Below are positions 1 to 64,000 of a stretch of DNA of 64,000 bases, piece after piece. Location of the stretch: contig JAIOOV010000004.1 of NCBI GenBank assembly GCA_021414235.1, positions 473,591 through 537,590 of the forward strand. Reading direction: 5' to 3'. Source of the stretch: Candidatus Parcubacteria bacterium. GTDB taxonomy: Bacteria; Patescibacteriota; Minisyncoccia; Phycocordibacterales; JAKFXT01. Under the pieces are notes generated by a model. That model did no database searches. It was given only the letters and a program-made list of their open reading frames with translations, and was not told the DNA's origin. The position numbers and the translations under genes were made by a program. How positions within the stretch are numbered: the first letter of the stretch is position 1; every line of letters begins with the position of its first letter.

Positions 1-2300
1 CCCTTCATGCCCACCATCTGGGTGATGTTACCCATGGAGCCGCGGGCGCCGGAGCGAAGCATGTCGTAGACAGAACCGTGCTCTTCGAGGGTAGCCGGGA
101 TGAGCTTCTCGATGTCGTTCTTGGCAGCGTGCCAGATCTCGATGTTGGAGCGGTATTTCTCTTCTTCAGAGAGGAGACCTTCGTTGTACTCACCGAGCAC
201 CTTCTCGGACTTCTCCTTGGCCTTGCGGATGACCTCATACTTCCCTTGCGGGACCTTGATGTCATCAATACCCCAGGTGATGCCGGACTGCGTGACGAAG
301 CGGAAGCCGAAGGCCTTCATCTTGTCGAGGATGGCAGGCACGCGCTCAATGCCATATCGGTCGATGAGGTCGTCCACAGTGGAGGACATGATCTTGCGGT
401 CCACTTCCTTGTTGAGATACGGGTAGTCAGACGGGAAGACGCTGTTGAAGAGGAGGCGGCCAACGGTCGTCTCGAAAGGTACTCCTCCGAACGCCTGGTA
501 CTTGATACTCTCAGTCGGCATGACCTTGATGCGGGCGCGGTAGGAGACGACGCCGAAGTCGGCTGCGGTGATGGCGTGGTTCGGGCTCGCGAAGACCTTG
601 TCCTGACCCTTCTCGCCTTCGATGACCTTGGTCATCCAGTAGGCGCCGAGCACGATGTCGAGGAGCTTGTTGGTGACAGTAGGCTCACCAGAACCAGGCT
701 TGAGGATGTTCTTGTCCGCAGCCATGATCTCGCGGGCTTCAGCCTGCGCTTCTTCGCCCAAGGGAACGTGCACAGCCATCTGGTCTCCGTCGAAGTCGGC
801 GTTGAAGGCCGTACACACGAGCGGGTGCACCTGGATTGCATTACCTTCGATGAGCACCGGGCGGAACGCCTGGATACCGAGACGGTGAAGAGTCGGAGCA
901 CGGTTGAGGAGGACGCGCTTGTCGCGGATCACATCTTCAAGGATGGCCCACACCTCAGGGATACCTTCGTCGATGAGACGATTGGCGCCGCGGATGTTGA
1001 AGGCGAGTTCCTTGCGGAGGAGCTGCTGGATGACGAACGGACGGAAGAGCTCAAGGGCCATGTGCTTCGGCAATCCGCACTGGTCGAGACGGAGGTCGGG
1101 ACCAACCACGATCACGGAGCGACCGGAGTAGTCTACGCGCTTACCGAGGAGGTTCTGGCGGAAGAGACCCTGCTTGGTCTTGAGGTTGTCGGCGAGCGAC
1201 TTCAGCGGGCGACGCTGGGCCTGATTGACCGCGCCGGAAGAGGCCGCGCCATGACGGATGGAATTATCTATAAGAGAGTCTACTGCTTCCTGGAGGATGC
1301 GCTTCTCGTTGCGGAGGATGACGTCCGGCGCATTGATGTCCTTCAGCTTGCGAAGACGATTGTTGCGGTTGATCACACGACGATAGAGGTCGTTGAGGTC
1401 GGAAGTAGCGTGACGGCCACCGTCGAGCGCCACCATCGGACGAAGTGCCGGCGGGATGACCGGGATACGCGAGAGGAACATCCACTCAGGGCGGATGTTA
1501 GCCGCGATCATGCCGGTGATGAGGCCGAGACGCTTGTGCGTCTTCTCACGCTCGGCTGCCGGAGCCTTCTCAAGGGAAACCTCGAGTTCGGCCTTCAATT
1601 TCGGAAGGTCGAGCTTCTTGCAGAGCTCGTGGATGGTCTCTGCGCCGATGCCAGCTTCGAACATGGTGCCGTAGCGCACGCTGAAGCGGTGATAGGTCAT
1701 CTCGTCGAACACGCGTCCAGGGACGATGCTCTCGATGTCGTTCTTGGCGTTAAGAAGGAGTTCCTTGACCTTCTCGCGGCTCTTCTCATCCGAGAGAGAC
1801 TTCACTTTCGACTTGTACTCCAGATCGAGGTCGCGAAGGATGCGATCGCGCTCATCCGGCAGGATCTTGGTGACGATGTAGCCCGCGAAGTAGATGACAC
1901 GCTCGAGCTCGGCTGCAGGGATACCCATGACGAGAGCGATACGAGAAGGCACGCCGCGGAGGAACCAGACGTGAGAGACAGGGGTAGCAAGCTCGATGTG
2001 ACCCATGCGGTCACGACGGACGATGGAGCGAGTCAGCTCGACTCCACACTTCTCACAGACGATGCCCTTGTAGCGAATGCCGCGGTACTTTCCACAGTAA
2101 CACTCGTAGTCCTTCTCCGGTCCGAATATCTTCTCGTCGAAGAGACCGGCACGCTCAGGACGCTGGGTGCGGTAGTTGATGGTCTCCGGCTTGGTGACTT
2201 CACCAAAGGACCACTCCAGGATGCGCTCAGGAGAAGCCAACTTGATCGATACCAGATCAAACTCGTTCTGATCAAACACTTTGCGTGTGGGTGTATTCAT
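1..2300 (-). CDS. rpoC: DNA-directed RNA polymerase subunit beta' (C-terminal part runs off window edge)
   Basis: Reverse-complement translation from ATG at 2300..2298 gives [27 protein letters not shown]...[22 protein letters not shown] (zinc-binding region) and continues through the conserved GARGS..Q..GMKG motif at the left edge without stops. Sits directly downstream of rpoB. Missing from the ORF track only because it is unbounded. Confidence 0.93.
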
Positions 2301-2311
2301 AGAAGAGTTGA

Positions 2312-5300
2312 TTAATTGGCGCTTCCCGAACGCTTGTCGAGAGTGACGTCAAGCGAGAGGCCGCGGAGGTTGTTAAGCAATACGTTGAAGGATGCAGGCA
2401 CGTTCGGCTGGAGGATCCTCTCCCCTTTCACAATCGCATCGAATGCCGCGGAGCGGCCCACGATGTCATCGGACTTGATGGTGAGGATTTCGCGAAGGAT
2501 GTGAGACGCACCATATCCGAGGAGCGCCCAGACTTCCATTTCTCCGAAGCGCTGACCGCCGCCCTGCGCCTTGCCGCCCAAGGGCTGCTGAGTAATGAGA
2601 GAGTAAGGACCGATGGAGCGCATGTGGATCTTGTCCTCCACCATGTGATGGAGCTTGAGGATGTACATGTAGCCCACTGCGATGGCCTGATGGAAGGCTT
2701 CGCCCGTGCGACCGTCGAAGAGATTGATCTTGCCGGTCTCCGGGAAGCCTGCCTTCACGAGCTCCTGCTTCACTTCCACGTCGGTAGCTCCAGCGAACGG
2801 AGGCACCACTGCCTGGTAGTTGAGGGTATTGGCGGCCATACCGAGGTGAAGCTCGAGGATCTGTCCGAGGTTCATACGAGAAGGCACGCCAAGCGGAGTG
2901 AGGATCACGTCCACCGGAGTACCGTCTTCCATGTACGGCATATCCTCTTCAGGAAGGATGCGGGAGATAACACCCTTGTTACCGTGACGTCCGGCGAGCT
3001 TGTCACCCACGGAGATGTTACGGAGCTGGGCGATTTCGATGTAGATCTTCTTGATGATACCGCTCTCCAGGTTGTCGCCCTTCTCGCGAGAGAAGACCTT
3101 GACCGAGATGATGCGTCCGCGCTTGCCGTTCTCCATGCGGAGAGAGGTGTCCTTCACGTCGCGGGCCTTGTCTCCGAAGATGGAGCGGAGCAGGCGCTCT
3201 TCCGGGGTGAGCTGAGTCTCACCCTTCGGGGTGATCTTGCCCACCAGGATGTCGCCGGGCCTCACTTCCGCACCGATGCGGATGATGCCGTCCTCATCCA
3301 AGTTCTTAAGCTTGGCTTCGCTGATGTTAGGAATGTCGTGAGTAGTCACCTCAGGACCGAGCTTGGTGTCGCGCACAGAGACTTCGAACTCCTCGATGTG
3401 GATAGAGGTGAACTTGCTCTTCTTGACCAAACGCTCGGAGATGATGATGGCGTCTTCGTAGTTGGCACCAGACCAGGACATGAAGGCAACGAGCGCGTTC
3501 TGACCGAGGGCCATCTGACCCATATCGGTAGAAGAGGTGTCTGCGAGGAGATCGCCGCGCTTGACCTTGTCACCCACAGAGACGGACGGACGCTGGTGGA
3601 AGGCGGTGAAGCCGTTAGTACGAGAGAAAGAAACGAGAGGATATTCGTGAGTGTGCTTACCCTTCACGATGACATGGCGGGCATCCGCGTGAGTGACCTC
3701 GCCGTCCTCCTTGGAGAGAATGAGGCGGCCAGTGTCGCGCGCAGCCGGGCCTTCGATGCCAGTAGAGACGAGCGGAGCTTCAGGCACGACGCAGGGCGTT
3801 GCCTGCTTCTGCATGTTCGATCCCATGAGCGCACGGTTGGCGTCGTCGTGCTCGAGGAACGGAATCATGGAAGTAGCCACGGAGAAGGCCTGGTTGGTGT
3901 CCACGTCTATGTAGTGCACATCCTTCTTAGCGACGATGCCCGGCTCGCCGTGCGAGCGAACTTCTACCTGCTCCACGGTAATGAGGCCATCCTTGTCGTA
4001 CGGAATGGCGGCGTGCGCGATATTGAACTGCTCCTCTTCGAGGGCGTTGAGGTAGGCGATCTCGCCAGTGATCTTGCCATCCACCACCTTGGCGTAAGGC
4101 GTCTCAATCATGCCGAATTCGTTCAGCTTGGCGTAGGTAGAGAGGCGCAGGATGAGACCAATGTTCGGACCTTCCGGCGTGTGAATAGGACAGAGGCGGC
4201 CGTAGTGGGACGGATGCACGTCGCGCACTTCGAAGCCGGCGCGCTCGCGAGTGAGTCCGCCAGGACCGAGGGCCGAGAGGGTGCGGAGATGCTCCATCTC
4301 AGAGAGCACGTTCTCCTGCTGCATGAACTGGGAGAGCTGGTTGGTGGTGAAGAATTCCTTGATACCAGCCTGGAACGGACGAGGGTTGATGAACTGTATG
4401 GGAAGAGTGGAATCCGTGTCGATGGTCGACATACGGTCCTGGATGTTGCGCTTCATGCGTGCCATGCCGATACGCATCTTCTGCTGGAGCATCTCGCCAA
4501 CGTAGCGTACGCGGCGGGAACCAAGGTGGTCGATGTCATCCGGTACTGCGCCCGGAGTGACGTTGAGGTAGACCACGTGACCTACGGTGACAGAGAGGTC
4601 GTCGAGAGAGAGCGTGCGCTTGCCGAGTTCCTTCTCCTCGAGGGAGTAGCCAAAGCGCTTATTGAAGCGGAAGCGGCCCACGCGGGAGAGGTCGTAGCGA
4701 TCCGCCTCGAAAATGGAATCCACGAAGTTGCGGGCGTTCTCCGGAGTGGCGAGGTCGCCGTCGCGGAGGCGCTTGTGTATCTCGATGTATGCGGAAGAGA
4801 GATCCTTGGCGGGATCCTTGGCGAGGGTCTGCTTGAGAGCGTTCTCGTACGCCTCGTTACCCTTGGCGAGCGCGAGGATGTCGGTGTCAGTATGCGCGCC
4901 GCGGATACGGAGAAGACTGGTGACTGGGAACTTACGCTTGCGGTCGATGCGGGCGTAGATAGCGCCATCGGGATCTGATTCGATCTCGATCCAAGCACCG
5001 CGAGAAGGAATGACGCGGGCACCGAAGAAGGTGCGGCCCTTCACTTCAAGGGAGGCAAAGAATATACCGAAGGAGCGTGCGAGCTGCGGCACAATGACGC
5101 GCTCAACACCGTTGATCACGAAAGTACCGTGATCGGTCATGAGCGGGAAATCCGCCATGAAGATCTCCTGCTCCTTCACGGAGCCGATCATGCGGTTCTT
5201 GAGGCGCACCATGGCGCGAAGAGGAGCTTCGTAGGAGAGCTTGTTCTCCTTAGCGTAGTGCTCGCCGAACTTAGGCTCACCGAGCTCGAAGCTCGCGAAC

Positions 5301-5479
5301 TCCAGGTCGAACTTCTTCTCGGAGTAGTCGCGGATAGGAGAAAACTCCTTGAAGATTTCCTTCAGGCCATTCTCTACCAGCCACTTATACGAATCGATCT
5401 GCGCCTCTACCAGGTTCGGAAGCGTCGCCAGCGGTTTCTTGAAACGTCCGAAGGTCTTCTGGGTAGTAAACATTGGCAA
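2312..5479 (-). CDS. rpoB: DNA-directed RNA polymerase subunit beta
   Basis: 1055-aa ORF with an unmistakable RpoB N-terminus (TFGRFKKPLATLPNLVEAQIDSYKWLVENGLKE) and conserved catalytic regions. Confidence 0.97.
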   Translation of the reverse strand: MPMFTTQKTFGRFKKPLATLPNLVEAQIDSYKWLVENGLKEIFKEFSPIRDYSEKKFDLEFASFELGEPKFGEHYAKENKLSYEAPLRAMVRLKNRMIGSVKEQEIFMADFPLMTDHGTFVINGVERVIVPQLARSFGIFFASLEVKGRTFFGARVIPSRGAWIEIESDPDGAIYARIDRKRKFPVTSLLRIRGAHTDTDILALAKGNEAYENALKQTLAKDPAKDLSSAYIEIHKRLRDGDLATPENARNFVDSIFEADRYDLSRVGRFRFNKRFGYSLEEKELGKRTLSLDDLSVTVGHVVYLNVTPGAVPDDIDHLGSRRVRYVGEMLQQKMRIGMARMKRNIQDRMSTIDTDSTLPIQFINPRPFQAGIKEFFTTNQLSQFMQQENVLSEMEHLRTLSALGPGGLTRERAGFEVRDVHPSHYGRLCPIHTPEGPNIGLILRLSTYAKLNEFGMIETPYAKVVDGKITGEIAYLNALEEEQFNIAHAAIPYDKDGLITVEQVEVRSHGEPGIVAKKDVHYIDVDTNQAFSVATSMIPFLEHDDANRALMGSNMQKQATPCVVPEAPLVSTGIEGPAARDTGRLILSKEDGEVTHADARHVIVKGKHTHEYPLVSFSRTNGFTAFHQRPSVSVGDKVKRGDLLADTSSTDMGQMALGQNALVAFMSWSGANYEDAIIISERLVKKSKFTSIHIEEFEVSVRDTKLGPEVTTHDIPNISEAKLKNLDEDGIIRIGAEVRPGDILVGKITPKGETQLTPEERLLRSIFGDKARDVKDTSLRMENGKRGRIISVKVFSREKGDNLESGIIKKIYIEIAQLRNISVGDKLAGRHGNKGVISRILPEEDMPYMEDGTPVDVILTPLGVPSRMNLGQILELHLGMAANTLNYQAVVPPFAGATDVEVKQELVKAGFPETGKINLFDGRTGEAFHQAIAVGYMYILKLHHMVEDKIHMRSIGPYSLITQQPLGGKAQGGGQRFGEMEVWALLGYGASHILREILTIKSDDIVGRSAAFDAIVKGERILQPNVPASFNVLLNNLRGLSLDVTLDKRSGSAN

Positions 5480-5527
5480 GATGTTTTAGGGGAATTAGTA
5501 AATCCGCTCCTGCGCAAACGCAAAAAA

Positions 5528-5565
5528 GAAAACTGCCCTGACACCGAAGGCTGTCTTCAATTACG
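5528..5565 (-). terminator. Weak hairpin (GACA-g-CC ttc GG TGTC) followed by a T-run on the minus strand. Possible trmD terminator upstream of the rpoB promoter region.
   Basis: Imperfect stem plus GGGCAGTTTTCTTTTTTGCG downstream on the minus strand, read directly from sequence. Confidence 0.3.
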
Positions 5566-5704
5566 TTCGAGAACTCTGTACTTCCTTCGTTATTACTTAA
5601 AACCTCGCAGCCAGGACTCAATCAAAAAGGTTGGAAGAAGTGTACCGGAAAGGTGGAATTATGTCAAACCTGTCAATACCGGCTATCCCCAGGTCTTTTA
5701 AGTC

Positions 5705-6355
5705 CTAGGCCTTCCCGTCCTTCTCCACCTTCCAGGCATCCATTTTGGCGTGATGACCCGAAAGGAGGATCTTGGGCACGCGGTATTTCTTCTTCTTGTA
5801 TTCAAAGACTTCCGGACGGGTATATACCTCGGAGGAAGACACACGACGCTCCTCTACAGATAGTTCGTTGCCGAGCACTCCGGGAAGCTTGCGGGAGACT
5901 GCGTCCATGATGGCAAGCGCCGGAAGCTCCCCTCCAGTGAGCACATAAGGACCGACGGATACCTCCTCCGCCTTTAATATCTTCTTCACCCGCGCGTCTA
6001 TCCCCTCATAGCGGCCAGAGATCATCACGATATCGGAGTATTTGGAGAGCTTCTCTGCCATGGCCGTATCAAACTGCTTCCCTCCCGGGCTCATGAGGAG
6101 CACCTTGGTCTTCTTGCCTTTGATCTTCTTGAGCGCTGCTTCTGCGGCATTAAGCATCGGCTCCGGCGCGAGCACCATTCCAGGGCCGCCACCATACGGG
6201 CGCCCATCCACCTTCTTATGCTTACCCATGCCGAAATCACGCAGATTATAGAGATCCACTTTGACGATACCCGCCTTGATGGCCCGCGCGATGATGGACT
6301 CCTTCAGGTAGGAATCGAAGGCGCCTGGGAATAGAGAGATGAGATGGAAACGCAT
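5705..6355 (-). CDS. trmD: tRNA (guanine37-N1)-methyltransferase
   Basis: MRFHLISLFPGAF...YGGGPGMVL motifs typical of the TrmD SPOUT methyltransferase, 216 aa. Confidence 0.9.
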   Translation of the reverse strand: MRFHLISLFPGAFDSYLKESIIARAIKAGIVKVDLYNLRDFGMGKHKKVDGRPYGGGPGMVLAPEPMLNAAEAALKKIKGKKTKVLLMSPGGKQFDTAMAEKLSKYSDIVMISGRYEGIDARVKKILKAEEVSVGPYVLTGGELPALAIMDAVSRKLPGVLGNELSVEERRVSSSEVYTRPEVFEYKKKKYRVPKILLSGHHAKMDAWKVEKDGKA

Positions 6356-6411
6356 AAATGAAAAACGCGGTACTTTTTACGGTACCACGTTTTTCTAACT
6401 CTGTCACTCTC

Positions 6412-6720
6412 TTAGAGTTTCAGGTCTGCCATCGCCTCATCCACGGTCTTCGAAGGAGAATAGGCGGGCTTTCCTGCCGGCTCGTTGATTTTGAGGTTCA
6501 CACGAGCGTTGTTCTTCATGCCGACGACGCGGAGGAGGGTGCGGATCGCCTTGGCGGTATTGCCGTCGCGGCCGATGACCTTGCCCATGTCTTCCCCATT
6601 CACATCAAGGAGGAGAAGAACTCCCATCTCGTCCACCGTGCGCTTTATCTTCACCTCTTCCGGATGTTCTACGAGAGCCTTCACGACGTATTCAAGGAAT
6701 GCTGTATCCTGATCTGCCAT
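6412..6720 (-). CDS. KH-domain RNA-binding protein (KhpA/YlqC-like, UPF0109)
   Basis: 102 aa with a GKVIGRDGNTAKAIRTL KH-type motif. Classic position between rpsP and trmD. Confidence 0.75.
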   Translation of the reverse strand: MADQDTAFLEYVVKALVEHPEEVKIKRTVDEMGVLLLLDVNGEDMGKVIGRDGNTAKAIRTLLRVVGMKNNARVNLKINEPAGKPAYSPSKTVDEAMADLKL

Positions 6721-6820
6721 ATAAGTATGCCGTTACTATGAGGGAATCGAGTTTTCCCTGGTAACACCAGAGTACCACAAAAGCTGAAGTAAAGGAAGTG
6801 CTGTGCACAACCTCGTGCTA

Positions 6821-6846
6821 AAAACAAAACACCGCCTTCTGGCGGA
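6821..6846 (-). terminator. Rho-independent terminator after rpsP
   Basis: Minus strand reads CCGCC-AGAA-GGCGG then TGTTTTGTTTTT. Confidence 0.6.
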
Positions 6847-6875
6847 GTTTTGAGCGAAAGACAGAGTAGAAAAAT

Positions 6876-7319
6876 TTAATTGGAGACAGAAGCGTCGCCA
6901 GAAGCTGCAGCAGCGTCTGCGGAAGCGTCGGCAGCAACCTCAGGAGCCGGAGCTTCTTCAGCGACTGCTTCCTCGGGAGCAGCAGCAACAACTGCAGCAG
7001 CGGCAGCGGGAGCCACAACCTCAGCAGCAGACTCTTCCTTCTTCGGCACAGTCTTCTTCGGAAGGACGTTCACCTTCTTGCCGGTGAGGATACCCTTGGT
7101 GACGAGGAGGTTATGAACGGTGCCGGAAGCCTTGGCGCCCTTACCGATCCAGAAGAGGATGCGCTCGCCATTGAGAACCGGATCGCCCTTGCGCGCATCA
7201 TGAGAGCCGAGCACTTCGAGGAAGCGGCCGCTCTTGGTGGAATTGTGGGAATCAGTAAGAACCACACGGAAGGTGGGCTCGTGCTTGCGGCCAGTGCGCT
7301 GAAGACGGATCATCAACAT
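6876..7319 (-). CDS. rpsP: 30S ribosomal protein S16 with Ala-rich C-terminal extension
   Basis: MLMIRLQRTGRKHEPTFRVVLTDS matches the S16 N-terminus, so the likely start is the internal Met at 7319 (track ORF starts 7340). The C-terminus is a low-complexity Ala/Glu tail. Confidence 0.85.
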   Translation of the reverse strand: MLMIRLQRTGRKHEPTFRVVLTDSHNSTKSGRFLEVLGSHDARKGDPVLNGERILFWIGKGAKASGTVHNLLVTKGILTGKKVNVLPKKTVPKKEESAAEVVAPAAAAAVVAAAPEEAVAEEAPAPEVAADASADAAAASGDASVSN

Positions 7320-7330
7320 AAGTACGTGGG

Positions 7331-7359
7331 ACTCTACCAAAAGTATGGATAAGCGTCAA
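7331..7359 (-). promoter_or_regulatory. Sigma70-like promoter for rpsP (TTGACG, 17 bp spacer, TAGAGT)
   Basis: On the minus strand the -35 is at 7359..7354 and the -10 at 7336..7331 with an exact 17-nt spacer, about 12 nt upstream of the rpsP start. Confidence 0.5.
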
Positions 7360-7369
7360 TAAAGACTAG

Positions 7370-7397
7370 GGGGCCAGCCGTGCGCACGGCTGGCCCC
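7370..7397 (-). terminator. Perfect 11-bp GC-rich hairpin (GGGGCCAGCCG / CGGCTGGCCCC, loop TGCGCA)
   Basis: Inverted repeat read directly. On the minus strand it is followed by CTAGTCTTTATT. Likely terminates the upstream minus-strand transcript just before the rpsP promoter. Confidence 0.4.
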
Positions 7398-7408
7398 TGA
7401 GGCTTAGA

Positions 7409-8005
7409 TTATCTCGGGCTTTTGCCGCGAGAAGTTGGGTGGACTCCCCTATGCTGGACTTGGGAGCCCTTGATCTGGGTGGCGCGACCCGGAGACAGGA
7501 CAGAGCCGGGGTAACGGGTTCCCGATCTCGTCTTAACTGAAGGCAGATCAATCATTGAGGCCGGTCCGAAGGCGCGGGCTTCCGCCAAGAACCCATTCGC
7601 CAGAGCCCCACCGATGCTGTGATGAAGAACCCCGAGGCCGTTGAAGGCAATAACGTCCACGATAGCCTGAGACCCTTTCCGTTCTGCTACCTGGAGCAGT
7701 GCATGATCCCTCAGGAAGAGGAGCCTTGCCTCATCCGGCATACCCAGAGGCTCTCGAGACACCGTGCAGAGATAGTCACCGGCGCCGACGATGTCCGGGC
7801 TTTTCTTGCCCTCCCATACCGGTCGGAACCAGATTACGATCCGGAAATTATCGAGCACGAGGTTGGCATCTTGCAGTTCGCCCATCGAAGGCTCGCGAAA
7901 GAACTGGAATCGGCAAACATCGTCGAGCTTCAGAAATATTGCGCAGAACGCGATGCGCGAAAAGCCCCTGGAGAGGGTCCGCAATTTCGACATTCCAACG
8001 ATCAT
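7409..8005 (-). CDS. Hypothetical protein. Strand and frame ambiguous, because a 159-aa plus-strand ORF (7619..8098) overlaps.
   Basis: 198-aa ORF whose middle part looks protein-like (LLFLRDHALLQVAERKGSQAIVDVIAFNGLGVLHHSIGGALANGF) but whose C-terminal 60 aa look non-coding. GC3 sampling did not discriminate between the strands. Divergent from rnr. Confidence 0.3.
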   Translation of the reverse strand: MIVGMSKLRTLSRGFSRIAFCAIFLKLDDVCRFQFFREPSMGELQDANLVLDNFRIVIWFRPVWEGKKSPDIVGAGDYLCTVSREPLGMPDEARLLFLRDHALLQVAERKGSQAIVDVIAFNGLGVLHHSIGGALANGFLAEARAFGPASMIDLPSVKTRSGTRYPGSVLSPGRATQIKGSQVQHRGVHPTSRGKSPR

Positions 8006-8098
8006 TGGATTCCCCCAATTGTTGTGCGGACCTCATCCAATCACGAAACCAGATTGCCAGCAAATGCTATGAAATGGCTCTCTCCCGTGCTAATTTAG

Positions 8099-10051
8099 AT
8101 GCCTATGCCCCCCATCTCTAAGTCCTCCTCGAGCAAAGCTCTCGAAGGTGTCATCAGCATCTCAAGCCGCGCGGTGGGCTACCTCAAGACCACCCCTCCT
8201 TCTGCAGTAGATATCGAGATCCAGCCGGAGAATCTCAGTGTCGCCATGCATGGTGACACTGTGTTGGTAGAGCCCCTGCGCGAGCAGGTCCGAGGCCGTG
8301 ATCAGGGCAAGGTCATCAAAGTGGTGAGCCGCGCACGTACCCGCTTCGTAGGCTTCGTCGCCATGACCCCGATGGGTAAGGCGCTCATCCCCGACAACTA
8401 CCGTATCCATGTGGCACTCATCTTGCCTGCTGATGACAAGACCCCCCTCAACTACAAAGCGCAGGTAGAACTCGGAGAGTGGAACGAGGGCGAGACTAAT
8501 CCCCGATGCCGCGTGGTGAAAGTCATCGGCCCCAAAGGCAACAACGACGTGGAGATGGAATCTATCGTGCTCGAGAAGGGCTTCGAAACCGGCTTCCCTA
8601 CTGCCGTAGAGGCGGAAGCGGAGGAGATCAAGAAGCATTCTGCGGAGAATATGCGCAAAGAGCTCGAGATACGCCGCGACATGCGCAGCGTCCTCACCAT
8701 GACCATCGATCCGAAGGATGCCAAGGACTTCGACGACGCCATCTCCATGCAGACCCTCCCCTCCGGGGATTACGAGATCGGCGTACACATCGCGGATGTA
8801 GCGCATTACGTGACCCCTGGCACCGAGCTCGACAAGGAAGCCCAGAAGCGCGGCTGCTCCATCTACCTGGTGGATCGCACCATCCCGATGCTTCCCGAGG
8901 TTCTCTCGAATGACCTCTGCAGCCTCAACCCCAACGAAGACAAGCTGGCCTTCTCTTCCATCTTCGTGATGGACAAGAACGGGAGGATAAAGGATCGCTG
9001 GTTCGGCCGCACCGTCATCCGCTCGCATAAGCGCTTTACCTACGAAGACGCGCAGCAAGGCATCGTCACCGGAGAGGGCCCCCATGCCGCAGAACTCCAG
9101 GAGCTCAATCGCCTGGCGAAGATCATGACCAAGGAGCGCTTCGAGAACGGCGCCATCGAATTCGAACAGGACGAAGTCAAATTCGAGCTCGACGAAACAG
9201 GCAAGCCCATCCGCGTCTTCCGCAAGCAGCGCCTCGACGCCCATCGTCTGGTGGAAGAGTTCATGCTCCTCGCCAACCGCGAAGTGGCTACCTACGTGCA
9301 TCGCTTGCCAGGCAACGAGAACAAAGATGCTCCTATCTTCATGTACCGCATCCATGATCTTCCGAAAGAAGATCGTATCGCTGAACTCGCCATCTTCCTG
9401 CGCGCCCTCGGACACGAGGTGCACGTAGACAAGAAAGGCATCTCCGCCAAGGACATCAATGCGCTCTTCAAGCAGATCGCAGGACACGCAGAGGAAGGCA
9501 TCGTAAAGACGGCGGCTCTCCGCAGCATGGCCAAGGCTATCTATTCCACCCGCAACATCGGGCACTTCGGCCTCGGCTTCACCTACTACACCCACTTCAC
9601 CTCCCCCATCCGCCGCTACCCGGACACCCTGGTGCACCGACTCCTCGCCATCTACCTCGCAGGCTCACGCGTCTCCAAAGAAGAATTCGCTTTTTATGAA
9701 AAGATGGCGGCCCAGAACACCGAGTCCGAGATCCGCGCAGTCGAAGCCGAACGCGATTCCATCAAGCTCAAGCAGGTGGAGTACATGAGCACGCGCGTGG
9801 GCCAGGTATTCGACGGCGTCATCTCCGGCGTCACCGAGTGGGGCATGTATCTTGAAGAGAAGGAGACCAAATGCGAAGGCATGGTGCGCCTCCGCGATAT
9901 TGGGGATGATTTCTATACGTTGGACGAAAAGAATTACTGTCTCGTGGGCGAGCGCACCAAGCGCAAATTCTCCCTCGGCGACACCGTGCGTTTCAAAGTG
10001 GTGAATGCGGATACCGAGAGGAAGACCTTGGATTACGCTTTGGCGGCATAA
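8099..10051 (+). CDS. rnr: Ribonuclease R (RNB-family 3'-5' exoribonuclease with C-terminal S1 domain)
   Basis: 650 aa. RNB catalytic motif MTIDPKDAKDFDDAIS and a C-terminal S1-like region. Confidence 0.9.
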   Translation: MPMPPISKSSSSKALEGVISISSRAVGYLKTTPPSAVDIEIQPENLSVAMHGDTVLVEPLREQVRGRDQGKVIKVVSRARTRFVGFVAMTPMGKALIPDNYRIHVALILPADDKTPLNYKAQVELGEWNEGETNPRCRVVKVIGPKGNNDVEMESIVLEKGFETGFPTAVEAEAEEIKKHSAENMRKELEIRRDMRSVLTMTIDPKDAKDFDDAISMQTLPSGDYEIGVHIADVAHYVTPGTELDKEAQKRGCSIYLVDRTIPMLPEVLSNDLCSLNPNEDKLAFSSIFVMDKNGRIKDRWFGRTVIRSHKRFTYEDAQQGIVTGEGPHAAELQELNRLAKIMTKERFENGAIEFEQDEVKFELDETGKPIRVFRKQRLDAHRLVEEFMLLANREVATYVHRLPGNENKDAPIFMYRIHDLPKEDRIAELAIFLRALGHEVHVDKKGISAKDINALFKQIAGHAEEGIVKTAALRSMAKAIYSTRNIGHFGLGFTYYTHFTSPIRRYPDTLVHRLLAIYLAGSRVSKEEFAFYEKMAAQNTESEIRAVEAERDSIKLKQVEYMSTRVGQVFDGVISGVTEWGMYLEEKETKCEGMVRLRDIGDDFYTLDEKNYCLVGERTKRKFSLGDTVRFKVVNADTERKTLDYALAA

Positions 10052-10055
10052 AAAA

Positions 10056-10082
10056 TCGCCGCCGAGACAAGCTCGGCGGCGA
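10056..10082. terminator. Bidirectional-looking terminator hairpin (11-bp stem TCGCCGCCGAG / CTCGGCGGCGA)
   Basis: Lies between the convergent rnr stop (10051) and the stop of the minus ORF (10083). An A-run precedes it and a T-run follows on the minus strand (ATTTTTTATG). Confidence 0.6.
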
Positions 10083-10610
10083 CTACCAGACACTCTCCTT
10101 AACAGAGAGATTGTCTGCCAAAATATCTTGCGGTTCAGAAAGAAAGAGCCAGACATTGGCTGCAACCCTCGCTGACTCAGTCATCTCGTGGAACTCGTCA
10201 GACCGCGCGAGCCTAAAGGAACGATCCTCCAGATTTTCAACGGCTACTGATTCCCGAGCCGTCATCGCTTCTTGTAGAATTTTTACCGCAAGCGGTATCT
10301 TCTGAACATCAAGAGAGGTATGTCTTCGATGCATCCTCTTTTCTCTTCTACGAGTCCACCACTGCTCTAGAAAATTCATGGGGGCTAAATAGAGAGCGAG
10401 GATTTCGTTGCGCTCCTGTGCAACCCCGGCAAGATCCGTAACGAGCTTGGTAATAACTCCTCCCCGATCAAAAAACCTTACTACCAGTTTTATACTTGAA
10501 CCGTCCATGCGGCGTTCGAGGGATTCACGAAACATCCCCTCAAAAGTGGTGATGTGCCTCGGCCGCAGGATAAATTCAGCCTGCACGAGGTTGGGCCGTT
10601 CGCTCACCAT
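10083..10610 (-). CDS. Hypothetical protein (175 aa)
   Basis: Clean ORF bounded by a terminator hairpin at its 3' end. No recognisable motif. Confidence 0.5.
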   Translation of the reverse strand: MVSERPNLVQAEFILRPRHITTFEGMFRESLERRMDGSSIKLVVRFFDRGGVITKLVTDLAGVAQERNEILALYLAPMNFLEQWWTRRREKRMHRRHTSLDVQKIPLAVKILQEAMTARESVAVENLEDRSFRLARSDEFHEMTESARVAANVWLFLSEPQDILADNLSVKESVW

Positions 10611-10664
10611 GGTACAACCTCCTCTCTATTTTGGTTCTGGGTGGAGCCTAACGCCATTAAACAT

Positions 10665-10727
10665 AAAAAGAAAGATGGCCCGGACACTTGTCCGGGCCAT
10701 ACCCTATTCGGGATTTCTAATCCTTGG
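10665..10727 (-). repeat. Copy 1 of a ~60-nt gene-3'-end plus terminator module (hairpin GGCCCGGACA-ct-TGTCCGGGCC followed on the minus strand by TCTTTCTTTTTAT)
   Basis: About 85% identical to the copy at 13305..13365 once reverse-complemented. Immediately follows the stop of the ParB-like gene. Confidence 0.7.
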
Positions 10728-12261
10728 GCACGAGTCCCGCTAGCTTTTCAGCGCGCTTAGCAATCTTGAGAAGCTTCTCGCGAGTCCCCAGGCGTTCGCC
10801 AGGAGTCCTGGCGCGAAGTGTGCTGACGAAGCCGGCCTGATCATGCTCGAGACTGATTTCAAGCATCTCCAAGTGACGATCGAGCCGCTCTGTCAGCACC
10901 CTGAAAGCAGTGGAAGGTTTCTGCTTCCTGGTCCGACGCTGCACCCCGAGTTCTTTGGCCATCTTGCGGATTTGCACGACGGCCATGGCTACGGAAAGCC
11001 CTTTCACCAAAAGAGCAGCTTTCATCTGCGACTCAGGAGGAAGGTCGGAGATAGCTATGGCCACATCCGTGACCAACTTATCCGTCGTCTTGCTCTCCTC
11101 GCCGGCTTTCAGGGCGACGAGCGCCCTGACCTCAGGAACGAGGTTAGTCAATCGGAGAAATCGTGAGACGTTGACTTGATTTTCCCCAACCAACGCTGAA
11201 ATCTGCGTTTGAGTGAGGCCATCCTTCCTGAACTGCTCGAACGCCAACGCCTTCTCCATAGGCGTATGAGTCTGACGGTGGAAGTTCTTCATGACCGAAA
11301 GGGCGAAAAGGATTCTCCTGTCCGCCGGGTCATCGCAGACCACGGCAAGGTAGGTAGGTATCCCCGCTGTAAGACACCCTTGCCACCGACGCTCGCCATC
11401 CACGATCATGTAGAGCTTGCCCACCTCGCCATCGTAGGGCACGACCAATGCAGACTCTTGTTGCCCGACCAGCTTGAGCGAATCGACCAAGGCCACCATC
11501 GCAGCCGGATCGAAATATTTCCGAGGCTGATTCGGATTCGGACAAACCTGAGAGGTGGGCACCTCTATAGCTCCCCGAAACCTGTACTTTTCGCGAAGCT
11601 CTTTTAGCGAAGCGATGTATGCTTCCGAGATTGCCGCGGCTTTCCGGGAAGCAGACAATTCCAACGCTTCCGTTTCTAGAGGAATCCGAGCTGACACCGC
11701 GATAGGCTTCGGCTCGGGTTTCGGCTTCGAAGAAGGCGCCTGTTCCGCGACGCGCGGTTCATGAGGAACCTCCTTGTTAACAACCTCGGGCTTGAGTGGT
11801 GCCGACTTTGGAGCGGACGCAGGAGAAGTCAGTGCTGATTTCGCTTGAACCGGTGGCTGCACAGGCGCAGCTGCCGGCTTAGACGGAGCAACCAATACTG
11901 GTCTTTCCGAGGGCGGATCCTTACGAAGAGTTGATCCTGGCCTCGCGGGCAAAGTCGGCCTAGCAACCAGCGAGCCTCTGGACTGATGCACAACTCTGGA
12001 ACGACATGCGTCTGTCCCCTGACTCTCGTGGAATTCGCAGAGACCCTTGATAGGATCCTTCACTCTCGCCTTAGGGTCCACGAAGCCCTGCAAGATACAA
12101 AAACCGCAGAGCCTCCAACGTGAGGTGCATCCTCCGCAGAACTCGCTGTTTTTCCGGTAGACACTCGTAAGCCCTTCGCAGGTAACCTGAGGAACCGGTT
12201 TACCAGCTTGCGCCTTGCACAGATGTGTCTGCCCCGAAGGGCCGACGGACGTATCAGTCAT
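10717..12261 (-). CDS. ParB/Srx-fold nuclease-domain protein with an N-terminal Cys-rich (zinc-ribbon-like) region and a Pro/Ala/Lys-rich linker
   Basis: 514 aa. Central IVDGERRWQGCLTAGIPTYLAVV is a ParB N-terminal-domain GERRW-type motif followed by a helix-turn-helix-like stretch (TQTQISALVGENQVNVSRFL). The N-terminus carries at least 9 Cys (CGGC, CGFC). A roughly 100-aa low-complexity linker separates the two. Confidence 0.65.
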   Translation of the reverse strand: MTDTSVGPSGQTHLCKAQAGKPVPQVTCEGLTSVYRKNSEFCGGCTSRWRLCGFCILQGFVDPKARVKDPIKGLCEFHESQGTDACRSRVVHQSRGSLVARPTLPARPGSTLRKDPPSERPVLVAPSKPAAAPVQPPVQAKSALTSPASAPKSAPLKPEVVNKEVPHEPRVAEQAPSSKPKPEPKPIAVSARIPLETEALELSASRKAAAISEAYIASLKELREKYRFRGAIEVPTSQVCPNPNQPRKYFDPAAMVALVDSLKLVGQQESALVVPYDGEVGKLYMIVDGERRWQGCLTAGIPTYLAVVCDDPADRRILFALSVMKNFHRQTHTPMEKALAFEQFRKDGLTQTQISALVGENQVNVSRFLRLTNLVPEVRALVALKAGEESKTTDKLVTDVAIAISDLPPESQMKAALLVKGLSVAMAVVQIRKMAKELGVQRRTRKQKPSTAFRVLTERLDRHLEMLEISLEHDQAGFVSTLRARTPGERLGTREKLLKIAKRAEKLAGLVPKD

Positions 12262-12364
12262 GATAGCCTCCCGGGGCTTTTGTGGTTGGGGGCGCCGACG
12301 TCAAAGACCTCGGTCTGCGGGGAATTATGTCCGAGAAGGCTTTAAAAGCAAGTTAGTGCTTAAC

Positions 12365-12817
12365 CTAAAAAATATAGAAAGCACAGGCCGCGGCGCTGAG
12401 CCAACAGATAGTAGAGATGGCTCCGCTCGCGAAAAGCCAGAATTTTTCATTCTTCGAGAGCGCAGCGAAAGAGCGTTCGAAGGCTACATTCATGAGCCTG
12501 CCGATGAAGAGTGCGTTCACCGCGAGTACCGCAACGAAAAACATCTTCTTGAAGAAGGTCGGAGACTGCCCCGAGAGGAGATAATCGCGCGTGGGCCAGA
12601 AGAGCAGGAAGCCAGTAGCGATCATGCCGAGCAAGCCTATCCAGACAAGACGATGGAGAAGCATTGTCTTCTTCCTATCAAGCACCTGCTTTGTGCCGCG
12701 GAAATAAGTGAAGGCGTCGTGGTCAGCAAGCAGAATCGCGAGTGCGGTCAAACACAAGATACCGATATGCACCGGCAGGATAGGGAGCTGAGAAAGCGTG
12801 TCGAGAAAAGAGATCAT
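12365..12817 (-). CDS. Hypothetical integral membrane protein (4 predicted TM helices)
   Basis: 150 aa of hydrophobic helices. 5-bp gap to the upstream cytochrome-b5 gene, which suggests an operon. Confidence 0.55.
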   Translation of the reverse strand: MISFLDTLSQLPILPVHIGILCLTALAILLADHDAFTYFRGTKQVLDRKKTMLLHRLVWIGLLGMIATGFLLFWPTRDYLLSGQSPTFFKKMFFVAVLAVNALFIGRLMNVAFERSFAALSKNEKFWLFASGAISTICWLSAAACAFYIF

Positions 12818-12822
12818 TCTTG

Positions 12823-13197
12823 CTATTGAACTAACGTACCGATCTTGAAGGCAGCGAGCACGTCATTGGGCTGCGCCTGGCTTCCATGCTGGCCATTGAA
12901 TGCAGCGGAGCCATCCTTACCGCATATCTTAAGTATATTCCTCTCCCCTCCCGGATGCTGGCTTATCCACGCAGTCAGATCGTAGACTCCGCCATCAATG
13001 GCGCTCCAGCAGCTCTCCTTCGCAGCGTGAGTGGCTACATCCGCCAGGGTATAGGTCTTGGAAGTATCAACGGAAGTAGTGCCTATGGGCTGACCGTCTT
13101 TCCCTACAAAAGAGCTGGAATTGGTGCTGCTAAAATACCAATAGCCTACGCCGCCCAATACTGCTACCGCGACGAGTCCGATCAGAATTTTGTTCAT
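12823..13197 (-). CDS. Membrane-anchored cytochrome b5-like heme-binding domain protein
   Basis: YTLADVATHAAKESCWSAIDGGVYDLTAWISQHPGGERNI matches the cyt-b5 HPGG signature. N-terminal signal anchor. AT-rich promoter-like region upstream (13198-13300) with a TATAAT. Confidence 0.7.
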   Translation of the reverse strand: MNKILIGLVAVAVLGGVGYWYFSSTNSSSFVGKDGQPIGTTSVDTSKTYTLADVATHAAKESCWSAIDGGVYDLTAWISQHPGGERNILKICGKDGSAAFNGQHGSQAQPNDVLAAFKIGTLVQ

Positions 13198-13304
13198 TGG
13201 ATAGCTAAACTAGAGTTAGATGTCTTCTATTATAGTACAAAATAACTTCTTATTTATTTCAAAAATAGATACCGAGAAAAAGACTTTCGATTATGCATCG
13301 GTGT

Positions 13305-13365
13305 CATAAAAGAAAGACGGCCCGGACATTTGTCCGGGCCGTACCCTTTCGGGATTTAATACTAC
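13305..13365 (-). repeat. Copy 2 of the gene-3'-end plus terminator module (hairpin GGCCCGGACA-tt-TGTCCGGGCC followed on the minus strand by TCTTTCTTTTAT)
   Basis: See copy 1. Follows the stop of the 126-aa ORF. Confidence 0.7.
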
Positions 13366-13742
13366 CCCTTGGAAACCGCCCTTGCAGGAACTCTCTGCGC
13401 CAGCCTGGAGGCAAGCTGGGAAAGATGGAAGATCCTGGCCCGGAGATCGTTGGACTCCTGGATAGGCATCTTCCCAAGGGCGGATTGAAAAGTGCCGATA
13501 GGTACCTGGAGATTGCGCTCCAGTTCGGCGCACATCTTATCGACGCGCTTCTGCAGAGCCTTGGCACTCACGGGAATCGCGCCGTCTTTGGGCGACGATC
13601 GCAATACTCCCGGCTTCGATGCCGAGGTAGATTGGGTTCTCGGTCTTTGTGCCAATCCCGAACTCGCAGCCCCCGCCCGCCCAGCGGAACGAATCATGGA
13701 CGGACGCCAGTTCTCATTTCCACCCATCTGACTAACGCTCAT
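13362..13742 (-). CDS. Small protein homologous to the C-terminal ~110 aa of the ParB-like protein (diverged partial duplicate, possibly a gene fragment)
   Basis: The segments KALQKRVDKMCAELERNL and RARIFHLSQLASRLAQRV align with RVLTERLDRHLEMLEISL and REKLLKIAKRAEKLAGLV of the 10717..12261 product. It shares the same downstream terminator repeat. Confidence 0.45.
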   Translation of the reverse strand: MSVSQMGGNENWRPSMIRSAGRAGAASSGLAQRPRTQSTSASKPGVLRSSPKDGAIPVSAKALQKRVDKMCAELERNLQVPIGTFQSALGKMPIQESNDLRARIFHLSQLASRLAQRVPARAVSKG

Positions 13743-13846
13743 TGGTGCCCTCGTAGCTGATGTGATTGTTCCCGAATTACGATTCGTATTGTTTATAACA
13801 CTAAAATTGTGTCAGGTCAATGTTATCAAAAGAAGGTAACGTGGAT

Positions 13847-16069
13847 CTATTTCGCCACCGCAACCGCTTCATCAAAACGAACCGAGAGAAGCTTCGAAGC
13901 TCCTTCACTACCCATGGTCACACCATAGAGGACACCTGCACGGCTCATGGTCTCACGGTTGTGAGTGATGAGGATGAGCTGGGAATATTTGGAAAGACTC
14001 TCCACCATATCGCCGTACTTGCGGGAATTAGCTTCGTCGAGCGCCGCATCTGTCTCATCGAGAATCACAAAAGGCGGCGGATTAACCTGAGAGATAGCAA
14101 AGAGGAGCGCGATGGAGGTAAGAGCGCGCTCGCCACCAGAGAGCATCTGGAGACCCTTGGTGCGCTTATTGGGAAGAGAGACGCTGATGTCTATTCCCTC
14201 CTCCGCTTCCTCCTGCGGCGCCTCCCCTTCGAGATCCTCCGCTGCCTGCCGGCGACGCTTAGGTGCCTCGACAGTAGAAAGCGCGGCCGTGCCTCCGCCG
14301 AACATGAGCGCAAAGAATTTCTGGAAAGCGCTATTTATCTTCCCCATACCTTCGGTGAATTCTTTCTCGAGTTTCTCAGAGAGCTCTGCAATCAAACCTC
14401 GTAGTGTCTCAGCGGAGTGCGCAAGATCTACCAGTTCTTTTTCAAGATAGGCATCGCGTGTCTTGGTATCCTCGTACTCCTTCTCTGTATCAGCTCCACC
14501 TGCTCCACCCATCTCCTCCAAACGGATCTTCATCTTCTCCAAAGTCTTGCGGCGCGTCTCCTGTTCAAAGCGCGCTTCGCGGCCACCACTCAGCACCACT
14601 TCGTTGTAACGCAGCACCGGGAGCCCAAGAAGCGCTTGGCCCTCCATGAGTTCTGATTTGAACGCAGCTTCGTCACGCTTCAATGTATCCTCACGAGAAC
14701 GCAGTACGAAGAGCTGCTGAGAAAGATCGTTGCGCTTAGAGACCAGCGCAAACATCTCACGCTCCGCGTCGCGGCCAGAGCGCTCATCAGCTTCGATAGC
14801 TTCTTTCAGTTCCTGGTAGTGTTTACGCGCCGCTTCGCTCTTCTCCTTGGCAGCCGATGCCTTACCACCAAGCGCCGCCTTCTCCCCCTTCAGCTTCTTT
14901 ATCTCCGCCTCAATCTCTCCGGAGTGATCATCCGCCGCACGCTTGCCGGAGACGAAAGAGCGGACCAGGCCAGCTATAGTATTCAAAAGTTCACGGAGAA
15001 CTGAAATGTTCTCCTCGCGCGAAGCCTGCGCTACGAAATTCTCCGCCTCCTTCACTACCCGCTCAAGCTCGGAGCGTGGAATAGTGACACTCTCAGACTG
15101 AACACTGTTTGCCGCGCGCGCGAGTGCTTTCTCTTCGGCGAAGATGATACCGTCGAGACGGCTCTCCTCGCGACGAAGCGATTCCATCTCCTCTTCTGCT
15201 TGGCGTAGCGCTCTTTCCGCTTCTGCGAATTCGCGACCCTCTTTGTCCCGACCCTTGCCGGAGAGCAACGACTCGATAGCTTTTACCCGTTCATCCACAG
15301 CCTTCAATTCCGCTGTAGGTCCTTCAAGGGAGGAGGCAAGTGACGCGCGCTCCTCCCCAAGATATGTCTCCTCGCGCTTGAGATATTCCTGATACAGCGT
15401 CTCGAGCTCGCGCTTCAGCGCTTCCGCCTTACGCACCTTCTCCATCTGCTTCTCCAGGAAGCGCAGATGCGGTGCCAATTCCTTACGAAGCGATTCCACC
15501 TGCTTCATGTTCTCGGCAGTCTTCTCCAATTTGCGCTCACTCTCCTCGCGCTTGTACTGATACACCTTGAGGCCGAGTGCATCCTCGATCATCGCTTTGC
15601 GCTCCTTGATGGAGGCATTCAGGATCCGATCCGCTTCGCCCTGAGAGATGATGTGATGGCCGGAGGCGCCGATGTTGGCAGACGCGAGAAGTTCGAGAAT
15701 ATCCTTGAGGCGCACTTGAGTGCCGTTGAGGCGGTATTCGTTGGTACTATCGCGGAAGACCGTACGCTCCAGAGAGACTTCATCGAAGTCCACATTGAAG
15801 ACCTTGGGATTGTTGTTGAAGACGAGCTTCGCAGAAGCACGTGCAGGCTTGGGCAAGGTCTTGGAGCCGGAGAAGATGAGGTCCTCGCCGCGCTTGCCAC
15901 GCATGCTCTTCATGGACTGCTCGCCCAAGACGAAGCGGAATGCTTCGGCCACGTTTGATTTACCAGAGCCGTTCGGCCCCACGATGCCGGTGATCGGCGT
16001 AGTGAAATTGAGCTCAGTCTTCTTGGCGAATGACTTGAAGCCGTAGAGTTCGAGGCTCTTTAGATACAT
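13847..16069 (-). CDS. smc: SMC-family chromosome condensation ATPase, unusually short (740 aa) with no recognisable hinge domain
   Basis: N-terminal MYLKSLELYGFKSF...GPNGSGKSN Walker A. Long coiled coils. C-terminal LSGGERALTSIALLFAIS signature and FVILDETDAALD Walker B. Conserved rnc-smc synteny. Confidence 0.8.
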   Translation of the reverse strand: MYLKSLELYGFKSFAKKTELNFTTPITGIVGPNGSGKSNVAEAFRFVLGEQSMKSMRGKRGEDLIFSGSKTLPKPARASAKLVFNNNPKVFNVDFDEVSLERTVFRDSTNEYRLNGTQVRLKDILELLASANIGASGHHIISQGEADRILNASIKERKAMIEDALGLKVYQYKREESERKLEKTAENMKQVESLRKELAPHLRFLEKQMEKVRKAEALKRELETLYQEYLKREETYLGEERASLASSLEGPTAELKAVDERVKAIESLLSGKGRDKEGREFAEAERALRQAEEEMESLRREESRLDGIIFAEEKALARAANSVQSESVTIPRSELERVVKEAENFVAQASREENISVLRELLNTIAGLVRSFVSGKRAADDHSGEIEAEIKKLKGEKAALGGKASAAKEKSEAARKHYQELKEAIEADERSGRDAEREMFALVSKRNDLSQQLFVLRSREDTLKRDEAAFKSELMEGQALLGLPVLRYNEVVLSGGREARFEQETRRKTLEKMKIRLEEMGGAGGADTEKEYEDTKTRDAYLEKELVDLAHSAETLRGLIAELSEKLEKEFTEGMGKINSAFQKFFALMFGGGTAALSTVEAPKRRRQAAEDLEGEAPQEEAEEGIDISVSLPNKRTKGLQMLSGGERALTSIALLFAISQVNPPPFVILDETDAALDEANSRKYGDMVESLSKYSQLILITHNRETMSRAGVLYGVTMGSEGASKLLSVRFDEAVAVAK

Positions 16070-16135
16070 TGTCTTGTATTGTAACGGTAAACCGGCCTCG
16101 AGGGGAGGCCGGTTCTGTTAGAAAGTCTTGATATT

Positions 16136-16867
16136 TTAAAGCCACGCCCTCGCCTTAAGCCCCGCCCTCGCCGCAGACTGCTCGGCCTCCTGCTTTGACT
16201 TGCCATCGCCCTTGGCAATGAGATCGCGACCGATGTAGACCGCCACAGTGAAGTGTTTGTCGTGATCCGGGCCCTCTTCCTTCATCACCTGATAGGAAGG
16301 CGTGGTACCTTCGATCTCCTGAGCCTTCTCCTGGAAGTGACTCTTGGCATCGAGCCAGAGCTTGTCGCTCACCACTTTGTCAGTAAGCGGGAACACTGTG
16401 CGAGAGATGAATCCGCGCGCAGCTTCGTAGCCCTGATCGAGGAAGATGGCGCCTACAAAGGCTTCGAAAGTATTCGCCAGGATGTACTGGCGCGCGCGAC
16501 CCTTGTCCTTGGCTTCTCCTTTGGAGAGCAGCAGGTACTTATCCATATGAAGATCCGCAGCGATGTCCGAGAGGGTGTTGGCGTTCACGAGTGCCGCACG
16601 GTACGAGGTAAGATCACCTTCAGTGTCTTCCGGGAACTTGGCGTAGAGGAATTCGGTGACCGCAAGCTCAAGAACAGCATCCCCTAGGAACTCCAGACGC
16701 TCGTTGTGCCCTACGGAGAGTTTCTTGTGTTCGTTTAAATACGAGCGGTGCGTAAAAGCCTGCTTGAGGAGGTTAGCATCCTTAAAGGGGACGCCTAATT
16801 CTGTTGCGAATTCAGGGACAGTGGCTGGCATGAGGGTTACGCTACTAGATTGAGCCTTTTCGGGCAA
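16136..16867 (-). CDS. rnc: Ribonuclease III
   Basis: ERLEFLGDAVLELAVTEFLY RNase III signature plus a C-terminal dsRBD. Confidence 0.92.
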   Translation of the reverse strand: MPEKAQSSSVTLMPATVPEFATELGVPFKDANLLKQAFTHRSYLNEHKKLSVGHNERLEFLGDAVLELAVTEFLYAKFPEDTEGDLTSYRAALVNANTLSDIAADLHMDKYLLLSKGEAKDKGRARQYILANTFEAFVGAIFLDQGYEAARGFISRTVFPLTDKVVSDKLWLDAKSHFQEKAQEIEGTTPSYQVMKEEGPDHDKHFTVAVYIGRDLIAKGDGKSKQEAEQSAARAGLKARAWL

Positions 16868-16871
16868 CTCG

Positions 16872-17774
16872 TTACTTTTTCAATAAAAGGTTGATGGCTT
16901 TGGTGACGATGGCCAGGATATCGTCATAGAAATTGAGGTTGAGGATATCGGAGAGCTTGAACCACTGAGTAGCATCGAGTCCGCCCGTCTTCTGGAGCGT
17001 CACGTTCTGGAAGGGACCCTTGGCGAGATAGTAGGTGACCTGCTTGCGGAGCTTGCCCTTGTCCGGGTCCGATGCGATGTACTCGTTGTCCCCCAGCTTG
17101 TCCTCTACCACTATAGGCAGATCTATCTCCTCCTTGATCACGCGCACCACGCCCTCCTTGAGATCCTCGTTCTCCGCCACATGGCCCTTGGAGAGCGTCC
17201 AATGTCCAAAGATGTCGTGTACGAGAGCGAGGTAGACATCGTCTCCCTCCTTCGCATACACCACCGCTCCGACTAATTTCTCAATGGGCATCTGCTCGTA
17301 CGGAATGTCCTCAATCTTCTTACGCTTCCTCTTCGAGACCTCGTCTTTCCCCGGCTCACCAATCTCCTTATAGACCGCTCCCAAGACGCCGTTCACGAAC
17401 TTACCGCTGTTCTCCCCGCCGAAGGTCTTAGCAAGCTCGATAGCTTCGTTGATGGCCACCTTGGCGGGCACCTCTGCCCTATCCGCAAAGAGGAGCTCGA
17501 AGAGCCCGATACGCAGAATATTGCGATCCACCGGGGCGATCTTGTCGATCGGCCAGTCCGGCGCAGCGCGTTCGATGATGAGGTCGAGGTCCGGACGCTT
17601 GGCGAGCACATTTGCCCCTAGCTCCAGCATGAAGGAGAGGTCCCCGCCGCCAGGCGCAAATTCTTCGGCATTCCTATTTACCACTTCCGGGAGAGCCTCG
17701 TTCGGCAAACCGCGACTATCCCACTCGAAGAGGGATTGCATCACGATAGAACGGGAGAGGTGTCTATTTGCCAT
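16872..17774 (-). CDS. nusB: NusB antitermination-factor domain fused to a C-terminal NUDIX hydrolase-like domain
   Basis: The N-terminal ~140 aa are NusB-like (SRSIVMQSLFEWD...AINEAIELAKTFGGENSGKFVNGVL). The C-terminal ~150 aa carry a Nudix-like box GHVAENEDLKEGVVRVIKEEIDL in which the first Glu of REUXEE is replaced by Val. Confidence 0.7.
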   Translation of the reverse strand: MANRHLSRSIVMQSLFEWDSRGLPNEALPEVVNRNAEEFAPGGGDLSFMLELGANVLAKRPDLDLIIERAAPDWPIDKIAPVDRNILRIGLFELLFADRAEVPAKVAINEAIELAKTFGGENSGKFVNGVLGAVYKEIGEPGKDEVSKRKRKKIEDIPYEQMPIEKLVGAVVYAKEGDDVYLALVHDIFGHWTLSKGHVAENEDLKEGVVRVIKEEIDLPIVVEDKLGDNEYIASDPDKGKLRKQVTYYLAKGPFQNVTLQKTGGLDATQWFKLSDILNLNFYDDILAIVTKAINLLLKK

Positions 17775-17851
17775 ACGTGTGGTGCGGGAGTACCGAACCG
17801 GCCGTCAAAGAACTTTTCATATATGCCCTTACGGGACTTTGTGGAGAGTTA

Positions 17852-18079
17852 TTACTTCGAGTCCGGAGTAGCCTTCGCCTTTGCCTTCTTTGCCTTGCGT
17901 GCCTGCTTCGCGACGACGTCTATGACCACGCGGCCGCGATACTTTCCGCAAGTAGCGCAAGCACGGTGGGAAGAACGCATCGCTCCGCACTCGCACTTGC
18001 TAGTGCGCGGCGCTACAAGCGCATGATGGCTGCGGCGATTGGCCGTGTGGGCCCGAGTATGTCGCATTCGTACTACCAT
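17852..18079 (-). CDS. rpmF: 50S ribosomal protein L32
   Basis: 75 aa with RRSHHAL...CxxCG...C.CGKYRGR L32 motifs. Confidence 0.85.
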   Translation of the reverse strand: MVVRMRHTRAHTANRRSHHALVAPRTSKCECGAMRSSHRACATCGKYRGRVVIDVVAKQARKAKKAKAKATPDSK

Positions 18080-18103
18080 ACGGAGACTTTAGCAGATATG
18101 GGT

Positions 18104-18138
18104 TAGAAAATCAAAAGCGCCGGATTTTACTCCGGCGC
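18104..18138 (-). terminator. Rho-independent terminator (GCGCCGGA ttttac TCCGGCGC, then TTTTGATTTTC on the minus strand)
   Basis: Located 60 bp downstream of the 18199..18609 ORF stop and upstream of rpmF. Confidence 0.6.
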
Positions 18139-18198
18139 CGGGCAGACCCCTAAGTCAGATACATTGTTATTGTTTTGAACCAAACAGAGCTCAGCCCC

Positions 18199-18609
18199 CT
18201 ATTGCGGAGGATGATCCACCTTGAGCCTCAAGAGGATTCGGCCTTCGACCTCCTTGATGTGATCCGCCGGGTTAAGTTCTTCCGACGAGGTGTTGGGCGG
18301 CATCACCAGCAGGAAGTCTGAGCAGTAGCCGAGGACACGGGTGGTTGGTGAATCAGCCCTCCCACAATCGGCGAAGTTTCGACAGAAATCCCTGCAGAGA
18401 GCTTTGCACTCCACACCATAGGGAGTGTCTTCAAGAAGTTTGCACAGATTCTCTGGGTCCGCCAGAGTGGAAAGGTAGCGCTGGTCCGTCTCCTGACGAG
18501 AGACAGCCAGAGGTATTGCAGGCATTTTTCCCCCACATGGACTTAGTTGCACGAAACGAACTAGGAAATAGCAGACCCCACTATCCCACAGACTGTGACT
18601 GTAAGTCAA
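18199..18609 (-). CDS. Hypothetical Cys-rich protein (136 aa)
   Basis: Its start overlaps the rnhB stop by 4 nt (translational coupling) and it is followed by a terminator. Contains 9 Cys. No known motif. Confidence 0.5.
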   Translation of the reverse strand: MTYSHSLWDSGVCYFLVRFVQLSPCGGKMPAIPLAVSRQETDQRYLSTLADPENLCKLLEDTPYGVECKALCRDFCRNFADCGRADSPTTRVLGYCSDFLLVMPPNTSSEELNPADHIKEVEGRILLRLKVDHPPQ

Positions 18610-19208
18610 ACGTTACGGCAGAAGGAAATCCGATGCTCCGGGGATAGCCCGAACGCCCGTATGGCAGTCCTGTGTACTAAAGTTCCATAACCCTTATGCA
18701 CCTCAAATGCGTACTTGGGATACTTCTTCGCTAAACGCTTCATCAGGCGATCGCGCGAAACCTTGGCGGCAATGGAAGCGAGCGCGATAGAAGGTTCTTT
18801 CTCATCCCCTTTTATGATCGTCTTCTGATTCTTAAATTCCGAAGGAGCCTTGAGCCCGCCATCGAGGAGAACTTGGGTATTCCCAGAGTCGGGGACAAGC
18901 TTACCGAGCGCCCGAGCGAGCGCGCTCCGTACCGCCGGCACTATCCCCTCCCTATCAATCACTCTCGCAGAAGCAAAACACACTGCGTAATCAATCACCC
19001 CCTCCTTCTTCCACTCCCTCATACGCAAAAGCCAGGCTTCGCGATTCTTCTCAGAGAGCTTCTTAGAATCACGGAAACCAGCAAAGCGACGCTCTTCTCC
19101 CCTTCGGATACGACACGCTCCCACTGCTACCGGACCCGCGAGCGGCCCTCTTCCCGCCTCATCAATTCCCACCACAAAAATATGCTTCTCGGGAGAACTT
19201 CGCGACAT
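18606..19208 (-). CDS. rnhB: Ribonuclease HII
   Basis: VVGIDEAGRGPLAGPVAV N-terminal motif. 200 aa. Confidence 0.9.
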   Translation of the reverse strand: MSRSSPEKHIFVVGIDEAGRGPLAGPVAVGACRIRRGEERRFAGFRDSKKLSEKNREAWLLRMREWKKEGVIDYAVCFASARVIDREGIVPAVRSALARALGKLVPDSGNTQVLLDGGLKAPSEFKNQKTIIKGDEKEPSIALASIAAKVSRDRLMKRLAKKYPKYAFEVHKGYGTLVHRTAIRAFGLSPEHRISFCRNV

Positions 19209-19230
19209 ACCCCTACGGTATACTAGGCAC

Positions 19231-22200
19231 GTGAGTTTCGTCCATCTCCATACCCATAGTCACTACAGTCTCCTCACTGCGCTCCCCAAAGTGAAGCAGC
19301 TCGTGGCTGCAGCCAAGAAAGACGGCGCTACTGCGCTCGCCCTCACCGACAACGGCAACATGTATGGCGCGATCGAGTTCTACAAGCGCTGCAAGGACGA
19401 AGGTATCAAAGCCATCCTGGGAGTAGATTTCTACCTCGCGCTCCGCACCCGCTTCGACAAGCAGCCGGGCGTGGATAACCGCCGCTTCCGCCTGGTGCTC
19501 CTCGCGGAGAATCTCGCGGGCTACAAGAACCTCATAAAGCTGGTCACTGCTTCGAACCTGGAGGGCTTCTACTACAAGCCGCGTGTAGACAAGGATCTCT
19601 TGCGCCAACATTCCGAAGGCCTCATCGCTCTCATTCCTTCTTTTTCTGGTGACACTACGCTGGCGCTTAAGAGCGGAGACATCGAGAAGGCAGATTTCCT
19701 CGTCTCGGAATACAAATCAATATTCGGAGAGAATAACGTCTTCCTGGAACTCTCCCATCATCCGGAAATTGAAGGTCACGAAGCGACCGGTACGCTCATA
19801 AAAGAGCTAGGGAAGCGCACCAACACCCCGCTCGCCGCCGCCCACGATACGTATTACATCCACCCCGAGGACAAGCGCGCCCGCGAGACGCTCGTCTCCA
19901 TCCAGAGCAACACAGATTTTGAAAAGAATGGATTCCAAGAGGATGCCTCTGACTTCTCATTCATAACCGAAAAGAAAGCCTTAGAGCTCTTCAAGAATGA
20001 GCCAGAGGCACTCGCCAACACTGCAGCCATCGCGGAGCGCTGCAATGTGAGCCTCGACCTCGGCAAGTGGGTCTTCCCTAACTTAAAGATCGAAGAAGGT
20101 AAGACGTATGATCAGGCGCTCCGCGACGTGGTCATGCTGGGCTTTGAGCGCCGCAACGTAGTACAGGACGAGACGACCATGAAGCGCGTCAATTACGAGC
20201 TTGAGGTCATTGAGAAGAAGGGCTATGCCCCTTACTTCCTAGTGGTAGCCGACCTGCTGCGCTTCGCGCACGAGAACCACATCTTCACCACCATCCGCGG
20301 CTCGGTGGCAGGCTCCATGGTGACCTACCTTGCAGGTATCACCAACGTGAACCCCCTCGAGTACAAGCTCCCCTTCGAGCGCTTCCTAAACCCCGAACGC
20401 CCCTCCGCTCCGGATATCGACATGGACTACGCCGATAATCGACGCGATGAGATGCTCGAATACGCGCGTCAGAAGTATGGCCGCGACCATGTGGCCCAGA
20501 TCGGTACCTTCGGCACCATGATGGCGCGCGGCGCCGTGCGCGACGTAACGCGTGCCATGGGCTTCTCCTACGCTATTGGCGATCGCATCGCCAAACTCAT
20601 TCCTTTTGGTGCACAAGGTTTCCCCATGACCATCGACCGTGCGCTCGAAGAGACCGCAGAGCTTAAGGAAATCTACGACAAAGAGGCGGAAGCCAAGGAG
20701 ATCATCGAGATGGCCAAGAAAATCGAAGGCTGTGCCCGACACATCTCCATCCACGCCGCGGGCGTGGTCATATCTCCCGTACCCCTTAACGAGATGGTGC
20801 CGCTCCAGTTCGACCCCAAAGAAGGCGACAAGATCATCACCCAGTACGACATGCGCGCAGTGGAAGAAGCTGGCCTTCTCAAGTTCGACTTCCTCGGTAT
20901 AAGAAACCTGGCCATCCTCGCGGACGCGGTGCAGCAGGTGAATGCGCGCCACGGCGGCAACCTCGATATCGAACGGATCCCGCTTGATGATCCCAAGACT
21001 TTCGCCATGCTCGCCAAGGGCGAGACCATGGGTCTCTTCCAGCTGAACGGCTCCGGTATGACCCGCTACCTCAAGGAGCTCAAACCCACCACCATTCACG
21101 ACATCAACGCCATGGTGGCGCTCTACCGCCCAGGCCCTATGGAATCGATCCCCATGTATATTGAGCGCAAGCAGGATGCGAGCAAAGTAAGCTACCTCGA
21201 TCCCCGTCTCCGGACGATACTCGATCAGTCCTACGGCGTGATCACGTACCAGGACGACGTGATGCTCATCGCCATCGAGCTCGCAGGCTACTCCTGGCTT
21301 GAAGCAGACAAGCTGCGTAAAGCCATGGGCAAGAAGATCCCAGCAGAGATGGAGGCGCAGAAGGAGCACCTCCGCCAAGGATTCGTGGAGCACGGGCTCA
21401 CGCCCGGGAAAGCTGAGGCACTCTGGAAGCTCATCGAGCCCTTCGCTTCCTACGGTTTCAACAAAGCGCACGCCGCAAGCTACGGCCGCGTGGCCTACCA
21501 GACAGCCTTCATGAAGGCCAACTACCCTGGGGAGTATATGACTGCTGTGCTCACGGCAGAATCGGGCAATACGGAAGAAGTAGCCACCATCATCCATGAG
21601 TGTAAGCGCATGGGCATCCCCGTGCTCCCGCCGGAGATCAATCAGAGCTACAAGGACTTCACCTTGGTAGAAGAGGGCGGCAAGCCTGCCATCCGCTTCG
21701 GCCTCGGCAGCATCAAGAACTTCGGTGAAGGCATCGCGGAGGCACTCATCACCGAGCGCGAAGCGCGCGGACCCTTCAAGAGCTTGGCTGATTTCCTAGA
21801 GCGCCTGCAGAATCGCAATCTCAACAAGAAATCCTTGGAGTCCCTCATCTACGCCGGAGCCTTCGACAACTTCGCGGAGCGTGCGCGGCTCCTCGCCTCC
21901 GTCGAAGACCTCCTCACTTACAATCGCGAGAGCGGCAAACAGAACAGCGATCAGAGCTCCCTCTTCGGAGGACTCGCCATGGCCCCGAGCACCATCCGCC
22001 TCCAGGAAGCGCCGCCCATGGAGATGGCGGACAAATTACGTTTTGAAAAAGAATTGCTCGGCCTCTACGTCTCCGGGCACCCGCTCGATCGTTTCCAGGA
22101 GAAGCTCTCCAAGGCCATGACCATCAAGCATATCCGCGAGGAGATGAAGCCGGGAATGGTAGCAGTCGTCTCTGGAATAGTGGAAGAGGTCAAACCAATC

Positions 22201-22404
22201 CTCACAAAGAAAGGAGACAAGATGATCTTCCTGAAGATGTCCGACTTCACTGGCGTGATCGAGCTCGTAGTCTTCCCCAAGATATATCAGCCGCTCCAGG
22301 AGCTTTTCATACCGGATCGCTGCATCGCGGTGCGCGGCGCCATCAGTGCCCGCGAAGGCGAACTCTCCATATTGGCGGATGCGGCCAAGCCGCTGACCGT
22401 CTGA
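19231..22404 (+). CDS. dnaE: DNA polymerase III alpha subunit
   Basis: 1057 aa. PHP domain HLHTHSHYSLL. Polymerase core and an OB-fold C-terminus. Confidence 0.93.
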   Translation: MSFVHLHTHSHYSLLTALPKVKQLVAAAKKDGATALALTDNGNMYGAIEFYKRCKDEGIKAILGVDFYLALRTRFDKQPGVDNRRFRLVLLAENLAGYKNLIKLVTASNLEGFYYKPRVDKDLLRQHSEGLIALIPSFSGDTTLALKSGDIEKADFLVSEYKSIFGENNVFLELSHHPEIEGHEATGTLIKELGKRTNTPLAAAHDTYYIHPEDKRARETLVSIQSNTDFEKNGFQEDASDFSFITEKKALELFKNEPEALANTAAIAERCNVSLDLGKWVFPNLKIEEGKTYDQALRDVVMLGFERRNVVQDETTMKRVNYELEVIEKKGYAPYFLVVADLLRFAHENHIFTTIRGSVAGSMVTYLAGITNVNPLEYKLPFERFLNPERPSAPDIDMDYADNRRDEMLEYARQKYGRDHVAQIGTFGTMMARGAVRDVTRAMGFSYAIGDRIAKLIPFGAQGFPMTIDRALEETAELKEIYDKEAEAKEIIEMAKKIEGCARHISIHAAGVVISPVPLNEMVPLQFDPKEGDKIITQYDMRAVEEAGLLKFDFLGIRNLAILADAVQQVNARHGGNLDIERIPLDDPKTFAMLAKGETMGLFQLNGSGMTRYLKELKPTTIHDINAMVALYRPGPMESIPMYIERKQDASKVSYLDPRLRTILDQSYGVITYQDDVMLIAIELAGYSWLEADKLRKAMGKKIPAEMEAQKEHLRQGFVEHGLTPGKAEALWKLIEPFASYGFNKAHAASYGRVAYQTAFMKANYPGEYMTAVLTAESGNTEEVATIIHECKRMGIPVLPPEINQSYKDFTLVEEGGKPAIRFGLGSIKNFGEGIAEALITEREARGPFKSLADFLERLQNRNLNKKSLESLIYAGAFDNFAERARLLASVEDLLTYNRESGKQNSDQSSLFGGLAMAPSTIRLQEAPPMEMADKLRFEKELLGLYVSGHPLDRFQEKLSKAMTIKHIREEMKPGMVAVVSGIVEEVKPILTKKGDKMIFLKMSDFTGVIELVVFPKIYQPLQELFIPDRCIAVRGAISAREGELSILADAAKPLTV

Positions 22405-22444
22405 CCCTTTGTCTTGAGCCGGGGAATTGATACTATGTCCGAAT

Positions 22445-23677
22445 ATGAACGCAAATCCGGACGAAATCGCTAAAGACCACGATCACCGCACCTTGGGCAA
22501 GGAGCTCGACCTCTTCACCTTCTCCGAGCTCGTAGGTCCGGGACTTCCCCTCTGGACCCCCCGAGGCACCATCCTCCGCGAAGAGCTGGACAAGTACGTC
22601 TGGGAACTCCGCTCCCGCTATGGCTACCAGAAGGTGACCATCCCGCACATAACCAAGCGCGAGCTCTACGAGACCTCCGGCCACTGGGAAAAGTTCGCTG
22701 GCGACCTCTTTCGTATTGTCTCCCGCGAAGGCAAGGACTACGCGTTGAAGCCGATGAACTGCCCGCATCACACGCAGATCTTCGACCGTAAGCCCCACTC
22801 CTACCGCGAGATGCCCCAGCGCTACGCCGAGACCACCATGGTGTATCGCGACGAGCAGTCCGGCGAATTGGGCGGCCTCACCCGTGTACTCTCCATCACC
22901 CAGGACGATGCGCACGTGTTCTGCCGCATGAGCCAGATTCGCGAAGAATTCCTCAACATCTGGGATATCGTGGATACCTTCTACAAGACGTTCGGCTTCA
23001 GCCTGCGGGTACGCCTCTCCTTCCGCGACCCCAGCACTCCGGAGAAATATATCGGTACCAAAGAAATCTGGGACAAAGCCGAAGCAGAACTCCGAGAGAT
23101 GGCGGAGGAGCGTGGCGCTGACTATATCGAAGGCCCTGGTGAAGCCGCCCTCTACGGACCAAAGCTCGACTTCATGGCTAAGAACGCCGCAGGGAGAGAG
23201 TGGCAGGTAGCCACCATCCAGCTCGACCTCAACCAGCCAGAGCGTTTTAATCTCACCTGCGTAAACGAGAAGGGAGAGAAGGAGCGTATCGCCATGATCC
23301 ATGCCGCTATCACTGGCTCCATCGAGCGCGCTACCGCCGTAATCCTGGAACACCTCGGCGGCGTACTCCCCGCCTGGCTCTCACCAGTACAGGTAGCCCT
23401 CCTCCCTGTGAGCGACAAGCACAAGGAATATGCGGAGTCCGTGCACAAAGAACTCATAGCTGCGGGCGTACGCGCAGAGCTCGCAGCGGATAATGAAAGT
23501 CTGGGTAAGCGTATCCGCGAAGCCAAGCTCATGAAGATCCCCTATCTCCTCGTCGTAGGAGACAAGGAGGTGGAGAGCAATCAAGTCTCTGCAGAGAATC
23601 GCTCAGGCAGCCTCGGCGCGATGAGTCTTGGAGATTTCAAAGGGATGATTTTGAAGGAGATACAGGAGAGAAAGTAA
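22445..23677 (+). CDS. thrS: Threonyl-tRNA synthetase, catalytic core plus anticodon-binding domain only (no N-terminal TGS or editing domains)
   Basis: Class II motifs and ThrRS-specific residues (PLWTPRGTILREEL..., KPMNCPHHTQIF, RVLSITQDDAHVFC). About 410 aa compared with about 640 aa in typical bacteria. ATG at 22445 (MNANPD) preferred over the track start 22427. Confidence 0.85.
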   Translation: MNANPDEIAKDHDHRTLGKELDLFTFSELVGPGLPLWTPRGTILREELDKYVWELRSRYGYQKVTIPHITKRELYETSGHWEKFAGDLFRIVSREGKDYALKPMNCPHHTQIFDRKPHSYREMPQRYAETTMVYRDEQSGELGGLTRVLSITQDDAHVFCRMSQIREEFLNIWDIVDTFYKTFGFSLRVRLSFRDPSTPEKYIGTKEIWDKAEAELREMAEERGADYIEGPGEAALYGPKLDFMAKNAAGREWQVATIQLDLNQPERFNLTCVNEKGEKERIAMIHAAITGSIERATAVILEHLGGVLPAWLSPVQVALLPVSDKHKEYAESVHKELIAAGVRAELAADNESLGKRIREAKLMKIPYLLVVGDKEVESNQVSAENRSGSLGAMSLGDFKGMILKEIQERK

Positions 23678-23687
23678 GAAAAGTTCG

Positions 23688-23721
23688 AACGGCCGTCCCA
23701 AGCATGCTTGGGACGGCCGTT
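23688..23721. terminator. 34-nt perfect palindrome (AACGGCCGTCCCAAGCA|TGCTTGGGACGGCCGTT) between convergent genes, a bidirectional terminator candidate
   Basis: Read directly from sequence. A-rich before, T-rich on the minus side. Confidence 0.55.
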
Positions 23722-23746
23722 TGGCGTTGAAGGACTGCGACTGGCT

Positions 23747-24163
23747 TCACCAGCCGTTGGGGCAAGCTCGCGTCCTCATTTCGTCCGTGAGCTTGTACTT
23801 CTCGGCATCTGCCGAGTAATCGCGGTAGAGACCGGTGGAGCTGAAGGCCGAAACCTGCCGCGGAAGCAGCTGGCCGGCGTCATAGATCAGGTCGTAGAAG
23901 TTCCCGCCGGCGTCGTTGATGAAGACGTGCATGGGGTGACCGAGCTTCTGAGGGCAGTTGAATCGCCAGAAGTTCGGATGCCGCTCGACCCTCATACTGA
24001 TCGTGCCGGACTCGCGAGCCCAGCTGTAGTCGTGGCCAAGGTGGGTCACCTGGCCATAGACGACCGGTGGATACTGGGCGAAGCTTGCCGAGACACTCGC
24101 CAACGACACCAGCAAGCTCAGCGCGACCAAACGGAACAACTTGAGCATTTGAGACCTCCTCAT
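23747..24163 (-). CDS. Small secreted hypothetical protein (signal peptide)
   Basis: 138 aa. N-terminal LFRLVALSLLVSLASVSASFA signal peptide. Confidence 0.55.
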   Translation of the reverse strand: MRRSQMLKLFRLVALSLLVSLASVSASFAQYPPVVYGQVTHLGHDYSWARESGTISMRVERHPNFWRFNCPQKLGHPMHVFINDAGGNFYDLIYDAGQLLPRQVSAFSSTGLYRDYSADAEKYKLTDEMRTRACPNGW

Positions 24164-24189
24164 TCTGCTCGTTGAAACACTGCTTTATA

Positions 24190-24218
24190 CTATACACTAT
24201 AAATATACATAAGTCAAG
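24190..24218 (-). promoter_or_regulatory. Sigma70-like promoter (TTGACT, 17 bp spacer, TATAGT) for the 23747..24163 gene
   Basis: Minus-strand hexamers at 24218..24213 and 24195..24190. Confidence 0.5.
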
Positions 24219-24233
24219 CTAAGTGAAGCAAGC

Positions 24234-24268
24234 AAAAAGCCGCTCCAAAGGAGCGGCTTTTTGCTTTA
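24234..24268. terminator. Terminator hairpin GCCGCTCC aaa GGAGCGGC flanked by an A-run and a T-run (serves the 24282..26123 gene on the minus strand)
   Basis: Read directly from sequence. Confidence 0.6.
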
Positions 24269-24281
24269 GTAACAAAGTGAA

Positions 24282-26123
24282 TTATGCCTCAGGGAATTCC
24301 TTGCGGCTCTCGCGAGCAGCCATGTCCATGACACGGGATACTGCGAGACGTGCGCCCAAGAGCTTCGAGCTGTAGCTCTCATCCCCTGCTCCGATGAGTG
24401 CCGTGATGGCGGACTCGAGCGTCTGGAGGCTCCAGCCGGCGGTCGCAGTAAGCGACTGCTCGTTGGCACCAATCTCACGCACAGTGCGGAAGCGGTGTAC
24501 CTTGTCGAGCTCGTAGGAAGCCGCCTTGAGGAACTCAGGGATGTTGTGACCCTGCGCATCGAGCATGTGGAGGAGCGCAGAACTCTTGGTGCTGTTCCCT
24601 GCTGCGAGCCAGCGTACGAACATCGGCACCATAGAGAGATAGGTGGAGAAGAGCATCTCGCGGACACGCGTTGCCGAGAGCGAGAGCCAAGAGTATTCCG
24701 GCTTCTCGTACCAGGCATGCGCCACTTCGGTGAGTTCAGAGAGAACATTCTGGGCCTGCTCTGCCTTACCATCCGCTGCAGAGAGGATGAGGGCAGCTGC
24801 ATCCTCGGAGAGGAGGATTTCCTTCTCACGAGCGTAGCTTACGAGCATCTCATAGATGCGAGTCTTCTCCTCATTGCTCATGCCGGTCGCAACCTTAGGT
24901 GCTGCAGGAGCCGCCTTGAGGGTGCGAATCTGGCTTACGAGATCAAGCGGTGCATCAGCTTCCTTGCGGAGAGCGAGTGCTGCCGGAGCTGCCACTACCT
25001 CAGGGGTAGCAACTGGCTCTGCAACCTCTTCAACAACAGGAAGCGAGACTTCCATCACCGAGCTTAGAGCGACAGTGCGCGGCAGCGGCGTGAACGGATT
25101 AAGGAGATCTGCATAAGGCTTGAGTGCAGCGCCCACGGAGAGAGCGTAGCGGGACATGTCATCCCCCATGGAAGCGAGAGGCTGGAATACCTGCATCGAG
25201 CGCGAGATACCACCGGCATAGACCATGCCGTAGGAGAACATCGCGGAGAGACCAAGAAGCCCGAAGAGGAAGAAATACGTGAAGAGGGTGTCGCCTACGC
25301 CGGTGTACGGGATGGAACCGAGGTTCACCGAGACGAAGGATGCGAGCGGAGAGCTGCCAGTCACGCGGGTGAGCTCGACGTTCGGCATCGTACCGCCGCC
25401 GCCGGTGGAGCTACCGCCACCAGAAGAACTGGAAGACGAGCTGCTACCACCGCCAGAGGAAGATCCTGGAGGAGGCGGAGGAGGTGGGGGCGGAGGAGGA
25501 GGCGGAGGCACTTCTATACCGCCAGAGGAAGAACCGGAAGAAGAACCCGGAGGAGGCGGAGGAGGTGGGGGCGGAGGAGGTACCTCTATACCACCAGAGG
25601 AAGAGCTAGGAGGTGGTGGTGGGGGCGGCGGAGGAGGCGGAGGGGAAGGAGGTTCGATGTTCGGACCCGCTTCTATAGGACCACCAGAGGAGGAACTACC
25701 TGTCTCGCCGCCGGAAGATGAGCCACCGCAGCCCTCGCAGCCACCCGAAGAGGAGCCCATACCATCGCTGGAGCCGCCACATCCTTCACAACCGCCAGAG
25801 GAAGAACCCATGCCGTCGCTAGAGCCACCACAACCCTCGCAGCCACCGGAAGAGGAGCCCATACCATCGCTGGAGCCGCCACATCCTTCACAACCGCCAG
25901 AGGAAGAACCCATGCCGTCGCTAGAGCCACCCTCGGCTCCGCCACCGTCGCCGCCACCATCCGAGGAGCCCATGCCGCCACCGTCGCCGCCTTCCTGAGC
26001 AAAGACGCTGGAAATGGAATTACCAGTAAAATTATTCGAAAGAGAAAAACCGACCACGAATGAGGCTATGGTGAGCACGAGGGCACTGCTGATGATTAGA
26101 TTTTCTTTAAGGAATTGGTTCAT
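24282..26123 (-). CDS. Repeat-rich membrane protein: signal/anchor, four tandem SSDGMGSSSGGCEGCGG repeats, three poly-proline runs (11-15 Pro), a Gly/Ser-rich stretch, a TM helix, and a 330-aa C-terminal domain of unknown function
   Basis: 613-aa ORF. The repeats and the CxxC (CEGC) motifs were read from the translation. N-terminal VFAQEGGDGGG... is paralogous to the small ORF at 55944..56156. Confidence 0.7.
   Translation of the reverse strand: MNQFLKENLIISSALVLTIASFVVGFSLSNNFTGNSISSVFAQEGGDGGGMGSSDGGGDGGGAEGGSSDGMGSSSGGCEGCGGSSDGMGSSSGGCEGCGGSSDGMGSSSGGCEGCGGSSDGMGSSSGGCEGCGGSSSGGETGSSSSGGPIEAGPNIEPPSPPPPPPPPPPPPSSSSGGIEVPPPPPPPPPPPGSSSGSSSGGIEVPPPPPPPPPPPPPPGSSSGGGSSSSSSSSGGGSSTGGGGTMPNVELTRVTGSSPLASFVSVNLGSIPYTGVGDTLFTYFFLFGLLGLSAMFSYGMVYAGGISRSMQVFQPLASMGDDMSRYALSVGAALKPYADLLNPFTPLPRTVALSSVMEVSLPVVEEVAEPVATPEVVAAPAALALRKEADAPLDLVSQIRTLKAAPAAPKVATGMSNEEKTRIYEMLVSYAREKEILLSEDAAALILSAADGKAEQAQNVLSELTEVAHAWYEKPEYSWLSLSATRVREMLFSTYLSMVPMFVRWLAAGNSTKSSALLHMLDAQGHNIPEFLKAASYELDKVHRFRTVREIGANEQSLTATAGWSLQTLESAITALIGAGDESYSSKLLGARLAVSRVMDMAARESRKEFPEA
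25455..25640. repeat. Roughly 190-nt homopurine (GGAGG/GGCGG-rich) tract on the plus strand with an internal direct repeat of about 66 nt. It encodes the poly-Pro runs on the minus strand.
   Basis: Read directly from sequence. Confidence 0.75.
25722..25930 (-). repeat. In-frame tandem DNA repeats (2 x ~102 nt, equal to 4 x 17-aa GGCEGCGG units) inside the 24282..26123 CDS
   Basis: Near-identical 102-nt units visible on the plus strand (ggagcccataccatcgctggagccgccacatccttcacaaccgccagaggaagaacccatgccgtcgctagagccacc...). Confidence 0.8.
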
Positions 26124-26273
26124 ATCTGTCTTAAAATTCTCGTGTCATAGCACCTCGACGAGATGCTATAGCGCAAAAATTGAATGTGCTTAATTGGCAC
26201 GATTCAATATAGAAGTGATGGCGGAGCGCGCCGAAACGCGCTCCGCACACCAGAAGTTCAGTCCCCTTCCCGG

Positions 26274-27473
26274 TCAGATCGTGCCGACTCGGAAGCTGAG
26301 CACCCCTCGGCCGGAGCCGGAGAGCACTTTCTCCCCGAGGTTGTCCTGCGCACGAATGCGCAAGGCTCCGGTGTTCTTGTCACCGTAGCCATCAGGCAGA
26401 CAGTCGCAGGCCTGAGGATACCCCGCCACGTAGGCGGGATTCTCCGACCACACCGCTGCGCCCATTCCCTTCCGACCAAGTGAAGGAGGGATGTAGAGCG
26501 CGACTTCGCCTGCGAACGGGAATTCGCCGAGGAAATCACCCTTGTCCCCTTCCTTCTTGATGAGCGTGAGGGTCGCAGTACCGCCCGAAGAGAGCGGCAC
26601 CTGGACCTTCATGCCGAGGGGTTTCCCTGCCGCGTTCGCCTCTTTAAGGGCGATGTGCATGATGACGTGCCGCGTATCGAGCGGCACGGTCTTACGCAGA
26701 TGGTCCGGGGAGAGGTTTCGAGAATCCTGCGCCTCGCACCAGAGCTTGTTGGCATCGCCGACCGGCTGGAAGGCCTGGAGGCAGAGACGGAAGTGGCCCC
26801 GCATCGAGGCGACGCAGGCGCCGGTCGCCGAAACTTGCAGCGGCGGAGACGCGACAACGGGCCTCTGCCCACGGGCATCCACCCGCCAGAAGTTTTTGCA
26901 CCCGTTGAACTGGCCGATGTACATGCCATCGATCAGGCAGACTTTGGTGCCCCGATCCGAATGACCTTCAGGGACGTTCCCGATGGCCACCCTTACATGC
27001 TCCTGGACCACATGTTCCTCTTTCTTGGTCCGAGGATTCTCCCGAGTGAAAGTGAGACGATCGAGCACGACGCCATTCGGCAGAACTGCGTCGGCACACT
27101 CGTTGTTGTTGATCATCCGCTTGAAGCGGATGCACTGACCGACGTTGAGGCCGAGCAATCGACAGTTGGTGTCGACGTCAGCCTTGTTGCCATTGGCGTG
27201 CATGGTCTGCCACGCCTTCCCCAACGCCGTAGAGACCGGCGCGCTGGGGAAAGCTTCAACAGGAACCATAGCGGTCACATGCTCCCCCGAGACCCCCGGG
27301 AGAGAAAGCTGACCCACGCTGACCGCCGAGCCGGAGCTCGCGCTCTGGCCGATGCCCTGCGGGGCGCAGGCTGCAAGCCCGAAGGCCAGCAGCACAACAA
27401 GAAGACTGTATACTTTCTTCACGACACCACCTCTCTTCTTGATATGGGATTCTGAACTTCTTACGACAAACAA
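26274..27473 (-). CDS. Hypothetical lipoprotein (lipobox LAAC)
   Basis: 399 aa. N-terminal KKVYSLLVVLLAFGLAAC signal with lipobox. Confidence 0.6.
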   Translation of the reverse strand: MFVVRSSESHIKKRGGVVKKVYSLLVVLLAFGLAACAPQGIGQSASSGSAVSVGQLSLPGVSGEHVTAMVPVEAFPSAPVSTALGKAWQTMHANGNKADVDTNCRLLGLNVGQCIRFKRMINNNECADAVLPNGVVLDRLTFTRENPRTKKEEHVVQEHVRVAIGNVPEGHSDRGTKVCLIDGMYIGQFNGCKNFWRVDARGQRPVVASPPLQVSATGACVASMRGHFRLCLQAFQPVGDANKLWCEAQDSRNLSPDHLRKTVPLDTRHVIMHIALKEANAAGKPLGMKVQVPLSSGGTATLTLIKKEGDKGDFLGEFPFAGEVALYIPPSLGRKGMGAAVWSENPAYVAGYPQACDCLPDGYGDKNTGALRIRAQDNLGEKVLSGSGRGVLSFRVGTI

Positions 27474-27522
27474 CGGTCCGCAATTCTTATGCGGAGCTAC
27501 CCGATCAAGAAAAGGTGTTTAG

Positions 27523-28179
27523 TCAGTTCTCGAACGGATAGCTCTTCACAAAATGCGCTGTGACTACGAAGCGCTCTTCTTTCGCTCCCCACACGTTACA
27601 AGTAGACAGGATGAGCTTCCCCTCCTTCTTCCCTATCTCCACAGTCTGATTCCCTGCGAGTACCTTCTCCACGGAATCCACTACATAGAGAAAGGTGGTA
27701 TTCGCCCCCGAGAGCTCGATCTCATCCCCGCGCTTCAGCTCCTTCAGCCGATTAAACACCTTGTAGGCCTGGTTGTGCACTACCGGAAGCCCAGAGCTGT
27801 GGCCGAACAAGAGGATGTTCTGATTGCTCCCCAGGAGCCCTGAGCCGGGATAGTGCACCGGGCCCTCCTGGAGGGCCTTCTCCAGCACCGTGTCGTCCTG
27901 GGTCGAAGGGCTCCGCACTGCGGTCGAGAGTTTGATTGCGGGGATACTCACGGCCCGTACTACGCCGAGTTCTGCTGAGATAGACGGAAGAGTAGCCACT
28001 TCCTTTCCGAGGATGAGCCCCCTCCAGAATTCCCGGAGACCTAAGGGAGCCAACCCGATGGCCGAGAGAGCGAAGGAGAGGAGAGCGAACACGACGAGCA
28101 GAAGGAGGAGAAAACGCCTACGCTGAGGCTTTTTATCTGTATCTTCATTCATCTGGTGCTCATTCTTAGCTTCCATGGC
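27523..28179 (-). CDS. Sortase-family transpeptidase
   Basis: N-terminal TM anchor, conserved His (LLFGHSSG), active-site LILSTC (TLXTC-type) and a downstream Arg. Track ORF extends to 28323, but MEAKNEH at 28179 gives the natural sortase architecture. Confidence 0.7.
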   Translation of the reverse strand, partial: AMEAKNEHQMNEDTDKKPQRRRFLLLLLVVFALLSFALSAIGLAPLGLREFWRGLILGKEVATLPSISAELGVVRAVSIPAIKLSTAVRSPSTQDDTVLEKALQEGPVHYPGSGLLGSNQNILLFGHSSGLPVVHNQAYKVFNRLKELKRGDEIELSGANTTFLYVVDSVEKVLAGNQTVEIGKKEGKLILSTCNVWGAKEERFVVTAHFVKSYPFEN

Positions 28180-28430
28180 TGTTATGTCAACGTTCGGCGT
28201 TAGACGCACATTGCTATTTTTTTTAGATAAAGTCAAGGGCTCTCTCGCGCCTCTTCCCACTTTTCTAAAAGTGGGAAGAGGCGCCCTTCTCTGGTACTTG
28301 CAGGGAGGACTCGGGATTGTCATACTCCGCCCATACCAACGTCCTTCCTGCTAAAGGCACTTGTACCCGCAGAGCTGTAGCTCAGGAATGACTTGACAGG
28401 AGCATAAAATTATAGTAGTTAGAACACATT

Positions 28431-29504
28431 ATGAATAGAGATACCGAGCAGTACCGGGACATCGCCATCAAGAGCTTGGCAGTCCTCGGCCTCATGACCA
28501 TCCTCGCTTTGGGCAGCTTCCTCACGCTTACCGCGCTTACCTACATCCCCAAGGTAGTCCGCTCCGTCGGCACCTTTGTCGCGAGCACCACTCCGGACGT
28601 GACCACCACCGTGGCCAACGTGAAGAATGCAGTCCAGGGCAACCTCGGCTTCGCCTCCAACAGGACCGCGCTTTCGAACGGCTCTTCCGTAACCCTCTTC
28701 TGGGACAAGACCAGCGCTGAGGCTGGCGGCTCCTACGCGCTCACCTACCCGTGCGTCAGCGGCGTCTCCGTCTCCTACAAGGGCACCACCCTCTCCTGCA
28801 ATGTCCCCTTCTATCTCGACCAAGACGCAGAAGAGGTCACCCTCTCGGTAAATTCTAAGAAGGTGCGTAACGCGGAAGTAGCCTTCGCGCTCCACTTCAC
28901 CAAGAACGGCGAGAATCGTGTCACTTCTACCGATACCACGGCCGTCTCTGTAACGAACTCCGCCATCGCTTCGACGGATGAGGCTCCTGCAGCTCCAGCC
29001 AAGCCGACAGTGACCGCCACCCGCCCTCCGGTCTACAACATCGTCAACTCCTACATCCCGGGCATCCCGACCACCTACTCCACCGTCTACATCCCGGGTA
29101 ACACTACCTACGTTCCGACTCCAGGAGCAGAGTGGGGTCAGGCGGATCTCCGCCCGGTGATCCTCGAGGTAGGAGTCATGGACCCGTACAGCAAGGTCAT
29201 CACTCCGACCCGCTACATGAGCCGCACCAGTAAGGTGGCCGTACGCTTCGCTGTCGAGAACATCGGTACCAAGACTTCCCACCCATGGGTCTTCAACGCG
29301 GTGCTTCCTACCTCCCCTCGCTACACCTACCTTCCTGAGTTCCAGCCACCTCTTCGCCCAGGGGAACGCATCGAGTACACCCTCTCCTTCGACCGTGTCG
29401 TAGAGGACAACAACTCGATCATCGTCACCGTAGACCCGGCAGGCACGCTCGCGGAAGCCACTAAGGCCAACAACTCCGTCACCGCGACCTTCACAGCGTT
29501 CTAA
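28431..29504 (+). CDS. Secreted or anchored protein with a CARDB-like C-terminal domain
   Basis: 357 aa. N-terminal signal anchor, Thr/Ser-rich. C-terminal VENIGTKTS...NNS pattern reminiscent of CARDB or Ig-like folds. Preferred over the overlapping antisense ORF 28419..29537. Confidence 0.55.
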   Translation: MNRDTEQYRDIAIKSLAVLGLMTILALGSFLTLTALTYIPKVVRSVGTFVASTTPDVTTTVANVKNAVQGNLGFASNRTALSNGSSVTLFWDKTSAEAGGSYALTYPCVSGVSVSYKGTTLSCNVPFYLDQDAEEVTLSVNSKKVRNAEVAFALHFTKNGENRVTSTDTTAVSVTNSAIASTDEAPAAPAKPTVTATRPPVYNIVNSYIPGIPTTYSTVYIPGNTTYVPTPGAEWGQADLRPVILEVGVMDPYSKVITPTRYMSRTSKVAVRFAVENIGTKTSHPWVFNAVLPTSPRYTYLPEFQPPLRPGERIEYTLSFDRVVEDNNSIIVTVDPAGTLAEATKANNSVTATFTAF

Positions 29505-29520
29505 TATCGCAGTAGTCAAA

Positions 29521-29556
29521 ACAAAAAACTCCCCCAACGGGGAGTTTTTTGTTTTA
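29521..29556. terminator. Bidirectional terminator (AAAAAA ACTCCCC caac GGGGAGT TTTTTTGTTTT) between convergent genes
   Basis: Read directly from sequence. Confidence 0.7.
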
Positions 29557-29573
29557 CGGGAGCAAGAAGTTGG

Positions 29574-31625
29574 TTAAATATCCAAAGTCGCGAGCTTCGC
29601 ATTCGACTGGATGAACATCTTGCGGCTCGGCACGTCTGTGCCCATGAGAATGTCGAAGACCTTGTCTGCCTCGACGCCGTCCTCGATGTTTACCTTCTTG
29701 AGCACGCGACGAGCAGGATCCATGGTGGTCTCCCAGAGTTCTTCTGGGTTCATTTCTCCCAAACCTTTGTAACGCTGTATGGAAATCTTCGGCTTGCGCT
29801 CCTTTCCTTTTGCAGGAGTTTCTTCCTCTTCAGGTTCTTCTTCCAATCCTTCGGTCTCCGTCACCTCAGTGACAAGCTCAGCATCCTTACCGAGGAACTT
29901 GATCTTCTCTTCGTCGGTATAGGCGTAGGCGATCTCCTTGCCGCGCTTGATCTTGTAGAGCGGCGGCTGGGCGATGTAGATGAAGCCGCCGTCGAGGAGA
30001 GGACGGAAATGACGGTAGAAGAGTGTGAGGATGAGCGTGCGGATATGCGCGCCGTCCACGTCGGCGTCCGTAGCGATGATGATCTTGTGATAGCGGAGCT
30101 TCCCGATATCGAAGGTGTCTCCGATGAGTGTACCGAGCGCAAGCACCAGGGATTTAATCTGCTCAGAGGCAAGCATCTTGTCGAGACGAGCGCGTTCCAC
30201 GTTCAATATCTTGCCGCGGAGCGGGAGGATGGCCTGCGTGCGGCGATCTCTTCCCTGCTTAGAAGAACCTCCGGCAGAATCTCCTTCCACGATGAATAGT
30301 TCGGACTCAGAAGCGTCCTTGGACTGACAGTCTGCAAGCTTTCCTGGGAGCGTGAGACCCTCGAGGGCGCCTTTGCGCAGGATGGAATCCTTTGCGGCCT
30401 TTGCGGCCTTGCGGGCGCGCTGTGCCAAGAGCGCCTTGCCGATGATGAAGCGGGCGTCCTCCGGATTCTCTTCAAGAAAAGCAGAGAAAGCTTCTGAGAA
30501 GACGGTTTCCACCGCACCGCGCGCTTCCACCGTACCGAGCTTGGCCTTGGTCTGGCCCTCGAACTGGATCTCGGGAATCTTGACCGAGACCACCGCAGTG
30601 AGACCTTCGAGCACGTCGTCACCAGTAAGGGTGTCGTCGCTATCCTTTACTATATTGTTCTTGCGGGCGTAGGTGTTGAGCGTACGAGTGAGCGCCGTCT
30701 TGAAGCCGGTGACATGGGTACCGCCTTCTGCAGTGTAGATATTGTTGGCAAAGGCAGAGAGGCGAGAGCTGATGTCGTCTACATACTGGAGCGCTACTTC
30801 CACCGCCACGCCATCCGCCTCCTTCTCTACATAAAAGACGTTCTTGTGGATGGGCTTCTGGAACTCGTTGTAAAAACGCACCAGGGATTGAAGTCCCCCT
30901 TCGAAATAGAAAGAGGTGGAGGGGACCTCCAGGCGCAGATCGCGCATATACACCACATCGTCGAGATCAAGCTTCCCTTCATACTCAGCCGCATTGATGA
31001 TGCCAATGCGCAGTCCTTTCACCAGGTAGGCTTGCTGGCGGAGGTGCGCGACCACTCTCTGCCAATCGAATTTGATCTCCTTGAAAATCTCGATATCCGG
31101 CTCGAAGATGGTGATGGTGCCGTGGAACTTGGAGCTACCCAATTTCTTAACTGCCGCCTTGCGCACGCCCTGCTTGTATTCCTGCATGTACCTGCCGCCA
31201 TCGCGGTGCACTTCCACCTTGGTGTAGATGGAAAGTGCATTCACTACTGATGCACCCACGCCATGGAGACCGCCAGAGACCTTGTAGCCTTCCCCACCGA
31301 ATTTGCCGCCCGCGTGAAGCGTGGTCATGATGGTCTCAAGCGCAGAGACCTTGGTCTTGGAGTGGATGTCTACGGGGATACCGCGGCCGTTGTCTACGAC
31401 GCGGATGCGATTGCCCGGCAGGAGGGCCACTTCGATGTCGTTGGCGAAGCCGCCCATGGCTTCGTCGCGCGAGTTATCGAAGATCTCCCAGATGAGGTGA
31501 TGGAGGCCATCGGGACCGGTGGTACCGATGTACATGCCCGGACGCTTGCGCACCGGCTCAAGGCCCTCGAGGACGGTGATATCTTCAGCTCCGTAGCCGC
31601 CCTTTTTCTTCTTTTCTTCTGCCAT
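29574..31625 (-). CDS. gyrB: Type IIA topoisomerase ATPase subunit B (DNA gyrase B; ParE not excluded)
   Basis: 683 aa with GHKL ATPase, transducer and TOPRIM regions (GLHHLIWEIFDNSRDEAMGG, EGDSAGGS). Confidence 0.88.
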   Translation of the reverse strand: MAEEKKKKGGYGAEDITVLEGLEPVRKRPGMYIGTTGPDGLHHLIWEIFDNSRDEAMGGFANDIEVALLPGNRIRVVDNGRGIPVDIHSKTKVSALETIMTTLHAGGKFGGEGYKVSGGLHGVGASVVNALSIYTKVEVHRDGGRYMQEYKQGVRKAAVKKLGSSKFHGTITIFEPDIEIFKEIKFDWQRVVAHLRQQAYLVKGLRIGIINAAEYEGKLDLDDVVYMRDLRLEVPSTSFYFEGGLQSLVRFYNEFQKPIHKNVFYVEKEADGVAVEVALQYVDDISSRLSAFANNIYTAEGGTHVTGFKTALTRTLNTYARKNNIVKDSDDTLTGDDVLEGLTAVVSVKIPEIQFEGQTKAKLGTVEARGAVETVFSEAFSAFLEENPEDARFIIGKALLAQRARKAAKAAKDSILRKGALEGLTLPGKLADCQSKDASESELFIVEGDSAGGSSKQGRDRRTQAILPLRGKILNVERARLDKMLASEQIKSLVLALGTLIGDTFDIGKLRYHKIIIATDADVDGAHIRTLILTLFYRHFRPLLDGGFIYIAQPPLYKIKRGKEIAYAYTDEEKIKFLGKDAELVTEVTETEGLEEEPEEEETPAKGKERKPKISIQRYKGLGEMNPEELWETTMDPARRVLKKVNIEDGVEADKVFDILMGTDVPSRKMFIQSNAKLATLDI

Positions 31626-31723
31626 ATATGTCCGCTAATTATATCACAAACAAGGCCTTTTTACCTGTTACAAAACTGGATAAATATGCTCTGGTATAGG
31701 CCTAAAGCAGCAATCTAAAGAAG

Positions 31724-33241
31724 CTAACTCAGCTTAAGGGAATAGAGCTTCCCATACTTCTTTTGCAGATATTCTATGAAAAACCTGCTCGAAGGCGCCT
31801 CACCAGTGACTCTCTTCAAGAGATCCGCTGCCTTGTAGGTCTTCCCGTGGAGATGCACGTGCTTACGCAGCCATTCACGAGGAACTGAGAGTTCTCCCTT
31901 CGCGATCTTCTTCGCAAGATCAGGAATGTCCCGCTCCATGGCAGCGTACCATTGCGCCGCATACAAATTTCCCAGAGTGTACGTCGGGAAGTAGCCGATG
32001 TATCCAGCGGACCAATGCACATCTTGCAATACGCCAAGAGTATCATTCGGCACCTCGATACCCAGATACTCTTTCATCTTAGCTCTCCACACCTTTGGCA
32101 GATCCTTGGGATCGATCGTACCCTCTACCATACCCTTCTCGACCTCGAAGCGCACGATGATGTGGAGATTGTAAGTCACCTCGTCAGCTTCCGTACGGAT
32201 GAGAGATGGCTTTACCTCGTTCAATATCAACATAAACTCCTCGAAAGAGAGTGCTTTGAATGGCTTCGGGAACTTCTTCTGTAGCTTGGGATAGAAATAT
32301 TTCCAGAACGGGATACCTCGGCCGATGTTGTTCTCCCAGAGGCGCGACTGCGATTCGTGCACGCCATACGATATGGCGTCCGCCAAAGGTGTCCCGAAAT
32401 GTTCTGAAGGGAGGCCCTGCTCATAGAGGGCATGGCCAGTCTCATGGATAGTGGAGCCGAGCGAATAGAGGAGATCATCTTCTCGGAAGCGAGTAGTGAT
32501 ACGCACATCATGAGGATGGAAAGCCGTAGTGAAAGGGTGCGTACTCTCGTCCATCCGACCTGCAGTAAAATCAAAACCCATGGTCTCAGCGACCATTCTA
32601 TTGAAAGCGAGCTGCTCTCCGAGAGGAATCTTTCCTTTGGTCTTCTTCGGGTCAGCCTTCACCTTCGAAGCCTTAATCTCCTGGAGGAATGGGATGAGGA
32701 AATCCCTCAGGTCACCCAGCATCGCAGAAGCATCCCTGGTGCTGAGCCCCGGCTCGTAGCTATCAATGAGAGCATCGTAGGGAGACTCCTTATAGCTGAT
32801 GAAGGCAGCTTCCTTCCTCTTCATCTCCACTATTCTGCGCAGATACGGCAGGAACATCTTAAAGTCATCCTTCTTGCGCGCCTGCGCCCAGACATTTTGA
32901 GCTTTAGAGACAAGCTCCGAATATTCCTTCACAAAGGAAGCTGGTAGCTTTCTCTCGCGCTCGTATGTCCGCCAGGTCTCCTCTACGATGATCGCGTCTT
33001 TACCTTTGAGCTTCTTGCCATCGACCTCCTTCTTCAGGTTCGAAAGAAGCTGGTCATCATCGAGGGCAACCAGTCTCCCGTGCACAATGCTACTGAGATG
33101 GGAACTTGCGATTGCTCGCGCATCCGCACCCTTCTCCGGCATATGCACCTCCTGATCCCAGCCGAGCACCGCTCCGGCAGAGCCTAAATATGAAATCTCC
33201 AAGAGTTTCTCCTTCAACGCATCTATCGGCCGAGCTTTCAT
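31724..33241 (-). CDS. M32-family carboxypeptidase (Taq-like metallocarboxypeptidase)
   Basis: HETGHALYEQG zinc motif and DVRITTRF motif. Start set at the internal Met (33241), which abuts the pheT stop. Track ORF extends to 33301. Confidence 0.82.
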   Translation of the reverse strand: MKARPIDALKEKLLEISYLGSAGAVLGWDQEVHMPEKGADARAIASSHLSSIVHGRLVALDDDQLLSNLKKEVDGKKLKGKDAIIVEETWRTYERERKLPASFVKEYSELVSKAQNVWAQARKKDDFKMFLPYLRRIVEMKRKEAAFISYKESPYDALIDSYEPGLSTRDASAMLGDLRDFLIPFLQEIKASKVKADPKKTKGKIPLGEQLAFNRMVAETMGFDFTAGRMDESTHPFTTAFHPHDVRITTRFREDDLLYSLGSTIHETGHALYEQGLPSEHFGTPLADAISYGVHESQSRLWENNIGRGIPFWKYFYPKLQKKFPKPFKALSFEEFMLILNEVKPSLIRTEADEVTYNLHIIVRFEVEKGMVEGTIDPKDLPKVWRAKMKEYLGIEVPNDTLGVLQDVHWSAGYIGYFPTYTLGNLYAAQWYAAMERDIPDLAKKIAKGELSVPREWLRKHVHLHGKTYKAADLLKRVTGEAPSSRFFIEYLQKKYGKLYSLKLS

Positions 33242-33242
33242 A

Positions 33243-35006
33243 CTAACGGACCTCCCAAGCCTTCTCCTTGATCGCCGCGATGACTTTTTCCATGACCGCA
33301 TTCACCTCCGCATCTACCAGCGTCTTCTCAAAAGATTGGAATATCAGACGGAAGGCATATGAGATGCGATCTCCTTTTTCGAAGCGGTCGAAAATATAGG
33401 TCTTGAGGAGAAGAGGATCGCCGGCTGCATCTCGGATGACAGTCTGCACCTCATCCGCCTCAGTACCCTTCGGCACCCACAGCGCGATATCGCGCGAAAT
33501 GTAAGGATAGCGGGAGAAAGGCTGATAGCGCATCGTCTCAGTGAACAGAAGACGTTCGTAATTCTCCGCAGCCACATTCTCGATCTCTTTCTCAGATGCA
33601 GGCTCCTTCTCCCCGATCTTCCCTAGCATCAATTTCTCCATACCGTCCTTCCAAACGATACCGATTTCAAAAAGCTTCACTTCCTTAAGCTCAAGCAGCG
33701 CCTTATTAGGCACGTTCTTGGCGAGCGCCTCCGTAAGGCCCGTAAGGAGGCTGGCACGCAGATACGGCTTATCTCCCCCTATCTTATTCGCTACTGCACG
33801 CTCGCCTTTCTCTACGAATACAGAGGTCAGTATTTCGGAATAGCCAGCGCTACGGAGCTCTTCACGCGCCTGCTCAGCGGCGACGAAGCGTCCATTGACC
33901 GGCGTCTTCCCAGGAATCGGCGGAAGGGGCACAGCCGGCACATGCTCATAGCCAATGACGCGACCCACCTCCTCTACGAGATCCTCGGGGATGGAGAGAT
34001 CCAGGCGTTCAAACGGAGGAGTGACAGTGAACACGCCACTCTCTTCCCTACAAGCAAGACCTAAGCTGGAAAAAGCCTCGAGTACCTTCTCCTTGGAAAT
34101 CTCCGTGCCAAGCATCTTATTAATCTTCTCGAGAGAGACGCTTACCTCCGCAAGTTTTTGCGGAACAGGATACGAATCTACAAAACCTACGAGCTCACCG
34201 CCTGCGACCTTTTGAATGATCGCCACCACATCCACCATGCCGTAGGCGGCAAGTTCAGGAGAAAGCACCTGCTCGAAACGACTTGAAGCATCCGTGCGTA
34301 GCGCCAGCGAGCGAGAGGCCTTGCGGACAGAGGGTCCGTCAAAATTCGCAGACTCGATGACGATATCGACAGTAGATTCATCCACTGATGCTGGCATGCC
34401 GCCTTTTATTCCCGCGATGCCTACTGGGACATCGCCTGCGGTGATGAGGAGCATCGTGTCAGTGAGAGAATATTTCTTGGCATCAAGCGTCTCAATCTCT
34501 TCTCCGGCGTGCGCAGTACGGACCCCGATCGAAAGACTCGGAAGTTTCTTAGCATCAAAGGCGTGGAGAGGCTGCCCCAGCTTGAACATTACGAAATTAG
34601 TAGCGTCGACCACGTTATTAATGGAACGCTGGCCGATGGCTTCCAGGCTTTCTTTGAGCCAGGAGGGCGAAGGACCCACCTTCACACCCTTCATGTATCC
34701 GGCTATATAGCGATTGCAGAGCGGCGACTCTAGGGAGACAGAGACCTCAGTCGTAACCTTTGAAAGATCCGGCTTTTGCAACAGAGGATCATAAGTCATC
34801 TGGAGCTTGAGCACGGCGGCAAGCTCTTTGGCCACAGCGCGATGCGAGAGCGCATCGTGGCCGCGGTTAGGCGTCACCTTCACGTCCAGAACTTCCCCCT
34901 CCACGCTATCTATCTCAAACGCATGGAACGTAAGGGCGTCAGCTATTACCGCTGCTTCGGGCAGATCGGGAACGAATTTCTGGAGCCACGGGCGTAAGAC
35001 TTTCAT
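33243..35006 (-). CDS. pheT: Phenylalanyl-tRNA synthetase beta subunit (shortened, 587 aa)
   Basis: B3/4 and B5 domains and a C-terminal FDX-ACB-like region. Adjacent to pheS. Confidence 0.82.
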   Translation of the reverse strand: MKVLRPWLQKFVPDLPEAAVIADALTFHAFEIDSVEGEVLDVKVTPNRGHDALSHRAVAKELAAVLKLQMTYDPLLQKPDLSKVTTEVSVSLESPLCNRYIAGYMKGVKVGPSPSWLKESLEAIGQRSINNVVDATNFVMFKLGQPLHAFDAKKLPSLSIGVRTAHAGEEIETLDAKKYSLTDTMLLITAGDVPVGIAGIKGGMPASVDESTVDIVIESANFDGPSVRKASRSLALRTDASSRFEQVLSPELAAYGMVDVVAIIQKVAGGELVGFVDSYPVPQKLAEVSVSLEKINKMLGTEISKEKVLEAFSSLGLACREESGVFTVTPPFERLDLSIPEDLVEEVGRVIGYEHVPAVPLPPIPGKTPVNGRFVAAEQAREELRSAGYSEILTSVFVEKGERAVANKIGGDKPYLRASLLTGLTEALAKNVPNKALLELKEVKLFEIGIVWKDGMEKLMLGKIGEKEPASEKEIENVAAENYERLLFTETMRYQPFSRYPYISRDIALWVPKGTEADEVQTVIRDAAGDPLLLKTYIFDRFEKGDRISYAFRLIFQSFEKTLVDAEVNAVMEKVIAAIKEKAWEVR

Positions 35007-35008
35007 AC

Positions 35009-35788
35009 TTAAAATTGATTCACGAAACGGAGATCCGCAGAGTGCATGAGACGCACGTCATCGATACCCCAACGGAGTATGGCCAGACGATCAAGCCCCA
35101 TGCCGAAAGCGAATCCACGATACTTCTCGGGATCTACCCCCGCATTACGAAGCACGCTCGGATGCACCATGCCCGCTCCCATCATCTCAATCCAGCGATC
35201 ACGCAGCTTCTCTGGGACGTTCTCACCCACGAGACGCATGTCCACTTCGACCCCCGGCTCCACGAACGGGAAGAAGCTCGGACGGAAGCGCACTTCCACA
35301 GAAGCACCACGGAAGAGCTCCTGGAAGAACTGCTCGATCGTTCCCTTGAGATTGGAGAGGGAGATATCTTCGCCCACGACCAAACCCTCGAGCTGGAAGA
35401 ACTCGGCTTCGTGGGTCATGTCGGTAGCTTCATTCCGGAAGACTTTGCCCGGCACGATGATGCGATATGGCGGGAGGATGCCCTTCTTCATCTGGGCTTC
35501 CATATATCGAGCCTGTACGTTCGAGGTGTGCGTACGCAGCACCATTCCCGGCTCATCCTTGATGAAGAAGGTGTCCTGCATGTCCCGCGCCGGATGATCC
35601 TTGGGGACGTTCAGAGCATCGAAGTTGTACCACTCGCTCTCAAGGAGCGGACCTTCAGCGAATTCGAAACCCATCCCCGCGAAGATGCGGTTGGTCTCCC
35701 GTATGAGCAAAGAGAGGGGGTGGAGGTGTCCCTGCGGATATTTTGGGTCCATTGAGTCGCATTGTATCGGAAAAGAGCTTTTTATCAA
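35009..35788 (-). CDS. pheS: Phenylalanyl-tRNA synthetase alpha subunit (short, lacks the N-terminal coiled-coil)
   Basis: Class II core motifs (FRNEATDMTHEAEFFQLEGL, GAGMVHPSVL, FAFGMGLDRLA). The start may be the internal MDPKYPQ at 35752. Confidence 0.88.
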   Translation of the reverse strand: MIKSSFPIQCDSMDPKYPQGHLHPLSLLIRETNRIFAGMGFEFAEGPLLESEWYNFDALNVPKDHPARDMQDTFFIKDEPGMVLRTHTSNVQARYMEAQMKKGILPPYRIIVPGKVFRNEATDMTHEAEFFQLEGLVVGEDISLSNLKGTIEQFFQELFRGASVEVRFRPSFFPFVEPGVEVDMRLVGENVPEKLRDRWIEMMGAGMVHPSVLRNAGVDPEKYRGFAFGMGLDRLAILRWGIDDVRLMHSADLRFVNQF

Positions 35789-35885
35789 CGCGATTCAGGG
35801 AAAAAGAGTCTCGACCGGTAGAAAGGCAGGGGTGACCAAAAAGGTTGAAAAAATGGCCTAAAAATCGTATAATGACCGTCATCCT

Positions 35886-37124
35886 ATGAACTCCTTCTTC
35901 GGAGAAATACTCCCTCATATCCTGGTGTTCATATCCCTCTATTTCGAGGTTTTCCTCCTTGTGACCTTCCTGGAGCGCCGTGGTGAGATCCGCAAGGAAT
36001 CCCCAGAGCCGAAAGCGTACCCTTCGGCCACGGTCATCGTCCCCTGCTTCAATGAAGGCACGACGGTGGCAGGTACGCTCGATTCCCTCCTCGCCCTCGA
36101 CTATCCCAAGGAGAAGCTCTCCATCTTCGCCATCGACGACGGCAGCAGAGACAATACCTGGCAGGTCATGCAGGCCTACAAGGACAACCCGCAGATACGA
36201 CTCTTCCAGAAAGAGAACGAGGGCAGCAAATACAAGGCCCTCAACCTCGGCCTCTCGCACGTCACGAGTGAGATCGTAGGCTGCCTCGACGCCGACTCCT
36301 ACGTGGACCCCCAGGCGCTGAAACGTGTCGTCCTCCGCTTCGAGGATCCGACTGTCATGGCAGTGACTCCTGCCATCAAGCTCCACCAGCCCAAGAACTT
36401 CATCCAGATGGTACAGCGGGCGGAATACAGCTTCAGCGTCTTCATCCGCAAGATATTCGCCCTCATCGGCAGCGTCTACATCACCCCTGGCCCCTTCTCC
36501 TTCTTCCGGAAGTCAGTATTCGACACTCTAGGTCCGTACAAGCACGCGCACCACACCGAAGACCTGGAGATCGGCCTGCGCATGCAGACCAAGGACTACC
36601 GTATTGATAATGCGCATGACGCCTACGTCTACACAGTAGCCCCCGCGACATTGCGTGCCCTCTTCAAGCAGCGCGTACGCTGGACCCATGGCTTCCTCGA
36701 GAACGCCATCGACTACCGTGAGATCTTCTTCAAGCGCCGCTACGGTAACCTCTCCATGTTCATCCTCCCCTTGGCCACCCTCTCCGTCTTCTCCGTGCTC
36801 TACTTCACCGGCTACTCTCTCTTCTACGCCGTCAATGCTATCTTCGGTAAAATCTCCGAGATTAGCATCGTAGGGCTCAATCTCGGTTGGCCGCGCATGG
36901 CTACTGACTGGTTCTTCCTCAACACCGGGACCCTTACGCTCCTCTCGGTGATAATGATCCTCATCACTCTCACGCTCCTCATCACCGGGAAGGTCATCGG
37001 CCGGGAGAAGCCCTTCTCCCGGGATATTGTTTATTTCCTAGTCTGCTACGGCTTCATCGCGCCTTGGTGGCTGCTGAAGTCGGTCTACAATACCGCCTTC
37101 TCCCGTAAGACTACTTGGCGCTAA
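35886..37124 (+). CDS. Family-2 glycosyltransferase, processive type (Q-R-V-R-W motif), integral membrane
   Basis: VIVPCFNEG, AIDDGS (D,D), CLDADSY (DxD) and QRVRW, followed by several C-terminal TM helices. Confidence 0.8.
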   Translation: MNSFFGEILPHILVFISLYFEVFLLVTFLERRGEIRKESPEPKAYPSATVIVPCFNEGTTVAGTLDSLLALDYPKEKLSIFAIDDGSRDNTWQVMQAYKDNPQIRLFQKENEGSKYKALNLGLSHVTSEIVGCLDADSYVDPQALKRVVLRFEDPTVMAVTPAIKLHQPKNFIQMVQRAEYSFSVFIRKIFALIGSVYITPGPFSFFRKSVFDTLGPYKHAHHTEDLEIGLRMQTKDYRIDNAHDAYVYTVAPATLRALFKQRVRWTHGFLENAIDYREIFFKRRYGNLSMFILPLATLSVFSVLYFTGYSLFYAVNAIFGKISEISIVGLNLGWPRMATDWFFLNTGTLTLLSVIMILITLTLLITGKVIGREKPFSRDIVYFLVCYGFIAPWWLLKSVYNTAFSRKTTWR

Positions 37125-37135
37125 CTTAGCTTTAT

Positions 37136-37825
37136 ATGAGAACTATTGATTGGAAAAAATACGCCCTGGTGCTCCTGATTACGGTCACAATATTTGCGAC
37201 CGCGCTCTACGTGAGCAACCGGCTGAATGATCGCCGTATCGACGAGATCCGCGACATCGGAGACCAGATCTCCATCGATATCCTCTCCTCCGAGACGCAA
37301 TTTAGCCTGCTTGCGGAATCCTCCTGTAAGGACCTCTCCGGCCAGTCCATCCTCTCCAAGGAGATCAACTCGCTCGCGGAGAGGCTCTCCTACACGGAAG
37401 AGAAGCTGGGGAGCGACAACGACGAGGTCATGAAGCTGAAGCGCTACTACTCCCTCCTCGAGATCAAGGATTACCTCCTCATGAAGAAGGTGGCCTCGAA
37501 GTGCGGCGTTAAGCCCATCACCGTCCTGTATTTCTACTCGAACACCGGCGACTGCGCAGAATGCGAGCGCACCGGCTACGTACTCACCGCCCTCCGAGAG
37601 AAGTACCCTGACCTGCGCGTGTATTCCTTCGACTACCACCTCAACCTCTCCGCGCTCGGCACCCTCATCTCCATCTTCAATATTGAGCCTCGCTTCCCCG
37701 CCATCATGATCGATGACGAAATCTTCTACGGCTTCACTTCCCTGGAGGATATCGAGAAGGAGGTACCGGAGCTTAAGGCGAGCCTAGCGACCACCACCTC
37801 GACGTCCACTCGCAGCAAGAGATAA
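37136..37825 (+). CDS. Membrane-anchored hypothetical protein with a CxxC (CAEC), possibly thioredoxin-like
   Basis: 229 aa. N-terminal TM. YFYSNTGDCAEC motif. Confidence 0.45.
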   Translation: MRTIDWKKYALVLLITVTIFATALYVSNRLNDRRIDEIRDIGDQISIDILSSETQFSLLAESSCKDLSGQSILSKEINSLAERLSYTEEKLGSDNDEVMKLKRYYSLLEIKDYLLMKKVASKCGVKPITVLYFYSNTGDCAECERTGYVLTALREKYPDLRVYSFDYHLNLSALGTLISIFNIEPRFPAIMIDDEIFYGFTSLEDIEKEVPELKASLATTTSTSTRSKR

Positions 37826-37826
37826 C

Positions 37827-38831
37827 ATGGAAATACCGCTTAAGGATCGCGCGCTGTACTTCGGAGCAAATGTGCTCCTGGTCTGGCTCGCTGTTCTCAT
37901 CTACTTCTTAAACGCCTACTACCAGTCCTTCCTCCTCCCCGGTACCAAGCTCATCGTAGTGGGCGCCGCCCTCCTCTACACCGCCTACTTCCCGATCTAT
38001 CTCTTCCTCCACCGCGCTACCCGCCCGAGCAAGGGCTACCTCATCCTGCGCGGCCTCTGGCGCCTCTTGCCGTGGAGCACCGTAGCTCCTGGAGAGACCC
38101 GCTCTCTCACCAAAGAAGAGAAGACTTCTCTCCTCTTCTTCGTAGTGAAGTTCTACTTCCTCCCTTTGATGATCAATTTCGCTGCGGGCAACTTCCAAGG
38201 AGCAGTCGTCACTCTCTCGCAGTTTGACCCGAGCCGCCTCTTAGAGGCGGCCTACTTCATCACCGCCACCTATCCTCTCCTCATCCTGCTCATCTTCTTC
38301 GTCGATACCTTCTACTTCGCCTTCGGCTACCTCTTCGAGTCAGAGAAGCTTAACAACACCGTGCGCTCGGTAGAGCCTACGGTGCTCGGCTGGATCGCCG
38401 CCCTCCTCTGCTATCCCCCCTTCAATGGCGCCATCATGGAGCGCTTCTTCCCCTGGTACCCGAACCTCTACAGTTCCTTCGGCTCCCCTGAAGCGACCTT
38501 GGTCGCTTACGTATTCATACTTCTCGCGCTCTTCGTATACCTCTGGGGCACGCTAGCGCTCGGCACCAAGTGTTCCAACCTCACCAACCGCGGCATCGTG
38601 AGCCATGGCCCCTATGCGTGGATAAGACACCCGCACTATGCCTCCAAGAACCTCGCCTGGTGGATAGCGCTGCTGCCAGTGATGTCCTTCCCCGCTCTCC
38701 TCTCCATGCTCGCCTGGAGCAGCGTGTACTTCGTCCGCGCCCTCACCGAAGAGAGACATCTCCTTGCCGATCCGGAGTATCAGGAATATGTGAAGAAGGT
38801 GAAGTATCGGTTTATTCCGGGGGTTTATTAA
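37827..38831 (+). CDS. Polytopic membrane methyltransferase of the ICMT/PEMT family
   Basis: C-terminal GIVSHGPYAWIRHPHYASKNLAWWIA...EERHLLADPEYQEY (RHPxY...EE signature). Multiple TM helices. Confidence 0.65.
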   Translation: MEIPLKDRALYFGANVLLVWLAVLIYFLNAYYQSFLLPGTKLIVVGAALLYTAYFPIYLFLHRATRPSKGYLILRGLWRLLPWSTVAPGETRSLTKEEKTSLLFFVVKFYFLPLMINFAAGNFQGAVVTLSQFDPSRLLEAAYFITATYPLLILLIFFVDTFYFAFGYLFESEKLNNTVRSVEPTVLGWIAALLCYPPFNGAIMERFFPWYPNLYSSFGSPEATLVAYVFILLALFVYLWGTLALGTKCSNLTNRGIVSHGPYAWIRHPHYASKNLAWWIALLPVMSFPALLSMLAWSSVYFVRALTEERHLLADPEYQEYVKKVKYRFIPGVY

Positions 38832-39011
38832 TTCTCTAGCGAGTACCGTAACCCAAAGTTCGACGAATATAAGAATTCCCTGCCCCCAACTCACGAGCTA
38901 GTTCCTTGTCTTCCTCAAAAATAAAAGAACGTGTAGGGCGGTGGTAATGCTCAGATACGGAGAATGGCTCGTCGTTGTTAATATTTGCTTTCTTAGTTTT
39001 CTCTTTCATTT

Positions 39012-39914
39012 TTATCTGGTTCTTGTTACTGCTTTCTTGGCAACCCTGGAAGCTATCGGAGCTTTTGGAGGAGACGTCGAAGGGGCCGGACAGACAGTAT
39101 CTATGACGTGCCGAGGCGATTGTTCTTTCAGCCGCACAGAAACAAGTTTTTGATAAATCTTCATCACATCTTTCTGATCTGACTTTACATTAAATCCGAT
39201 CTGCTCTGCTTCAGTCGCAAAAATGGGCATGCCATGAGTATAGCCATTATACGTTAATCGGTAGGCTATTCCAGAAGCTTTTTCTGGTTTATACCCAGCC
39301 TTCATTAAGAGCCGTCTGGCACATGATGCTGCTGTAAATAAGACCGTGGTCATTTCATCATGAACCACTGGATCCATTTTTCCAGCCATCTGCTGCCAAG
39401 GGGTTGGTATCTCTTGCGGGCTCATCTCACCGTACTCATCTTTAAGATATTCAGACGCTCTTACAAAAGCGTACGCCGATACACGAGTATCCTTGTATCG
39501 AACTTGAGGATCTATAGAGGTAAGGTTTCCTAAATCACCGATATAGAGATCATCAGCGCCACAACAAAGAATAGTGCCTCCACTAGCGGCTTCATAAGGA
39601 ATAAAAGCCTTTATGTGAGCAAATTTTGAACGAAGAAAACTAGCAATCTTATATGACGTGTGCATCTCTCCCCCTGGGGTATGGATCACGAAATGCAATG
39701 CAGTAGCTCCATTTTTTAATGCCTGCTCTACATGTTCTTCCAAACTATAAATTTCATCCTCTTCAATTGATGCGCTAGCAAAAGTAACCGGTGAAGTACG
39801 CACCCCATGCGGAGCAACGAAACTAATGATCGCTACTTTTTGTTTGTCTGCAATAGACTGCAATTCTGCTCTCAATACGTCATCTAACTTAGAGGGGCCG
39901 TTGGGCTTTGCCAT
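39012..39914 (-). CDS. ClpP/crotonase-fold serine protease (SDH/S49-like), low-GC gene
   Basis: LHFVIHTPGGEMHTSYKIASFL...AASGGTILCCGADDLYIG resembles SDH-family or SppA-like proteases. Local GC is about 45% against about 60% in the flanks. Immediately 3' of tRNA-Thr. Confidence 0.5.
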   Translation of the reverse strand: MAKPNGPSKLDDVLRAELQSIADKQKVAIISFVAPHGVRTSPVTFASASIEEDEIYSLEEHVEQALKNGATALHFVIHTPGGEMHTSYKIASFLRSKFAHIKAFIPYEAASGGTILCCGADDLYIGDLGNLTSIDPQVRYKDTRVSAYAFVRASEYLKDEYGEMSPQEIPTPWQQMAGKMDPVVHDEMTTVLFTAASCARRLLMKAGYKPEKASGIAYRLTYNGYTHGMPIFATEAEQIGFNVKSDQKDVMKIYQKLVSVRLKEQSPRHVIDTVCPAPSTSPPKAPIASRVAKKAVTRTR

Positions 39915-39972
39915 GTACTTTAAATACTATCACGGCTGTGTTGACCAGAATAGCGTCATAAAACTGATCCGG

Positions 39973-40045
39973 AGCCGCCTCCCAGAGTCGAACTGGGGAC
40001 CTACTCATTACAAGTGAGTTGCTCTACCAACTGAGCTAAGGCGGC
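39973..40045 (-). tRNA. tRNA-Thr (anticodon UGU)
   Basis: Manually folded 73-nt cloverleaf: acceptor GCCGCCT/AGGCGGC, D-arm GCTC/GAGC, anticodon stem ACTCA/TGAGT with loop CTTGTAA, T-arm CCCAG-TTCGACT-CTGGG. CCA not encoded. Confidence 0.85.
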
Positions 40046-40063
40046 GATGCTAGCAGACTACCA

Positions 40064-40471
40064 TTAGACCCGAGGCTCGTCAGCTTCCACTGGAAGCTTG
40101 TAGGCCTCGTCCTTCTTGTGGGATTCGAGGGAACTGAGGAAGACCGAATTACGCTCTGGGAGCTGATCGGTGAAGCGATGATAGCGACCGCGGATGAGCG
40201 TGAAGAATTCCGAGTCACGGAACTTCTTCAAGAGGAAGACGATACCGTGATGGATATGCTCCAGAACGAAGAGAAGTAGCAGCCTAGCGGTGTGACGGTT
40301 GAAATAGACCGTGTAGGAGGAAACGTGCAGGAAGCGCTTGCGCAGGAGTATATCCAAGCGATAACGGAGGGCGGAGAAGGGCTTGTGTCCACGGTGCAGT
40401 TCCCAATCCTTAAGCACGAGCATCACCACCATGGCGCCGAGAGATGCAAAGAAGAGGTACGTGGTACCCAT
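40064..40471 (-). CDS. Hypothetical small membrane protein
   Basis: 135-aa ORF with one N-terminal TM. Positioned between tsf and the tRNA. Confidence 0.35.
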   Translation of the reverse strand: MGTTYLFFASLGAMVVMLVLKDWELHRGHKPFSALRYRLDILLRKRFLHVSSYTVYFNRHTARLLLLFVLEHIHHGIVFLLKKFRDSEFFTLIRGRYHRFTDQLPERNSVFLSSLESHKKDEAYKLPVEADEPRV

Positions 40472-40477
40472 ATTTGA

Positions 40478-41059
40478 TTAGAGCGAGAAACGGGAGAAGC
40501 GCGTGATCTCGATGCGCTCGCCGAACTTCTGAACCGCCTGAGAGAGGAGCTCGCGGACGGTACGCTCGGAATCCTTGATGAACGGCTGCTCGAGGAGCGC
40601 CTGCTCGCGGAAATAGGAGGCAAGTTTGCCTTCGATGATCTTCTCCTGCATCTCTGCCGGCTTGTCCTTGGCCTCTTCAGCGAAGACCTCGCGCGCCTTG
40701 GCACGCTCATCAGCATCGATGTCTTCAAATGTTAGGAACTTCGGGTTGGCAGCAGCCACGTGCATAGCAATATCGTAGGCGAGCTTGCGGAACTCCTCGT
40801 TCTTGGAGACGAAGTCGGTCTCGGAGGAGAGAGTCACCATAGCGCCTACCGTGCCGGTAGCGTGCACGTAGGCAGCCACAGCGCCGGAAGCGAGAGTGCG
40901 GTCCCCTTTCTTAGCAGCGAGTTCGCCGCTCTTCTTGCGGAGGATGACACGTGCCTTCTCCACATCTCCTCCTGCCTCTTCAAGTGCCTTCTTGCACTGC
41001 ATCACCGAGATACCGGTCTCATCGCGCAATGCCTTGATCTGCTCAGTGGTTATTTCCAT
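40478..41059 (-). CDS. tsf: Elongation factor Ts (short form)
   Basis: MEITTEQIKALRDETGISVMQCKKALEEAGGDVEKA N-terminal UBA-like motif. 193 aa. Confidence 0.9.
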   Translation of the reverse strand: MEITTEQIKALRDETGISVMQCKKALEEAGGDVEKARVILRKKSGELAAKKGDRTLASGAVAAYVHATGTVGAMVTLSSETDFVSKNEEFRKLAYDIAMHVAAANPKFLTFEDIDADERAKAREVFAEEAKDKPAEMQEKIIEGKLASYFREQALLEQPFIKDSERTVRELLSQAVQKFGERIEITRFSRFSL

Positions 41060-41101
41060 AGTGAAAGAGAAAACGATACACGGCCCCAGAAGGGCCTGTT
41101 A

Positions 41102-41845
41102 TTAAACCGTCGCGGTTGCGGAAACAGGAGAAGCAGTCGGAGCGGGAGCGCGGCCCTCGCGGTAGGCGGAGGCGATCTCCTCCACGAAATGCGCAACTGA
41201 AGCACGGGAAGAGTCGTTGGCAGGGATGGCGTAGTCCACCTGGGAGAGGTCGCAGTCAGAGTTAGCAAGCGCTACCACCGGGATGTGGAGCCTCTTAGCT
41301 TCCAGGACCGCGATGTGCTCGCGGCGAGGATCTACCACGAAGACAGCAGCCGGGAGGGACTTCATGGACACGATGCCAGCGAAGTTGCTCTGGAGCTTCG
41401 CAATCTCGCGATCGATGAGGAGACGCTCCTTCTTAGTGTAGCGATTGAGTTCGCCAGTCTCGCGCTCAGAGAGGAGACGCTCCATCTTGTCCACGCGGCG
41501 GCGGATCTCAGAGAAGTTGGTGAGGGTACCACCCACGAAGCGGCCAGCAGCAAACGGGAGACCAGAAGCTTCGGCAGCAGATTTAACTACTTCCTTGGCT
41601 TCGCTCTTGCCGCCAACAAAGAGAACCTGCTTGCCCTGAGCGGCCACAGCAGAGACGAAGGCCTTGGCGGCTGCGAGCGCCTTCTCAGTCTCCTCGAGGT
41701 CGAAGAGCTCTACATGATTCTTGGCACCGAAGATGAACGGCTTGGCCGTAGGATGCCTGCGGGCCTTGGCGTAGCCGAAGTGTGCGCCGACCTTGAAAAG
41801 GGCTTCAATGACGGGGCTTTTGGCGGTCGTGTCTGTGGATTGCAT
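41102..41845 (-). CDS. rpsB: 30S ribosomal protein S2
   Basis: 247 aa. Classic rpsB-tsf gene pair. Confidence 0.9.
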   Translation of the reverse strand: MQSTDTTAKSPVIEALFKVGAHFGYAKARRHPTAKPFIFGAKNHVELFDLEETEKALAAAKAFVSAVAAQGKQVLFVGGKSEAKEVVKSAAEASGLPFAAGRFVGGTLTNFSEIRRRVDKMERLLSERETGELNRYTKKERLLIDREIAKLQSNFAGIVSMKSLPAAVFVVDPRREHIAVLEAKRLHIPVVALANSDCDLSQVDYAIPANDSSRASVAHFVEEIASAYREGRAPAPTASPVSATATV

Positions 41846-41890
41846 GTCGGACTAGCCTACCAAATATGGCGGATTGTTGCAACGGCCGTC

Positions 41891-44020
41891 TTAACGCTCC
41901 TCGAAGCGGGGGCTCACCCGGCAGGTAAAGGAGGCGGTATTGGAGACCTTGGCATCCCCGACCCGGCAGACGAAGCGGTAGAGAGACTGGACGGAGACCG
42001 GTGGAGTAAGGACCTGACCAAAAGCGCCGTTGGCGCGCACAGAGAGGTCGGGTCCTGAGATGACACAACGGAGGAACTGAGACTGCTCCGGCGGCACCGA
42101 GCTCACCCGCCAAGGGATGGTGCACTGAGAACCCTTCTGGACGAGCTCTCGCTCCGGCATGAGAGCAGTCACCGCGAGCGCACAGGCCTGCTCGCCAGGA
42201 GGCGGAGGAGCATCAGAGGATTCGTCGGGACAATAGTAGAGAGAGCGGGTTACGCCGCAGGAATTAGGGGCAGACTTGGCTTCAGCAGCTGGCTGCATCT
42301 CGTGGCGAGTGCACTCACCGTCCTTGTCAGTCGCAGTGCAGACATTGCACATCTTGGTCGCGCCGCAGGTAGGACACGGGATCTCCTGACAGGAAGGGAA
42401 TCTCCCCGTCTCTCCTACCCCACAGCTTGTGCGCGGCTGACAGGAGCCGGTCAGTCCGAAATTGATCGCAGTAGGATCCGTACAGAGAGAGCGTCCGCTC
42501 GAATACTGGCAGGCGCCGAGCGCACCGCCATTGAGCGCCAACGGATCGTTGCAGCGGACTGCGCCATAGCGACACTCTCCCGTTTCTCCATAATTGAGAG
42601 CGGTCTGGTCCGCGCAGAGACGCGCGACCGGCTGGTCGGTGCACTGCCCGTTCTCCGGATTCCAATTCGGCTGATTGCTCGGACAAGTGAGACCGATGAT
42701 CACGTCTTTCGTCGCGGGGCACTGAACACCGCTCGGCAGAGTCATGGAAGCGGTAGCCCGGAAATGGTACTGCTGCTTAGGCTGGCTTGCCGCCAGGACA
42801 CCCTCAAGAGAGCGACCATCATTCACCACCGCAAGAGAGGAGGGGAAGGACGTATCACCAGAGGAAGGAGTGAGCGAGTAGCTCTGCGCCGGACGCGAAG
42901 TCTGGATGGTATAGCCTCCGAAGCTTCCCCCTATGATTCCCGCAACACTGCCAGAGCTGGTGATGGTGGGCGTAGAGGTGGCGCACACAGAGGCGGGAGC
43001 TATGGTGATAGCCACGTTCTTTGAAGCTGAAAGAGGGGTACAGCCAGGCGCGCTATTCTCCGCTTGAATGGTACAGGAATATGAACCAGCCGATGTGGGT
43101 ACTCCCCCGATCGACAGAGGACTCGTCCAGCTCGTACCGGAAGGTATGGGCAGACAGCTCATACCGAGCGTCGTGTAGTTGCTGGCAGTTGCTTGATATG
43201 AGAAATTCTCGCCCACCACGCCCGCTGCTGTGCCAGAGGAAGTGATCTCCGGAGCTACAGTCGAACACGTTGCCGGAGTTACTTCTATCTCAAGCACATC
43301 CGCACGTGAACAGCTCGGAGAATTCCTCATGTAGTATCTGTCCTCGCCGCTCCCCGCCACCGTACTGCTCTGGTTATCCCCGGCTCCACCTTCATAGACC
43401 CACTCCTCAAGGTCATTACGAGAAGTGAGGGCTACGGAGTATGTCCCTGGAACAGCAGGCACTCCGGAGATGATGAGACCAGTGGAGTCTGGCACCTGGG
43501 TTACGCCCGCACGCGCCTGCACCCGAGCACTCAAGACGTTCGCGGAAAGGCCGGAACCCGTGAGGCCCGCTGGATCAAGCGAAGTGATACCTGCCCCGAA
43601 CCAGCCTGACTCAAATTCCCCCTTCTCCCGGAGCTGCGGATGCTCCCAAGGAGCAAGATCACGAGAAGGATTGGGATTCACCTGAGCGACCATCACTTCG
43701 TATGAAAAAGATTGACCGGCCTGCGTGGTGACACGGAGGGGACTCGAGAAGCGCGGCGTATTGTATTCAGTGCAATACTGAGGGCTGTAACACTGGCTGC
43801 CGGAAGCACTGCAGTCATCTATATTATTCATTTCCGCTCCGCACTGGCCTCCCGTACAGTCACTGTTACCAGCAGGACTTCCTGAGCTCGTTTCGCTGCC
43901 GCCAGCATCCTCAGCAGCAAGAACTGCAGGAATCTGTCCGATCACAGACAAGTGAATTCCCATGCCCCCGAAGAGAGCAAGCGCGAATGCGGTAGCGAGG
44001 ATAAAAGGAATTTTTTTCAT
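41891..44020 (-). CDS. Large secreted Cys-rich protein with repeated Ig-like segments and a C-terminal domain shared with the YYQ-repeat proteins
   Basis: Signal peptide MKKIPFILATAFALALFGG (internal start at 44020; track ORF runs to 44206). About 60 Cys. C-terminus FTCRVSPRFEER matches the ...CRVNPAFEEI and ...CQVNPTFEEI termini of the 49938 and 50858 products. Confidence 0.6.
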   Translation of the reverse strand: MKKIPFILATAFALALFGGMGIHLSVIGQIPAVLAAEDAGGSETSSGSPAGNSDCTGGQCGAEMNNIDDCSASGSQCYSPQYCTEYNTPRFSSPLRVTTQAGQSFSYEVMVAQVNPNPSRDLAPWEHPQLREKGEFESGWFGAGITSLDPAGLTGSGLSANVLSARVQARAGVTQVPDSTGLIISGVPAVPGTYSVALTSRNDLEEWVYEGGAGDNQSSTVAGSGEDRYYMRNSPSCSRADVLEIEVTPATCSTVAPEITSSGTAAGVVGENFSYQATASNYTTLGMSCLPIPSGTSWTSPLSIGGVPTSAGSYSCTIQAENSAPGCTPLSASKNVAITIAPASVCATSTPTITSSGSVAGIIGGSFGGYTIQTSRPAQSYSLTPSSGDTSFPSSLAVVNDGRSLEGVLAASQPKQQYHFRATASMTLPSGVQCPATKDVIIGLTCPSNQPNWNPENGQCTDQPVARLCADQTALNYGETGECRYGAVRCNDPLALNGGALGACQYSSGRSLCTDPTAINFGLTGSCQPRTSCGVGETGRFPSCQEIPCPTCGATKMCNVCTATDKDGECTRHEMQPAAEAKSAPNSCGVTRSLYYCPDESSDAPPPPGEQACALAVTALMPERELVQKGSQCTIPWRVSSVPPEQSQFLRCVISGPDLSVRANGAFGQVLTPPVSVQSLYRFVCRVGDAKVSNTASFTCRVSPRFEER

Positions 44021-44021
44021 A

Positions 44022-44936
44022 TTAGTTCCAAGAAGAGAGGTAGAGCGTGCCACCTTCGTATGGAGAGAGGTCGAGGATACTCCTACGCTCTCCCGTGTCG
44101 AGCCGCTCGATGACGATCTCGAACTGCGACGCCTCCCCCTTACGTACTCGGAGAGCTGCGTACGCGTTGTCTGGCGAGAACGCCGCATCATACGCTCGCG
44201 CCTCAAGAGTATCGTTGAGAAGAAGCTCCTTCGGATTCACCGGGTTCACCTTGAGCAGCATTACTCGCTCGAGGCCGGGAATGAGCCAGGCAACCAAAGA
44301 GTGATCCTGGCTTGCGGCGAGCTTCATGCCAGCCCCGCTCGCTCCCCAAACCTTGGTCTTGGCGAGAGTCCCTAGGTCGTAGCGCACCAGGCCTTCTGGA
44401 GCGAGCGCAAAGAGCGATTTCCCATCAAGGGACCAGACGGGATAGCTTCCCGCGCCGATGCGGCGTGGAGTCCCTGGGAGATCTATTGCATAGATATCCG
44501 AGCCGCCTCTCGCTTCCTGAGAGTACGCAAGCCCCGTACCCACCGGAGACCAGTCTGGGGAATGCCTAAAGGCTTCTCCACGAGTGATCGGACGACGTTC
44601 CTCCGTAGCGGGATCATAAATGACCACCTGGCTCGCCAGGGCTCCGGGACCGTAGGCGATATGCGCGAGACGATTGCCATCAGGAGCCACTGCCGCATCG
44701 AAATTGGAATTACTATCGCGACCGATACGACGGAGCTCTTTGGTCGCAAGCTCATACTCATACAAATTCACCTCCGTACTCCCTTTATCCGCAAGCGAAA
44801 GGAGAAGTGTGCCCTGAGGATCGAACTTAGCCAAGGACGCAGAGCGCTGATAGAAATACACGCCGAGAGCGGCAGCGAGAAGGAGTATGGAGAGGACTCC
44901 AGCGACGAGGCGAGTACGCGAGGACATTGCGTCCAT
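44022..44936 (-). CDS. TolB-like beta-propeller (PD40 repeat) protein with N-terminal anchor
   Basis: Repeated HSPDWSP..G..LAY and AFSPDNAYAAL motifs. Confidence 0.55.
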   Translation of the reverse strand: MDAMSSRTRLVAGVLSILLLAAALGVYFYQRSASLAKFDPQGTLLLSLADKGSTEVNLYEYELATKELRRIGRDSNSNFDAAVAPDGNRLAHIAYGPGALASQVVIYDPATEERRPITRGEAFRHSPDWSPVGTGLAYSQEARGGSDIYAIDLPGTPRRIGAGSYPVWSLDGKSLFALAPEGLVRYDLGTLAKTKVWGASGAGMKLAASQDHSLVAWLIPGLERVMLLKVNPVNPKELLLNDTLEARAYDAAFSPDNAYAALRVRKGEASQFEIVIERLDTGERRSILDLSPYEGGTLYLSSWN

Positions 44937-44994
44937 TATACGGCATAACCCCGCCTTATGGCGGGGTTATGCACAGCACGATCAGAAATCCGAT

Positions 44995-45426
44995 TTACTG
45001 CTGCACCTCGATTGATCCGCGGAAGCGGGCGTGGAGATGATCATGCATATTCCACTTACCTATCCTCTCGAACTGGAAGGAATAGGTTTCTCCAGGACCT
45101 ACCGGCTTGTCAGAATCGAATTCGGAATAGATTTCGTGCGTCGGATGAAGGTCAGAAGCTGGCCAGTGGAAATCCTTGCCGACATTCACGAACTCTATAA
45201 TCTGGCCCTTCTTGATGACGAGAGTAGAGGGCTCGAAGCCATCGTCAGTCATGTTCACCGTGATCCTAGGGAGAGCAGGCGTAGAAGAAGCGGTATCTGG
45301 CGTAGTAGTAGCTATATTTTCTGTAGGGGTCTCCACGACCACCTCAGGTGCCGTGCGGTTGGTCCAGTAATACCAGCCGCCGCCGAAGACTACGATGACT
45401 ACGGCAAGAAGTATGAGTTTATTCAT
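44995..45426 (-). CDS. Secreted cupredoxin-like, His-rich protein (no Cys)
   Basis: 143 aa. EFVNVGKDFHWPASDLHPTHEIY...WNMHDHLHARF. Overlaps the next gene by 4 nt. Confidence 0.4.
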   Translation of the reverse strand: MNKLILLAVVIVVFGGGWYYWTNRTAPEVVVETPTENIATTTPDTASSTPALPRITVNMTDDGFEPSTLVIKKGQIIEFVNVGKDFHWPASDLHPTHEIYSEFDSDKPVGPGETYSFQFERIGKWNMHDHLHARFRGSIEVQQ

Positions 45427-45920
45427 CGTGAACGCAGGGAAAAGTAAGTAATAGCGCCGCCCGCGAAGAACGCGGCGAGTACCGATAATAGCATACCGAG
45501 AGGAACGGATGATTTGGACGTCTCCGCCTTTTCCGCCTCAAAAGTGAAAGTATGTTCTGCCACGGTTCTGCCCCCCTTCTCAAAACGCACATCCATCTCA
45601 TAGGCCCCCTCCTGCGGAAAACGATAAGTAAGCACCGTCTTGCCGATATCCGCCTTAGCTATGCCCGTAGCGAAATACGCGGCGGAGCCTCTACCGAGAC
45701 GCACCCAGATATGGTCGAAGGCTATTTCTTCCCCTCCGGCATCAAGAACGGAGAAATCAAAAATCGTACTCTCCCCCGAGACTGGAGCAGAAGAGTATCC
45801 GATATCCATCAGAACTCCCGAAGAGAGAGTAGCTTCAAAGGAAGCGCTTTCACCGTGTGCCGCAACGGTACACGGGATGAGCAAGATCGCAATAATGTAA
45901 AACGAGAGTGCGTATTTCAT
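45423..45920 (-). CDS. Secreted beta-rich protein whose mature N-terminus begins with His (CopC/YcnI-like candidate) and has a C-terminal TM anchor
   Basis: Signal peptide MKYALSFYIIAILLIPCTVAA/HGE, C-terminal LLSVLAAFFAGGAITYF. Internal start at 45920 chosen because it abuts the upstream stop (45925). Copper binding is inference only. Confidence 0.4.
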   Translation of the reverse strand: MKYALSFYIIAILLIPCTVAAHGESASFEATLSSGVLMDIGYSSAPVSGESTIFDFSVLDAGGEEIAFDHIWVRLGRGSAAYFATGIAKADIGKTVLTYRFPQEGAYEMDVRFEKGGRTVAEHTFTFEAEKAETSKSSVPLGMLLSVLAAFFAGGAITYFSLRSR

Positions 45921-45924
45921 GATG

Positions 45925-47133
45925 CTATGGACGAGCGCCGCAATGCTCCTGCCACTTCTCCGGAAGGAGAGAACAGAGACGATTCGACTCTGGGGAGCCG
46001 GCATGGAAGGTGAAGCTTGCAGTGCGCACCATGATGTCATAACAAGTCTCCCCTACCCCCTTCGCTTCCGCAGCAGCACAGAGGGCTACGGAGCGTTCGA
46101 TATTGCGGTAGTCGTTCTCCAGGAGGCGGGAAGCCGCATCCGCATAACAGAGCCCGCGATCCTCCGGAAGCATAGTGTCGCAGAACGCGCCGATCTTCTC
46201 GTTATCGAATTCAAGCTGCGCCACGAAGACGAACACCAAGGCATGCTTGCAGCGCTCGCGAGGGCCGGCTTCAGAGAGCTGGTTGCACCAGCGACTAATA
46301 GCGCCTGGCGCCTTCAGCTCTTCTCGCTGAAGCGGCCAGGATTCGCTCCAGCAAGACGCCTTGTCGTAACCGCTATAAGCGGAACAATACGCACGCTGGG
46401 TCCCCGTAGCCACCTCCTTACCCTTGATGAGGTCGAAGTCGTCCGGCTCGAGCGGCTGGAAGATCTGCATGAACACGCCATCGGAGCAGACCTGACTCAT
46501 ATCCTGCCCCGGCTTTATGGAAAGTTCCCTGCACAGACCGAGCGATTTCGGGATATCCGCGCGAGTGATGTACATAAGCAGATGCCCGAGCGCATGGTAG
46601 CAGCTCGCCTGTTCGAGCCCCGTAGGATTGAAGCTATCCTGCGGCTCGCACACGTTCGCGAATTCGGGTTTGTACTTTTCGATCTCGCTGTCAGAGAGAG
46701 ATTCTGTACGGAAGCGTTCTTGGAACGCGCCGTGGATGCAGCCGTTGGAGCATACGCCAGATGGACAGCGCTGGATCACCTCCGTCCACTTATCCGGATC
46801 CTTGGCGGTTTCCTTGGCGCTGATCTTGTGCCCGAGCACATGGCAGTAGGTGTAGGTCTTGTCCTTGGCTTGAACTACTGCTGCGACGCGCACCGCATCC
46901 TCCATGGAAACGCCCTTGTCCATGAGCTTGGGGATCTCGTCTTCGTAGCAGGTCGGACGATATCGTGCGCTCGCGCAAGCGGCGACGACCTCGTCAGCGT
47001 AACGCACCAGACGCATCCCCGGATCAGGAGCAAGCATGGGAGCGGCGAGTATGTAAATCTCACCAAAGAGGAAAGCCGCGAGGATAACGATAGCGGCAGC
47101 AAACTTCGTATGCTTCTTTAAAAACGAGTTCAT
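45925..47133 (-). CDS. Membrane-anchored Cys/His-rich protein, paralog A of a tandem triplicated family (C-x-H-[AG]-x-G-H motif)
   Basis: 402 aa. CYHALGHLLMYI and CHVLGHKIS motifs. 26 Cys. Confidence 0.6.
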   Translation of the reverse strand: MNSFLKKHTKFAAAIVILAAFLFGEIYILAAPMLAPDPGMRLVRYADEVVAACASARYRPTCYEDEIPKLMDKGVSMEDAVRVAAVVQAKDKTYTYCHVLGHKISAKETAKDPDKWTEVIQRCPSGVCSNGCIHGAFQERFRTESLSDSEIEKYKPEFANVCEPQDSFNPTGLEQASCYHALGHLLMYITRADIPKSLGLCRELSIKPGQDMSQVCSDGVFMQIFQPLEPDDFDLIKGKEVATGTQRAYCSAYSGYDKASCWSESWPLQREELKAPGAISRWCNQLSEAGPRERCKHALVFVFVAQLEFDNEKIGAFCDTMLPEDRGLCYADAASRLLENDYRNIERSVALCAAAEAKGVGETCYDIMVRTASFTFHAGSPESNRLCSLLPEKWQEHCGARP

Positions 47134-47134
47134 A

Positions 47135-48145
47135 TCAGCGGATTATCTGAGAACCGGCCACACAGCTCTGTCGTGCATCTTCCGAAAGTCCGGCGCAGAG
47201 CTGAGGCGAGAGATCCCGCACGCGAGGCTCTGCGAAGAAGCTCCAGGAAGCCCCCTGGCGGCACAGCAGCTGTTCTTCCGTCCCAACGAGACTATTGCAG
47301 ACAGCGAGAGACTTCTTTACATCATACCCCGACTCCGGAGCCACGATATTGCCGATACCTTTGAAGCACGCCTCCCGCTCGCCCTTCGCACCAACCTCGG
47401 CACAGAGAGCGGCTGCTGGAGCGGCATCTCCATTAAATGTCCGCATCCACCATTGCGGCATATCGAAATAGCAGGCTTCGCGATATATGGAAAGAGCGTC
47501 GCAGGGCGCATGCGCCTTCTTCGGGTCGAACATGCGCGGGGAGGTAAGGTCGGGATCAGCCATCGTATGAAAATTGTACTCCATGAAGACTCCGCCGGAG
47601 CAGCCGCCGATCGGTCCTTTCCAGGTGAGCGTCGCACAGATATCGAGCGCCTCCGCGAGTTTGTCATCGCCGACAGACCACAGGAGGCCGTGCCCGATTC
47701 CATGCGAGCAGCCCAGGCCCTTCTCTCCCCACGCTGCCACGCAGGCGCGATCAAGCTGGCCAAGCACTTCTACCCCATGCTCGCTGATGGCCCGCCCGAA
47801 GAAGCTGTGGTAGCAGCCGAAGCCGAACGAGCTGTCACAGACCGCGACCCCAGGAAGTCCCTCTTTCTCATACAGTAACTCCCCAAAGACATGCGCAAGC
47901 GAATGCGCCGAGCCAGGCGGAAGCTTTCCGTACACCTCCACGAATTTCTGGTACGCAGCCTTCGCACCCAGCGTATCTATGGTCTCTGCCCACTCAGCCT
48001 TCTCACGCTTAAAATATTTGGATTGGAGCCGTGGTGGATCAGGGACCTCGGTGCCGCGCGAGATATACAGATAGTATGCTTCGCCAGCTACGAAAAAGAT
48101 CAGGATAGCGGCGGCGAAAATAAGTTTTAACGGGTAACGGCGCAT
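47135..48145 (-). CDS. Membrane-anchored Cys/His-rich protein, paralog B
   Basis: 336 aa. CSHGIGHGLLWS and SAHSLAHVFG motifs. Confidence 0.6.
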   Translation of the reverse strand: MRRYPLKLIFAAAILIFFVAGEAYYLYISRGTEVPDPPRLQSKYFKREKAEWAETIDTLGAKAAYQKFVEVYGKLPPGSAHSLAHVFGELLYEKEGLPGVAVCDSSFGFGCYHSFFGRAISEHGVEVLGQLDRACVAAWGEKGLGCSHGIGHGLLWSVGDDKLAEALDICATLTWKGPIGGCSGGVFMEYNFHTMADPDLTSPRMFDPKKAHAPCDALSIYREACYFDMPQWWMRTFNGDAAPAAALCAEVGAKGEREACFKGIGNIVAPESGYDVKKSLAVCNSLVGTEEQLLCRQGASWSFFAEPRVRDLSPQLCAGLSEDARQSCVAGSQIIR

Positions 48146-49335
48146 GAGGCAGTATAGGGTTGCGGATAAGCAGCGCAGAACTCTCTCATGTAACGACCAT
48201 CGCGGCCTCTAAAATAACGCGCCATATCTGCGAGCCGGGTGAAGCAATCTCTCTGATCGCCCTCTTCCGGAATCACGCTGCAGTAACGTACCGAGGCATG
48301 GAAATCATTCTCCCCTCCCCAATAAAGCGAAGCGACTGCCTGAAAGGAGCAATCCCTCCTGCCATCTTCCGCTGGCGAGAGCGAGCACCACTCATACATC
48401 GTACGCATAGCCTCATCCGGAAGTGATGTCACCGCACGTACATCGCGAGAAGAGAGGATTACCGGGAACTCCTTACCGAAACCACCGAAGCAGGCGCGCC
48501 GATCCTCTCTCTGTGTGAGCGCGTCACAATAGGTCATGCCAATCCTGAAATCTTCCGCCTTCGGAGCTCCCAGATTGCCTCCGGCAGCCTCCATAAGATG
48601 CGGAGTGAGGTAGGTGTAGCAGAAGCCGCGCACATCCTTCGGCATGAAATCCGCGTCACAGGGATAGAGCGGATCTTCCTCCTTGAAATATTTCTTCGCC
48701 TTCTCCTCGCGGAGCTTAGGATCATGTACGCCGCCGGTCATCTCCATGATGGTGCCGCCGATGCACTCCTGGTATTCGTTCGCCTTGTTACCAGCAGATT
48801 CCCCCGCGCGCTTACAGAGCGGCACCGCCTGATCCAGTTCGTAATCCGTATATGCAAGCACGCCATGCCCCAGGCCGTGATAGCACATGTTGTACGCTCC
48901 GGCACCGCCGGGAGCCTTGCGACAGATCGCAGCCACCTTCTCGAGCACGGGCGGCCCGAACTCGAGAAGCGCGCCGATCACTACCGTATGCGAGCAGGCG
49001 TTGCGCAGATCAGGCGTGCAGTAGGCCATACCCTCGAGGCCATATTGCTTGTAGAGCTCATCCCCCACCGTATGTCCCACGAGATGCATGTCCACACCGG
49101 GGACAGAAGGCATGCGGATGAGCACCTGGTACGCATACGGAGCACCTTTGGCTTCGGCAAGATCCCGAAAGTATCGCGAGAGCTCGGGGAAGGAGCGTGG
49201 TGTCTGGAGTTCAGCGAGTTCCGGATATGAACCCGCGCTCGCAAAGAGAAGATAGCCCCCGAGAGAGAGATTCAGAAGGAGAAGGGCGGCAGCTGAAGAG
49301 AGAATCAGCCGGTACCGGAAGAGAGACCGCATCAA
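48127..49335 (-). CDS. Membrane-anchored Cys/His-rich protein, paralog C
   Basis: 402 aa. MCYHGLGHGVLAYT and HLVGHTVGDELY motifs. Confidence 0.6.
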   Translation of the reverse strand: MMRSLFRYRLILSSAAALLLLNLSLGGYLLFASAGSYPELAELQTPRSFPELSRYFRDLAEAKGAPYAYQVLIRMPSVPGVDMHLVGHTVGDELYKQYGLEGMAYCTPDLRNACSHTVVIGALLEFGPPVLEKVAAICRKAPGGAGAYNMCYHGLGHGVLAYTDYELDQAVPLCKRAGESAGNKANEYQECIGGTIMEMTGGVHDPKLREEKAKKYFKEEDPLYPCDADFMPKDVRGFCYTYLTPHLMEAAGGNLGAPKAEDFRIGMTYCDALTQREDRRACFGGFGKEFPVILSSRDVRAVTSLPDEAMRTMYEWCSLSPAEDGRRDCSFQAVASLYWGGENDFHASVRYCSVIPEEGDQRDCFTRLADMARYFRGRDGRYMREFCAAYPQPYTASCAVTR

Positions 49336-49342
49336 GAAGTGA

Positions 49343-49879
49343 TTACTCCGTCACGAAGATCATGCCAGAGGCGCTTACGGAAGATCCGCAGCCGTAGCCG
49401 TAGATGCCGCCATTCTGGGCAAATGCGACCTTGAACTCCTTGGTTTCTCCAGCAGGAACGGAGTACACGGAATCCTTATTGAAGGCGATGGTCTGCTCTA
49501 CCGTTGCCGTGTTCTTTATTTTAAGAGGCGCGCCTTTCTTTAGCGCGAGCACCACCGGCTTCACAGAACAACTCGTGCCGATCTCAAGCGCCGGGACCGT
49601 TTTAGCTGCAGAGACCACTACATCAAAGAATGCTTTCTGCTCTGCCGCCGTCGCATTCTGGGAAGGAGGCGTAAGCGCTTTCTTCTCCTCAGCAGAGAGC
49701 TCGTAGGAAGAGCCAGCGGGAAGATTCACCCCAGTAGAAGGAGTCTGCGGAGCGTTTGTCGAAGGATTCTGGGAGGTCGTGCCCGCAAGAGGCTTATAAT
49801 CCCGCACATAGATGAGATAACCGAGGACGACAGCGCCGACCGCAAGTACCCCGACGATGATCTTTAATGTTCGCTCCAT
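49343..49879 (-). CDS. Membrane-anchored hypothetical protein (178 aa)
   Basis: N-terminal TM, Ser/Thr/Pro linker, C-terminal beta-rich domain ending GGIYGYGCGSSVSASGMIFVTE. Confidence 0.5.
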   Translation of the reverse strand: MERTLKIIVGVLAVGAVVLGYLIYVRDYKPLAGTTSQNPSTNAPQTPSTGVNLPAGSSYELSAEEKKALTPPSQNATAAEQKAFFDVVVSAAKTVPALEIGTSCSVKPVVLALKKGAPLKIKNTATVEQTIAFNKDSVYSVPAGETKEFKVAFAQNGGIYGYGCGSSVSASGMIFVTE

Positions 49880-49937
49880 ATGATTATATTTATGATTACA
49901 GTGAGTATACTCCGTTCGACGTCTCCATTATCCCCAG

Positions 49938-50795
49938 TTAGATCTCCTCAAAAGCAGGATTGACCCGGCAATCCACCGTCTTCGAGGTATTAACTTCAGA
50001 ACCGTTGTAGCAACGTACTGTGTAGGTACTCGTCTCGGTGACATTCGGTACGGATACCGAACCGGATGTCCCTGTCTGGCTCACTCCTGGGCCCGTGACC
50101 GTGCAGGAAGTAGCATTCGTCGCTGACCAGGTGAAGCTGCAGGAAGCGCCTTTGTTGATCACGATGGAGGGAGCGGCAGGAACCGTGGTGATGGTGGGCG
50201 CCGTACAAGAGGATTCCGGCGGAGCCACGGTAGCGGAACACGCACCCGCACAGCTATACGTACCGTAGGTCACCGCGCCGCAGCTATTAGCGGCAGATGT
50301 ACAGACCTGTCCCTGGTTGGCAGAGCAATAAGAAGCTTGGTAGTAGCCCTGGGAGTAGTAGTAGCCTTGATAGTACCCCTGCGAGTAATAGTAAGGTTGG
50401 TAATACCCCTGAGAGTAGTAGTAGCCTTGGGAATAGTAGTAGCCTTCGTAATACCCCTGGTAGTAAGACTGGTAATAACTTTGATAATACGATTGATAGT
50501 ACCCTTGGTAGTAACCCTGGTAGTACCCCTGATAGTAGGATTGGTAGTAGCCTTGGTAATACCCCTCTGCATAAGAATCCCCCGAAGCCGGGAGTATGAC
50601 TCCTCCCTCCTCTCCATTCGGTGAGAGCGAGTTGTAATCAATCTCTGGAGACTGCGGACCAGAGCTCTTCTCCAAATACCCCAAACTTGCTAGAGAGATG
50701 ACGAGAAAGATTGCCACACTCGCAAAGGAAAGGAGCCTGCGCTCGCGGAGTAGGTTAGAAAATCTTTTATTTATTTCACGAAAAAAGTGCCTCAT
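49938..50795 (-). CDS. Tyr/Gln/Gly-rich repeat protein 1 (YYQGYYQS repeats) with N-terminal anchor and conserved Cys-rich C-terminal domain
   Basis: 285 aa. About 25 copies of (G/S)YYQ-type units, then the ASYCSANQGQVCTSAANSCGAVTYGTYSCAGACSATVAP domain ending CRVNPAFEEI. Confidence 0.7.
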   Translation of the reverse strand: MRHFFREINKRFSNLLRERRLLSFASVAIFLVISLASLGYLEKSSGPQSPEIDYNSLSPNGEEGGVILPASGDSYAEGYYQGYYQSYYQGYYQGYYQGYYQSYYQSYYQSYYQGYYEGYYYSQGYYYSQGYYQPYYYSQGYYQGYYYSQGYYQASYCSANQGQVCTSAANSCGAVTYGTYSCAGACSATVAPPESSCTAPTITTVPAAPSIVINKGASCSFTWSATNATSCTVTGPGVSQTGTSGSVSVPNVTETSTYTVRCYNGSEVNTSKTVDCRVNPAFEEI

Positions 50796-50857
50796 CGTAC
50801 GTCTTTTATTGTAGCACTATGTAAACCCCCCTGACACCAGCGAGGTACGTCCAATTC

Positions 50858-51775
50858 TTAGATTTCTTCAAAAGTCGGATTGACCTGGCAGTTCACCGTC
50901 TTTGTGGTATTCACCATGGAGCCATTGTAACAACGCACTTGGTAGCTTCTCGATTGCGTGATATCAGGGACAGACACTGAGCCCGAAAGACCAGTGGAAT
51001 TCACCCCAGGACCGGTCACGACGCAAGAAGTAGCATTAGCACTGCTCCAGCTAAAGCTGCAAGCATCGCCTCTATTGATGACGATTGTCGGAGAAGGAGG
51101 CGCAACAGTGATAACTGGGACGACGCAGGAAGATTCCGCAGGAGCCACGGTAGCGGAACACGCACCCGCACAGCTATACGTACCGTAGGTCACCGCGCCG
51201 CAGCTATTAGCGGCAGATGTACAGACCTGTCCCTGGTTGGCAGAGCAATAAGAAGCTTGGTAGTAACCTTGATAATAACCTTGATACGCCGCTTGATAGG
51301 CGGACTGGTAATAGCTCTGGTAGTAGGATTGATAAGCAGCCTCATATCCAGCTTGGTAATACCCTTCGTAATAAGGCTGATAGTAGCTCTCGTACGTAGA
51401 CTGATATTGGCTCTGGTAATACGCCTCGTAGGTCGACTGGTACTGGCTTTGATAGTAACCCTCGTACGTAGACTGATATTGGCTCTGGTAATACGCCTCG
51501 TAGGTCGACTGGTACTGGCTCTGGTAATAGCTTTGGTAAGCAGCTTCAAAATAAGAATCCCCCGAAGCCGGGAGTATGACTCCCCCCTCCTCACCATTCG
51601 GTGAGAGCGAGTTGTAATCAATCTCTGGAGACTGCGGACCGTTATCAATCGGCTGAAGGTAGCTCAAGGCGGAAATCACAGCCAAAACCAGAGCCAATAC
51701 CGCCAGAAAGAGCAACTTCCGATCACACAGCAAAGCGCCCATATTACGCCGCCATCTCTTAAGAAGGTACTTCAT
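50858..51775 (-). CDS. Tyr/Gln-rich repeat protein 2 (YYQSQYQSTYEA repeats), tandem paralog of 49938..50795
   Basis: 305 aa. Shares two exact or near-exact nucleotide blocks with its neighbour (50221-50345 = 51142-51266; 50572-50660 ~ 51552-51640). Confidence 0.7.
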   Translation of the reverse strand: MKYLLKRWRRNMGALLCDRKLLFLAVLALVLAVISALSYLQPIDNGPQSPEIDYNSLSPNGEEGGVILPASGDSYFEAAYQSYYQSQYQSTYEAYYQSQYQSTYEGYYQSQYQSTYEAYYQSQYQSTYESYYQPYYEGYYQAGYEAAYQSYYQSYYQSAYQAAYQGYYQGYYQASYCSANQGQVCTSAANSCGAVTYGTYSCAGACSATVAPAESSCVVPVITVAPPSPTIVINRGDACSFSWSSANATSCVVTGPGVNSTGLSGSVSVPDITQSRSYQVRCYNGSMVNTTKTVNCQVNPTFEEI

Positions 51776-51784
51776 CCTATTTTG

Positions 51785-52609
51785 TTACTGAATCGCACTT
51801 AAGTCTGCCCCAGAGAGGAGTAGAAGATTTTTCTCTACAGAGCGCAGAGAACCCGCAAGACCTTGTGGATGATATCGAGCGTCGTTCCCAGGGTACGCCC
51901 TACCCCACTCCTCTGGCGTCATGGCTTTGAAACCAGCAAGAGCTTTCTCCAGGGCACTACGAGCCTCTTCCCTCTCTCCGAGATTAAGGAGCGCAACACC
52001 AAGAGAGTTCTGAAGCCAAGGATTCTCCGGATGATAAGAAAGGGCCTTTTCTGCAACCGTAAGGACATCCTTATAGCGACCCTGCCGAAAATAGATCCAA
52101 CAGAGGTCATTCGCTCCCGCCCAGCTCTCCGGTTCCAATTCCAGATACCTAGCGAAGTCACCCTCTGCCTCCGAGAGATTATTCCTATATCCGTACACAA
52201 GCCCACGCATGTAATAAGCGTTGTGGATGGAAGAATCCAGCCGCAGGGTCTCGTTTATAGCCTCGATAGCTTTGCTATAACGCCCCTGAAAGAAATAAAC
52301 CCGGGAGAGACCGAAATGGATATATCCCGGCTCTGGATACCCTAAGTCGAGAGCCCTCTTATAAAGTTCCTCTGCCTTCTTTAGGTCATGAGCATTCTCT
52401 CCGAGATAAAAATTACCCGCGCGATAGGCTAAGCTAGCATCCTCCGGCGCAAGCGCGAGAGCTACGGCAGGCATATGTAGCCTCTCCATAAACACATGGG
52501 CCCACAAGGGTCGATGGAAATCGACATAGGAATAGAGGCTCTTCCAACTAAGAAGAGTCGTGAGAGCGAGGAGAAGACCAAGGAGGCAAAGAACCGCACG
52601 CAGGCGCAT
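51785..52609 (-). CDS. TPR-repeat protein with signal/anchor
   Basis: 274 aa, multiple TPR-like helices (AYRAGNFYLGENAHDLKKAEELYKRALDL...). Confidence 0.6.
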   Translation of the reverse strand: MRLRAVLCLLGLLLALTTLLSWKSLYSYVDFHRPLWAHVFMERLHMPAVALALAPEDASLAYRAGNFYLGENAHDLKKAEELYKRALDLGYPEPGYIHFGLSRVYFFQGRYSKAIEAINETLRLDSSIHNAYYMRGLVYGYRNNLSEAEGDFARYLELEPESWAGANDLCWIYFRQGRYKDVLTVAEKALSYHPENPWLQNSLGVALLNLGEREEARSALEKALAGFKAMTPEEWGRAYPGNDARYHPQGLAGSLRSVEKNLLLLSGADLSAIQ

Positions 52610-52652
52610 AGATATGAATATTGTATAGTAAGGACGCTAAGCGCCCAAGCCG

Positions 52653-54119
52653 ATGAATACCCAGTATCAAAGAGAAGACCCGCGCAGACTTGAGGTTGCG
52701 ATCCGTACAAAAGATTTTGCTTCTCTCTATGTGAAATCTTACTGGAAACGAAGTTTCCTAGAAGCCCTCCTTGGGACCCTGGAGGAACGTCTCGGGATAG
52801 AAATCTTGACCAAAGTACCGGAGAATCTTCGTGATGTTCACCTGCTGATATTCAAGAACCTGACAATCATAGAAAAATTGAGGAGACAGGGAATATTAGA
52901 GAAGGTCGAAGTCCTTAATCCTCCACCAGATGAGCCCCCTCTATACCGCGTTCATACAAAGGGCCATCTTCGCGCCTCCGGTGCAAGCTTCCTTGATCCT
53001 GAAAAAGCCCTGTGGAGCGCGCTCGGGGAGTGCGTCGAACGCTCTCTATGGTCAGGCTCTTCGGAATGGTACGAAAAGAAGATCAAGGTCTCTTCGTATA
53101 AAGAGCTTCCTGGGGATAAGATAGACCCCCGCTCAATTACTGGTTTCTCCGAGGAACAGAAGAGCTTGGATCCGATGCTACAAGTGGATGAATCGACAGT
53201 TCTCGGCTGGGTACAAGCCAAAGAAAAAATCTCCGGAAAGATGATCTGGGTACCTCTCCAGCTTTTCAGCGCCGAATATTGCCAGAAGAGACAGAAGTCT
53301 CCTGAACGACCGGAAAACGTCGAGCCACTTCTCCGTTCCGCCGTAACCACAGGACTCGCGACTTCTTCACATAGCCACGAAGAAGCCGTCCTCTACGGGG
53401 CATTGGAAGCGATCGAACGCGATGCTTTCATGATCTGCTGGCTCAAACGCCTCTCGCCTCCTCGCATCGATATCAATCACCTCGCCGAACAAGACGATGA
53501 TCTGAAAAGCATTCTTGATTCCCTGGCTCGCTACCACCTCCGTGCAGAACTGCTTCTACTTCCGACTGATTTTCCTTTCCTGGTCATCGCAGCCGTTCTG
53601 CTCGATGAAAGCGGAAAGGGGCCGGCGTTTACTATGGGCGCAAAGGCGCATTGGGATATGAAAACCGCCATCCTTGGAGCCCTCTCTGAAGCCGCTAGCG
53701 TACGCTTTTCTCTTAAAACCGCATACGAAGCCCCTGTGGACATGAAGAAGGTCGGTCGCAAGGAGCGCTTGATCTATTGGGCAAAGGAGGAAAACACCCC
53801 GAAACGCAGCTTTCTTACACAGGGGGAAATAAGAAAGATCACTCTAGAAGAGAATAAGAGTGATACTGGCACAGAATCTCTCCGACTGTCGGAAGCCTTG
53901 AGAAATAAGAAATATCCATTGTATGAAGTCGAGATAAGTTCCGAAGCAAGCCGTAGAAGCGGTTTTCGTTCAGTCTGTGTGCATATCCCTGACCTGCAGC
54001 CGATGCATCTCGACGAGCGAGTTCCCGCTCTCGCCGGAAAACGCCTGGCAGAGATTCCCTCTCTCCTCGGATACGAACCCGCCAAAGAAATGAATCCTGA
54101 ACCCCACCCCTTTCCATGA
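52653..54119 (+). CDS. YcaO-domain protein, azoline-forming cyclodehydratase type (C-terminal PxPxP)
   Basis: GASFLDPEKALWSALGECVERSLW and HEEAVLYGALEAIERDAFMICWL (YcaO ATP-binding Glu motifs). Extreme C-terminus NPEPHPFP. Stop TGA overlaps the start of the next gene (ATGA). Confidence 0.8.
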   Translation: MNTQYQREDPRRLEVAIRTKDFASLYVKSYWKRSFLEALLGTLEERLGIEILTKVPENLRDVHLLIFKNLTIIEKLRRQGILEKVEVLNPPPDEPPLYRVHTKGHLRASGASFLDPEKALWSALGECVERSLWSGSSEWYEKKIKVSSYKELPGDKIDPRSITGFSEEQKSLDPMLQVDESTVLGWVQAKEKISGKMIWVPLQLFSAEYCQKRQKSPERPENVEPLLRSAVTTGLATSSHSHEEAVLYGALEAIERDAFMICWLKRLSPPRIDINHLAEQDDDLKSILDSLARYHLRAELLLLPTDFPFLVIAAVLLDESGKGPAFTMGAKAHWDMKTAILGALSEAASVRFSLKTAYEAPVDMKKVGRKERLIYWAKEENTPKRSFLTQGEIRKITLEENKSDTGTESLRLSEALRNKKYPLYEVEISSEASRRSGFRSVCVHIPDLQPMHLDERVPALAGKRLAEIPSLLGYEPAKEMNPEPHPFP

Positions 54120-54874
54120 ATAACCATTTCGCCAAGCGGTTCCATCATCAAGCCATCGCGAACTGGCGTCTACCCAAAACTCGCGATGCCAAGAATCCGA
54201 TCCCCAGGGAAGATATCTTATTCAAGACATACCCTCGCTCTGAAAACACGGCGCTCGCCGAGCCGCTTCCCCTCAGCCATACACTCGAGAAAACCCTCTC
54301 CGAGCGGAAGACGACGCGCTCCTTCGATCCAGTCTCCGCCGTCAGTTTCCAAGAACTCTCTTCCCTGCTCTTCTGGAGCGCCGGACTTAGAGAGAACCGT
54401 ACAGACCCACAACAGAGCAAACGGTTCTATCCATCCGCGGGAGAACGTTATCCGCTAGAGATATATATAGCTGCGCGCAACGTCGATGGCTTGCCTAAAG
54501 GCCTGTATCACTTCAATCTCCTCAAGAACTCTCTGGAGAAGATAGGTGGTGAGGAATACTGCGATAATTTTCAAAAAAACCTCGGGTACGAATGGTCTAG
54601 GGATACCGCAGTAGCCATCCTCATCACCGGAGTATGGGAGCGGACTTTCTCAAAATACGGGGATTTCGGATATCGGCTCATATGTACAGAAGCCGGACAT
54701 GTGGCGCAAAATCTACAGCTCATAGCCCAATCCCTTGGTCTGGACTATGCCTCTATCGCAGGGTTCAAAGAAAAAGAGATGGATACCCTCCTAAATCTGG
54801 ACTCGGATAAAGAATCATCTCTCTACCTGACCCTCATAGGAAAAGCTACACCTTCCACCCGAACGAACGCATGA
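54116..54874 (+). CDS. SagB-type (McbC-like) FMN-dependent dehydrogenase of the nitroreductase superfamily
   Basis: SERKTTRSFDPVSAVSFQELSSLLFWSAGL...YPSAGERYPLEIYI...ICTEAGHVAQNLQLIAQSLGL. Translationally coupled to the YcaO gene. Confidence 0.75.
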   Translation: MNNHFAKRFHHQAIANWRLPKTRDAKNPIPREDILFKTYPRSENTALAEPLPLSHTLEKTLSERKTTRSFDPVSAVSFQELSSLLFWSAGLRENRTDPQQSKRFYPSAGERYPLEIYIAARNVDGLPKGLYHFNLLKNSLEKIGGEEYCDNFQKNLGYEWSRDTAVAILITGVWERTFSKYGDFGYRLICTEAGHVAQNLQLIAQSLGLDYASIAGFKEKEMDTLLNLDSDKESSLYLTLIGKATPSTRTNA

Positions 54875-55940
54875 GTGCGGCGAACTCTTCATCTACCAGA
54901 GAAATACGTTCTACATTAAGCCGCGTCTGTACATCGGACAGAGCCTCTTTGCTTGCCAGGTACTTATAGAAACGCTCGTTGCGATACGCAGGATCAGAGA
55001 ACGGCGCAAGGAGGACGGATATCTCTCCCGCTTTTGACTTTCCATACTGTTGAGAAAGATACAGGGCGTATTGATACCCTGTCCAAATGCGCTGATCACG
55101 GTTACCCTCCGTCAGATTCCACGCCTCTTTATAGAGAGCCTCTGCTTCAGCTGCATGATCTTCGCCTGTGAGAGTAGCGATGCCGAGCAGGATAGCCTGT
55201 CGCGTGATGCGCGCGGAAAGCACGGAATTATCGAAGCCCAAGGTACGGGCTGCGATGAGTTCATCGTTGCCTATGCGTATCGCCTCGTGCACCTGGTTCC
55301 ACAGAGACTTAAGATTTTCTTCATCCGCGCTCGTACGAGCCTGCCTCACACTGAGCGCAAGGATCTCAGGGAAGGATTTATCAAAAGAAATACGGAAGAG
55401 AGAGACAGCCGTAGGATAAAAAGAGCTTGCATACTCCGAGAGTCGAGTATATGCCGCCTCAATATTCCCATTGGAGTTGAAGGCAGAGTACGGGGTCTTG
55501 TCGAAGACGTATTTCGAATATTCCGGATCTTTGTTATTAGCCAAGTAAAGCTCGCCCATAAGCTGGATAGACCAAGCGCGAATGATGTCCGCATAATTCT
55601 CATTGGCAGCCACCTCTCGGAGCGTAGCTATAGAACTCTGATATTCCTTAGCGAGTCCCTGAGCATACCCCACATTATATTTGATATACCCTTCTTGATT
55701 GAGATCCTGGGCATCAAGCAATGCCGCTTGGAAGAAGGGAATAGCTTTAGAGAATTCACGGGCCTTCATGTGCGCAAGACCTTTTTTGAAATCCGCATTC
55801 TGCTCCCTAACATACGTCACCGTATTCGGCTTCACAGAGGGTTCTTGCGATTGAGCATAAAGATAATAAATACTCCCCAAGAAGAGAACTAGGAGCAAGG
55901 CGCCGATAATAGTGCGGGATGTGAGATAAGAGCGAAGCAT
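54846..55940 (-). CDS. Membrane-anchored TPR-like or helical-repeat hypothetical protein
   Basis: 364 aa. N-terminal TM. Start codon is 3 nt downstream of the stop of the small Gly/Cys ORF. Confidence 0.5.
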   Translation of the reverse strand: MLRSYLTSRTIIGALLLVLFLGSIYYLYAQSQEPSVKPNTVTYVREQNADFKKGLAHMKAREFSKAIPFFQAALLDAQDLNQEGYIKYNVGYAQGLAKEYQSSIATLREVAANENYADIIRAWSIQLMGELYLANNKDPEYSKYVFDKTPYSAFNSNGNIEAAYTRLSEYASSFYPTAVSLFRISFDKSFPEILALSVRQARTSADEENLKSLWNQVHEAIRIGNDELIAARTLGFDNSVLSARITRQAILLGIATLTGEDHAAEAEALYKEAWNLTEGNRDQRIWTGYQYALYLSQQYGKSKAGEISVLLAPFSDPAYRNERFYKYLASKEALSDVQTRLNVERISLVDEEFAALMRSFGWKV

Positions 55941-55943
55941 GAT

Positions 55944-56156
55944 TTAGGAACCACCGCACCCCTCGCAACCACAGCCATCGGCGCTACCGCCGCCATCCCC
56001 TCCACCTGAACACTCACAATCCTTCCCGCCTCCCTGCGCAAGCACTGAGGAAATCTTCTGTTCGCTCCAGAAGGAAGCATCTCCATTCGACCTATCAAGC
56101 GCCGCATGAAACATGAAAGCGGCGCTTACCCCCGCCACGACGCCCAACCCCTTCAT
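55944..56156 (-). CDS. Small Gly/Ser/Cys-rich peptide (70 aa from ATG 56156, or 85 aa from GTG 56201). Candidate McbA-like TOMM precursor, or a metal-binding peptide.
   Basis: C-terminal tail AQGGGKDCECSGGGDGGGSADGCGCEGCGGS. Homologous to the N-terminal region of the 24282..26123 protein (FAQEGGDGGG...GGCEGCGG). Confidence 0.45.
   Translation of the reverse strand: MKGLGVVAGVSAAFMFHAALDRSNGDASFWSEQKISSVLAQGGGKDCECSGGGDGGGSADGCGCEGCGGS

Positions 56157-64000: not shown

Follow-up and report, generated by a model that had tools for sequence, protein, structure and literature searches.

A hypervariable slot between rnr and a short smc gene of a Candidatus Parcubacteria chromosome carries an orphan ParB with an N-terminal Cys-rich module

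The ParB fold is shared by chromosomal ParB/Spo0J clamps, by Noc, whose N-terminal element is a membrane-targeting amphipathic helix, and by KorB of plasmid RK2, a ParB-family CTP clamp and transcriptional repressor. Chromosomal gene-flux hotspots between core genes are a notion of comparative genomics, to which the present locus may be likened. Orphan ParBs are often located on mobile elements (bioRxiv 10.1101/2025.10.10.680097); the text of that survey never mentions zinc, cysteine or Patescibacteria. Here we describe a hypervariable cargo slot in a Ca. Parcubacteria chromosome, flanked by the convergent core genes rnr and smc, the latter short. The source is a MAG, and the window (the whole stretch of DNA analysed, 64 kb) was compared with relatives labelled L001, L008-L012 and L018. 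We assign a probability of about 0.68 to the overall explanation, in which the variable slot contains an orphan clamp ParB with a Zn module (ParB-ZnR) and a fossil duplicate of the slot boundary. The features are listed in Table 1.

Table 1. Features of the slot and its flanking genes (window positions)
Feature	Position	Strand	Details
RNase R (rnr) gene	8099..10051	+	core gene bounding the variable slot on the right
Terminator hairpin common to the 175-aa ORF and RNase R	10054..10084	-	13-bp stem, then T-tract
175-aa ORF, cargo	10083..10610	-	between terminator H1 and RNase R
H1, ParB 3' flank and intrinsic terminator	10666..10716	-	scan and folding
ParB-ZnR, orphan ParB, 514 aa	10717..12261	-	Pfam and NCBIfam matches
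ParB leader with GGAGG ribosome-binding site	12262..12355	-	upstream of ParB; blastn, spacer alignment
Small membrane protein, 150 aa, cargo	12365..12817	-	co-oriented with cytochrome b5
Cytochrome-b5-domain protein, 124 aa, cargo	12823..13197	-	PF00173, E 1.5e-19
AT-rich stretch, presumed promoter of the cytochrome-b5/membrane pair	13198..13267	-	TATAAT hexamer at 13234-13229, read from sequence
R2, putative relic of the rnr 3' end	13268..13309	+	last 13 codons and stop codon of RNase R; repeat family D2
H2, second ParB-type 3' flank and terminator	13308..13357	-	main hairpin 13317-13342
ORF126, orphan ORF, 126 aa	13362..13742	-	residues 60-119 (nt 13386-13565) homologous to the ParB-ZnR C-terminal bundle
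Short SMC-family ATPase, 740 aa	13847..16069	-	left-hand core boundary of the slot

RNase R scores 677.9 bits with TIGR02063 (cut-off 597.85) and has the Pfam domains RNB, CSD2 and S1; its last 14 codons (10010-10051) form repeat copy R1. The SMC ATPase matches SMC_N in Pfam over residues 2-725 and scores 529 bits with TIGR02168, below the cut-off of 567, with the match in two stretches. A hinge domain was not matched in the Pfam and NCBIfam profile search. SMC amino acid identity is at least 90% between the window and all four relatives, and the convergent RNase R/SMC order is kept even in relatives at about 50% amino acid identity. The slot of L001/L012 contains ParB-ZnR alone, that of L008/L009 the 175-aa ORF alone, that of L010/L011 a 238-aa ORF, and that of L018 a 311-aa ORF, a DUF1801 protein and a 129-aa ORF. 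In distant relatives the rnr-smc gap is merely 0-745 nt.

Identity between L011 and L012 is 85% through the third codon of the slot ORF; the sequences then cease to align, and the 85% identity resumes at the terminator hairpin. In L011 and L012 the sequence directly 3' of the SMC stop codon is homologous to the ParB leader; blastn aligns window positions 12355-12107 to L001 3370-3614 and L012 10605-10849, and a multiple alignment of the spacers agrees. Leader and terminator alignments also support a conserved frame with a swapped body. This frame would run from the smc to the rnr stop codon, through a leader (ribosome-binding site and ATG), the body of an ORF and an intrinsic terminator, and it would stay constant while the ORF body and extra cargo vary among same-genus genomes. 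In the window we predict four units: a fossil copy of the right end of the frame (degenerate leader, ORF126, terminator H2 and a 42-nt rnr relic), a cytochrome-b5 and small-membrane-protein pair with its own AT-rich promoter, a leader with the full-length ParB-ZnR gene and terminator H1, and the 175-aa gene with its own terminator. Compared with L008, the window has a single extra block of 3189 nt (10659-13847), and no recombination breakpoint was seen in a sliding identity scan of the two.

The 175-aa ORF has no family match in Pfam, NCBIfam, PADLOC or PHROGs. It appears to be a real gene, based on 88.6% amino acid identity to the sole slot gene of L008/L009 and a dN of 0.055 against a dS of 0.35. 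The terminator hairpin that it shares with RNase R (-24.3 kcal/mol, z -5.0) is conserved in L008. The 150-aa membrane protein has no Pfam match and a weak NarI-like match (E 0.002); its homologues (42-56% identity) adjoin a cupredoxin with an ArsR-type regulator, or Trx/DsbD/AhpC/Msr genes. The neighboring cytochrome-b5 protein has an N-terminal hydrophobic segment. As an earlier, sequence-only reading of this DNA had proposed, the pair lies between two repeat copies (discussed below) and has an AT-rich putative promoter. GC is 0.42 in the composition window 13050-13349, and the TATAAT site was not called by a consensus promoter scan.

The ORFs are found where the sequence-only reading had placed them. 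Profile matches bear out the ParB N-domain-like core and HTH that it recognized in the 514-aa protein (ParB_N residues 233-313, HTH_ParB 333-383; TIGR00180 81.8 bits, above the cut-off of 58.45). The layout includes a Zn module (residues 9-95, nt 11977-12237), a disordered linker (residues 96-179), a long helix (residues 195-226), the ParB N domain and HTH (about residues 230-440), and a C-terminal helical bundle (residues 449-510, nt 10732-10917). The same full-length architecture is found in L001/L012 and 22 further representatives. Sequence matches in the PDB include 1vz0 (E 7e-21), and the best Foldseek matches of the AlphaFold model (mean pLDDT 80.6) are CTP/CDP-bound ParB, Noc and KorB. 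We predict a clamp-type ParB based on sequence and model. A ParB-like nuclease was rejected, as PDB sequence search and Foldseek both give the core the clamp-type fold of ParB, Noc and KorB. Of the N-domain motifs, Box I (QPRKYF) and Box II (GERRW) are intact; in Box III (ENLQR) Glu is replaced by Lys, the family consensus being ANF. The HTH domain would bind DNA, the N domain would most likely bind CTP and close as a clamp, and the helical C-terminal bundle would dimerise the protein. These predicted functions, like the metal binding and partner recruitment considered next, derive from homology and models.

Also borne out are the multi-Cys N-terminus and the disordered linker, which spans about 85 residues between the Zn module and the ParB core and has AlphaFold pLDDT below 50 over residues 96-179. 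The N-terminal module contains 7 Cys and 1 His, with C15, C28, C42, C45, R50, C52, C55, C75 and H78 invariant, and is modelled at pLDDT 90.8. It matches nothing in Pfam, NCBIfam or PDB, nor any solved structure, and this Cys-rich domain is previously undescribed. A search with the module gave 81 matches, about 78 of them apparently genuine; it is at the N-terminus in all of these roughly 78 representative proteins, joined to ParB in 23 and to GerE or another HTH in the rest. The named carriers are Patescibacteria. LuxR/GerE-, XRE- and winged-helix regulators begin with this module too, from which we infer that the predicted two-metal Cys7His module recruits or senses a partner. On its flexible tether it would replace the ParA-activating peptide.

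The terminator is indeed duplicated in direct orientation, as had been noticed from the sequence; the repeat spans 51 nt at 92% identity. The palindrome GGCCCGGACA..TGTCCGGGCC, inside the repeat, occurs exactly twice in 64 kb, with 0 expected by chance. Both copies form a strong hairpin followed by a U-tract on the minus strand (-27.7 and -28.7 kcal/mol, z -4.1 and -4.9). H1 comprises a small CCC-loop-GGG hairpin and a main one (10675-10700), and its U-tract ends in TTTTTATG. The motif AAATCCCGNAAGGGT together with a GCCCGGA hairpin is also present 3' of ParB in L012. H2 is now the predicted terminator of ORF126 and SMC transcription. The ParB gene is between the two copies and the 175-aa ORF outside them, positions that the earlier reading did not give. 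Nor did it mention R2, which adjoins the second terminator. Of its 42 positions, R2 shares 33 with the RNase R end of the window itself, the two stop codons being in register, and 30, 28 and 27 with the RNase R ends of L012, L008 and L011. Its translation is DTEKKTFDYASVS and stop; the conserved RNase R end is DTERKTLDYALA[AIV] and stop. With amino acid changes at otherwise invariant positions, R2 appears to be a non-functional relic.

The claim that the last ~110 aa of ParB recur in ORF126 does not stand at that length; about 60-79 aa correspond, at 25-27% identity, in a colinear alignment that ends at both C-termini. BLASTP gives no match between the two proteins, and the nucleotide sequences 5' of the stop codon show no similarity. 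The tblastn match is 27% over 79 aa, the Smith-Waterman z of 5.2 is reached by 1 of 2000 shuffles, and a two-sequence clade profile scores 12.6 bits over an ungapped 60 aa, reached by none of 3000 shuffles. The protein similarity appears weak but significant; a family-wide profile of the ParB-ZnR C-terminal region does not detect ORF126. The final codons match in frame (VPKD and VSKG, each before the stop), and the 3' flanks correspond too. We read ORF126 as a probable relic of a second ParB-ZnR copy that kept the C-terminal helical bundle alone.

The reading frame of ORF126 is intact, a promoter-like site is present at 13815-13788 along with a GAGGG ribosome-binding site, and the ORF may still encode a functioning small protein. 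It could be a small paralogue kept after duplication, a free dimerisation bundle forming heterodimers that modulate or poison ParB-ZnR; the frame is open from start to ancestral stop, and the part retained is exactly the predicted bundle (ParB residues 449-510). We consider this rather unlikely, given that ORF126 has no homologue but itself among 5.8 billion proteins, is absent from the relatives, has about 25% identity to ParB and overlaps a longer antisense ORF. Its codon signal is about zero (-0.02 bits per codon versus 0.12-0.62 in neighboring genes), and the frames barely separate. As for ParB-ZnR itself, it passes the TIGR00180 cut-off, has chromosomal Spo0J/ParB as its nearest solved structures, is named a partition protein by NCBI and is encoded in L012 immediately after smc in the same orientation. 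All this would suit the canonical chromosomal partition ParB of the lineage (ParABS, SMC loading), with parA and parS elsewhere in the genome. Against such a role, which seems quite improbable, the 64-kb window has no ParA/Soj-like gene, second ParB or parS consensus, the N-terminus is the Zn module and not a ParA-activating peptide, other family members also lack an adjacent ParA, and the gene is missing at the locus in three same-genus relatives. The ParB-ZnR dN of 0.51 is eight times the 0.064 of both flanking genes (ParB dS is saturated), and the protein appears to evolve, or to be exchanged, fast.

Fast ParB evolution would also fit an integrated mobile or defence island, with the terminator copies as att-like direct repeats and ParB-ZnR as the NTPase or nuclease of the element. 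The direct repeats around a 2.6-kb block, the slot content that differs among relatives and the frequent location of orphan ParBs on mobile elements (bioRxiv 10.1101/2025.10.10.680097) point the same way. The defence or mobile context suggested by the sequence-only reading nevertheless gave no signal: against Pfam, NCBIfam and PHROGs, none of the five cargo ORFs matched a family of integrases, transposases or nucleases, and PADLOC returned no match. What is repeated is the conserved frame's terminator, in single copy in relatives both with and without ParB; L012 has ParB and its leader without repeats, and other ZnR-ParB genes are among housekeeping genes (a mur/ftsI cluster, an ATP synthase operon). 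We regard an island as very improbable. The repeat is an ordinary genome rearrangement, and its anatomy leads us to infer that the slot has kept a fossil copy of its boundary (ParB end, terminator and rnr end). Since the rnr relic adjoins the second terminator, ORF126, terminator and R2 would together copy the whole ParB/RNase R convergent junction.

Of the old insertion or duplication proposed earlier, the copied 3' end and terminator stand, and the repeats bracket no discrete element. From the anatomy of the frame, the module would have arisen by addition of DNA with a second ParB-terminator-rnr-end unit, either through tandem duplication of that unit or through one-sided (homology-facilitated illegitimate) recombination in which a relative supplied the DNA. 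Decay of one of the ParB copies would have followed, with no site-specific element involved. Divergence is unequal: ORF126 and ParB have no nucleotide similarity, R2 and R1 are 79% identical, and H2 and H1 92%. Because the coding part of ORF126 is far more diverged than R2 and H2, a simple in-genome duplication would account for this only if ParB evolved very fast or the donor allele was already divergent. A search of relatives for the arrangement without interruption found the copy absent from their slots. ParB and its leader, present without the repeats in L012, probably predate the lineage-specific additions, which are the ORF126/terminator/relic unit and the cytochrome-b5 and membrane operon. 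The suggestion that the direct repeats could still mediate deletion is not upheld; the longest exact identity between the copies is 11 nt, which makes RecA-type deletion unlikely.

Chromosomal ParB/Spo0J clamps (T. thermophilus 1vz0, M. xanthus 7bnk, B. subtilis 6sdk, C. crescentus 6t1f) have the ParB N domain and HTH, Box I (PNPxQPRKYF) and Box II (GERRW) in common with ParB-ZnR, at sequence E to 7e-21 and Foldseek E to 4e-14. ParB-ZnR differs from them in having no ParA or parS in the window and no N-terminal ParA-binding peptide, in the extra Cys7His module and disordered linker, in the Glu to Lys change of Box III, in its all-helical C-terminal bundle, and in a gene not conserved among close relatives. 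Like Noc, it is an orphan ParB fold without ParA, whose novel N-terminal add-on should confer a new function. The best fold matches include the Noc structures 7nfu and 7ol9 (TM about 0.65 on target), and TIGR04285 matches with E 3.7e-19 at a score far below its cut-off. Unlike in Noc, the add-on is a folded, predicted metal-binding domain, and the carriers are Patescibacteria, not Firmicutes. The fold also matches KorB (8qa8, 8qa9), and a KorB-like regulator role is plausible by analogy because the Zn module also heads other regulators; ParB-ZnR differs from KorB at the N-terminus and has neither a KorA-like partner nor a plasmid context. Orphan ParB-CTPase-fold fusions (bioRxiv 10.1101/2025.10.10.680097) are likewise outside a parAB operon, without a ParA-binding motif, fused to a lineage-specific domain and divergent in Box III; the N-terminal module of ParB-ZnR is outside Pfam and NCBIfam and matches no solved structure. 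As in gene-flux hotspots, different cargo is found between the same two core genes, with SMC highly conserved, and the slot boundaries are sharp at the conserved leader and terminator. The slot differs from such hotspots in its very small size (0.06-3.8 kb), in lacking an integrase or tRNA, and in apparently keeping a fossil of its own boundary.

The Candidatus Parcubacteria MAG encodes, in the variable gap between its convergent smc and rnr genes (the slot), a 514-aa protein that we predict to be an orphan clamp-type ParB headed by a previously undescribed metal-binding domain (ParB-ZnR); the metal binding and the clamping are both predictions from sequence and structural model. The locus is on a 544-kb contig (locus tags K8Q93_03575-03595). 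The SMC beside it has two separate stretches that match TIGR02168 (529 bits, cut-off 567), has no match to a hinge domain, and looks like a "mini-SMC" without ~440 central residues. The SMC proteins of relatives are of the same size (740-747 aa).

Features of the smc-rnr locus, with repeat-rich genes found elsewhere in the window (window coordinates)
Feature	Position	Strand	Remark
RNase R (rnr)	8099-10051	+	TIGR02063, 678 bits
175-aa ORF	10083-10610	-	
Extra block, 3189 nt	10659-13847		window compared with L008
Terminator copy H1	10666-10716	-	
ParB-ZnR, 514-aa ParB-like ORF	10717-12261	-	
Leader of ParB-ZnR	12262-12355		directly after membrane-protein gene; same leader as in relatives
150-aa membrane protein	12365-12817	-	
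124-aa cytochrome-b5-domain protein	12823-13197	-	
R2, 42-nt relic of the RNase R 3' end	13268-13309		immediately beyond H2
Terminator copy H2	13308-13357	-	
ORF126, 126 aa	13362-13742	-	
SMC-family ATPase, 740 aa	13847-16069	-	
613-aa protein	24282-26123	-	four 17-aa tandem repeats (GGSSDGMGSSSGGCEGC, 51-nt period), then poly-proline tracts and Ser/Gly runs
Tandem paralogues, 285 and 305 aa	49938-50795 and 50858-51775	-	N-terminal TM segment, Cys-rich C-terminal half; long (G/S)YYQ-type Tyr/Gln repeats (12-nt period), one 146-nt stretch 96% identical

The core of ParB-ZnR passes the ParB family cut-offs of PF02195 (34.1 bits, cut-off 26.3), PF17762 (31.4, cut-off 22.6), and TIGR00180 (81.8, cut-off 58.45). 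Its PDB sequence matches include 1vz0 (7e-21), and chromosomal Spo0J/ParB, Noc, and KorB can all be aligned to it. Of the nucleotide-binding motifs, it keeps Box I (PNPNQPRKYFD) and Box II (DGERRWQG) intact; Box III reads MKNFHRQ versus ENLQR, with Asn and Arg kept and Glu replaced by Lys (the family consensus is ANFxR). The AlphaFold model (mean pLDDT 80.6) contains a folded N-terminal domain (residues 9-95), a disordered linker (96-179), a long helix (195-226), the ParB N and HTH domains, and a C-terminal three-helix bundle (449-510). Its best Foldseek matches are CTP/CDP-bound ParB, Noc, and KorB (7bnk, 7bnr, 6sdk, 6t1f, Noc 7nfu, and KorB 8qa9; E 1e-14 to 1e-9).

Public calls of the 514-aa ParB and the 650-aa RNase R use other start codons. 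ParB is shortened to 326 aa at NCBI (MCE9644292.1) and to 260 aa in Logan, and neither call includes the conserved Cys7His domain or the linker (especially 11239-12261); the gene call in the related locus L001 is likewise short, at 329 aa for a protein of 491. Two observations support the long form: conservation in frame (dN 0.36 in the Cys7His domain vs 0.99 in the linker) and the recurrent architecture.

An exhaustive search with residues 1-98, which contain this Cys7His domain (the Zn module), against 1.84 billion representative proteins returned 81 matches. About 78 appear genuine, with three set aside (immunoglobulin-type N-termini and multi-stretch matches), and all genuine matches carry the module at the N-terminus. 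Nine positions are invariant (C15, C28, C42, C45, R50, C52, C55, C75, and H78); the eight of ligand type, seven Cys and one His, suggest two tetrahedral sites or Fe-S clusters. An alignment of 43 sequences yields a model of the module with a pLDDT of 90.8. The module falls under no Pfam or NCBIfam model and has no PDB sequence or fold match, which places it outside the described zinc-ribbon and zinc-finger families among curated families and solved folds. ParB_N is present in 23 members and GerE/LuxR, XRE, or winged-helix HTH domains in others. The occurrence of the Zn module at the N-terminus of other HTH regulators points to a regulatory role specific to this lineage, which is directly testable. 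The named members are Patescibacteria, Ca. Kaiserbacteria, and Ca. Parcubacteria. Genes for other such ParB proteins lie among housekeeping genes, with neither ParA nor SMC adjoining. One further locus (L016, GCA_900218045.1) encodes a 232-aa Zn-module protein (P0038, 7001-7699) beside 14 small opposite-strand ORFs, none with a Pfam family match on record, and a GcrA-domain gene is 6 kb from P0038; this neighborhood could be a phage-like region.

Four independent relatives keep the order RNase III, SMC, slot, RNase R, and S16 (locus L007 is the same sequence as the window and is not a separate relative). Their SMC proteins are at least 90% identical to that of the window in amino acids, with nucleotide identity of 80-86%, and the contents of the slot are different in each. 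In L001/L012 the sole slot gene is a 491-aa ParB that shares the N-terminal Cys domain and starts 88 nt past the smc stop codon. The closest relatives, L008/L009, have only the 175-aa ORF (88.6% amino acid identity), L010/L011 have a 238-aa ORF with no family match, and L018 has a 311-aa ORF, a DUF1801 protein, and a 129-aa ORF related to the 238-aa ORF; ParB is missing from this slot in all of these. More distant relatives (RNase R 46-55% identical in amino acids) keep convergent rnr and smc with 0-745 nt between them and no ParB there. GTDB representative genomes scanned with a ParB alignment gave only remote ParBs (30-34% identity). A first metagenome scan found nothing, and a second with RNase R as the query found L018 and distant relatives.

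The slot ORF body appears to be exchanged within a conserved leader and terminator, here called the frame. The exchanged part has sharp edges: L011 and L012 share 85% identity as far as codon 3 of the slot ORF, and this identity resumes at the terminator hairpin. Between the window and L012, ParB has 46% amino acid identity vs 91% for the flanking genes, and its dN is 0.51 with saturated dS, compared with dN 0.065 and dS 1.34 for SMC and dN 0.064 and dS 1.18 for RNase R. The slot ORFs of L011 (238 aa, 2499-3215) and L018 (129 aa, 1701-2090) share 43% identity over 74 aa; they have the leader and start context of ParB-ZnR (MTD../MAE..) and no significant similarity to the protein itself. Within the shared expression frame, these could be ORF bodies that have been replaced or have decayed very far. 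Decay from ParB would be consistent with 45% identity over 29 aa just past the Zn module in the L011 ORF, a match that is not statistically supported.

The window also preserves a trace of an earlier arrangement. The palindrome GGCCCGGACA..TGTCCGGGCC occurs exactly twice in the 64 kb, where none is expected by chance, each time within a 51-nt direct repeat of 92% identity (H1 and H2). A terminator scan gives each copy a stem of 11 bp, 8-9 of them GC pairs, with CTTTCTTTT after it, and the two fold at -27.7 and -28.7 kcal/mol, values matched by 0/200 shuffles. These are strong minus-strand hairpins with U-tracts and are therefore intrinsic terminators of ParB and ORF126, with the features of rho-independent termination (a GC-rich hairpin, then a U-tract, downstream of a gene). 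The sequence-only reading had recognized this repeated terminator and overlooked the rnr relic R2 beside it. R2 matches the true rnr end at 33/42 positions with the stop codon in register; it translates as DTEKKTFDYASVS and stop, versus the conserved DTERKTLDYALA[AIV] and stop, with replacements at otherwise invariant amino acid positions.

The same reading had the last ~110 aa of ParB recurring in ORF126. The similarity is real and weaker than claimed: a colinear alignment of 60-79 residues with 25-27% identity that reaches both C-termini. BLASTP of ParB against ORF126 found no similarity, and blastn found nothing outside the 51-nt module, with no nucleotide similarity upstream of the stop codons. 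A Smith-Waterman alignment of ORF126 with the last 100 ParB residues gave z = 5.2 (equalled by 1/2000 shuffles). Against a profile from two clade ParB C-termini, ORF126 scored 12.6 bits, a value that none of 3000 composition-matched shuffles reached, over an ungapped match of 60 residues (ORF126 60-119). In a family-wide C-terminal HMM from 25 sequences, neither ORF126 nor the 238-aa ORF of L011 scored above shuffles; the ORF126 similarity is significant only in the clade-specific profile and pairwise tests. The final codons correspond in frame (VPKD, VSKG, and IPKN in a relative, each before a stop), and in all three cases the motif AAATCCCGNAAGGGT and a hairpin with a GCCCGGA stem come next. 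ORF126 has a codon signal of about zero and no homologue among 5.8 billion proteins, and the part of ParB that it retains is the C-terminal three-helix bundle of the ParB model (residues 449-510). ORF126, H2, and the rnr relic therefore together duplicate the whole convergent junction, from the ParB end through the terminator to the rnr end; one relative has this junction intact. The duplication proposed earlier is supported and sharpened.

The ancestor of this small clade probably already had ParB-ZnR in its frame, and the window would later have gained a second unit of leader, ParB, terminator, and rnr 3' end. This could have occurred by tandem duplication of that unit or by one-sided illegitimate recombination with the DNA of a relative, with a homologous anchor in rnr; the identity profile of the window along L008 shows no recombination breakpoint. 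Identity is 92% in H1/H2 vs 79% in the rnr ends vs a saturated coding part, a pattern that favours either a divergent incoming allele or very fast evolution of ParB. The smc-proximal copy would then have shrunk to ORF126, and the cytochrome-b5/membrane-protein pair, with its AT-rich promoter, would be located at the junction of the two copies. The 175-aa gene is between H1 and rnr with TTTTTATG on both its sides, and L008 probably lost everything from smc to this gene. Homologous deletion between H1 and H2, which the repeats had been thought still able to mediate, is unlikely because their longest exact identity is 11 nt.

The 175-aa ORF is a real gene under constraint (dN/dS ~0.16). Compared with its L008 counterpart (12288-12815), dS is 0.35, versus 0.94 for the flanking SMC and 0.79 for RNase R; this low dS hints at a more recent exchange of the cassette between lineages. 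Homologues of the membrane protein adjoin a cupredoxin with an ArsR-type regulator, or Trx/DsbD/AhpC/Msr genes, and these neighborhoods, together with the cytochrome-b5 protein itself, suggest a small redox module, not defence.

A defence or mobile context had been proposed from sequence for the ParB-like gene, with a defence-system search as the check. The evidence does not bear this out: PADLOC-DB 2.0 gave no family at E <= 0.1 for any of the five cargo ORFs, and none of them matched an integrase, recombinase, or transposase in Pfam, NCBIfam, or PHROGs. The only PHROGs matches are to generic ParB-like partition families. We considered H1 and H2 as att direct repeats and rejected this, as the repeat is the frame terminator and L012 and L011 each have one copy of a homologous hairpin. 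The repeat is no more than the ordinary debris of rearrangement within a hypervariable slot, and should not be taken as a signature of defence or of a mobile element. The locus shows cleanly, in a natural setting, how cargo turns over between a pair of core genes in a reduced genome without a recombinase, and the junction fossil preserves the record of one turnover event.

A joint reading, to which we give a probability of only about one in five, is that the Cys7His module is a new Patescibacteria-restricted Zn or Fe-S sensor or adaptor that links DNA-binding proteins, a ParB-type CTP clamp among them, to a cellular signal or a partner. The smc-rnr slot would be a diversifying locus, its ORF body swapped in a fixed leader/terminator frame; the driving force would be conflict, whether with phage, with mobile DNA, or with the cell that hosts the episymbiont, and not neutral decay.

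As far as the 64 kb show, the locus differs from canonical ParABS. The window contains no second ParB and no ParA-like gene (tblastn, approximate Soj query), and its single match to the parS consensus TGTTNCACGTGAAACA has 3 mismatches (0.83 expected by chance). The Zn module stands in place of the N-terminal ParA-activating peptide, and ParB is not conserved at this locus in close relatives, as a core gene would be. We found nothing specific in the literature on Zn- or Cys-domain ParB in Patescibacteria, and the words zinc, cysteine, and Patescibacteria are absent from the text of a survey of orphan ParB-fold proteins (bioRxiv 10.1101/2025.10.10.680097). ParB-fold CTP switches are increasingly recognized as a broad class of molecular switches, and ParB-ZnR adds to this class an undescribed architecture from the poorly understood Patescibacteria, in which a ParB clamp carries, on a tether, a predicted metal-binding domain that is confidently modelled and has no counterpart in Pfam, NCBIfam, or PDB.

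Follow-up and report, generated by a model that had tools for sequence, protein, structure and literature searches.

The stretch of DNA analysed here (64 kb, hereafter the window) carries on its minus strand a long open reading frame (ORF), with a sortase gene lying two genes upstream. The features of this locus, with their positions in the window and residue numbers in the 613-aa product, are as follows.

24234..24257, minus strand: likely intrinsic terminator, read from the sequence as a GC-rich hairpin (GCCGCTCC-TTTG-GAGCGGC) plus a T-run
24282..26123, minus strand: ORF of a PYTG-family protein, the probable precursor of a surface protein; 613 aa plus stop, ATG start
24285..24884, minus strand: predicted all-helical, two-lobed cytoplasmic domain (residues 414-613), resembling an AAA+ lid and a clamp-loader collar
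24885..25214, minus strand: cytoplasmic linker (residues 304-413), Ala/Pro/Val-rich, of low pLDDT, varying in length and sequence within the family
25215..25289, minus strand: transmembrane helix of the sorting signal (residues ~279-303), from hydropathy
25299-25322, minus strand: sortase-type motif LGSIPYTG (residues 268-275), with predicted cleavage at T274/G275
25299..25388, minus strand: juxtamembrane segment MPNVELTRVTGSSPLASFVSVN-LGSIPYTG (residues 246-275), conserved in the family alignment
25389..25466, minus strand: Gly/Ser-rich flexible segment (residues 220-245), from the sequence and ortholog comparison
25467..25643, minus strand: three poly-Pro runs (12, 11 and 14) with Ser/Gly-GGIEV linkers (residues 161-219), from the translation
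25722..25925, minus strand: four perfect 17-aa units SSDGMGSSSGGCEGCGG (residues 67-134), an a-b-a-b array of 51-nt units equal to 2 x 102 nt
25998..26123, minus strand: putative signal peptide or anchor (residues 1-42), from hydropathy, with the h-region at residues 9-28
26274..27473, minus strand: lipoprotein-like gene of 399 aa with the lipobox L-A-A-C, between the sortase gene and the ORF, present in the closest relatives only
27523..28323, minus strand: sortase gene, two genes upstream of the ORF (Pfam Sortase, E=2.3e-19)
28431..29504, plus strand: gene for an N-terminally anchored CARDB-domain protein (Pfam CARDB), divergently paired with the sortase gene

The 613-aa ORF reported in the preliminary description proved to be real. 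Full-length orthologs of 621 aa (L001) and 574 aa (L063) are open in the same frame, and the frame is kept in three orthologs, in which every indel is a multiple of three and which have the signal peptide and the juxtamembrane segment in common. The repeats within the ORF were also as described: the four 17-aa CEGC units are perfect, and at 25720-25931 Tandem Repeats Finder (TRF) returned 2.1 copies of a 102-nt unit that match at 97% or, in another reading, 3.4 copies of a 51-nt unit. Units 1 and 2 show 13 nt differences in 13 codons, all of them synonymous; units 1 and 3 are identical, while units 2 and 4 are three changes apart, again synonymous. Because the units differ only synonymously, it is the peptide that is conserved and not the DNA alone, and the frame-keeping indels together with the 13/13 synonymous differences show that the ORF is translated in this frame. 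The overall layout proposed earlier (signal or anchor, low-complexity exported region, membrane helix and C-terminal domain) agrees with hydropathy and with the orthologs. Pfam and NCBIfam searches with the whole protein gave no significant match. Rfam matched only a tRNA across the window, so the region is not explained by an RNA element; the terminator hairpin listed above was absent from the output of a simple terminator scan.

Could the long ORF be an artefact of gene calling or assembly, with the real start at Met246 and the low-complexity DNA upstream of it being non-coding or mis-assembled? The public gene calls of close relatives all begin at an internal Met (368-378 aa products) or are fragments, an independent and identical short-read contig (L064) breaks within the poly-Pro DNA, and a near-perfect 2 x 102-nt repeat is open to collapse or expansion during assembly. 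We nevertheless regard such an artefact as highly improbable. The same ATG, signal peptide and open homologous frame recur in three independent assemblies despite many indels, and the divergence of the repeat units is confined to synonymous changes. Moreover, nothing in a product starting at Met246 would direct its first 30 residues to the outer side of the membrane, and an exported N-terminal part is demanded by the architecture of the family. The internal-Met calls were thus rejected as true starts on the basis of frame conservation and synonymous-only repeat divergence; as public callers truncate these genes at internal Met codons, the gene family is under-annotated.

Two hydrophobic segments, at about residues 9-28 and about residues 279-303, were located by Kyte-Doolittle hydropathy. 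After the first of these, V-F-A|Q-E is the likely signal-peptidase site, and (V/A)FA-QE and the hydrophobic segment are conserved in all three orthologs, and the signal peptide may be cut at this point; alternatively, the N-terminus may stay as an anchor, as the h-region spans 20 aa, which is long, and the predicted cleavage site lies 14 aa past it. The exported low-complexity part (residues 43-274) consists of 73% Gly, Ser and Pro. Pro/Gly/Ser-rich wall-spanning regions come before the sorting signals of sortase substrates, and the role of spacer or stalk that had been proposed for the poly-Pro rods, applied to the poly-Pro and Gly/Ser segments together, fits such regions. The three poly-Pro runs, of 12, 11 and 14 residues parted by ...GGIEV, were found as reported, and the orthologs have comparable runs (three in the window, four in L001 and three in L063), in frame throughout. 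The reading of their DNA fared differently. A pure homopurine tract of ~190 nt had been claimed at 25455-25640, but this segment is only 75% purine on the plus strand and its longest purine-only run is 11 nt; the homopurine reading was rejected, and the H-DNA idea lost its premise. Regarding the ~66-nt direct repeat claimed for the same DNA, a periodicity does exist, at 69-72 nt, but the identity between copies is only 68-74%.

To find relatives, an exhaustive HMMER search of representative clusters was run with a profile of the C-terminal domain seeded by the window protein. It recovered 153 clusters at E<=1e-3 and 80 at E<=1e-10, and two word-indexed homology searches with alignments returned close relatives only. 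The domain was C-terminal in every match that was not evidently a fragment, and a profile built from 18 sequences (17 distant members plus the window protein) matched the window ORF over HMM positions 3-197. The motif L-x-Q-[VIL]-P-Y-T-G with a membrane helix is present in 120 of 149 relatives, with P-Y-T-G invariant and at a median of ~325 aa from the end. The window's LGSIPYTG, the sole motif of this kind found by a motif scan of the 64 kb, lies 338 aa from the end, inside the family range of 170-420 aa before the C-terminus, and the juxtamembrane segment that contains it aligns with the family pattern P-x-V-x-L...[VI]-[YTSF]-L-[SDAN]-Q-[VIL]-P-Y-T-G. The residues of the window motif at positions -3 (G) and -2 (S) are atypical, the family mostly having S/D/A/N at the former and Q at the latter. 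The ectodomains, on the other hand, are highly variable: PKD, He_PIG, SpaA_2, Dockerin or DUF11 domains, which are typical of sortase-anchored adhesins, were present in six of the eight members scanned, and the ectodomain of one member (P0009) is of low complexity and Cys-free. No folded ectodomain is left in the window protein, which has kept the signal peptide, the stalk, the sorting signal and the C-terminal domain. These data indicate that the window gene is a stripped-down ('headless') member of a large undescribed surface-protein family of ultra-small Patescibacteria, and the loss of ectodomains suggests that it is not adhesion but the sorting module together with the cytoplasmic domain that carries the conserved function.

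The window protein shares several features with LPXTG substrates, namely a putative N-terminal export signal, a Pro/Gly/Ser-rich wall-spanning region before the motif, an x-P-x-T-G motif followed by a helix and a basic cytoplasmic side, and a gene adjoining that of a His-Cys-Arg sortase, as in class A-F systems. Its pentapeptide I-P-Y-T-G (residues 271-275) meets the LPXTG-like pattern; VPYTG, IPYTG and LPYTG all occur in relatives, position 1 being V, I or L, and LPYTG is an exact fit to LPXTG. A paper on the beta antigen of S. agalactiae reportedly contains LPYTG as well, and a literature search for a link between PYTG, VPYTG or IPYTG and sortase found nothing relevant. In the window protein and in all relatives a hydrophobic span follows directly after the motif, and beyond the helix the family mean is 3.3 K/R versus 0.66 D/E, which places these residues on the cytoplasmic side. 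Unlike LPXTG substrates, the family has an extended motif ([VI]-[YTSF]-L-x-Q-[VIL]-P-Y-T-G) with an invariant Tyr, and a median of ~325 residues, including a conserved folded domain, replaces the short charged tail. In the window protein, 338-339 residues follow the motif instead of a short positively charged terminal tail, and only one Arg lies close to the helix, which counts against a canonical sorting signal. A genome scan by a degenerate DNA pattern for YLSQVPYTG yielded 54 loci, and almost all of them carry labels of Patescibacteria groups. At about half of these loci, only a hydrophobic stretch and a K/R tail come after the motif and the protein ends 30-61 aa on, which is the canonical sorting signal. 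The window protein is therefore a variant of sortase substrates, not a canonical member.

The sortase encoded at the locus has an intact His-Cys-Arg triad. Its true start is probably Met50 at 28176, which gives a protein of 217 aa as in the orthologs, and in an alignment to the class C sortase 4d7w each catalytic residue is in place, His in LFGHS, Cys in LSTC and Arg in ERFVV. It passes the cutoff of TIGR01076 (the generic sortase model) and of no other model, scoring below the cutoff of every curated class model (the best being class D, with 42.8 bits versus 165). The window order is CARDB (plus strand), sortase (minus strand), one inserted gene and the ORF; the inserted 399-aa lipoprotein-like gene gave no Pfam or NCBIfam match. 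A CARDB-match protein sits at the same position in L001, L002, L006, L007, L008 and L063, whereas L003 and L004 have an equivalent opposite-strand gene with no CARDB match, and the upstream region of L005 is cut off. The CARDB protein is a conserved third member of the locus. The sortase-substrate gene pair itself is found repeatedly, in many cases between gyrB and thrS-dnaE. CPR/Patescibacteria are enriched in sortases (PMC6744442), and our literature search found no description of CPR/Patescibacteria sortase substrates or of their recognition motif. The present locus points to a candidate CPR sortase motif, L-x-Q-[VIL]-P-Y-T-G, together with a dedicated sortase-substrate gene pair.

How tightly the PYTG genes are linked to sortase bears on whether the motif is processed at all. 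The protein might be an uncleaved membrane receptor or tether, with PYTG merely a structural juxtamembrane element and the neighbouring sortase serving other substrates; the variable ectodomain would then bind outside, and the clamp-loader-like domain would act inside, for example in signalling or by tying the replication machinery, or some other, to the envelope. The conservation of a 200-aa cytoplasmic domain over 153 clusters implies a cytoplasmic function and suits this explanation, as does the missing canonical short tail, and some short-tailed PYTG proteins are encoded away from sortase (L024 versus L029 and L062 versus L033, each pair from one MAG). However, about half of the genes that bear the same 8-residue motif have it as a C-terminal sorting signal of the textbook kind. 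A same-strand sortase gene was found within 3 kb upstream at 39 of 44 assessable PYTG loci, the window included, and the genes with the long C-terminal domain are the most tightly linked, all 21 having a same-strand upstream sortase (both counts take L003 as linked, from its gene table). Furthermore, the slot directly downstream of the sortase is held interchangeably by short- and long-tailed genes. We thus consider an uncleaved receptor or tether unlikely, and favour sortase processing.

The CEGC repeats raise a separate question, as the preliminary description took the product for a surface Cu/Zn-binding or thiol-disulfide redox protein whose CxxC repeats form a functional core on a poly-Pro stalk. 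Eight Cys in four perfect CEGC-GG units under purifying selection would suit such a role, and 69 of 120 relatives have a C-x(2,3)-C-G element shortly before the sorting signal. C-x-x-C-G is also a pattern that resembles rubredoxin or zinc-ribbon knuckles. Like those knuckles and the MxCxxC domains, C-x-x-C-G-G pairs at intervals of 17 residues might combine into Cys4 sites; unlike them, the CEGC pairs have no surrounding fold, lie in disordered Gly/Ser-rich sequence, lack any Pfam or NCBIfam match and are not kept in the nearest ortholog. More generally, CPR genomes are enriched in MdbA-like oxidoreductases and VKOR (PMC6744442). The comparison of orthologs weighs against the metal or redox role: assembled CEGC units number four in the window, three in L001 and none in L063, always in frame, with L063 (78% identical) having one C-D-C only. 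Because the repeats vary in this way, metal or redox chemistry is not the conserved function. Likewise, the Cys pair is missing in 51 of the 120 relatives, the low-complexity ectodomain of P0009 among the family members does without Cys, neither a ferredoxin-like HMA nor a thioredoxin fold nor any other metal or redox domain was matched around the CxxC pairs by Pfam or NCBIfam, and both the sortase linkage and the C-terminal domain would be left unexplained. We therefore find a metal-binding or redox protein of this kind rather improbable. The recent expansion and contraction suggested earlier is supported by the counts of CEGC units and poly-Pro runs, and the identity of units 1 and 3 with only three changes between units 2 and 4 shows that the (ab) pair was duplicated recently. 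The CEGC repeats have arisen by lineage-specific tandem amplification of an element, C-x(2,3)-C-G-G, that is found in more than half of the family; judging from the sequence, the stalk is probably cross-linked through disulfides or metal knuckles that they form.

The C-terminal part of the protein had been described as a 330-aa domain, of which a 200-aa folded domain stands, the remaining ~110 aa being a poorly conserved linker. Structure prediction, as suggested in the preliminary description, folded the last 200 aa confidently (AF2, 42-sequence alignment; pLDDT 94.7, pTM 0.81), while a model of residues 246-613 from a 5-sequence alignment was poor (pLDDT 47). In a Foldseek search with the model, all 50 of the PDB matches listed were clamp-loader subunits. 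The best was E. coli gamma (E=9.7e-5, about 190 aligned columns), and the others listed included E. coli delta and delta', B. subtilis delta and RFC. TM-scores were moderate (0.45-0.52) and the rmsd was high (about 11 A), and the two lobes of the model probably match singly, in a different relative orientation. In independent agreement with this, weak profile matches were obtained to dnaX_nterm positions 177-336 (E=1.1e-4), to holA positions 126-263 and to the lids of RFC4, RFC5 and RuvBL2, and a PDB sequence search with a shallow profile gave no match. These results from prediction and structure search show that the last 200 aa are modelled with the fold of clamp-loader domains II (lid) and III (collar), as in DnaX gamma/tau, HolA delta, HolB delta' and RFC, and without the ATPase; identity to the bacterial clamp-loader subunits among the matches listed is 12-19% over about 190 columns. 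Unlike in those subunits, no region corresponds to domain I (the RecA-like AAA+ module, with Walker A/B or the delta 'wrench'), the 110 residues between helix and domain being a disordered linker, and no AAA Pfam match was found, which leaves neither Walker A/B nor a clamp-opening wrench; the domain also forms part of an exported protein, to which it is joined behind a membrane helix. It also has conserved motifs of its own (F-x-x-W-L, L-R-x-L-x-x-Q-G, E-L-D-x-x-Y-R and V-D-E-S-Y-S). The absence of domain I and the fusion behind a membrane helix led us to reject the domain as the genome's HolA (delta).

Taken as a whole, the product of the ORF is probably a surface-protein precursor that is processed by a sortase in Paceibacterota (Patescibacteria/CPR), and a 'headless' member of its family. 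The N-terminal signal peptide would direct Sec export, and the exported part, residues 43-274, is by its sequence an acidic disordered Gly/Ser stalk with four CEGC pairs and three polyproline rods. The tripartite signal, made up of LGSIPYTG, the membrane helix and the cytoplasmic side, would halt translocation, and the sortase encoded two genes upstream would cut between T274 and G275 and transfer the stalk to the cell wall or another amine acceptor, a step to which the motif, the architecture and the gene linkage all point. Whereas the peptide left over from a canonical sortase substrate measures about 30 aa, the piece retained in the membrane would here be 339 aa long, with the clamp-loader-like lid and collar as its last 200 aa. 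As a conjecture, our best guess is that this cytoplasmic domain holds and clusters precursors at the membrane by collar-like self-association, and that it may persist as a cytoplasmic read-out of sorting. As a precedent, Streptococcus gordonii senses, through a two-component system, the membrane remnant that sortase A leaves behind (PMC11326707). The window protein would resemble this 'C-peptide' (SGO_1180) in that what remains in the membrane once sortase has cut would do something in its own right; the S. gordonii remnant, however, is a short sorting-signal peptide sensed by a separate kinase, whereas that of the window protein would itself carry the 200-aa cytoplasmic domain. To our knowledge, a sorting signal joined to a conserved 200-aa cytoplasmic domain has not been described for any sortase system. 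An ATPase-less back half of a clamp-loader subunit is unexpected in this position, and it raises the question of what job the remnant has after cleavage.

One answer, which we hold to be improbable, is that the cleaved remnant is a signalling or tethering module, in which the DnaX-derived lid-plus-collar docks onto clamp-loader or replisome components or forms a collar-like ring. If true, surface assembly would be coupled to chromosome replication or the cell cycle in minimal-genome bacteria, and the family would represent a new class, a 'sorting signal with a cytoplasmic effector domain'.

The ORF at 24282..26123 on the minus strand begins with an ATG and encodes 613 aa, as the preliminary description had stated, and a GC-rich hairpin with a T-run lies directly 3' of it. 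The protein starts with a probable export signal; its exported region, rich in Gly, Ser and Pro, contains the Cys pairs and polyproline rods and is followed by a PYTG motif of the sortase type, a membrane helix and, on the cytoplasmic side, a clamp-loader-like domain. The two hydrophobic segments of the protein lie at approximately residues 9-28 and 279-303. Residues 67-134 are indeed four perfect SSDGMGSSSGGCEGCGG units, and the three poly-Pro runs comprise 12, 11 and 14 residues. At the DNA level, Tandem Repeats Finder recovered the reported tandem of a 102-nt unit (2.1 copies, 25720-25931, 97% matches), which can also be read as a 51-nt unit in 3.4 copies. Unit 3 repeats the DNA of unit 1 exactly, and unit 4 that of unit 2 except at 3 nt, indicating that the ab pair was duplicated recently, after an older a/b duplication. 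Furthermore, the 13 nt changed between units 1 and 2 fall in 13 of the 17 codons and are all synonymous, which indicates purifying selection on the repeat peptide in this reading frame. The preliminary description was largely correct in its observations except for a "pure homopurine tract" at 25455-25640, which is only 75% purine on the plus strand, with a longest purine-only run of 11 nt; the repetition described as a 66-nt repeat does exist, with a periodicity of 69-72 nt and 68-74% identity.

In close relatives, public gene calls begin at an internal Met (Met246 in the window) and yield products of 368-378 aa or else fragments. The calls in L001 (10001-11110), L063 (5975-7111) and L064 (110-1216) start in this way and miss the low-complexity exported half, indicating that automated callers systematically truncate this family in public protein sets. 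When the DNA was read directly, full-length ORFs with the same ATG and putative signal peptide were found in the two syntenic relatives, L001 and L063.

Full-length ORF of the window and its orthologs
Window, 24282..26123 (-), as assembled: four CEGC units, three poly-Pro runs
L001, 9245-11110: 621 aa, C-terminal part 93% identical to that of the window; three CEGC units, four poly-Pro runs
L063, 5387-7111: 574 aa, 78% identical to the window protein; no CEGC units (a single C-D-C only), three poly-Pro runs

Between these orthologs the low-complexity part contains many indels, every one of which is in frame; together with the full-length orthologs, this shows that the architecture is genuine. 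The varying copy numbers (4/3/0 CEGC units and 3/4/3 poly-Pro runs) bear out the expansion and contraction proposed earlier. L064, an independent short-read contig, is 100% identical and ends within the poly-Pro DNA.

Searches of Pfam, NCBIfam and PDB sequences with the protein gave no significant match; nor is it a CxxC protein of the HMA or thioredoxin type, since nothing significant of this kind was found in Pfam or NCBIfam. When the C-terminal 368 aa were used in an exhaustive HMMER search, 153 representative clusters were returned, 80 of them at E<=1e-10; the matching domain is C-terminal in every non-fragment hit, and the host proteins reach ~1500 aa. The motif [VI]-[YTSF]-L-[SDAN]-Q-[VIL]-P-Y-T-G and a membrane helix precede the domain in 120 of 149 representatives, those lacking the motif being short fragments; P-Y-T-G is invariant wherever the motif occurs, at a median of ~325 aa from the protein end. 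The window protein has a divergent version, V-N-L-G-S-I-P-Y-T-G, and the PYTG motif occurs only once in the 64-kb window, in this ORF. The N-terminal parts vary strongly between members: PKD, He_PIG, SpaA_2, Dockerin or DUF11 domains occur in six of the eight scanned, and the ectodomain of the representative P0009 is of low complexity, resembling that of the window protein. Of 120 members, 69 have a C-x(2,3)-C-G(G) element no more than 60 aa ahead of the motif; judging from the sequences, this element seems to have been amplified in tandem to give the four CEGC-GG units of the window protein.

A genome scan for DNA encoding YLSQVPYTG, with one genome per species, gave 54 loci, nearly all labelled as Paceibacterota, Parcubacteria, Taylorbacteria or 'Saccharibacteria' MAGs; the others were one Bacteroidia and several labelled only 'uncultured bacterium'. 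In sister genes the motif is part of canonical sorting signals: about half of the motif-bearing ORFs stop 30-61 residues past it, after a hydrophobic stretch and then a K/R-rich tail, an end with the make-up of a textbook cell-wall sorting signal. In the other half, 220-466 residues follow the motif and include the C-terminal domain. Residues past the helix average 3.3 K/R versus 0.66 D/E family-wide, an excess that puts the C-terminal part on the cytoplasmic side.

The family is also genetically tied to a sortase. In all eight members whose gene context was taken (P0002, P0003, P0009, P0011, P0023, P0056, P0074 and P0155), a sortase lies on the same strand directly or one gene upstream of the PYTG gene, and in most of them a divergent CARDB protein lies past the sortase; the locus is often found between gyrB and thrS-dnaE. 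The window has this family layout, with the following genes ahead of the target ORF.

Genes upstream of the target ORF
28431-29504 (+): CARDB protein
27523-28323 (-): sortase, with His, Cys (L-S-T-C) and Arg aligned to a class C sortase structure
26274-27473 (-): lipoprotein-like insert of 399 aa, lipobox L-A-A-C, between sortase and target ORF

Among NCBIfam models, the window sortase passes only the generic sortase model. Of 44 assessable PYTG loci, window counted, 39 have a same-strand sortase no more than 3 kb upstream, as do 21 of 21 long-tailed genes, both counts including L003 as linked according to its gene table (automated score 'no' owing to an ORF-overlap threshold). The CARDB protein (~350 aa, N-terminally anchored, divergent from the sortase in the window, L001, L002, L006, L007, L008 and L063) has no C-terminal sorting signal and could be a partner or acceptor in the sortase reaction. 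The lipoprotein-like gene (390-399 aa, no family match) occurs only in the three closest relatives, namely the window, L001 (7915-9093) and L063 (4078-5250); L008 has a different insert of 552 aa in its place.

For residues 414-613, AlphaFold2 (42-sequence alignment) gave an all-helical, two-lobed model with pLDDT 94.7 and pTM 0.81. Clamp-loader subunits made up 50 of the 50 Foldseek PDB matches listed, the best being E. coli gamma/DnaX (E=9.7e-5, ~190 aligned columns, 17-19% identity), with E. coli delta and delta', B. subtilis delta and eukaryotic RFC among the others. Sequence profiles weakly support this likeness independently of the structure search: the window protein matched holA positions 127-263 (E=0.026, weak), P0006 matched dnaX_nterm positions 177-336 (E=1.1e-4), P0056 also matched holA, and the first lobe weakly resembled the RFC4, RFC5 and RuvBL2 lid domains (E about 0.1). 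These matches indicate that the C-terminal domain is a lid-plus-collar module (domains II and III) without the ATPase domain I. An insert separates the two lobes in roughly half of the family, and some members have the second lobe alone. A few intermediates (L031, L032, L036 and L044, the last truncated by a contig end) have only the first, lid-like lobe, contained in the 105-170 residues that follow the motif and helix; the two lobes were thus seemingly gained or lost separately.

Overall, we consider the protein to be probably a sortase substrate. It would work like LPXTG substrates, but it lacks their short charged C-terminal tail, which sets it apart from the canonical members; likewise, it shares the domain II and III fold of clamp-loader subunits but is not one of them, because domain I is missing. 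The neighbouring sortase would cut between T274 and G275, leaving a 339-aa remnant in the membrane, and would join the stalk of ~230 aa to the cell wall or to a different amine acceptor, for which the conserved CARDB partner is a conceivable candidate. The collar-like domain might self-associate, thereby retaining and clustering precursors, and may report on sorting, a role with a precedent in the C-peptide that is sensed in S. gordonii (PMC11326707). The CEGC pairs probably make disulfides or Cys4 metal knuckles that would cross-link the stalk, which is not the conserved function, as they are absent from the L063 ortholog. A post-cleavage effector role in which the domain contacts the replication machinery seems quite improbable to us. 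The earlier interpretation was partly right, on the surface stalk and the repeat dynamics, but missed the main point.

Passages of Méheust et al. 2019 (PMC6744442) report sortase, MdbA-like oxidoreductases and VKOR as enriched in CPR, and sortase substrates are not described in those passages. A literature search for PYTG and sortase found no paper connecting the two. In the libraries and literature searched, neither the motif nor the dedicated locus of sortase, CARDB and substrate genes appears to have been described, and this holds most of all for a sorting signal with a conserved cytoplasmic domain after it.

Several other features of the window were observed. A good sigma-70-like promoter match (TTGACT-17-TATAGT, 24189-24217, minus strand) lies just past the target ORF's terminator, with a 138-aa secreted-protein gene (23747-24163) downstream, so the two genes are probably separate transcription units. 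The threonyl-tRNA synthetase at 22427-23677 (+) is short (416 aa; 409-410 aa in L001 and L007, versus 585-592 aa in other family loci, where the L002 version has a weak tRNA_SAD match), with the N-terminal editing region probably missing. Directly behind a YcaO cyclodehydratase (52653-54119, Pfam E=1.6e-48) comes a nitroreductase-family protein (54116-54874), and immediately ahead of the two is a TPR protein (51785-52609, minus strand). The ORF run beyond the TPR protein (45400-51800 region) had no Pfam matches, and part of it falls in a stretch (50-56 kb) where GC drops to ~50-51%. This region resembles a RiPP cluster of the azoline type (TOMM-like), here in a small Patescibacteria genome.

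Follow-up and report, generated by a model that had tools for sequence, protein, structure and literature searches.

Three minus-strand genes in a 64,000-nucleotide stretch of a Candidatus Parcubacteria bacterium contig (hereafter the window) encode proteins with the common ending C-[RQ]-V-[SN]-P-x-F-E-E-[IR] followed by a stop codon (...FTCRVSPRFEER, ...VDCRVNPAFEEI and ...VNCQVNPTFEEI, read from the three open reading frames; Table 1), raising the question of whether this ending is a novel domain for envelope attachment or interaction, as the initial annotation proposed, or part of something already familiar. All three frames end as described there, and the ends are homologous: the last 99 aa of the 709-aa Cys-rich protein match the 285-aa protein by BLASTP at E=1e-10 (30% identity over 83 aa), and an alignment of the three ends has 23 invariant columns, four of them Cys. 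An HMM built from these ends and searched against a six-frame translation of the window recovered just the same three copies, with the next match at E=0.026. The shared region was rightly judged alignable, but its length had been put at ~50–60 aa, where the alignable unit is ~85–90 aa, or ~120–130 aa when the upstream Cys knot is counted.

All three genes encode Sec-exported proteins, held via an anchor or signal peptide at the N-terminus: the check for anchors suggested in the initial annotation found a single N-terminal hydrophobic segment in each protein, and none of the 709-, 285- and 305-aa proteins has a hydrophobic segment at its C-terminus. The Cys-rich protein (34 Cys among the 708 residues after Met1) had been given 771 aa from a start too far upstream. 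Its frame is open to 44206, and because the orthologues P0031 and P0187 (710 aa) begin at the signal peptide, we place the true start at MKKIPFIL (44020). These orthologues, together with those in L001 and L018, are syntenic and lie upstream of rpsB-tsf, and the Ig-like domain is 66% identical to that of the Paceibacterota orthologue in L001. The two Tyr/Gln-rich (YYQ) proteins are 58% identical overall; the longer is NCBI MCE9644329.1, 'hypothetical protein [Candidatus Parcubacteria bacterium]', for which a later start is called in that record. The juxtamembrane N-motif of the shorter is modelled by AlphaFold at pLDDT <50.

Table 1. Features of the three tail-bearing genes and their immediate neighbours, in window coordinates.
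Feature	Position	Strand	Description or evidence
709-aa Cys-rich secreted protein, gene	41891..44020	-	Signal peptide, He_PIG-like repeats, C.DP.A.N.G..G.C repeats, terminal shared cassette
709-aa protein, tail P-R-F-E-E-R + stop	41894..41911	-	Identical in L001
709-aa protein, C-terminal Ig-like domain	41909..42181	-	Four conserved Cys; alignment, HMM, BLASTP
709-aa protein, NSCG-like Cys segment (KSAPNSCGVTRSLYYC...GEQAC)	42182..42277	-	Aligned with NSCG knot of relatives
TM-anchored 178-aa protein, gene	49343..49879	-	Just downstream of YYQ genes
285-aa YYQ protein, gene	49938..50795	-	TM anchor (~aa 19–42), N-motif, Tyr-rich linker, Cys knot, Ig-like domain, tail
285-aa protein, tail P-A-F-E-E-I + stop	49941..49958	-	Predicted coil
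285-aa protein, Ig-like beta-sandwich	49956..50204	-	C-R-V-N-P within last strand; AlphaFold, Foldseek
285-aa protein, NSCG Cys knot	50205..50327	-	41 aa, 6 Cys
285-aa protein, YYQ low-complexity linker	50328..50576	-	48% Tyr; predicted disordered (AlphaFold)
285-aa protein, juxtamembrane N-motif SPEIDYNSLSPNGEEGGVILPAS	50583..50651	-	Core positions invariant in 7 aligned type-a proteins
305-aa YYQ protein, gene	50858..51775	-	Tandem paralogue of 285-aa protein, same layout
305-aa protein, tail P-T-F-E-E-I + stop	50861..50878	-	
305-aa protein, Ig domain	50876-51124	-	
305-aa protein, Cys knot	51125-51247	-	
305-aa protein, YYQ linker	51248-51556	-	
305-aa protein, N-motif	51563-51631	-	
Membrane-anchored TPR protein, 274 aa, gene	51785..52609	-	Directly upstream of YYQ genes; Pfam TPR_2 E=2e-22

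Each of the three ends is a disulfide-locked cassette in which a small Cys knot (C..xNSCG...C.G.C...PP.SSC) precedes a single Ig-like beta-sandwich. The latter carries the canonical Cys pair of its family and a second pair that joins strand B to the last strand; among relatives, the strand-B and last-strand Cys are either both present or both absent. Modelling of the cassette with AlphaFold from a 23-sequence alignment gave an Ig-like sandwich (mean pLDDT 92.7) of 7–8 strands (residues 45–49, 54–57, 63–70, 74–79, 82–85, 88–93, 100–108 and 112–122), in agreement with an Ig-like fold, which is marked by two sheets of ~7 strands with a core disulfide and Trp. Foldseek searches against the PDB returned only generic Ig/Fn3 sandwiches (top probability 1.00, TM ~0.5, best E=9.7e-3), and a PDB sequence search only marginal matches to antibody CH1 domains. 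As modelled, the shared unit is a generic Ig-like beta-sandwich and no new fold.

Nor is the sandwich rare. A profile of the three window ends matched 2,468 representative protein clusters at E<=1e-3 (498 at E<=1e-10), mostly giant proteins with 5–22 tandem copies. The signature ..P..I..G.S..L.W.S.NATSC...G....SGS..V.P...T.Y.L.C.G is common to the window domains and this family, and the profile matches to multi-copy repeat units place the window domains in a widespread tandem 'NATSC' Ig-like repeat family, for which Pfam and NCBIfam gave no matching model, even at E<=10. The window sandwich is thus the terminal copy of an uncurated tandem repeat that is very widespread among the large surface proteins of bacteria, and the idea of a novel domain falls away. 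Within the shared ending, C-[RQ]-V-[SN]-P belongs to the final strand of the sandwich (residues 112–122 of the cassette model), so the doubt that the motif might be just the terminal strand of a generic Ig fold proved half right: it holds for these residues, and not for the five that follow the Pro (x-F-E-E-I), which are restricted to protein ends and fall in the coil at residues 123–129.

These five residues, hereafter the tail, have the consensus P-x-[FY]-x-E-[IFL]-COOH when read from the Pro. No internal repeat copy (n=754) is followed by the motif, against 20 of 34 terminal ones, a share biased upward by searches seeded with tail-containing profiles. In a set of 192 proteins, it was observed 25 times at the extreme C-terminus, where shuffled sequences predict 0.02 occurrences, and nine times elsewhere, with ~10.6 expected in total. 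The tail is therefore confined to terminal copies, and the protein nearly always ends exactly there. The search of other genomes and metagenomes proposed in the initial annotation also found the motif outside the window, which removes the concern that it might occur nowhere else. Its carriers are 'hypothetical proteins' of Parcubacteria/Patescibacteria with N-terminal anchors and varied middles, and their N-terminal regions, which include a Hint domain, GYAWSDNIGW repeats, poly-Gly and multi-domain arrays, are unrelated to one another.

Such a tail could be a passive remnant that lacks a function, left by recent duplication of a single cassette and its shuffling among proteins of one narrow Parcubacteria lineage. 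The YYQ genes are indeed a pair of tandem paralogues, every named carrier belongs to Parcubacteria/Patescibacteria except one labelled 'Chloroflexota' with a variant tail, and pattern scans found few loci (one in GTDB representatives and six in JGI metagenomes). Yet the carriers are only 31–55% identical over the cassette and still agree in P, [FY], E and the precise position of the stop; the tail occurs on the 4-Cys version of the domain, on the divergent 2-Cys version too, and on multi-domain proteins; and its codons change in ways that preserve the peptide. Between the 709-aa gene and its counterpart in L001 all tail changes are synonymous, as they are among the 285-aa gene, the 305-aa gene and L009 except at the variable x (Ala in the 285-aa protein, Thr in the 305-aa protein). 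Together with the excess of terminal occurrences over expectation, this conservation makes a passive remnant quite improbable.

The best explanation overall, with chances that we judge evenly balanced, is that the cassette is a contact module displayed on a stalk, and that its exposed tail serves as a docking peptide in trans. In the YYQ proteins, the disordered Tyr/Gln-rich stalk would keep the cassette away from the membrane, and a cassette so held would be displayed for contact with proteins or cell surfaces. The acidic-aromatic tail, predicted to be flexible, would then be a short peptide that docks onto a partner in trans, and not a covalent sorting signal. The full-length model of the 285-aa protein is consistent with this reading, as its last five residues (AFEEI) form a coil with pLDDT 52 beside a domain at 86–94.

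The main rival, which we regard as doubtful, is a structural cap in cis, with the aromatic and terminal hydrophobic residues packed on the edge of the sandwich and a Glu paired with a basic residue, such that the tail stabilises the last domain and needs no partner in trans. In the cassette model, which draws on a deeper alignment, the last nine residues still average pLDDT 83, suggesting that the tail may lie on the domain in this manner, and a cap would also fit a tail that is missing wherever another domain comes next. Conservation is strongest at P, [FY] and E and weaker at the terminal residue; the latter can be non-hydrophobic (it is R in the 709-aa protein and in its orthologues), and P0153, P0154 and P0155 carry 1–6 additional residues beyond the motif. 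Both the terminal R and these extensions argue against strict recognition of a free carboxylate, and the pattern of conservation and extension is again compatible with a cap. Against it stand the low-confidence coil of the full-length model and family members such as P0147 ('...VTVTP') and P0120 that stop once the last strand is complete and lack a tail, indicating that the fold needs no cap unless those sequences are truncated. Moreover, in most carriers the stop falls exactly five residues after the Pro, a tighter constraint than packing alone requires.

A third reading, raised in part by the initial annotation, is that the ending is a new envelope sorting or attachment signal, at which a sortase-like or Lnt/CN-hydrolase-like transferase links the protein covalently to wall or lipid. 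A strongly conserved motif at the exact C-terminus would suit such a signal. The sortase gene that had been noted in the window is real, although it spans 27523–28323 (Pfam Sortase, E=2.3e-19) and not 27523–28179, but it lies >13 kb from the tail genes and is unlinked to them in relatives. An Lnt-like gene adjoins type-b relatives in four loci, yet with type-b relatives only, and none was found among 20 window ORFs scanned against Pfam, including every gene from 44022 to 54874. Across all tail loci no processing enzyme gene is conserved beside the tail genes. The proteins are already anchored at the N-terminus, the tripartite architecture of sorting signals is missing (neither hydrophobic helix nor basic tail), and NCBIfam sorting-signal models gave no match. 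We found nothing in support of covalent attachment and consider it very improbable, whereas the other suggestion made for these ends, an interaction module, is plausible.

For a docking peptide, the gene neighbourhood offers a possible partner of the YYQ proteins in the form of the TPR protein encoded beside them in a conserved gene pair. This protein has a TM-like segment at aa 1–25 and only generic TPR similarity. A TPR gene stands directly upstream of YYQ-type genes in six genomes (the window and five loci), and the orthologues (39–44% identity) precede type-a tail proteins in L007, L008, L011, L015 and L017, the last with different downstream neighbours. In L015 a homologue of the TM-anchored 178-aa protein is encoded between the TPR and tail-protein genes, and in L016 one directly precedes the tail-protein gene. 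In the window, YcaO and nitroreductase genes lie divergently beside the TPR gene; L007 and L015 lack this pair next to their TPR and tail genes. With its TPR domain expected to face outward, the co-encoded membrane-anchored protein would be the best candidate partner for the YYQ type. No TPR homologue was found near the tail-protein genes of L002–L005 and L012–L014, and the TPR neighbour occurs only with type-a proteins, so the gene may instead be connected with the N-terminal motif of type-a proteins, or owe its position to inherited gene order beside rpsB-tsf.

Comparison with known systems sets these proteins apart from several that they resemble. They share their beta-sandwich fold with tandem bacterial Ig-like repeats (Big, He_PIG, fn3-like) and differ from them in that just one copy is present, at the far C-terminal end, with a Cys knot ahead of it, a second disulfide and the tail. 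The C-terminal domain of the type IX secretion system (T9SS) is likewise an Ig-like sandwich of ~80–90 aa at the very C-terminus of exported, otherwise unrelated Bacteroidota cargo (NCBIfam TIGR04183). In contrast, the window proteins retain an N-terminal membrane anchor and come from a Parcubacteria bacterium, a group that is not known to have an outer membrane or a T9SS; with no NCBIfam match (TIGR04183/TIGR04131) at E<=0.1, this identity was rejected. As in LPXTG, PEP-CTERM, GlyGly-CTERM and PGF-CTERM signals, a short conserved motif lies near the C-terminus of a surface protein, with a sortase gene in the window, but the motif differs in sequence and is followed by neither a TM helix nor a basic tail. 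The initial annotation had already set aside LPXTG, PEP-CTERM and GlyGly-CTERM signals, and our results agree: a sortase substrate of LPXTG type was rejected because only five residues follow the Pro and the C-terminus lacks a hydrophobic segment, and PEP-CTERM, GlyGly-CTERM and other exosortase or rhombosortase signals because TM helix and basic cluster are lacking, in both cases with no match in Pfam or NCBIfam. A TOMM/YcaO precursor was likewise rejected, as the YYQ proteins are membrane-anchored, 285–305 aa long and have a folded C-terminal domain, and the YcaO linkage is not kept in L007 and L015. The FxSxx-COOH system also combines a motif at the exact protein C-terminus with a TPR component (NF040586); it was rejected because the tail reads F-E-E-I and the window TPR protein reaches 16.3 bits where the model cutoff is 300, and no maturase-type or radical-SAM neighbour was seen near the tail genes.

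The nearest parallels to a docking tail are TPR ligands whose motifs end at a free carboxylate, namely the acidic EEVD-COOH of Hsp70/Hsp90, bound by Hop, and SKL-COOH of PTS1, bound by PEX5. Like these, the window tail is a short motif that in most carriers ends at a free carboxylate, with a TPR protein encoded beside the YYQ-type genes; unlike them, it reads [FY]-x-E-[IFL], is extracytoplasmic and bacterial, and often occurs with no TPR neighbour. Extended to its fullest, the docking reading would make the tail a new extracytoplasmic C-terminal docking signal of Parcubacteria/Patescibacteria, read by a dedicated receptor (for the YYQ type, the TPR protein) in surface-complex assembly for host attachment. 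We consider this extension improbable, but if true, the YYQ tail and its TPR protein would be the surface counterpart of EEVD/Hop or PTS1/PEX5 recognition, and docking would assemble or hold the surface-protein complexes by which these bacteria attach to host cells.

Three open reading frames on the (-) strand, encoding a Cys-rich protein (w709) and two proteins with Tyr/Gln-rich linkers (w285 and w305, the YYQ proteins), end in ...FTCRVSPRFEER, ...VDCRVNPAFEEI and ...VNCQVNPTFEEI. The shared ending reported in the initial annotation was borne out: in a three-way alignment of the last ~90-98 residues, 23 columns are invariant, among them four with Cys, one with Trp and those of the P-x-F-E-E block, and the end of w709 matched w285 by BLASTP at E = 1e-10. 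w285 and w305 are tandem paralogues (58% identical), and a profile of the three ends, run against every frame, found no fourth copy in the window. The sizes first proposed did not stand, as the homologous unit spans ~85-90 aa (~125 aa counting the upstream Cys knot) rather than ~60 aa, and w709, given as 771 aa, truly starts at MKKIPFIL (44020) and measures 709 aa, since its orthologues are 697-710 aa long. A single hydrophobic segment lies at the N-terminus of each of the three proteins, the C-terminus having none, and no Pfam or NCBIfam model matched them, in agreement with the earlier view that the ending is not an LPXTG or CTERM-type signal. Exact database look-ups of the w285 and w305 sequences gave no match; w305 corresponds to NCBI MCE9644329.1 (P0009), 'hypothetical protein [Candidatus Parcubacteria bacterium]', for which NCBI places the start later; P0009 itself was looked up, also with no match. 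A literature search found nothing relevant. w709 also contains three consecutive two-Cys units and two ITSSG..G..F.Y repeats; in its orthologue in the related locus L018, the latter repeats gave only a faint He_PIG match.

Positions of the tail genes, their neighbours and related features (window coordinates unless a locus is named; tail, the conserved C-terminal residues)
Feature	Position	Strand	Remarks
Sortase neighbours	24282-26123, 26274-27473, 28431-29504
Sortase	27523-28323	-
w709	41891-44020	-	Tail protein
Two-Cys units of w709	42300-42900	-	C-x-D-[PQ]-x-A-[LI]-N-x-G-x3-G-x-C (CADQTALNYGETGEC, CNDPLALNGGALGAC, CTDPTAINFGLTGSC)
Run of anchored-protein genes	44022-52609	-
Cys-rich paralogues	45925-47133, 47135-48145, 48127-49335	-	TM-anchored, 336-402 aa (last listed, 402 aa), 14-20 Cys each
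w285	49938-50795	-	Tail protein
YYQ linker of w285	50328-50576	-	48% Tyr
N-motif (juxtamembrane) of w285	50583-50651	-	SPEIDYNSLSPNGEEGGVILPAS
w305	50858-51775	-	Tail protein
YYQ linker of w305	51248-51556	-	35% Tyr
N-motif of w305	51563-51631	-
TPR protein	51785-52609	-	TM-like segment, residues 1-25
YcaO and nitroreductase-family genes	52653-54874	+
Tail genes beside type IV pilus set	L002 1-5435, 6407-15069		118-kb contig
Type-b tail proteins beside Lnt-like gene	L002 8158-9354, L003 3306-4544, L004 6337-7938, L005 7712-9241

A word-indexed search with the three ends returned no match, and the wider family emerged only when the window-end profile was run exhaustively against 1.84 billion representatives, matching 2,468 proteins at E ≤ 1e-3, of which 498 reached E ≤ 1e-10. 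The best-scoring of these were 600-5,000 aa long and held 5-22 copies in tandem, their units sharing the signature ..P..I..G.S..L.W.S.NATSC...G....SGS.....L...T.Y.L.C.G.GG....V.V. No Pfam or NCBIfam model matched the repeats, even at E ≤ 10, and Pfam at that threshold returned only noise (GEVED, DUF7927, weak fn3) for the isolated domain and its tandem relatives. What had been called a novel domain is therefore a member of a very large uncatalogued repeat family. Counting no fewer than 2,468 clusters (50% identity), with up to 22 copies per protein, the family seems to mark a large gap in domain annotation.

From the last 129 residues of w285 and a 23-sequence alignment, AlphaFold predicted the terminal cassette (mean pLDDT 92.7) as a small Cys knot built on a beta-hairpin and, after it, a sandwich of 7-8 strands. 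The C-R-V-N-P stretch forms the last strand of the modelled sandwich (residues 112-122, including C-R-V), with N-P-A-F-E-E-I as coil. A profile search of PDB sequences gave marginal antibody CH1 matches only. Taken together, these results point to a commonplace Ig-like sandwich for which no closely related structure has been solved. The Cys knot follows the pattern C..xNSCG...G...C.G.C....PP(D/E)SSC, repeated five times in the related protein P0094. A second Cys pair is common in the Ig-like domain, one residue lying in strand B (G..C.I.W) and the other in the last strand (C-[RQY]-[LV]-x-P); both are present or both absent among carriers, which fits a disulfide. As an end module, the cassette is Ig-like, exported and locked by disulfides. 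When w285 was modelled at full length, order was confined to the TM helix and the cassette; the last five residues (AFEEI) scored pLDDT 52, and the juxtamembrane N-motif and the linker fell below 50, giving no support to packing of the SPE...PAS motif on the C-terminal domain. Both YYQ linkers are extreme low-complexity Tyr/Gln/Gly/Ser tracts with predicted disorder; the DNA encoding them is imperfectly repeated in tandem, with periods of 12, 36 and 72, and spurious ORFs arise from it in other frames.

In a minority of family matches, a single copy lies at the very C-terminus and fits the full profile including the tail (P0085, P0094, P0102, P0125, P0133, P0137, P0140 and the orthologue P0031); later searches and pattern scans added ~25 further carriers. 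The tail has the consensus P-x-[FY]-x-E-[IFL]-stop, with the stop codon usually exactly five residues past the Pro. It follows none of 754 internal repeat copies as against 20 of 34 terminal ones, a share inflated by seeding the searches with tail-bearing profiles, which leaves the internal-versus-terminal contrast unaffected. Among 192 collected proteins, the motif stood at the extreme C-terminus 25 times, compared with 0.02 expected from shuffles, and elsewhere nine times, compared with ~10.6 expected in total. It also occurs on 2-Cys domains and on multi-domain proteins such as P0040, P0136, P0159 and P0168. Tail codons of the window genes, a close relative (L009) and the orthologue's locus (L001) differ only synonymously, except at the variable x position. 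The tail is a selected addition, found at protein ends only. That it might be a neutral remnant is quite improbable, being hard to square with these positional statistics and with tail-codon changes that are almost exclusively synonymous. A structural role in cis, with the tail capping its own domain, is a doubtful but more serious alternative: the last nine residues have moderate confidence in the cassette model (pLDDT 83), the terminal R of w709 is non-hydrophobic, and P0153-P0155 extend a little past the motif.

Tail carriers were found in other Parcubacteria and Patescibacteria MAGs, so the ending recurs outside this genome; the L001 orthologue comes from a Candidatus Paceibacterota MAG. 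The named carriers are otherwise all Parcubacteria or Patescibacteria MAG proteins, apart from one with a variant tail labelled Chloroflexota. They begin with an anchor or signal and differ in their middles, which comprise YYQ or poly-Gly linkers, a Hint domain, GYAWSDNIGW repeats or Asp-rich repeats. Two N-terminal kinds recur: type a, a TM helix followed by SPExxxxxxSPxGxxGGxxxPAS, which covers w285 and w305, and type b, a TM helix followed by C.[FIL]N[VI]V[WF]GC and poly-Gly. The N-motif of type a, S-P-E-x6-S-P-x-G-x2-G-G-x3-P-A-S, is invariant in seven proteins (P0094, P0153-P0155, P0159 and P0164 among the others), which outside it are only 32-37% identical to w285; it matched no Pfam model, AlphaFold predicts disorder, and it may be the element read by the TPR protein encoded nearby. 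Several type-b proteins may be lipoproteins, because a lipobox-like ..A-C lies just past the helix. P0137 / P0191 (395 aa), named 'Hint domain-containing protein [Patescibacteria group bacterium]' at NCBI, fuses a signal peptide and Hint (intein-like) domain to Cys knot, Ig domain and tail.

The YYQ genes lie in a run of (-) genes for N-terminally anchored proteins: PD40, cupredoxin, three Cys-rich paralogues, a 178-aa protein, w285, w305 and a TPR protein. The Cys-rich paralogues, without Pfam or NCBIfam matches, keep their order in L018, where the block is collinear from the 178-aa gene onward on a contig whose first feature is the 3' end of a YYQ-like gene and which stops short of any TPR gene. 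Orthologues of the TPR protein (39-44% identical; 37 invariant columns across six sequences) are encoded upstream of type-a tail genes in five loci, directly so in L007, L008, L011 and L017, and in L015 with one gene between, a homologue of the window 178-aa protein. Downstream genes in L017 are pilin-like, not rpsB-tsf. No such TPR gene was found near tail proteins of other types (L002-L005, L012-L014); type-b genes instead have an Lnt-like (LNT_N plus CN_hydrolase) neighbour at four loci, of which two are mutually syntenic. The window ORFs scanned include no Lnt-like gene, and the 402-aa Cys-rich paralogues showed no homology to the Lnt-like neighbours of type-b relatives, nor that at 48127-49335 to the L002 or L003 genes. 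L002 has three tail proteins within 9 kb, and its tail genes stand beside a type IV pilus set (PilM, PilO, MshEN, T2SSE ATPases); pilin-like genes adjoin the tail gene in L017 too.

Divergent from the TPR gene, a YcaO cyclodehydratase gene (Pfam E = 1.6e-48) and an overlapping nitroreductase-family (SagB-like) gene resemble an azoline/azole peptide-modification pair; a link to the tail genes was dropped, since the TPR and tail genes of L007 and L015 do not have this pair as neighbours. The sortase noted earlier in the window was confirmed, and its connection to the tail proteins was likewise rejected because they have no sorting-signal architecture. Its three listed neighbours showed no C-terminal LPXTG-type signal, and sortase substrates are not evident within the window. 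A covalent sorting signal is very improbable as an account of the tail, given that every defining feature of such signals is missing and no enzyme gene is conserved beside tail genes.

The observation is confirmed and its original interpretation, as a new cell-envelope attachment or interaction module, is partly supported. We propose that the module would be held at the tip of a flexible stalk and serve as a contact surface, with the exposed acidic-aromatic tail perhaps docking as a peptide on a partner in trans; the best candidate for that partner in the YYQ type would be the co-encoded, outward-facing TPR protein. Identity and architecture are near-certain, the reading as a whole is evenly poised, the docking peptide is a tentative possibility, and a docking signal read by a receptor is improbable.

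Genomes are tiny in Parcubacteria and the other Patescibacteria, many of which are believed to live attached to other cells, and most of their surface proteins carry only the annotation 'hypothetical'. Three such proteins now have a defined architecture of anchor, stalk, Cys knot, Ig-like tip and tail, a very large Ig-like repeat family is revealed that has no curated model, and a six-residue, end-restricted motif has been isolated, under clear selection and, in one subfamily, paired with a conserved TPR gene. Should the tail prove to be a docking signal, it would offer a handle on the surface complexes and host-contact proteins of these uncultured bacteria; if only a cap, the cassette is an ordinary domain variant.

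Among known systems, the cassette is one of the Ig-like repeat modules that bacterial surface proteins carry, and works as they do. The T9SS C-terminal domain is similar to it in size, fold and position, but no model of that domain matches the cassette, which comes from the wrong phylum, and the tail does not belong to the LPXTG or xxx-CTERM signals. The tail and neighbouring TPR gene recall EEVD/Hop, PTS1/PEX5 and the FxSxx-COOH system, although the motif differs and the TPR similarity is generic only. The kind, an Ig-like repeat, is known; new here is a terminal version, preceded by a Cys knot and bearing a conserved C-terminal tail, in Parcubacteria.

Follow-up and report, generated by a model that had tools for sequence, protein, structure and literature searches.

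Helicobacter cysteine-rich (Hcp) proteins consist of Sel1-like/TPR alpha-alpha repeats stapled by disulfides. In deoxyhypusine hydroxylase, a HEAT-repeat di-iron enzyme, and in type-3 copper centers, which are built of HxxxH motifs and an additional His on helix pairs, successive helices each contribute His residues. A single Cu(II) ion is bound by Bacillus subtilis YcnI, which uses the N-terminal His27, Glu50 and the nearby Trp137 for this purpose (PMC8424229). The cupredoxins EfeO-N and FtrB lack the Cys ligand; FtrB has ferroxidase activity, and its partner FtrA is periplasmic (PMC11966278). Here we compare with these systems a gene cluster from a Candidatus Parcubacteria bacterium, located in the window (the whole stretch of 64,000 nucleotides that was analyzed).

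The region 44995-49879 of the window comprises one cluster of six genes in the order D-C-B-A-E-F on the minus strand (Table 1). All open reading frames of the preliminary description are present with the same coordinates and strand, as are the overlaps of 19 nt between B and C and of 4 nt between E and F; the remaining neighbors are separated by 7 nt (D and C), 1 nt (B and A) and 4 nt (A and E). The start codon of C is TTG, with an ATG one codon downstream. All six products are predicted to be placed on the outer face of the cell membrane.

Table 1. Genes of the cluster and features at its borders; positions are those of the window.
Feature	Position	Strand	Description	Evidence
D	49343..49879	-	N-terminal anchor and C-terminal cupredoxin-like domain; first gene of the cluster	ORF
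C	48127..49335	-	402 aa; REP subfamily C; N-terminal anchor	ORF
B	47135..48145	-	336 aa; REP subfamily B	ORF and REP HMM match, E=4e-65
A	45925..47133	-	402 aa; REP subfamily A	ORF and REP HMM match, E=5e-57
E	45423..45920	-	Signal peptide, eight-strand beta-sandwich, C-terminal transmembrane helix	ORF, alignments, AlphaFold
F	44995..45426	-	N-terminally anchored cupredoxin without Cys; last gene of the cluster	ORF and Pfam Cupredoxin_1
G, TolB-like	44022-44936	-	PD40/TolB-like repeats; outside the cluster	ORF and Pfam
RNA hairpin	44938..44979	-	13-bp GC-rich core stem, within the 58-nt gap between F and G	Folding
AT-rich 58-nt gap 5' of D	49880..49937	-	TATAAT at 49883-49888	Sequence

The TolB-like gene G, previously grouped with the cluster, was rejected as a member on account of the lack of conserved linkage (no G homolog in any of 82 related loci) and the strong hairpin that separates it from F. 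When the minus strand of 44937-44998 was folded, this hairpin had an energy of -32.3 kcal/mol (z=-6.35 versus shuffles), and it is likely to be the 3' boundary of the transcription unit. Lacking a T-run and missing from the list produced by the intrinsic terminator scan, the hairpin does not qualify as a canonical intrinsic terminator. At the other end, the TATAAT element stops 3 nt ahead of the ATG of D; the AT-rich gap that contains it is a possible promoter, which would perhaps give a very short leader, and the consensus promoter scan called no full promoter there.

Proteins A, B and C share a previously undescribed all-alpha repeat domain, which we named REP, and each belongs to one of three orthologous subfamilies of ancient origin. 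The paralogs match each other with E=1e-17 (B and C, 28% identity), 2e-6 (A and B) and 7e-5 (A and C), and their identity in a multiple alignment is 20-24%, in agreement with the ancient, low-identity paralogy proposed earlier. The accompanying notion of a tandem triplication holds as far as the three paralogs are concerned, but a local duplication is ruled out by the presence of orthologous subfamilies in a conserved C-B-A order across the class. Specifically, C precedes B in 59 loci versus 2 and precedes A in 61 versus 2, the order C-B-A is contiguous in 47 of the 81 loci, and the related loci contain 98 clear orthologs of B and 94 of A. A word-indexed search retrieved more than 1000 REP homologs, none of them with a Pfam domain, and the family comprises 4,894 representative clusters at 50% identity (E<=1e-3), with nearly all genome matches in Patescibacteria. 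There is no Pfam or NCBIfam model for this family: at E<=1, Pfam searches yielded nothing for A, B or C, and no Pfam family was recurrent among 122 members.

Each of the three proteins begins with basic residues and continues with a hydrophobic helix, as expected of the anchor that had been noticed there, and about nine helix hairpins follow. AlphaFold modeled C with a pLDDT of 96 as an all-alpha protein, with the anchor helix at residues 3-33. Searches that included Foldseek with this model found no solved relative of C: beyond generic TPR, HEAT and designed repeat proteins there were no fold matches, and the best PDB match (E=3.4e-3) has a TM of about 0.2 and an rmsd of about 20 Å. Membership of A, B and C in the TPR, Sel1 or HEAT families was rejected on the strength of this poor superposition and the lack of a matching Pfam profile. 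Also rejected was a LanC-like, alpha-alpha toroid Zn enzyme, a candidate raised by the CHG-like motif, with no LANC_like Pfam match and no LanC or toroid structures among the best 50 Foldseek matches of C.

The cysteines of REP are probably structural disulfides. Proteins A, B and C contain 20, 14 and 16 Cys, respectively (not 20-26 as counted initially), those of C forming 8 apparent pairs. This reading is supported by the presence of one pair per helix hairpin with a spacing of 8-17 residues, the even totals, the absence of a CxxC pattern conserved across the family and the covariation of paired cysteines, which are gained and lost together (C106-C114, C270-C282, C317-C329 and C387-C398). 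If the cysteines are structural, REP is a family with a His site rather than one with Cys/His ligands, and the original reading of a Cys/His-rich metal-binding family would not hold in that form. Next to the cluster in locus L001 there is a DsbA-like gene, which recurs in about 8 loci. REP resembles the Hcp proteins in being secreted or anchored and in being built of helix hairpins with one Cys pair each, but differs from them in the lack of a Sel1/TPR Pfam match, in the Foldseek TM of only about 0.2 to TPR/HEAT structures, and in the varying repeat length (34-48 aa) and Cys spacing (8-17 aa); to our knowledge, a four-His signature like that of REP is not found in Hcp proteins.

The motif C-x-H-[AG]-x-G-H, described earlier as repeated, is indeed present in A, B and C but only once in each protein, at residues 178 (CYHALGH), 146 (CSHGIGHG) and 151, respectively; the actual repeating unit is a helix hairpin of roughly 35-48 aa with one Cys pair. 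The functional signature consists of four His in two HxxxH helices, along with a less conserved Met and a fifth His. In C, the site residues are H84, H88, H116, H153, H157, M197, E198 and H204; A has Gln at the position of Glu198 and no equivalent of His204. Across 312 REP domains from 81 loci, H84 is conserved in 100% and H88, H153 and H157 in 99% each, next to C151 and C191 (100%) and G156 and G194 (99%), whereas M197 (79%), H116 (68%) and H204 (30%) are less conserved. With thousands of homologs sharing nearly invariant residues, this signature exceeds chance by far. In the model of C, H84/H88 and H153/H157 are located on predicted helices 83-105 and 145-162, respectively, with an i, i+4 spacing in each pair. 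Pairs of positions ranked among the top L couplings of the direct-coupling analysis include G87-A113 (rank 13), R111-M150 (52), C114-M197 (71), H88-H153 (78), G91-H116 (81) and H153-M197 (138), with the proviso that couplings between near-invariant columns may stem from a few degenerate sequences devoid of the site rather than from physical contact. Judging from these alignments, the site residues of REP behave as one unit. As in deoxyhypusine hydroxylase and type-3 copper centers, successive helices each provide His, and subfamily C would allow two three-ligand half-sites, (H84,H88)+H116 and (H153,H157)+H204 or M197. However, REP has no sequence or fold relationship to these proteins, and H116, M197 and H204 are only partly conserved.

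By profile comparison, F is a true cupredoxin homolog. It matches Pfam Cupredoxin_1 (PF13473) with 31.9 bits against a gathering score of 27 (E 1.4e-7), the same Pfam family is hit by 36 of the 42 F orthologs, and the F profile aligns with amicyanin chains over the full domain (E=4.4e-8). The invariant residues are W88-P-A-S, H94, P95, H97, D104, W125, H128 and H130, with D129 nearly invariant. In the alignment with amicyanin, H94 corresponds to His53 and D129 to Cys92, and H94, H97, H128 and H130 are located at the copper-site end of the fold. Thus, the cupredoxin-like character ascribed to F is borne out as homology, but the ligand set of type-1 copper is not there: F contains no Cys, D129 occupies the position of Cys92, and the positions of His95 and Met98 are not conserved, so F as a type-1 (blue) copper protein was rejected. 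Accordingly, F resembles amicyanin and plastocyanin in homology and in having His at the canonical copper end, but carries H94/H97/H128/H130 instead of the His-Cys-His-Met set. It shares the absence of a Cys ligand with EfeO-N (Cup-I) and FtrB (Cup-II); unlike the amicyanin, EfeO-N and FtrB group, it is membrane-anchored, often fused to REP and not accompanied by an iron permease. An EfeO-N or FtrB type was rejected for F: neither is among the 60 PDB matches listed, which are amicyanin, plastocyanin, NirK and laccases, and the 81 loci contain no recurrent permease family. Protein D is related to the F family in profile-profile comparison (probability 93.6%, E=2.2e-7), and its cupredoxin-like domain is without the His site. 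C104, P108, N123, C164 and G172 are invariant in 34 D orthologs; given the invariance of both cysteines, a Cys104-Cys164 disulfide is probable.

In E, the residue that follows the predicted cleavage site, H22, is invariant in 30 of 30 orthologs in each of two alignments; the site was predicted from an A-x-A pattern, with A21 at position -1. The same 30-sequence alignments show little or no variation at A21, E29, D39, G41, D55 and W72. The AlphaFold model of E (pLDDT 91) shows the eight-strand sandwich and a helix at 141-164, and Foldseek returned generic Ig/FN3-like matches only. Like YcnI, E combines a signal peptide, a predicted first mature residue His, a beta-sandwich, a C-terminal transmembrane tether, and conserved acidic residues and Trp, but the conserved acidic and Trp residues are at other positions. 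DUF1775 (PF07987) matched neither E of the window at E<=1 nor 30 family members at E<=0.1, CopC (PF04234) matched neither E nor any of the 30 members, and neither YcnI nor CopC appeared in the PDB profile search with E or among its best 50 Foldseek matches. E was therefore rejected as a DUF1775 or CopC protein, and, given that H22 is the only invariant His in the family, a classical two-His brace is impossible. Of the CopC/YcnI-like brace suggested for E, the N-terminal His and the YcnI-like architecture remain, but not the family membership or the second His.

The gene order D-C-B-A-E-F recurs across Paceibacteria/Parcubacteria (Patescibacteria), which belong to the candidate phyla radiation. 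The F domain is present in 60 of the 81 loci, E in 32 and D in 31; an F-domain gene adjoins E in 25 of 32 cases, and a REP gene adjoins D for 31 of the 40 D genes in related loci. Fusions of F with REP account for 66 ORFs in 40 loci and are represented by F-REP, F-REP-REP, REP-REP-F, REP-REP-F-F and REP-F-REP. These fusions are similar to EfeO in combining an N-terminal Cys-less cupredoxin with an all-helical domain that contains a conserved His site; in contrast to the M75 domain of EfeO, REP consists of repeats, probably stapled by disulfides, over about 320 aa and has no Peptidase_M75 match, and the efeU and efeB partners are missing. Each locus contains about 4.7 REP genes on average, some proteins are giants in which up to 7 REP domains follow one another in tandem, and REP is rarely fused to an Abhydrolase_2 esterase or to a PMT_2 GT-C glycosyltransferase. 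PMT_2 genes are also found near the clusters in L001 and L057. The loci with multiple REP genes, the 7-domain giants and the esterase and glycosyltransferase fusions would fit a binding or scaffold role just as well as a metal module. Beside the cluster, the 81 loci show no conserved gene for a metal transporter, metal regulator or known cuproenzyme, which counts against a metal module.

We propose, with about even confidence, that D-C-B-A-E-F encodes a surface module that binds or relays a metal, probably Cu(II). The handling of copper or another metal, or a redox function, initially suggested for these genes from composition, is supported by three independent lines, namely the cupredoxin homology of F, the invariant H22 of E, and the four His of REP along with its repeated fusion to F. 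Under this proposal, a divalent metal, probably Cu(II), would be bound by the cluster proteins outside the cell and either passed among them or held there; we infer the metal binding, the metal identity and the direction of any transfer alike. In the N-terminal third of REP, successive helices offer H84-x3-H88, C114-x-H116 and C151-x-H153-x3-H157, and the next repeat helix M197. Presumably clustered in three dimensions, these residues would form one metal site in which four nearly invariant imidazoles are supplemented by Met and a fifth His in most members. F would contribute four invariant His at the copper-site end, with Asp in place of the type-1 Cys, and E, tethered by its C-terminal helix as in YcnI, would expose a free N-terminal His on its beta-sandwich.

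An unlikely alternative is that the cluster encodes a metal-free surface scaffold, adhesin or substrate binder, in which a rigid, disulfide-stapled alpha-solenoid would accommodate a protein or glycan ligand on the surface of a host or in the cell's own envelope, and the conserved His would belong to a binding or catalytic pocket. The number of REP genes per locus and the tandem-domain giants are in line with such a role, as are the PMT_2 and Abhydrolase_2 fusions, the PMT_2 genes in the vicinity of two clusters, the absence of a conserved transporter and the purely generic TPR, HEAT and designed-repeat fold matches. However, binding scaffolds seldom retain four His at 99-100% while all remaining conserved positions are Cys or Gly, and the recurrent partners, the His-site cupredoxin F and the N-terminal-His protein E, fit metal chemistry more readily than the binding of glycans or proteins. 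Quite unlikely, in our estimation, is an iron module like EfeO or FtrA/FtrB, in which F would oxidize Fe(II), possibly with Cu(II), and REP would capture Fe(III). The Cupredoxin_1 match of F, the parallel between the F-REP fusions and the cupredoxin plus helical metal domain of EfeO, and the precedent of FtrB as a ferroxidase devoid of Cys (PMC11966278) are compatible with this version, but no EfeU/Ftr1-type permease, EfeB or polyferredoxin is recurrent in the 81 loci, REP does not match Peptidase_M75, amicyanins rank best among the solved relatives of F, with EfeO-N and FtrB absent among the 60 matches listed, and a site made up of His and Met only is better suited to Cu, Zn or Ni than to Fe(III).

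A function based on Cys appears highly improbable, whether the thiols coordinated metal, as they do in copper storage proteins, or acted as redox-active groups of a thiol-disulfide relay outside the cell. The 14-20 Cys per protein and the DsbA-like gene near some clusters would be compatible with it, but the one-pair-per-hairpin arrangement at 8-17 residues, the even counts, the lack of a family-wide CxxC, and the joint gain and loss of pairs all speak against free or ligand thiols; moreover, the proteins are extracytoplasmic, and an adjoining DsbA is what disulfide proteins need to fold.

Two genome surveys of Patescibacteria describe a restricted metabolism and find respiratory oxidases in some of the genomes only (PMC8672522, PMC9166423), so that a class-wide demand for copper is not obvious. 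The purpose of the putative surface metal-binding module might be metal acquisition, buffering or a copper-dependent redox reaction.

Three anchored Cys/His-rich paralogs, denoted A, B, and C, belong to a series of closely spaced genes on the minus strand of the window (44022-49879), and the open reading frames were found where the preliminary description had placed them. That description also included the TolB-like gene G in the cluster. Given that no homolog of G is present in any of the 82 related loci compared and that a hairpin separates it from gene F, the unit extends from D through F and G is not counted as a member. The hairpin has no T-run and was therefore missed by the scan for consensus promoters and terminators, which yielded sites no more common than expected by chance; the operon boundaries are based on gene spacing, the folded hairpin and synteny. 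A perfect TATAAT (49883-49888, minus strand) precedes the ATG start of D by 3 nt, inside an AT-rich gap of 58 nt, and may mark a promoter, in which case the leader would be very short or missing altogether. The window represents the minimal core, with D, C, B, A, E, and F in a single copy each; a search of the window revealed no DsbA homolog and no additional copies of D, E, F or the all-alpha helix-hairpin repeat domain of A, B, and C, which we named REP.

Genes of the cluster, the adjacent TolB-like gene and the intervening hairpin (window coordinates)
Feature	Position	Strand	Description
D	49343-49879	minus	ORF, 178 aa
C	48127-49335	minus	ORF, 402 aa
B	47135-48145	minus	ORF, 336 aa
A	45925-47133	minus	ORF, 402 aa
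E	45423-45920	minus	ORF, 165 aa
F	44995-45426	minus	ORF, 143 aa
Hairpin	44938-44979	minus	between F and G; 13-bp GC-rich core stem; -32 kcal/mol, z=-6.35 (folding)
G (TolB-like)	44022-44936	minus	ORF, 304 aa

Each of the three paralogs opens with a basic stretch followed by a hydrophobic helix, in agreement with the N-terminal anchor proposed originally, and their distant relationship is genuine (B-C, E=1e-17 at 28% identity; A-B, E=2e-6; A-C, E=7e-5). The number of cysteines, previously put at 20-26, is 20, 14, and 16 in A, B, and C, respectively, and the motif C-x-H-[AG]-x-G-H, although present in all three, occurs once per protein (residues 178, 146, and 151) rather than as a repeat. A different internal repeat is revealed by off-register local alignments. 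Its units are helix hairpins about 34-48 residues long, each with a Cys pair spaced by 8-17 residues; in C, the numbering of which is used throughout, these pairs are 106/114, 138/151, 174/191, 226/239, 270/282, 317/329, 352/364, and 387/398. Neither an HExxH-type peptidase motif nor a CxxCH heme motif was found in the conserved motif stretches of the translations.

No Pfam or NCBIfam model recognizes A, B or C, no Pfam model recurs among the 122 REP family members examined, and a profile built from the REP alignment found only chance-level matches among PDB sequences (MYLIP, caspase-7). Weak similarities to SOR, CutC and the like, none shared by more than a few of the 122 members and all with best E-values of 0.02 or weaker, were disregarded, and a LanC-like reading, prompted by the CHG-type motif, was ruled out given that it is backed by neither a Pfam nor a fold match. 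REP did not pass any test of membership in a known sequence or fold family, TPR, Sel1 and HEAT repeats included. Its fold is confidently predicted, with no solved relative, and, with its probable disulfides, it resembles disulfide-stapled Sel1-like repeat proteins in architecture only. The family itself is large: a word-indexed search with C matched 1042 proteins among the candidates scored, and an exhaustive profile search detected 4,894 representative clusters (50% identity) at E<=1e-3; tightening the cutoff to E<=1e-10 left 3,061. All 120 listed homologs of C are named "hypothetical protein" in the source, come from Patescibacteria, Parcubacteria or Paceibacteria, and carry no precomputed Pfam domain. 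Scanning one genome per species yielded 169 loci, of which 80 were kept, nearly all from metagenome-assembled genomes of Patescibacteria; the few other labels are automatic.

The conserved signature was derived from 312 REP domains of all subfamilies, from 81 loci, aligned to the family HMM. In this set, H84, C151, and C191 are present in 100% of the domains, H88, H153, H157, C174, G156, and G194 in 99% each, and C138 in 96%; M197 (79%) is replaced by Asn in 14%, H116 (68%) by Asn in 21%, and E198 and H204 are found in 57 and 30%, respectively. Thus, Cys and Gly aside, the invariant core of REP consists of two HxxxH motifs, which fall within helices predicted at 83-105 and 145-162. All of these four His, as well as H116 and M197, are retained in A, B, and C of the window (multiple alignment).

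The geometry of the domain was approached through predicted secondary structure and a home-made mean-field coupling analysis of 509 distinct REP domains (Meff 495). The pairs C106-C114, C270-C282, C317-C329, and C387-C398 are gained and lost jointly. The His-bearing segments are mutually coupled, all within the top L (G87-A113, rank 13; R111-M150, 52; C114-M197, 71; H88-H153, 78; G91-H116, 81; H153-M197, 138), with the caveat that near-invariant columns may couple through joint loss in a few sequences. Because of these couplings, the analysis supports the interpretation of the REP Cys pairs as probable structural disulfides and of H84, H88, H116, H153, H157, and M197 as a candidate single contiguous site.

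The partner genes were analyzed separately. The identification of F as cupredoxin-like holds: F scores above the gathering threshold of Pfam Cupredoxin_1, as do 36 of its 42 orthologs, and the F profile matches amicyanin over the whole domain (E=4.4e-8). In this alignment, H94 of F falls on His53, and D129, flanked by H128 and H130, occupies the place of the type-1 ligand Cys92, so that F has Asp where amicyanin has Cys. There is no Cys in F, and W88-P-A-S, H94, P95, H97, D104, W125, H128, and H130 are invariant; it is therefore a cupredoxin with the copper-site end rebuilt from His and Asp, and represents a novel cupredoxin variant. Protein D is related to F (profile-profile comparison, probability 93.6%, E=2e-7), contains Y-G-Y-G-C at the position of W-x-x-H-D-H of F and an invariant Cys pair (ortholog alignment), and is a cupredoxin-like protein lacking the site.

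For E, a search with the single sequence retrieved only 3 proteins, and a profile search was required to recover the family. An invariant His immediately follows the predicted A-x-A-type signal-peptide cleavage site (30 of 30 sequences in each of two independent alignments), and E29, D39, D55, and W72 are near-invariant in the same alignments. The model of E (pLDDT 91) is an eight-strand beta-sandwich followed by a C-terminal transmembrane helix; among its fold matches, which are generic Ig/FN3 domains, the Helicobacter pylori copper protein CrdA ranks only 16th. In YcnI of Bacillus subtilis, one Cu(II) is bound by the N-terminal His together with a Glu and a Trp close by (PMC8424229). The proposed CopC/YcnI-like nature of E stands with respect to the predicted N-terminal His and the YcnI architecture, namely the beta-sandwich and the C-terminal transmembrane helix. 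However, unlike YcnI, E shows no detectable homology to DUF1775, nor to CopC, in Pfam, among E family members or in a PDB profile search. Accordingly, E is a YcnI analog outside the YcnI family.

The ORFs of the 82 related loci were compared with the window proteins using BLAST and custom HMMs. A, B, and C each represent a distinct orthologous subfamily (94, 98, and 84 clear members; median identities 41, 37, and 45%, respectively). C precedes B in 59 loci (the reverse in 2) and A in 61 (the reverse in 2), and the contiguous order C-B-A was found in 47 of 81 loci. The three paralogs are thus indeed adjacent, but the "tandem triplication" of the preliminary description is older than the divergence of the sampled lineages. 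Altogether 377 REP-containing ORFs were detected in 81 loci (about 4.7 per locus). Because many loci stop at contig ends, the presence fractions are lower bounds: an F-domain gene was found in 60 loci, E in 32 (25 of the 32 E genes adjoin an F-domain gene) and D in 31 (31 of the 40 D genes adjoin a REP gene). Fusions of the F domain with REP comprise 66 ORFs in 40 loci, with representative architectures F-REP, F-REP-REP, REP-REP-F, REP-REP-F-F, and REP-F-REP; the ORF at L001:10538-11995 is a natural F-REP fusion. In P0248, two REP domains precede a pair of cupredoxin-like domains, and one member of this pair also matches the plastocyanin/azurin family model. Giant proteins (P0151, of 3580 aa, P0185, P0195, P0198, and P0206) contain 4-7 tandem REP domains, with seven in one of the representatives. 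In rare fusions, each confined to a single locus (L069:3981-6419 and L051:13785-15923), REP is joined to the C-terminus of a PMT_2 (GT-C) glycosyltransferase or to an Abhydrolase_2 esterase, with the HxxxH motifs kept in both. No transporter or regulator recurs beside the cluster in the related loci. A DsbA-like thioredoxin gene recurs near it in about 8 loci (e.g., L001:4431-5147, minus strand), as expected for Cys-rich, exported products.

Several other genes of the window deserve mention. Just upstream of the cluster lie two tandem paralogs (49938-50795 and 50858-51775, both minus strand; 58% identical). In both, an N-terminal anchor is combined with a long low-complexity stretch rich in Tyr (GYYQ/SYYQ/YEAYYQSQ), and the C-terminal domain, about 125 aa in size, contains Cys and ends in NP[AT]FEEI. 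The large Cys-rich protein encoded downstream (41891-44206, minus strand) ends in the same domain (E=2e-10), finishing in SPRFEER; this common domain may serve for sorting or anchoring. Similar Tyr-rich proteins adjoin REP clusters in four related loci (L005, L028, L038, and L060). A YcaO cyclodehydratase gene (52653-54119, plus strand; Pfam E=1.6e-48) overlaps by 4 nt a nitroreductase-family gene (54116-54874, plus strand), and together they resemble a cyclodehydratase/dehydrogenase pair of the azoline-forming type. A further gene (12823-13197, minus strand) encodes a small cytochrome b5-like heme-binding protein with an N-terminal anchor (Pfam Cyt-b5, E=1.5e-19), which may be unusual in a genome of this kind.

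According to the predictions, the products of all six genes are exposed on the outer side of the membrane; three distinct folds among them each display a near-invariant His-based feature, and fusions of REP with F are recurrent. Most simply, the cluster may be read as encoding a surface metal-binding or relay module, for which we consider the case evenly balanced. The copper, metal or redox function suggested originally is retained to this extent, on the strength of the His features and the cupredoxin homology, with somewhat lower weight on copper itself. Cu(II) would be the most likely metal given that F descends from cupredoxins, that N-terminal His residues are known to chelate Cu(II), and that the candidate REP site is rich in imidazoles and includes Met. 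Alternatively, the copy number of REP, the tandem giants and the fusions to enzymes would fit a binding scaffold or adhesin that involves no metal, which appears unlikely but merits some weight. An iron module similar to EfeO/FtrAB shares the domain logic of the cluster but would come without a permease, and seems rather improbable. A Cys-based function is very improbable, considering that the cysteines are paired and co-vary.

A more specific and distinctly speculative version can be envisaged, in which successive REP helices would build a His-rich, possibly binuclear center from the half-sites (H84, H88, H116) and (H153, H157, M197 or H204), with metal passing from the N-terminal His of E to the Cys-less cupredoxin F and on to REP. 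A binuclear oxidase-like center in subfamily C is a long shot, and just as doubtful is the notion of REP as a novel class of extracytoplasmic metalloproteins, in which a disulfide-stapled alpha-solenoid would act as an oxidase/oxygenase or accept the metal at the end of a copper relay specific to the candidate phyla radiation (CPR).

Paceibacteria rank with the most abundant bacteria as well as with the least understood, and no function is assigned to a large part of their conserved genes. The literature searched on copper or cupredoxins in Patescibacteria, Parcubacteria or Paceibacteria, on Cys-rich families of the CPR and on YcnI or the histidine brace contains no description of the REP family or the cluster. 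We rate the whole as a putative system for handling metal outside the cytoplasm through His residues, with partners of the cupredoxin type, built around this undescribed domain family, which is very large (some 4,900 clusters at the 50% identity level), carries a near-invariant four-His signature, is repeatedly fused to an unusual Cys-less cupredoxin and belongs to a cluster whose order recurs class-wide. For bioinorganic chemists, it offers a concrete set of soluble ectodomains for metal-binding tests. If the site binds copper, REP would be a new scaffold beside the known copper-binding folds, and a copper requirement or defense would be implied in organisms of reportedly very limited metabolism; should the speculative oxidase or relay version be true, there would be a major unseen use of copper in Paceibacteria, possibly aimed at the host cell surface. 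For the CPR field, the cluster is a candidate conserved surface function in metal acquisition, buffering or redox at the host interface.
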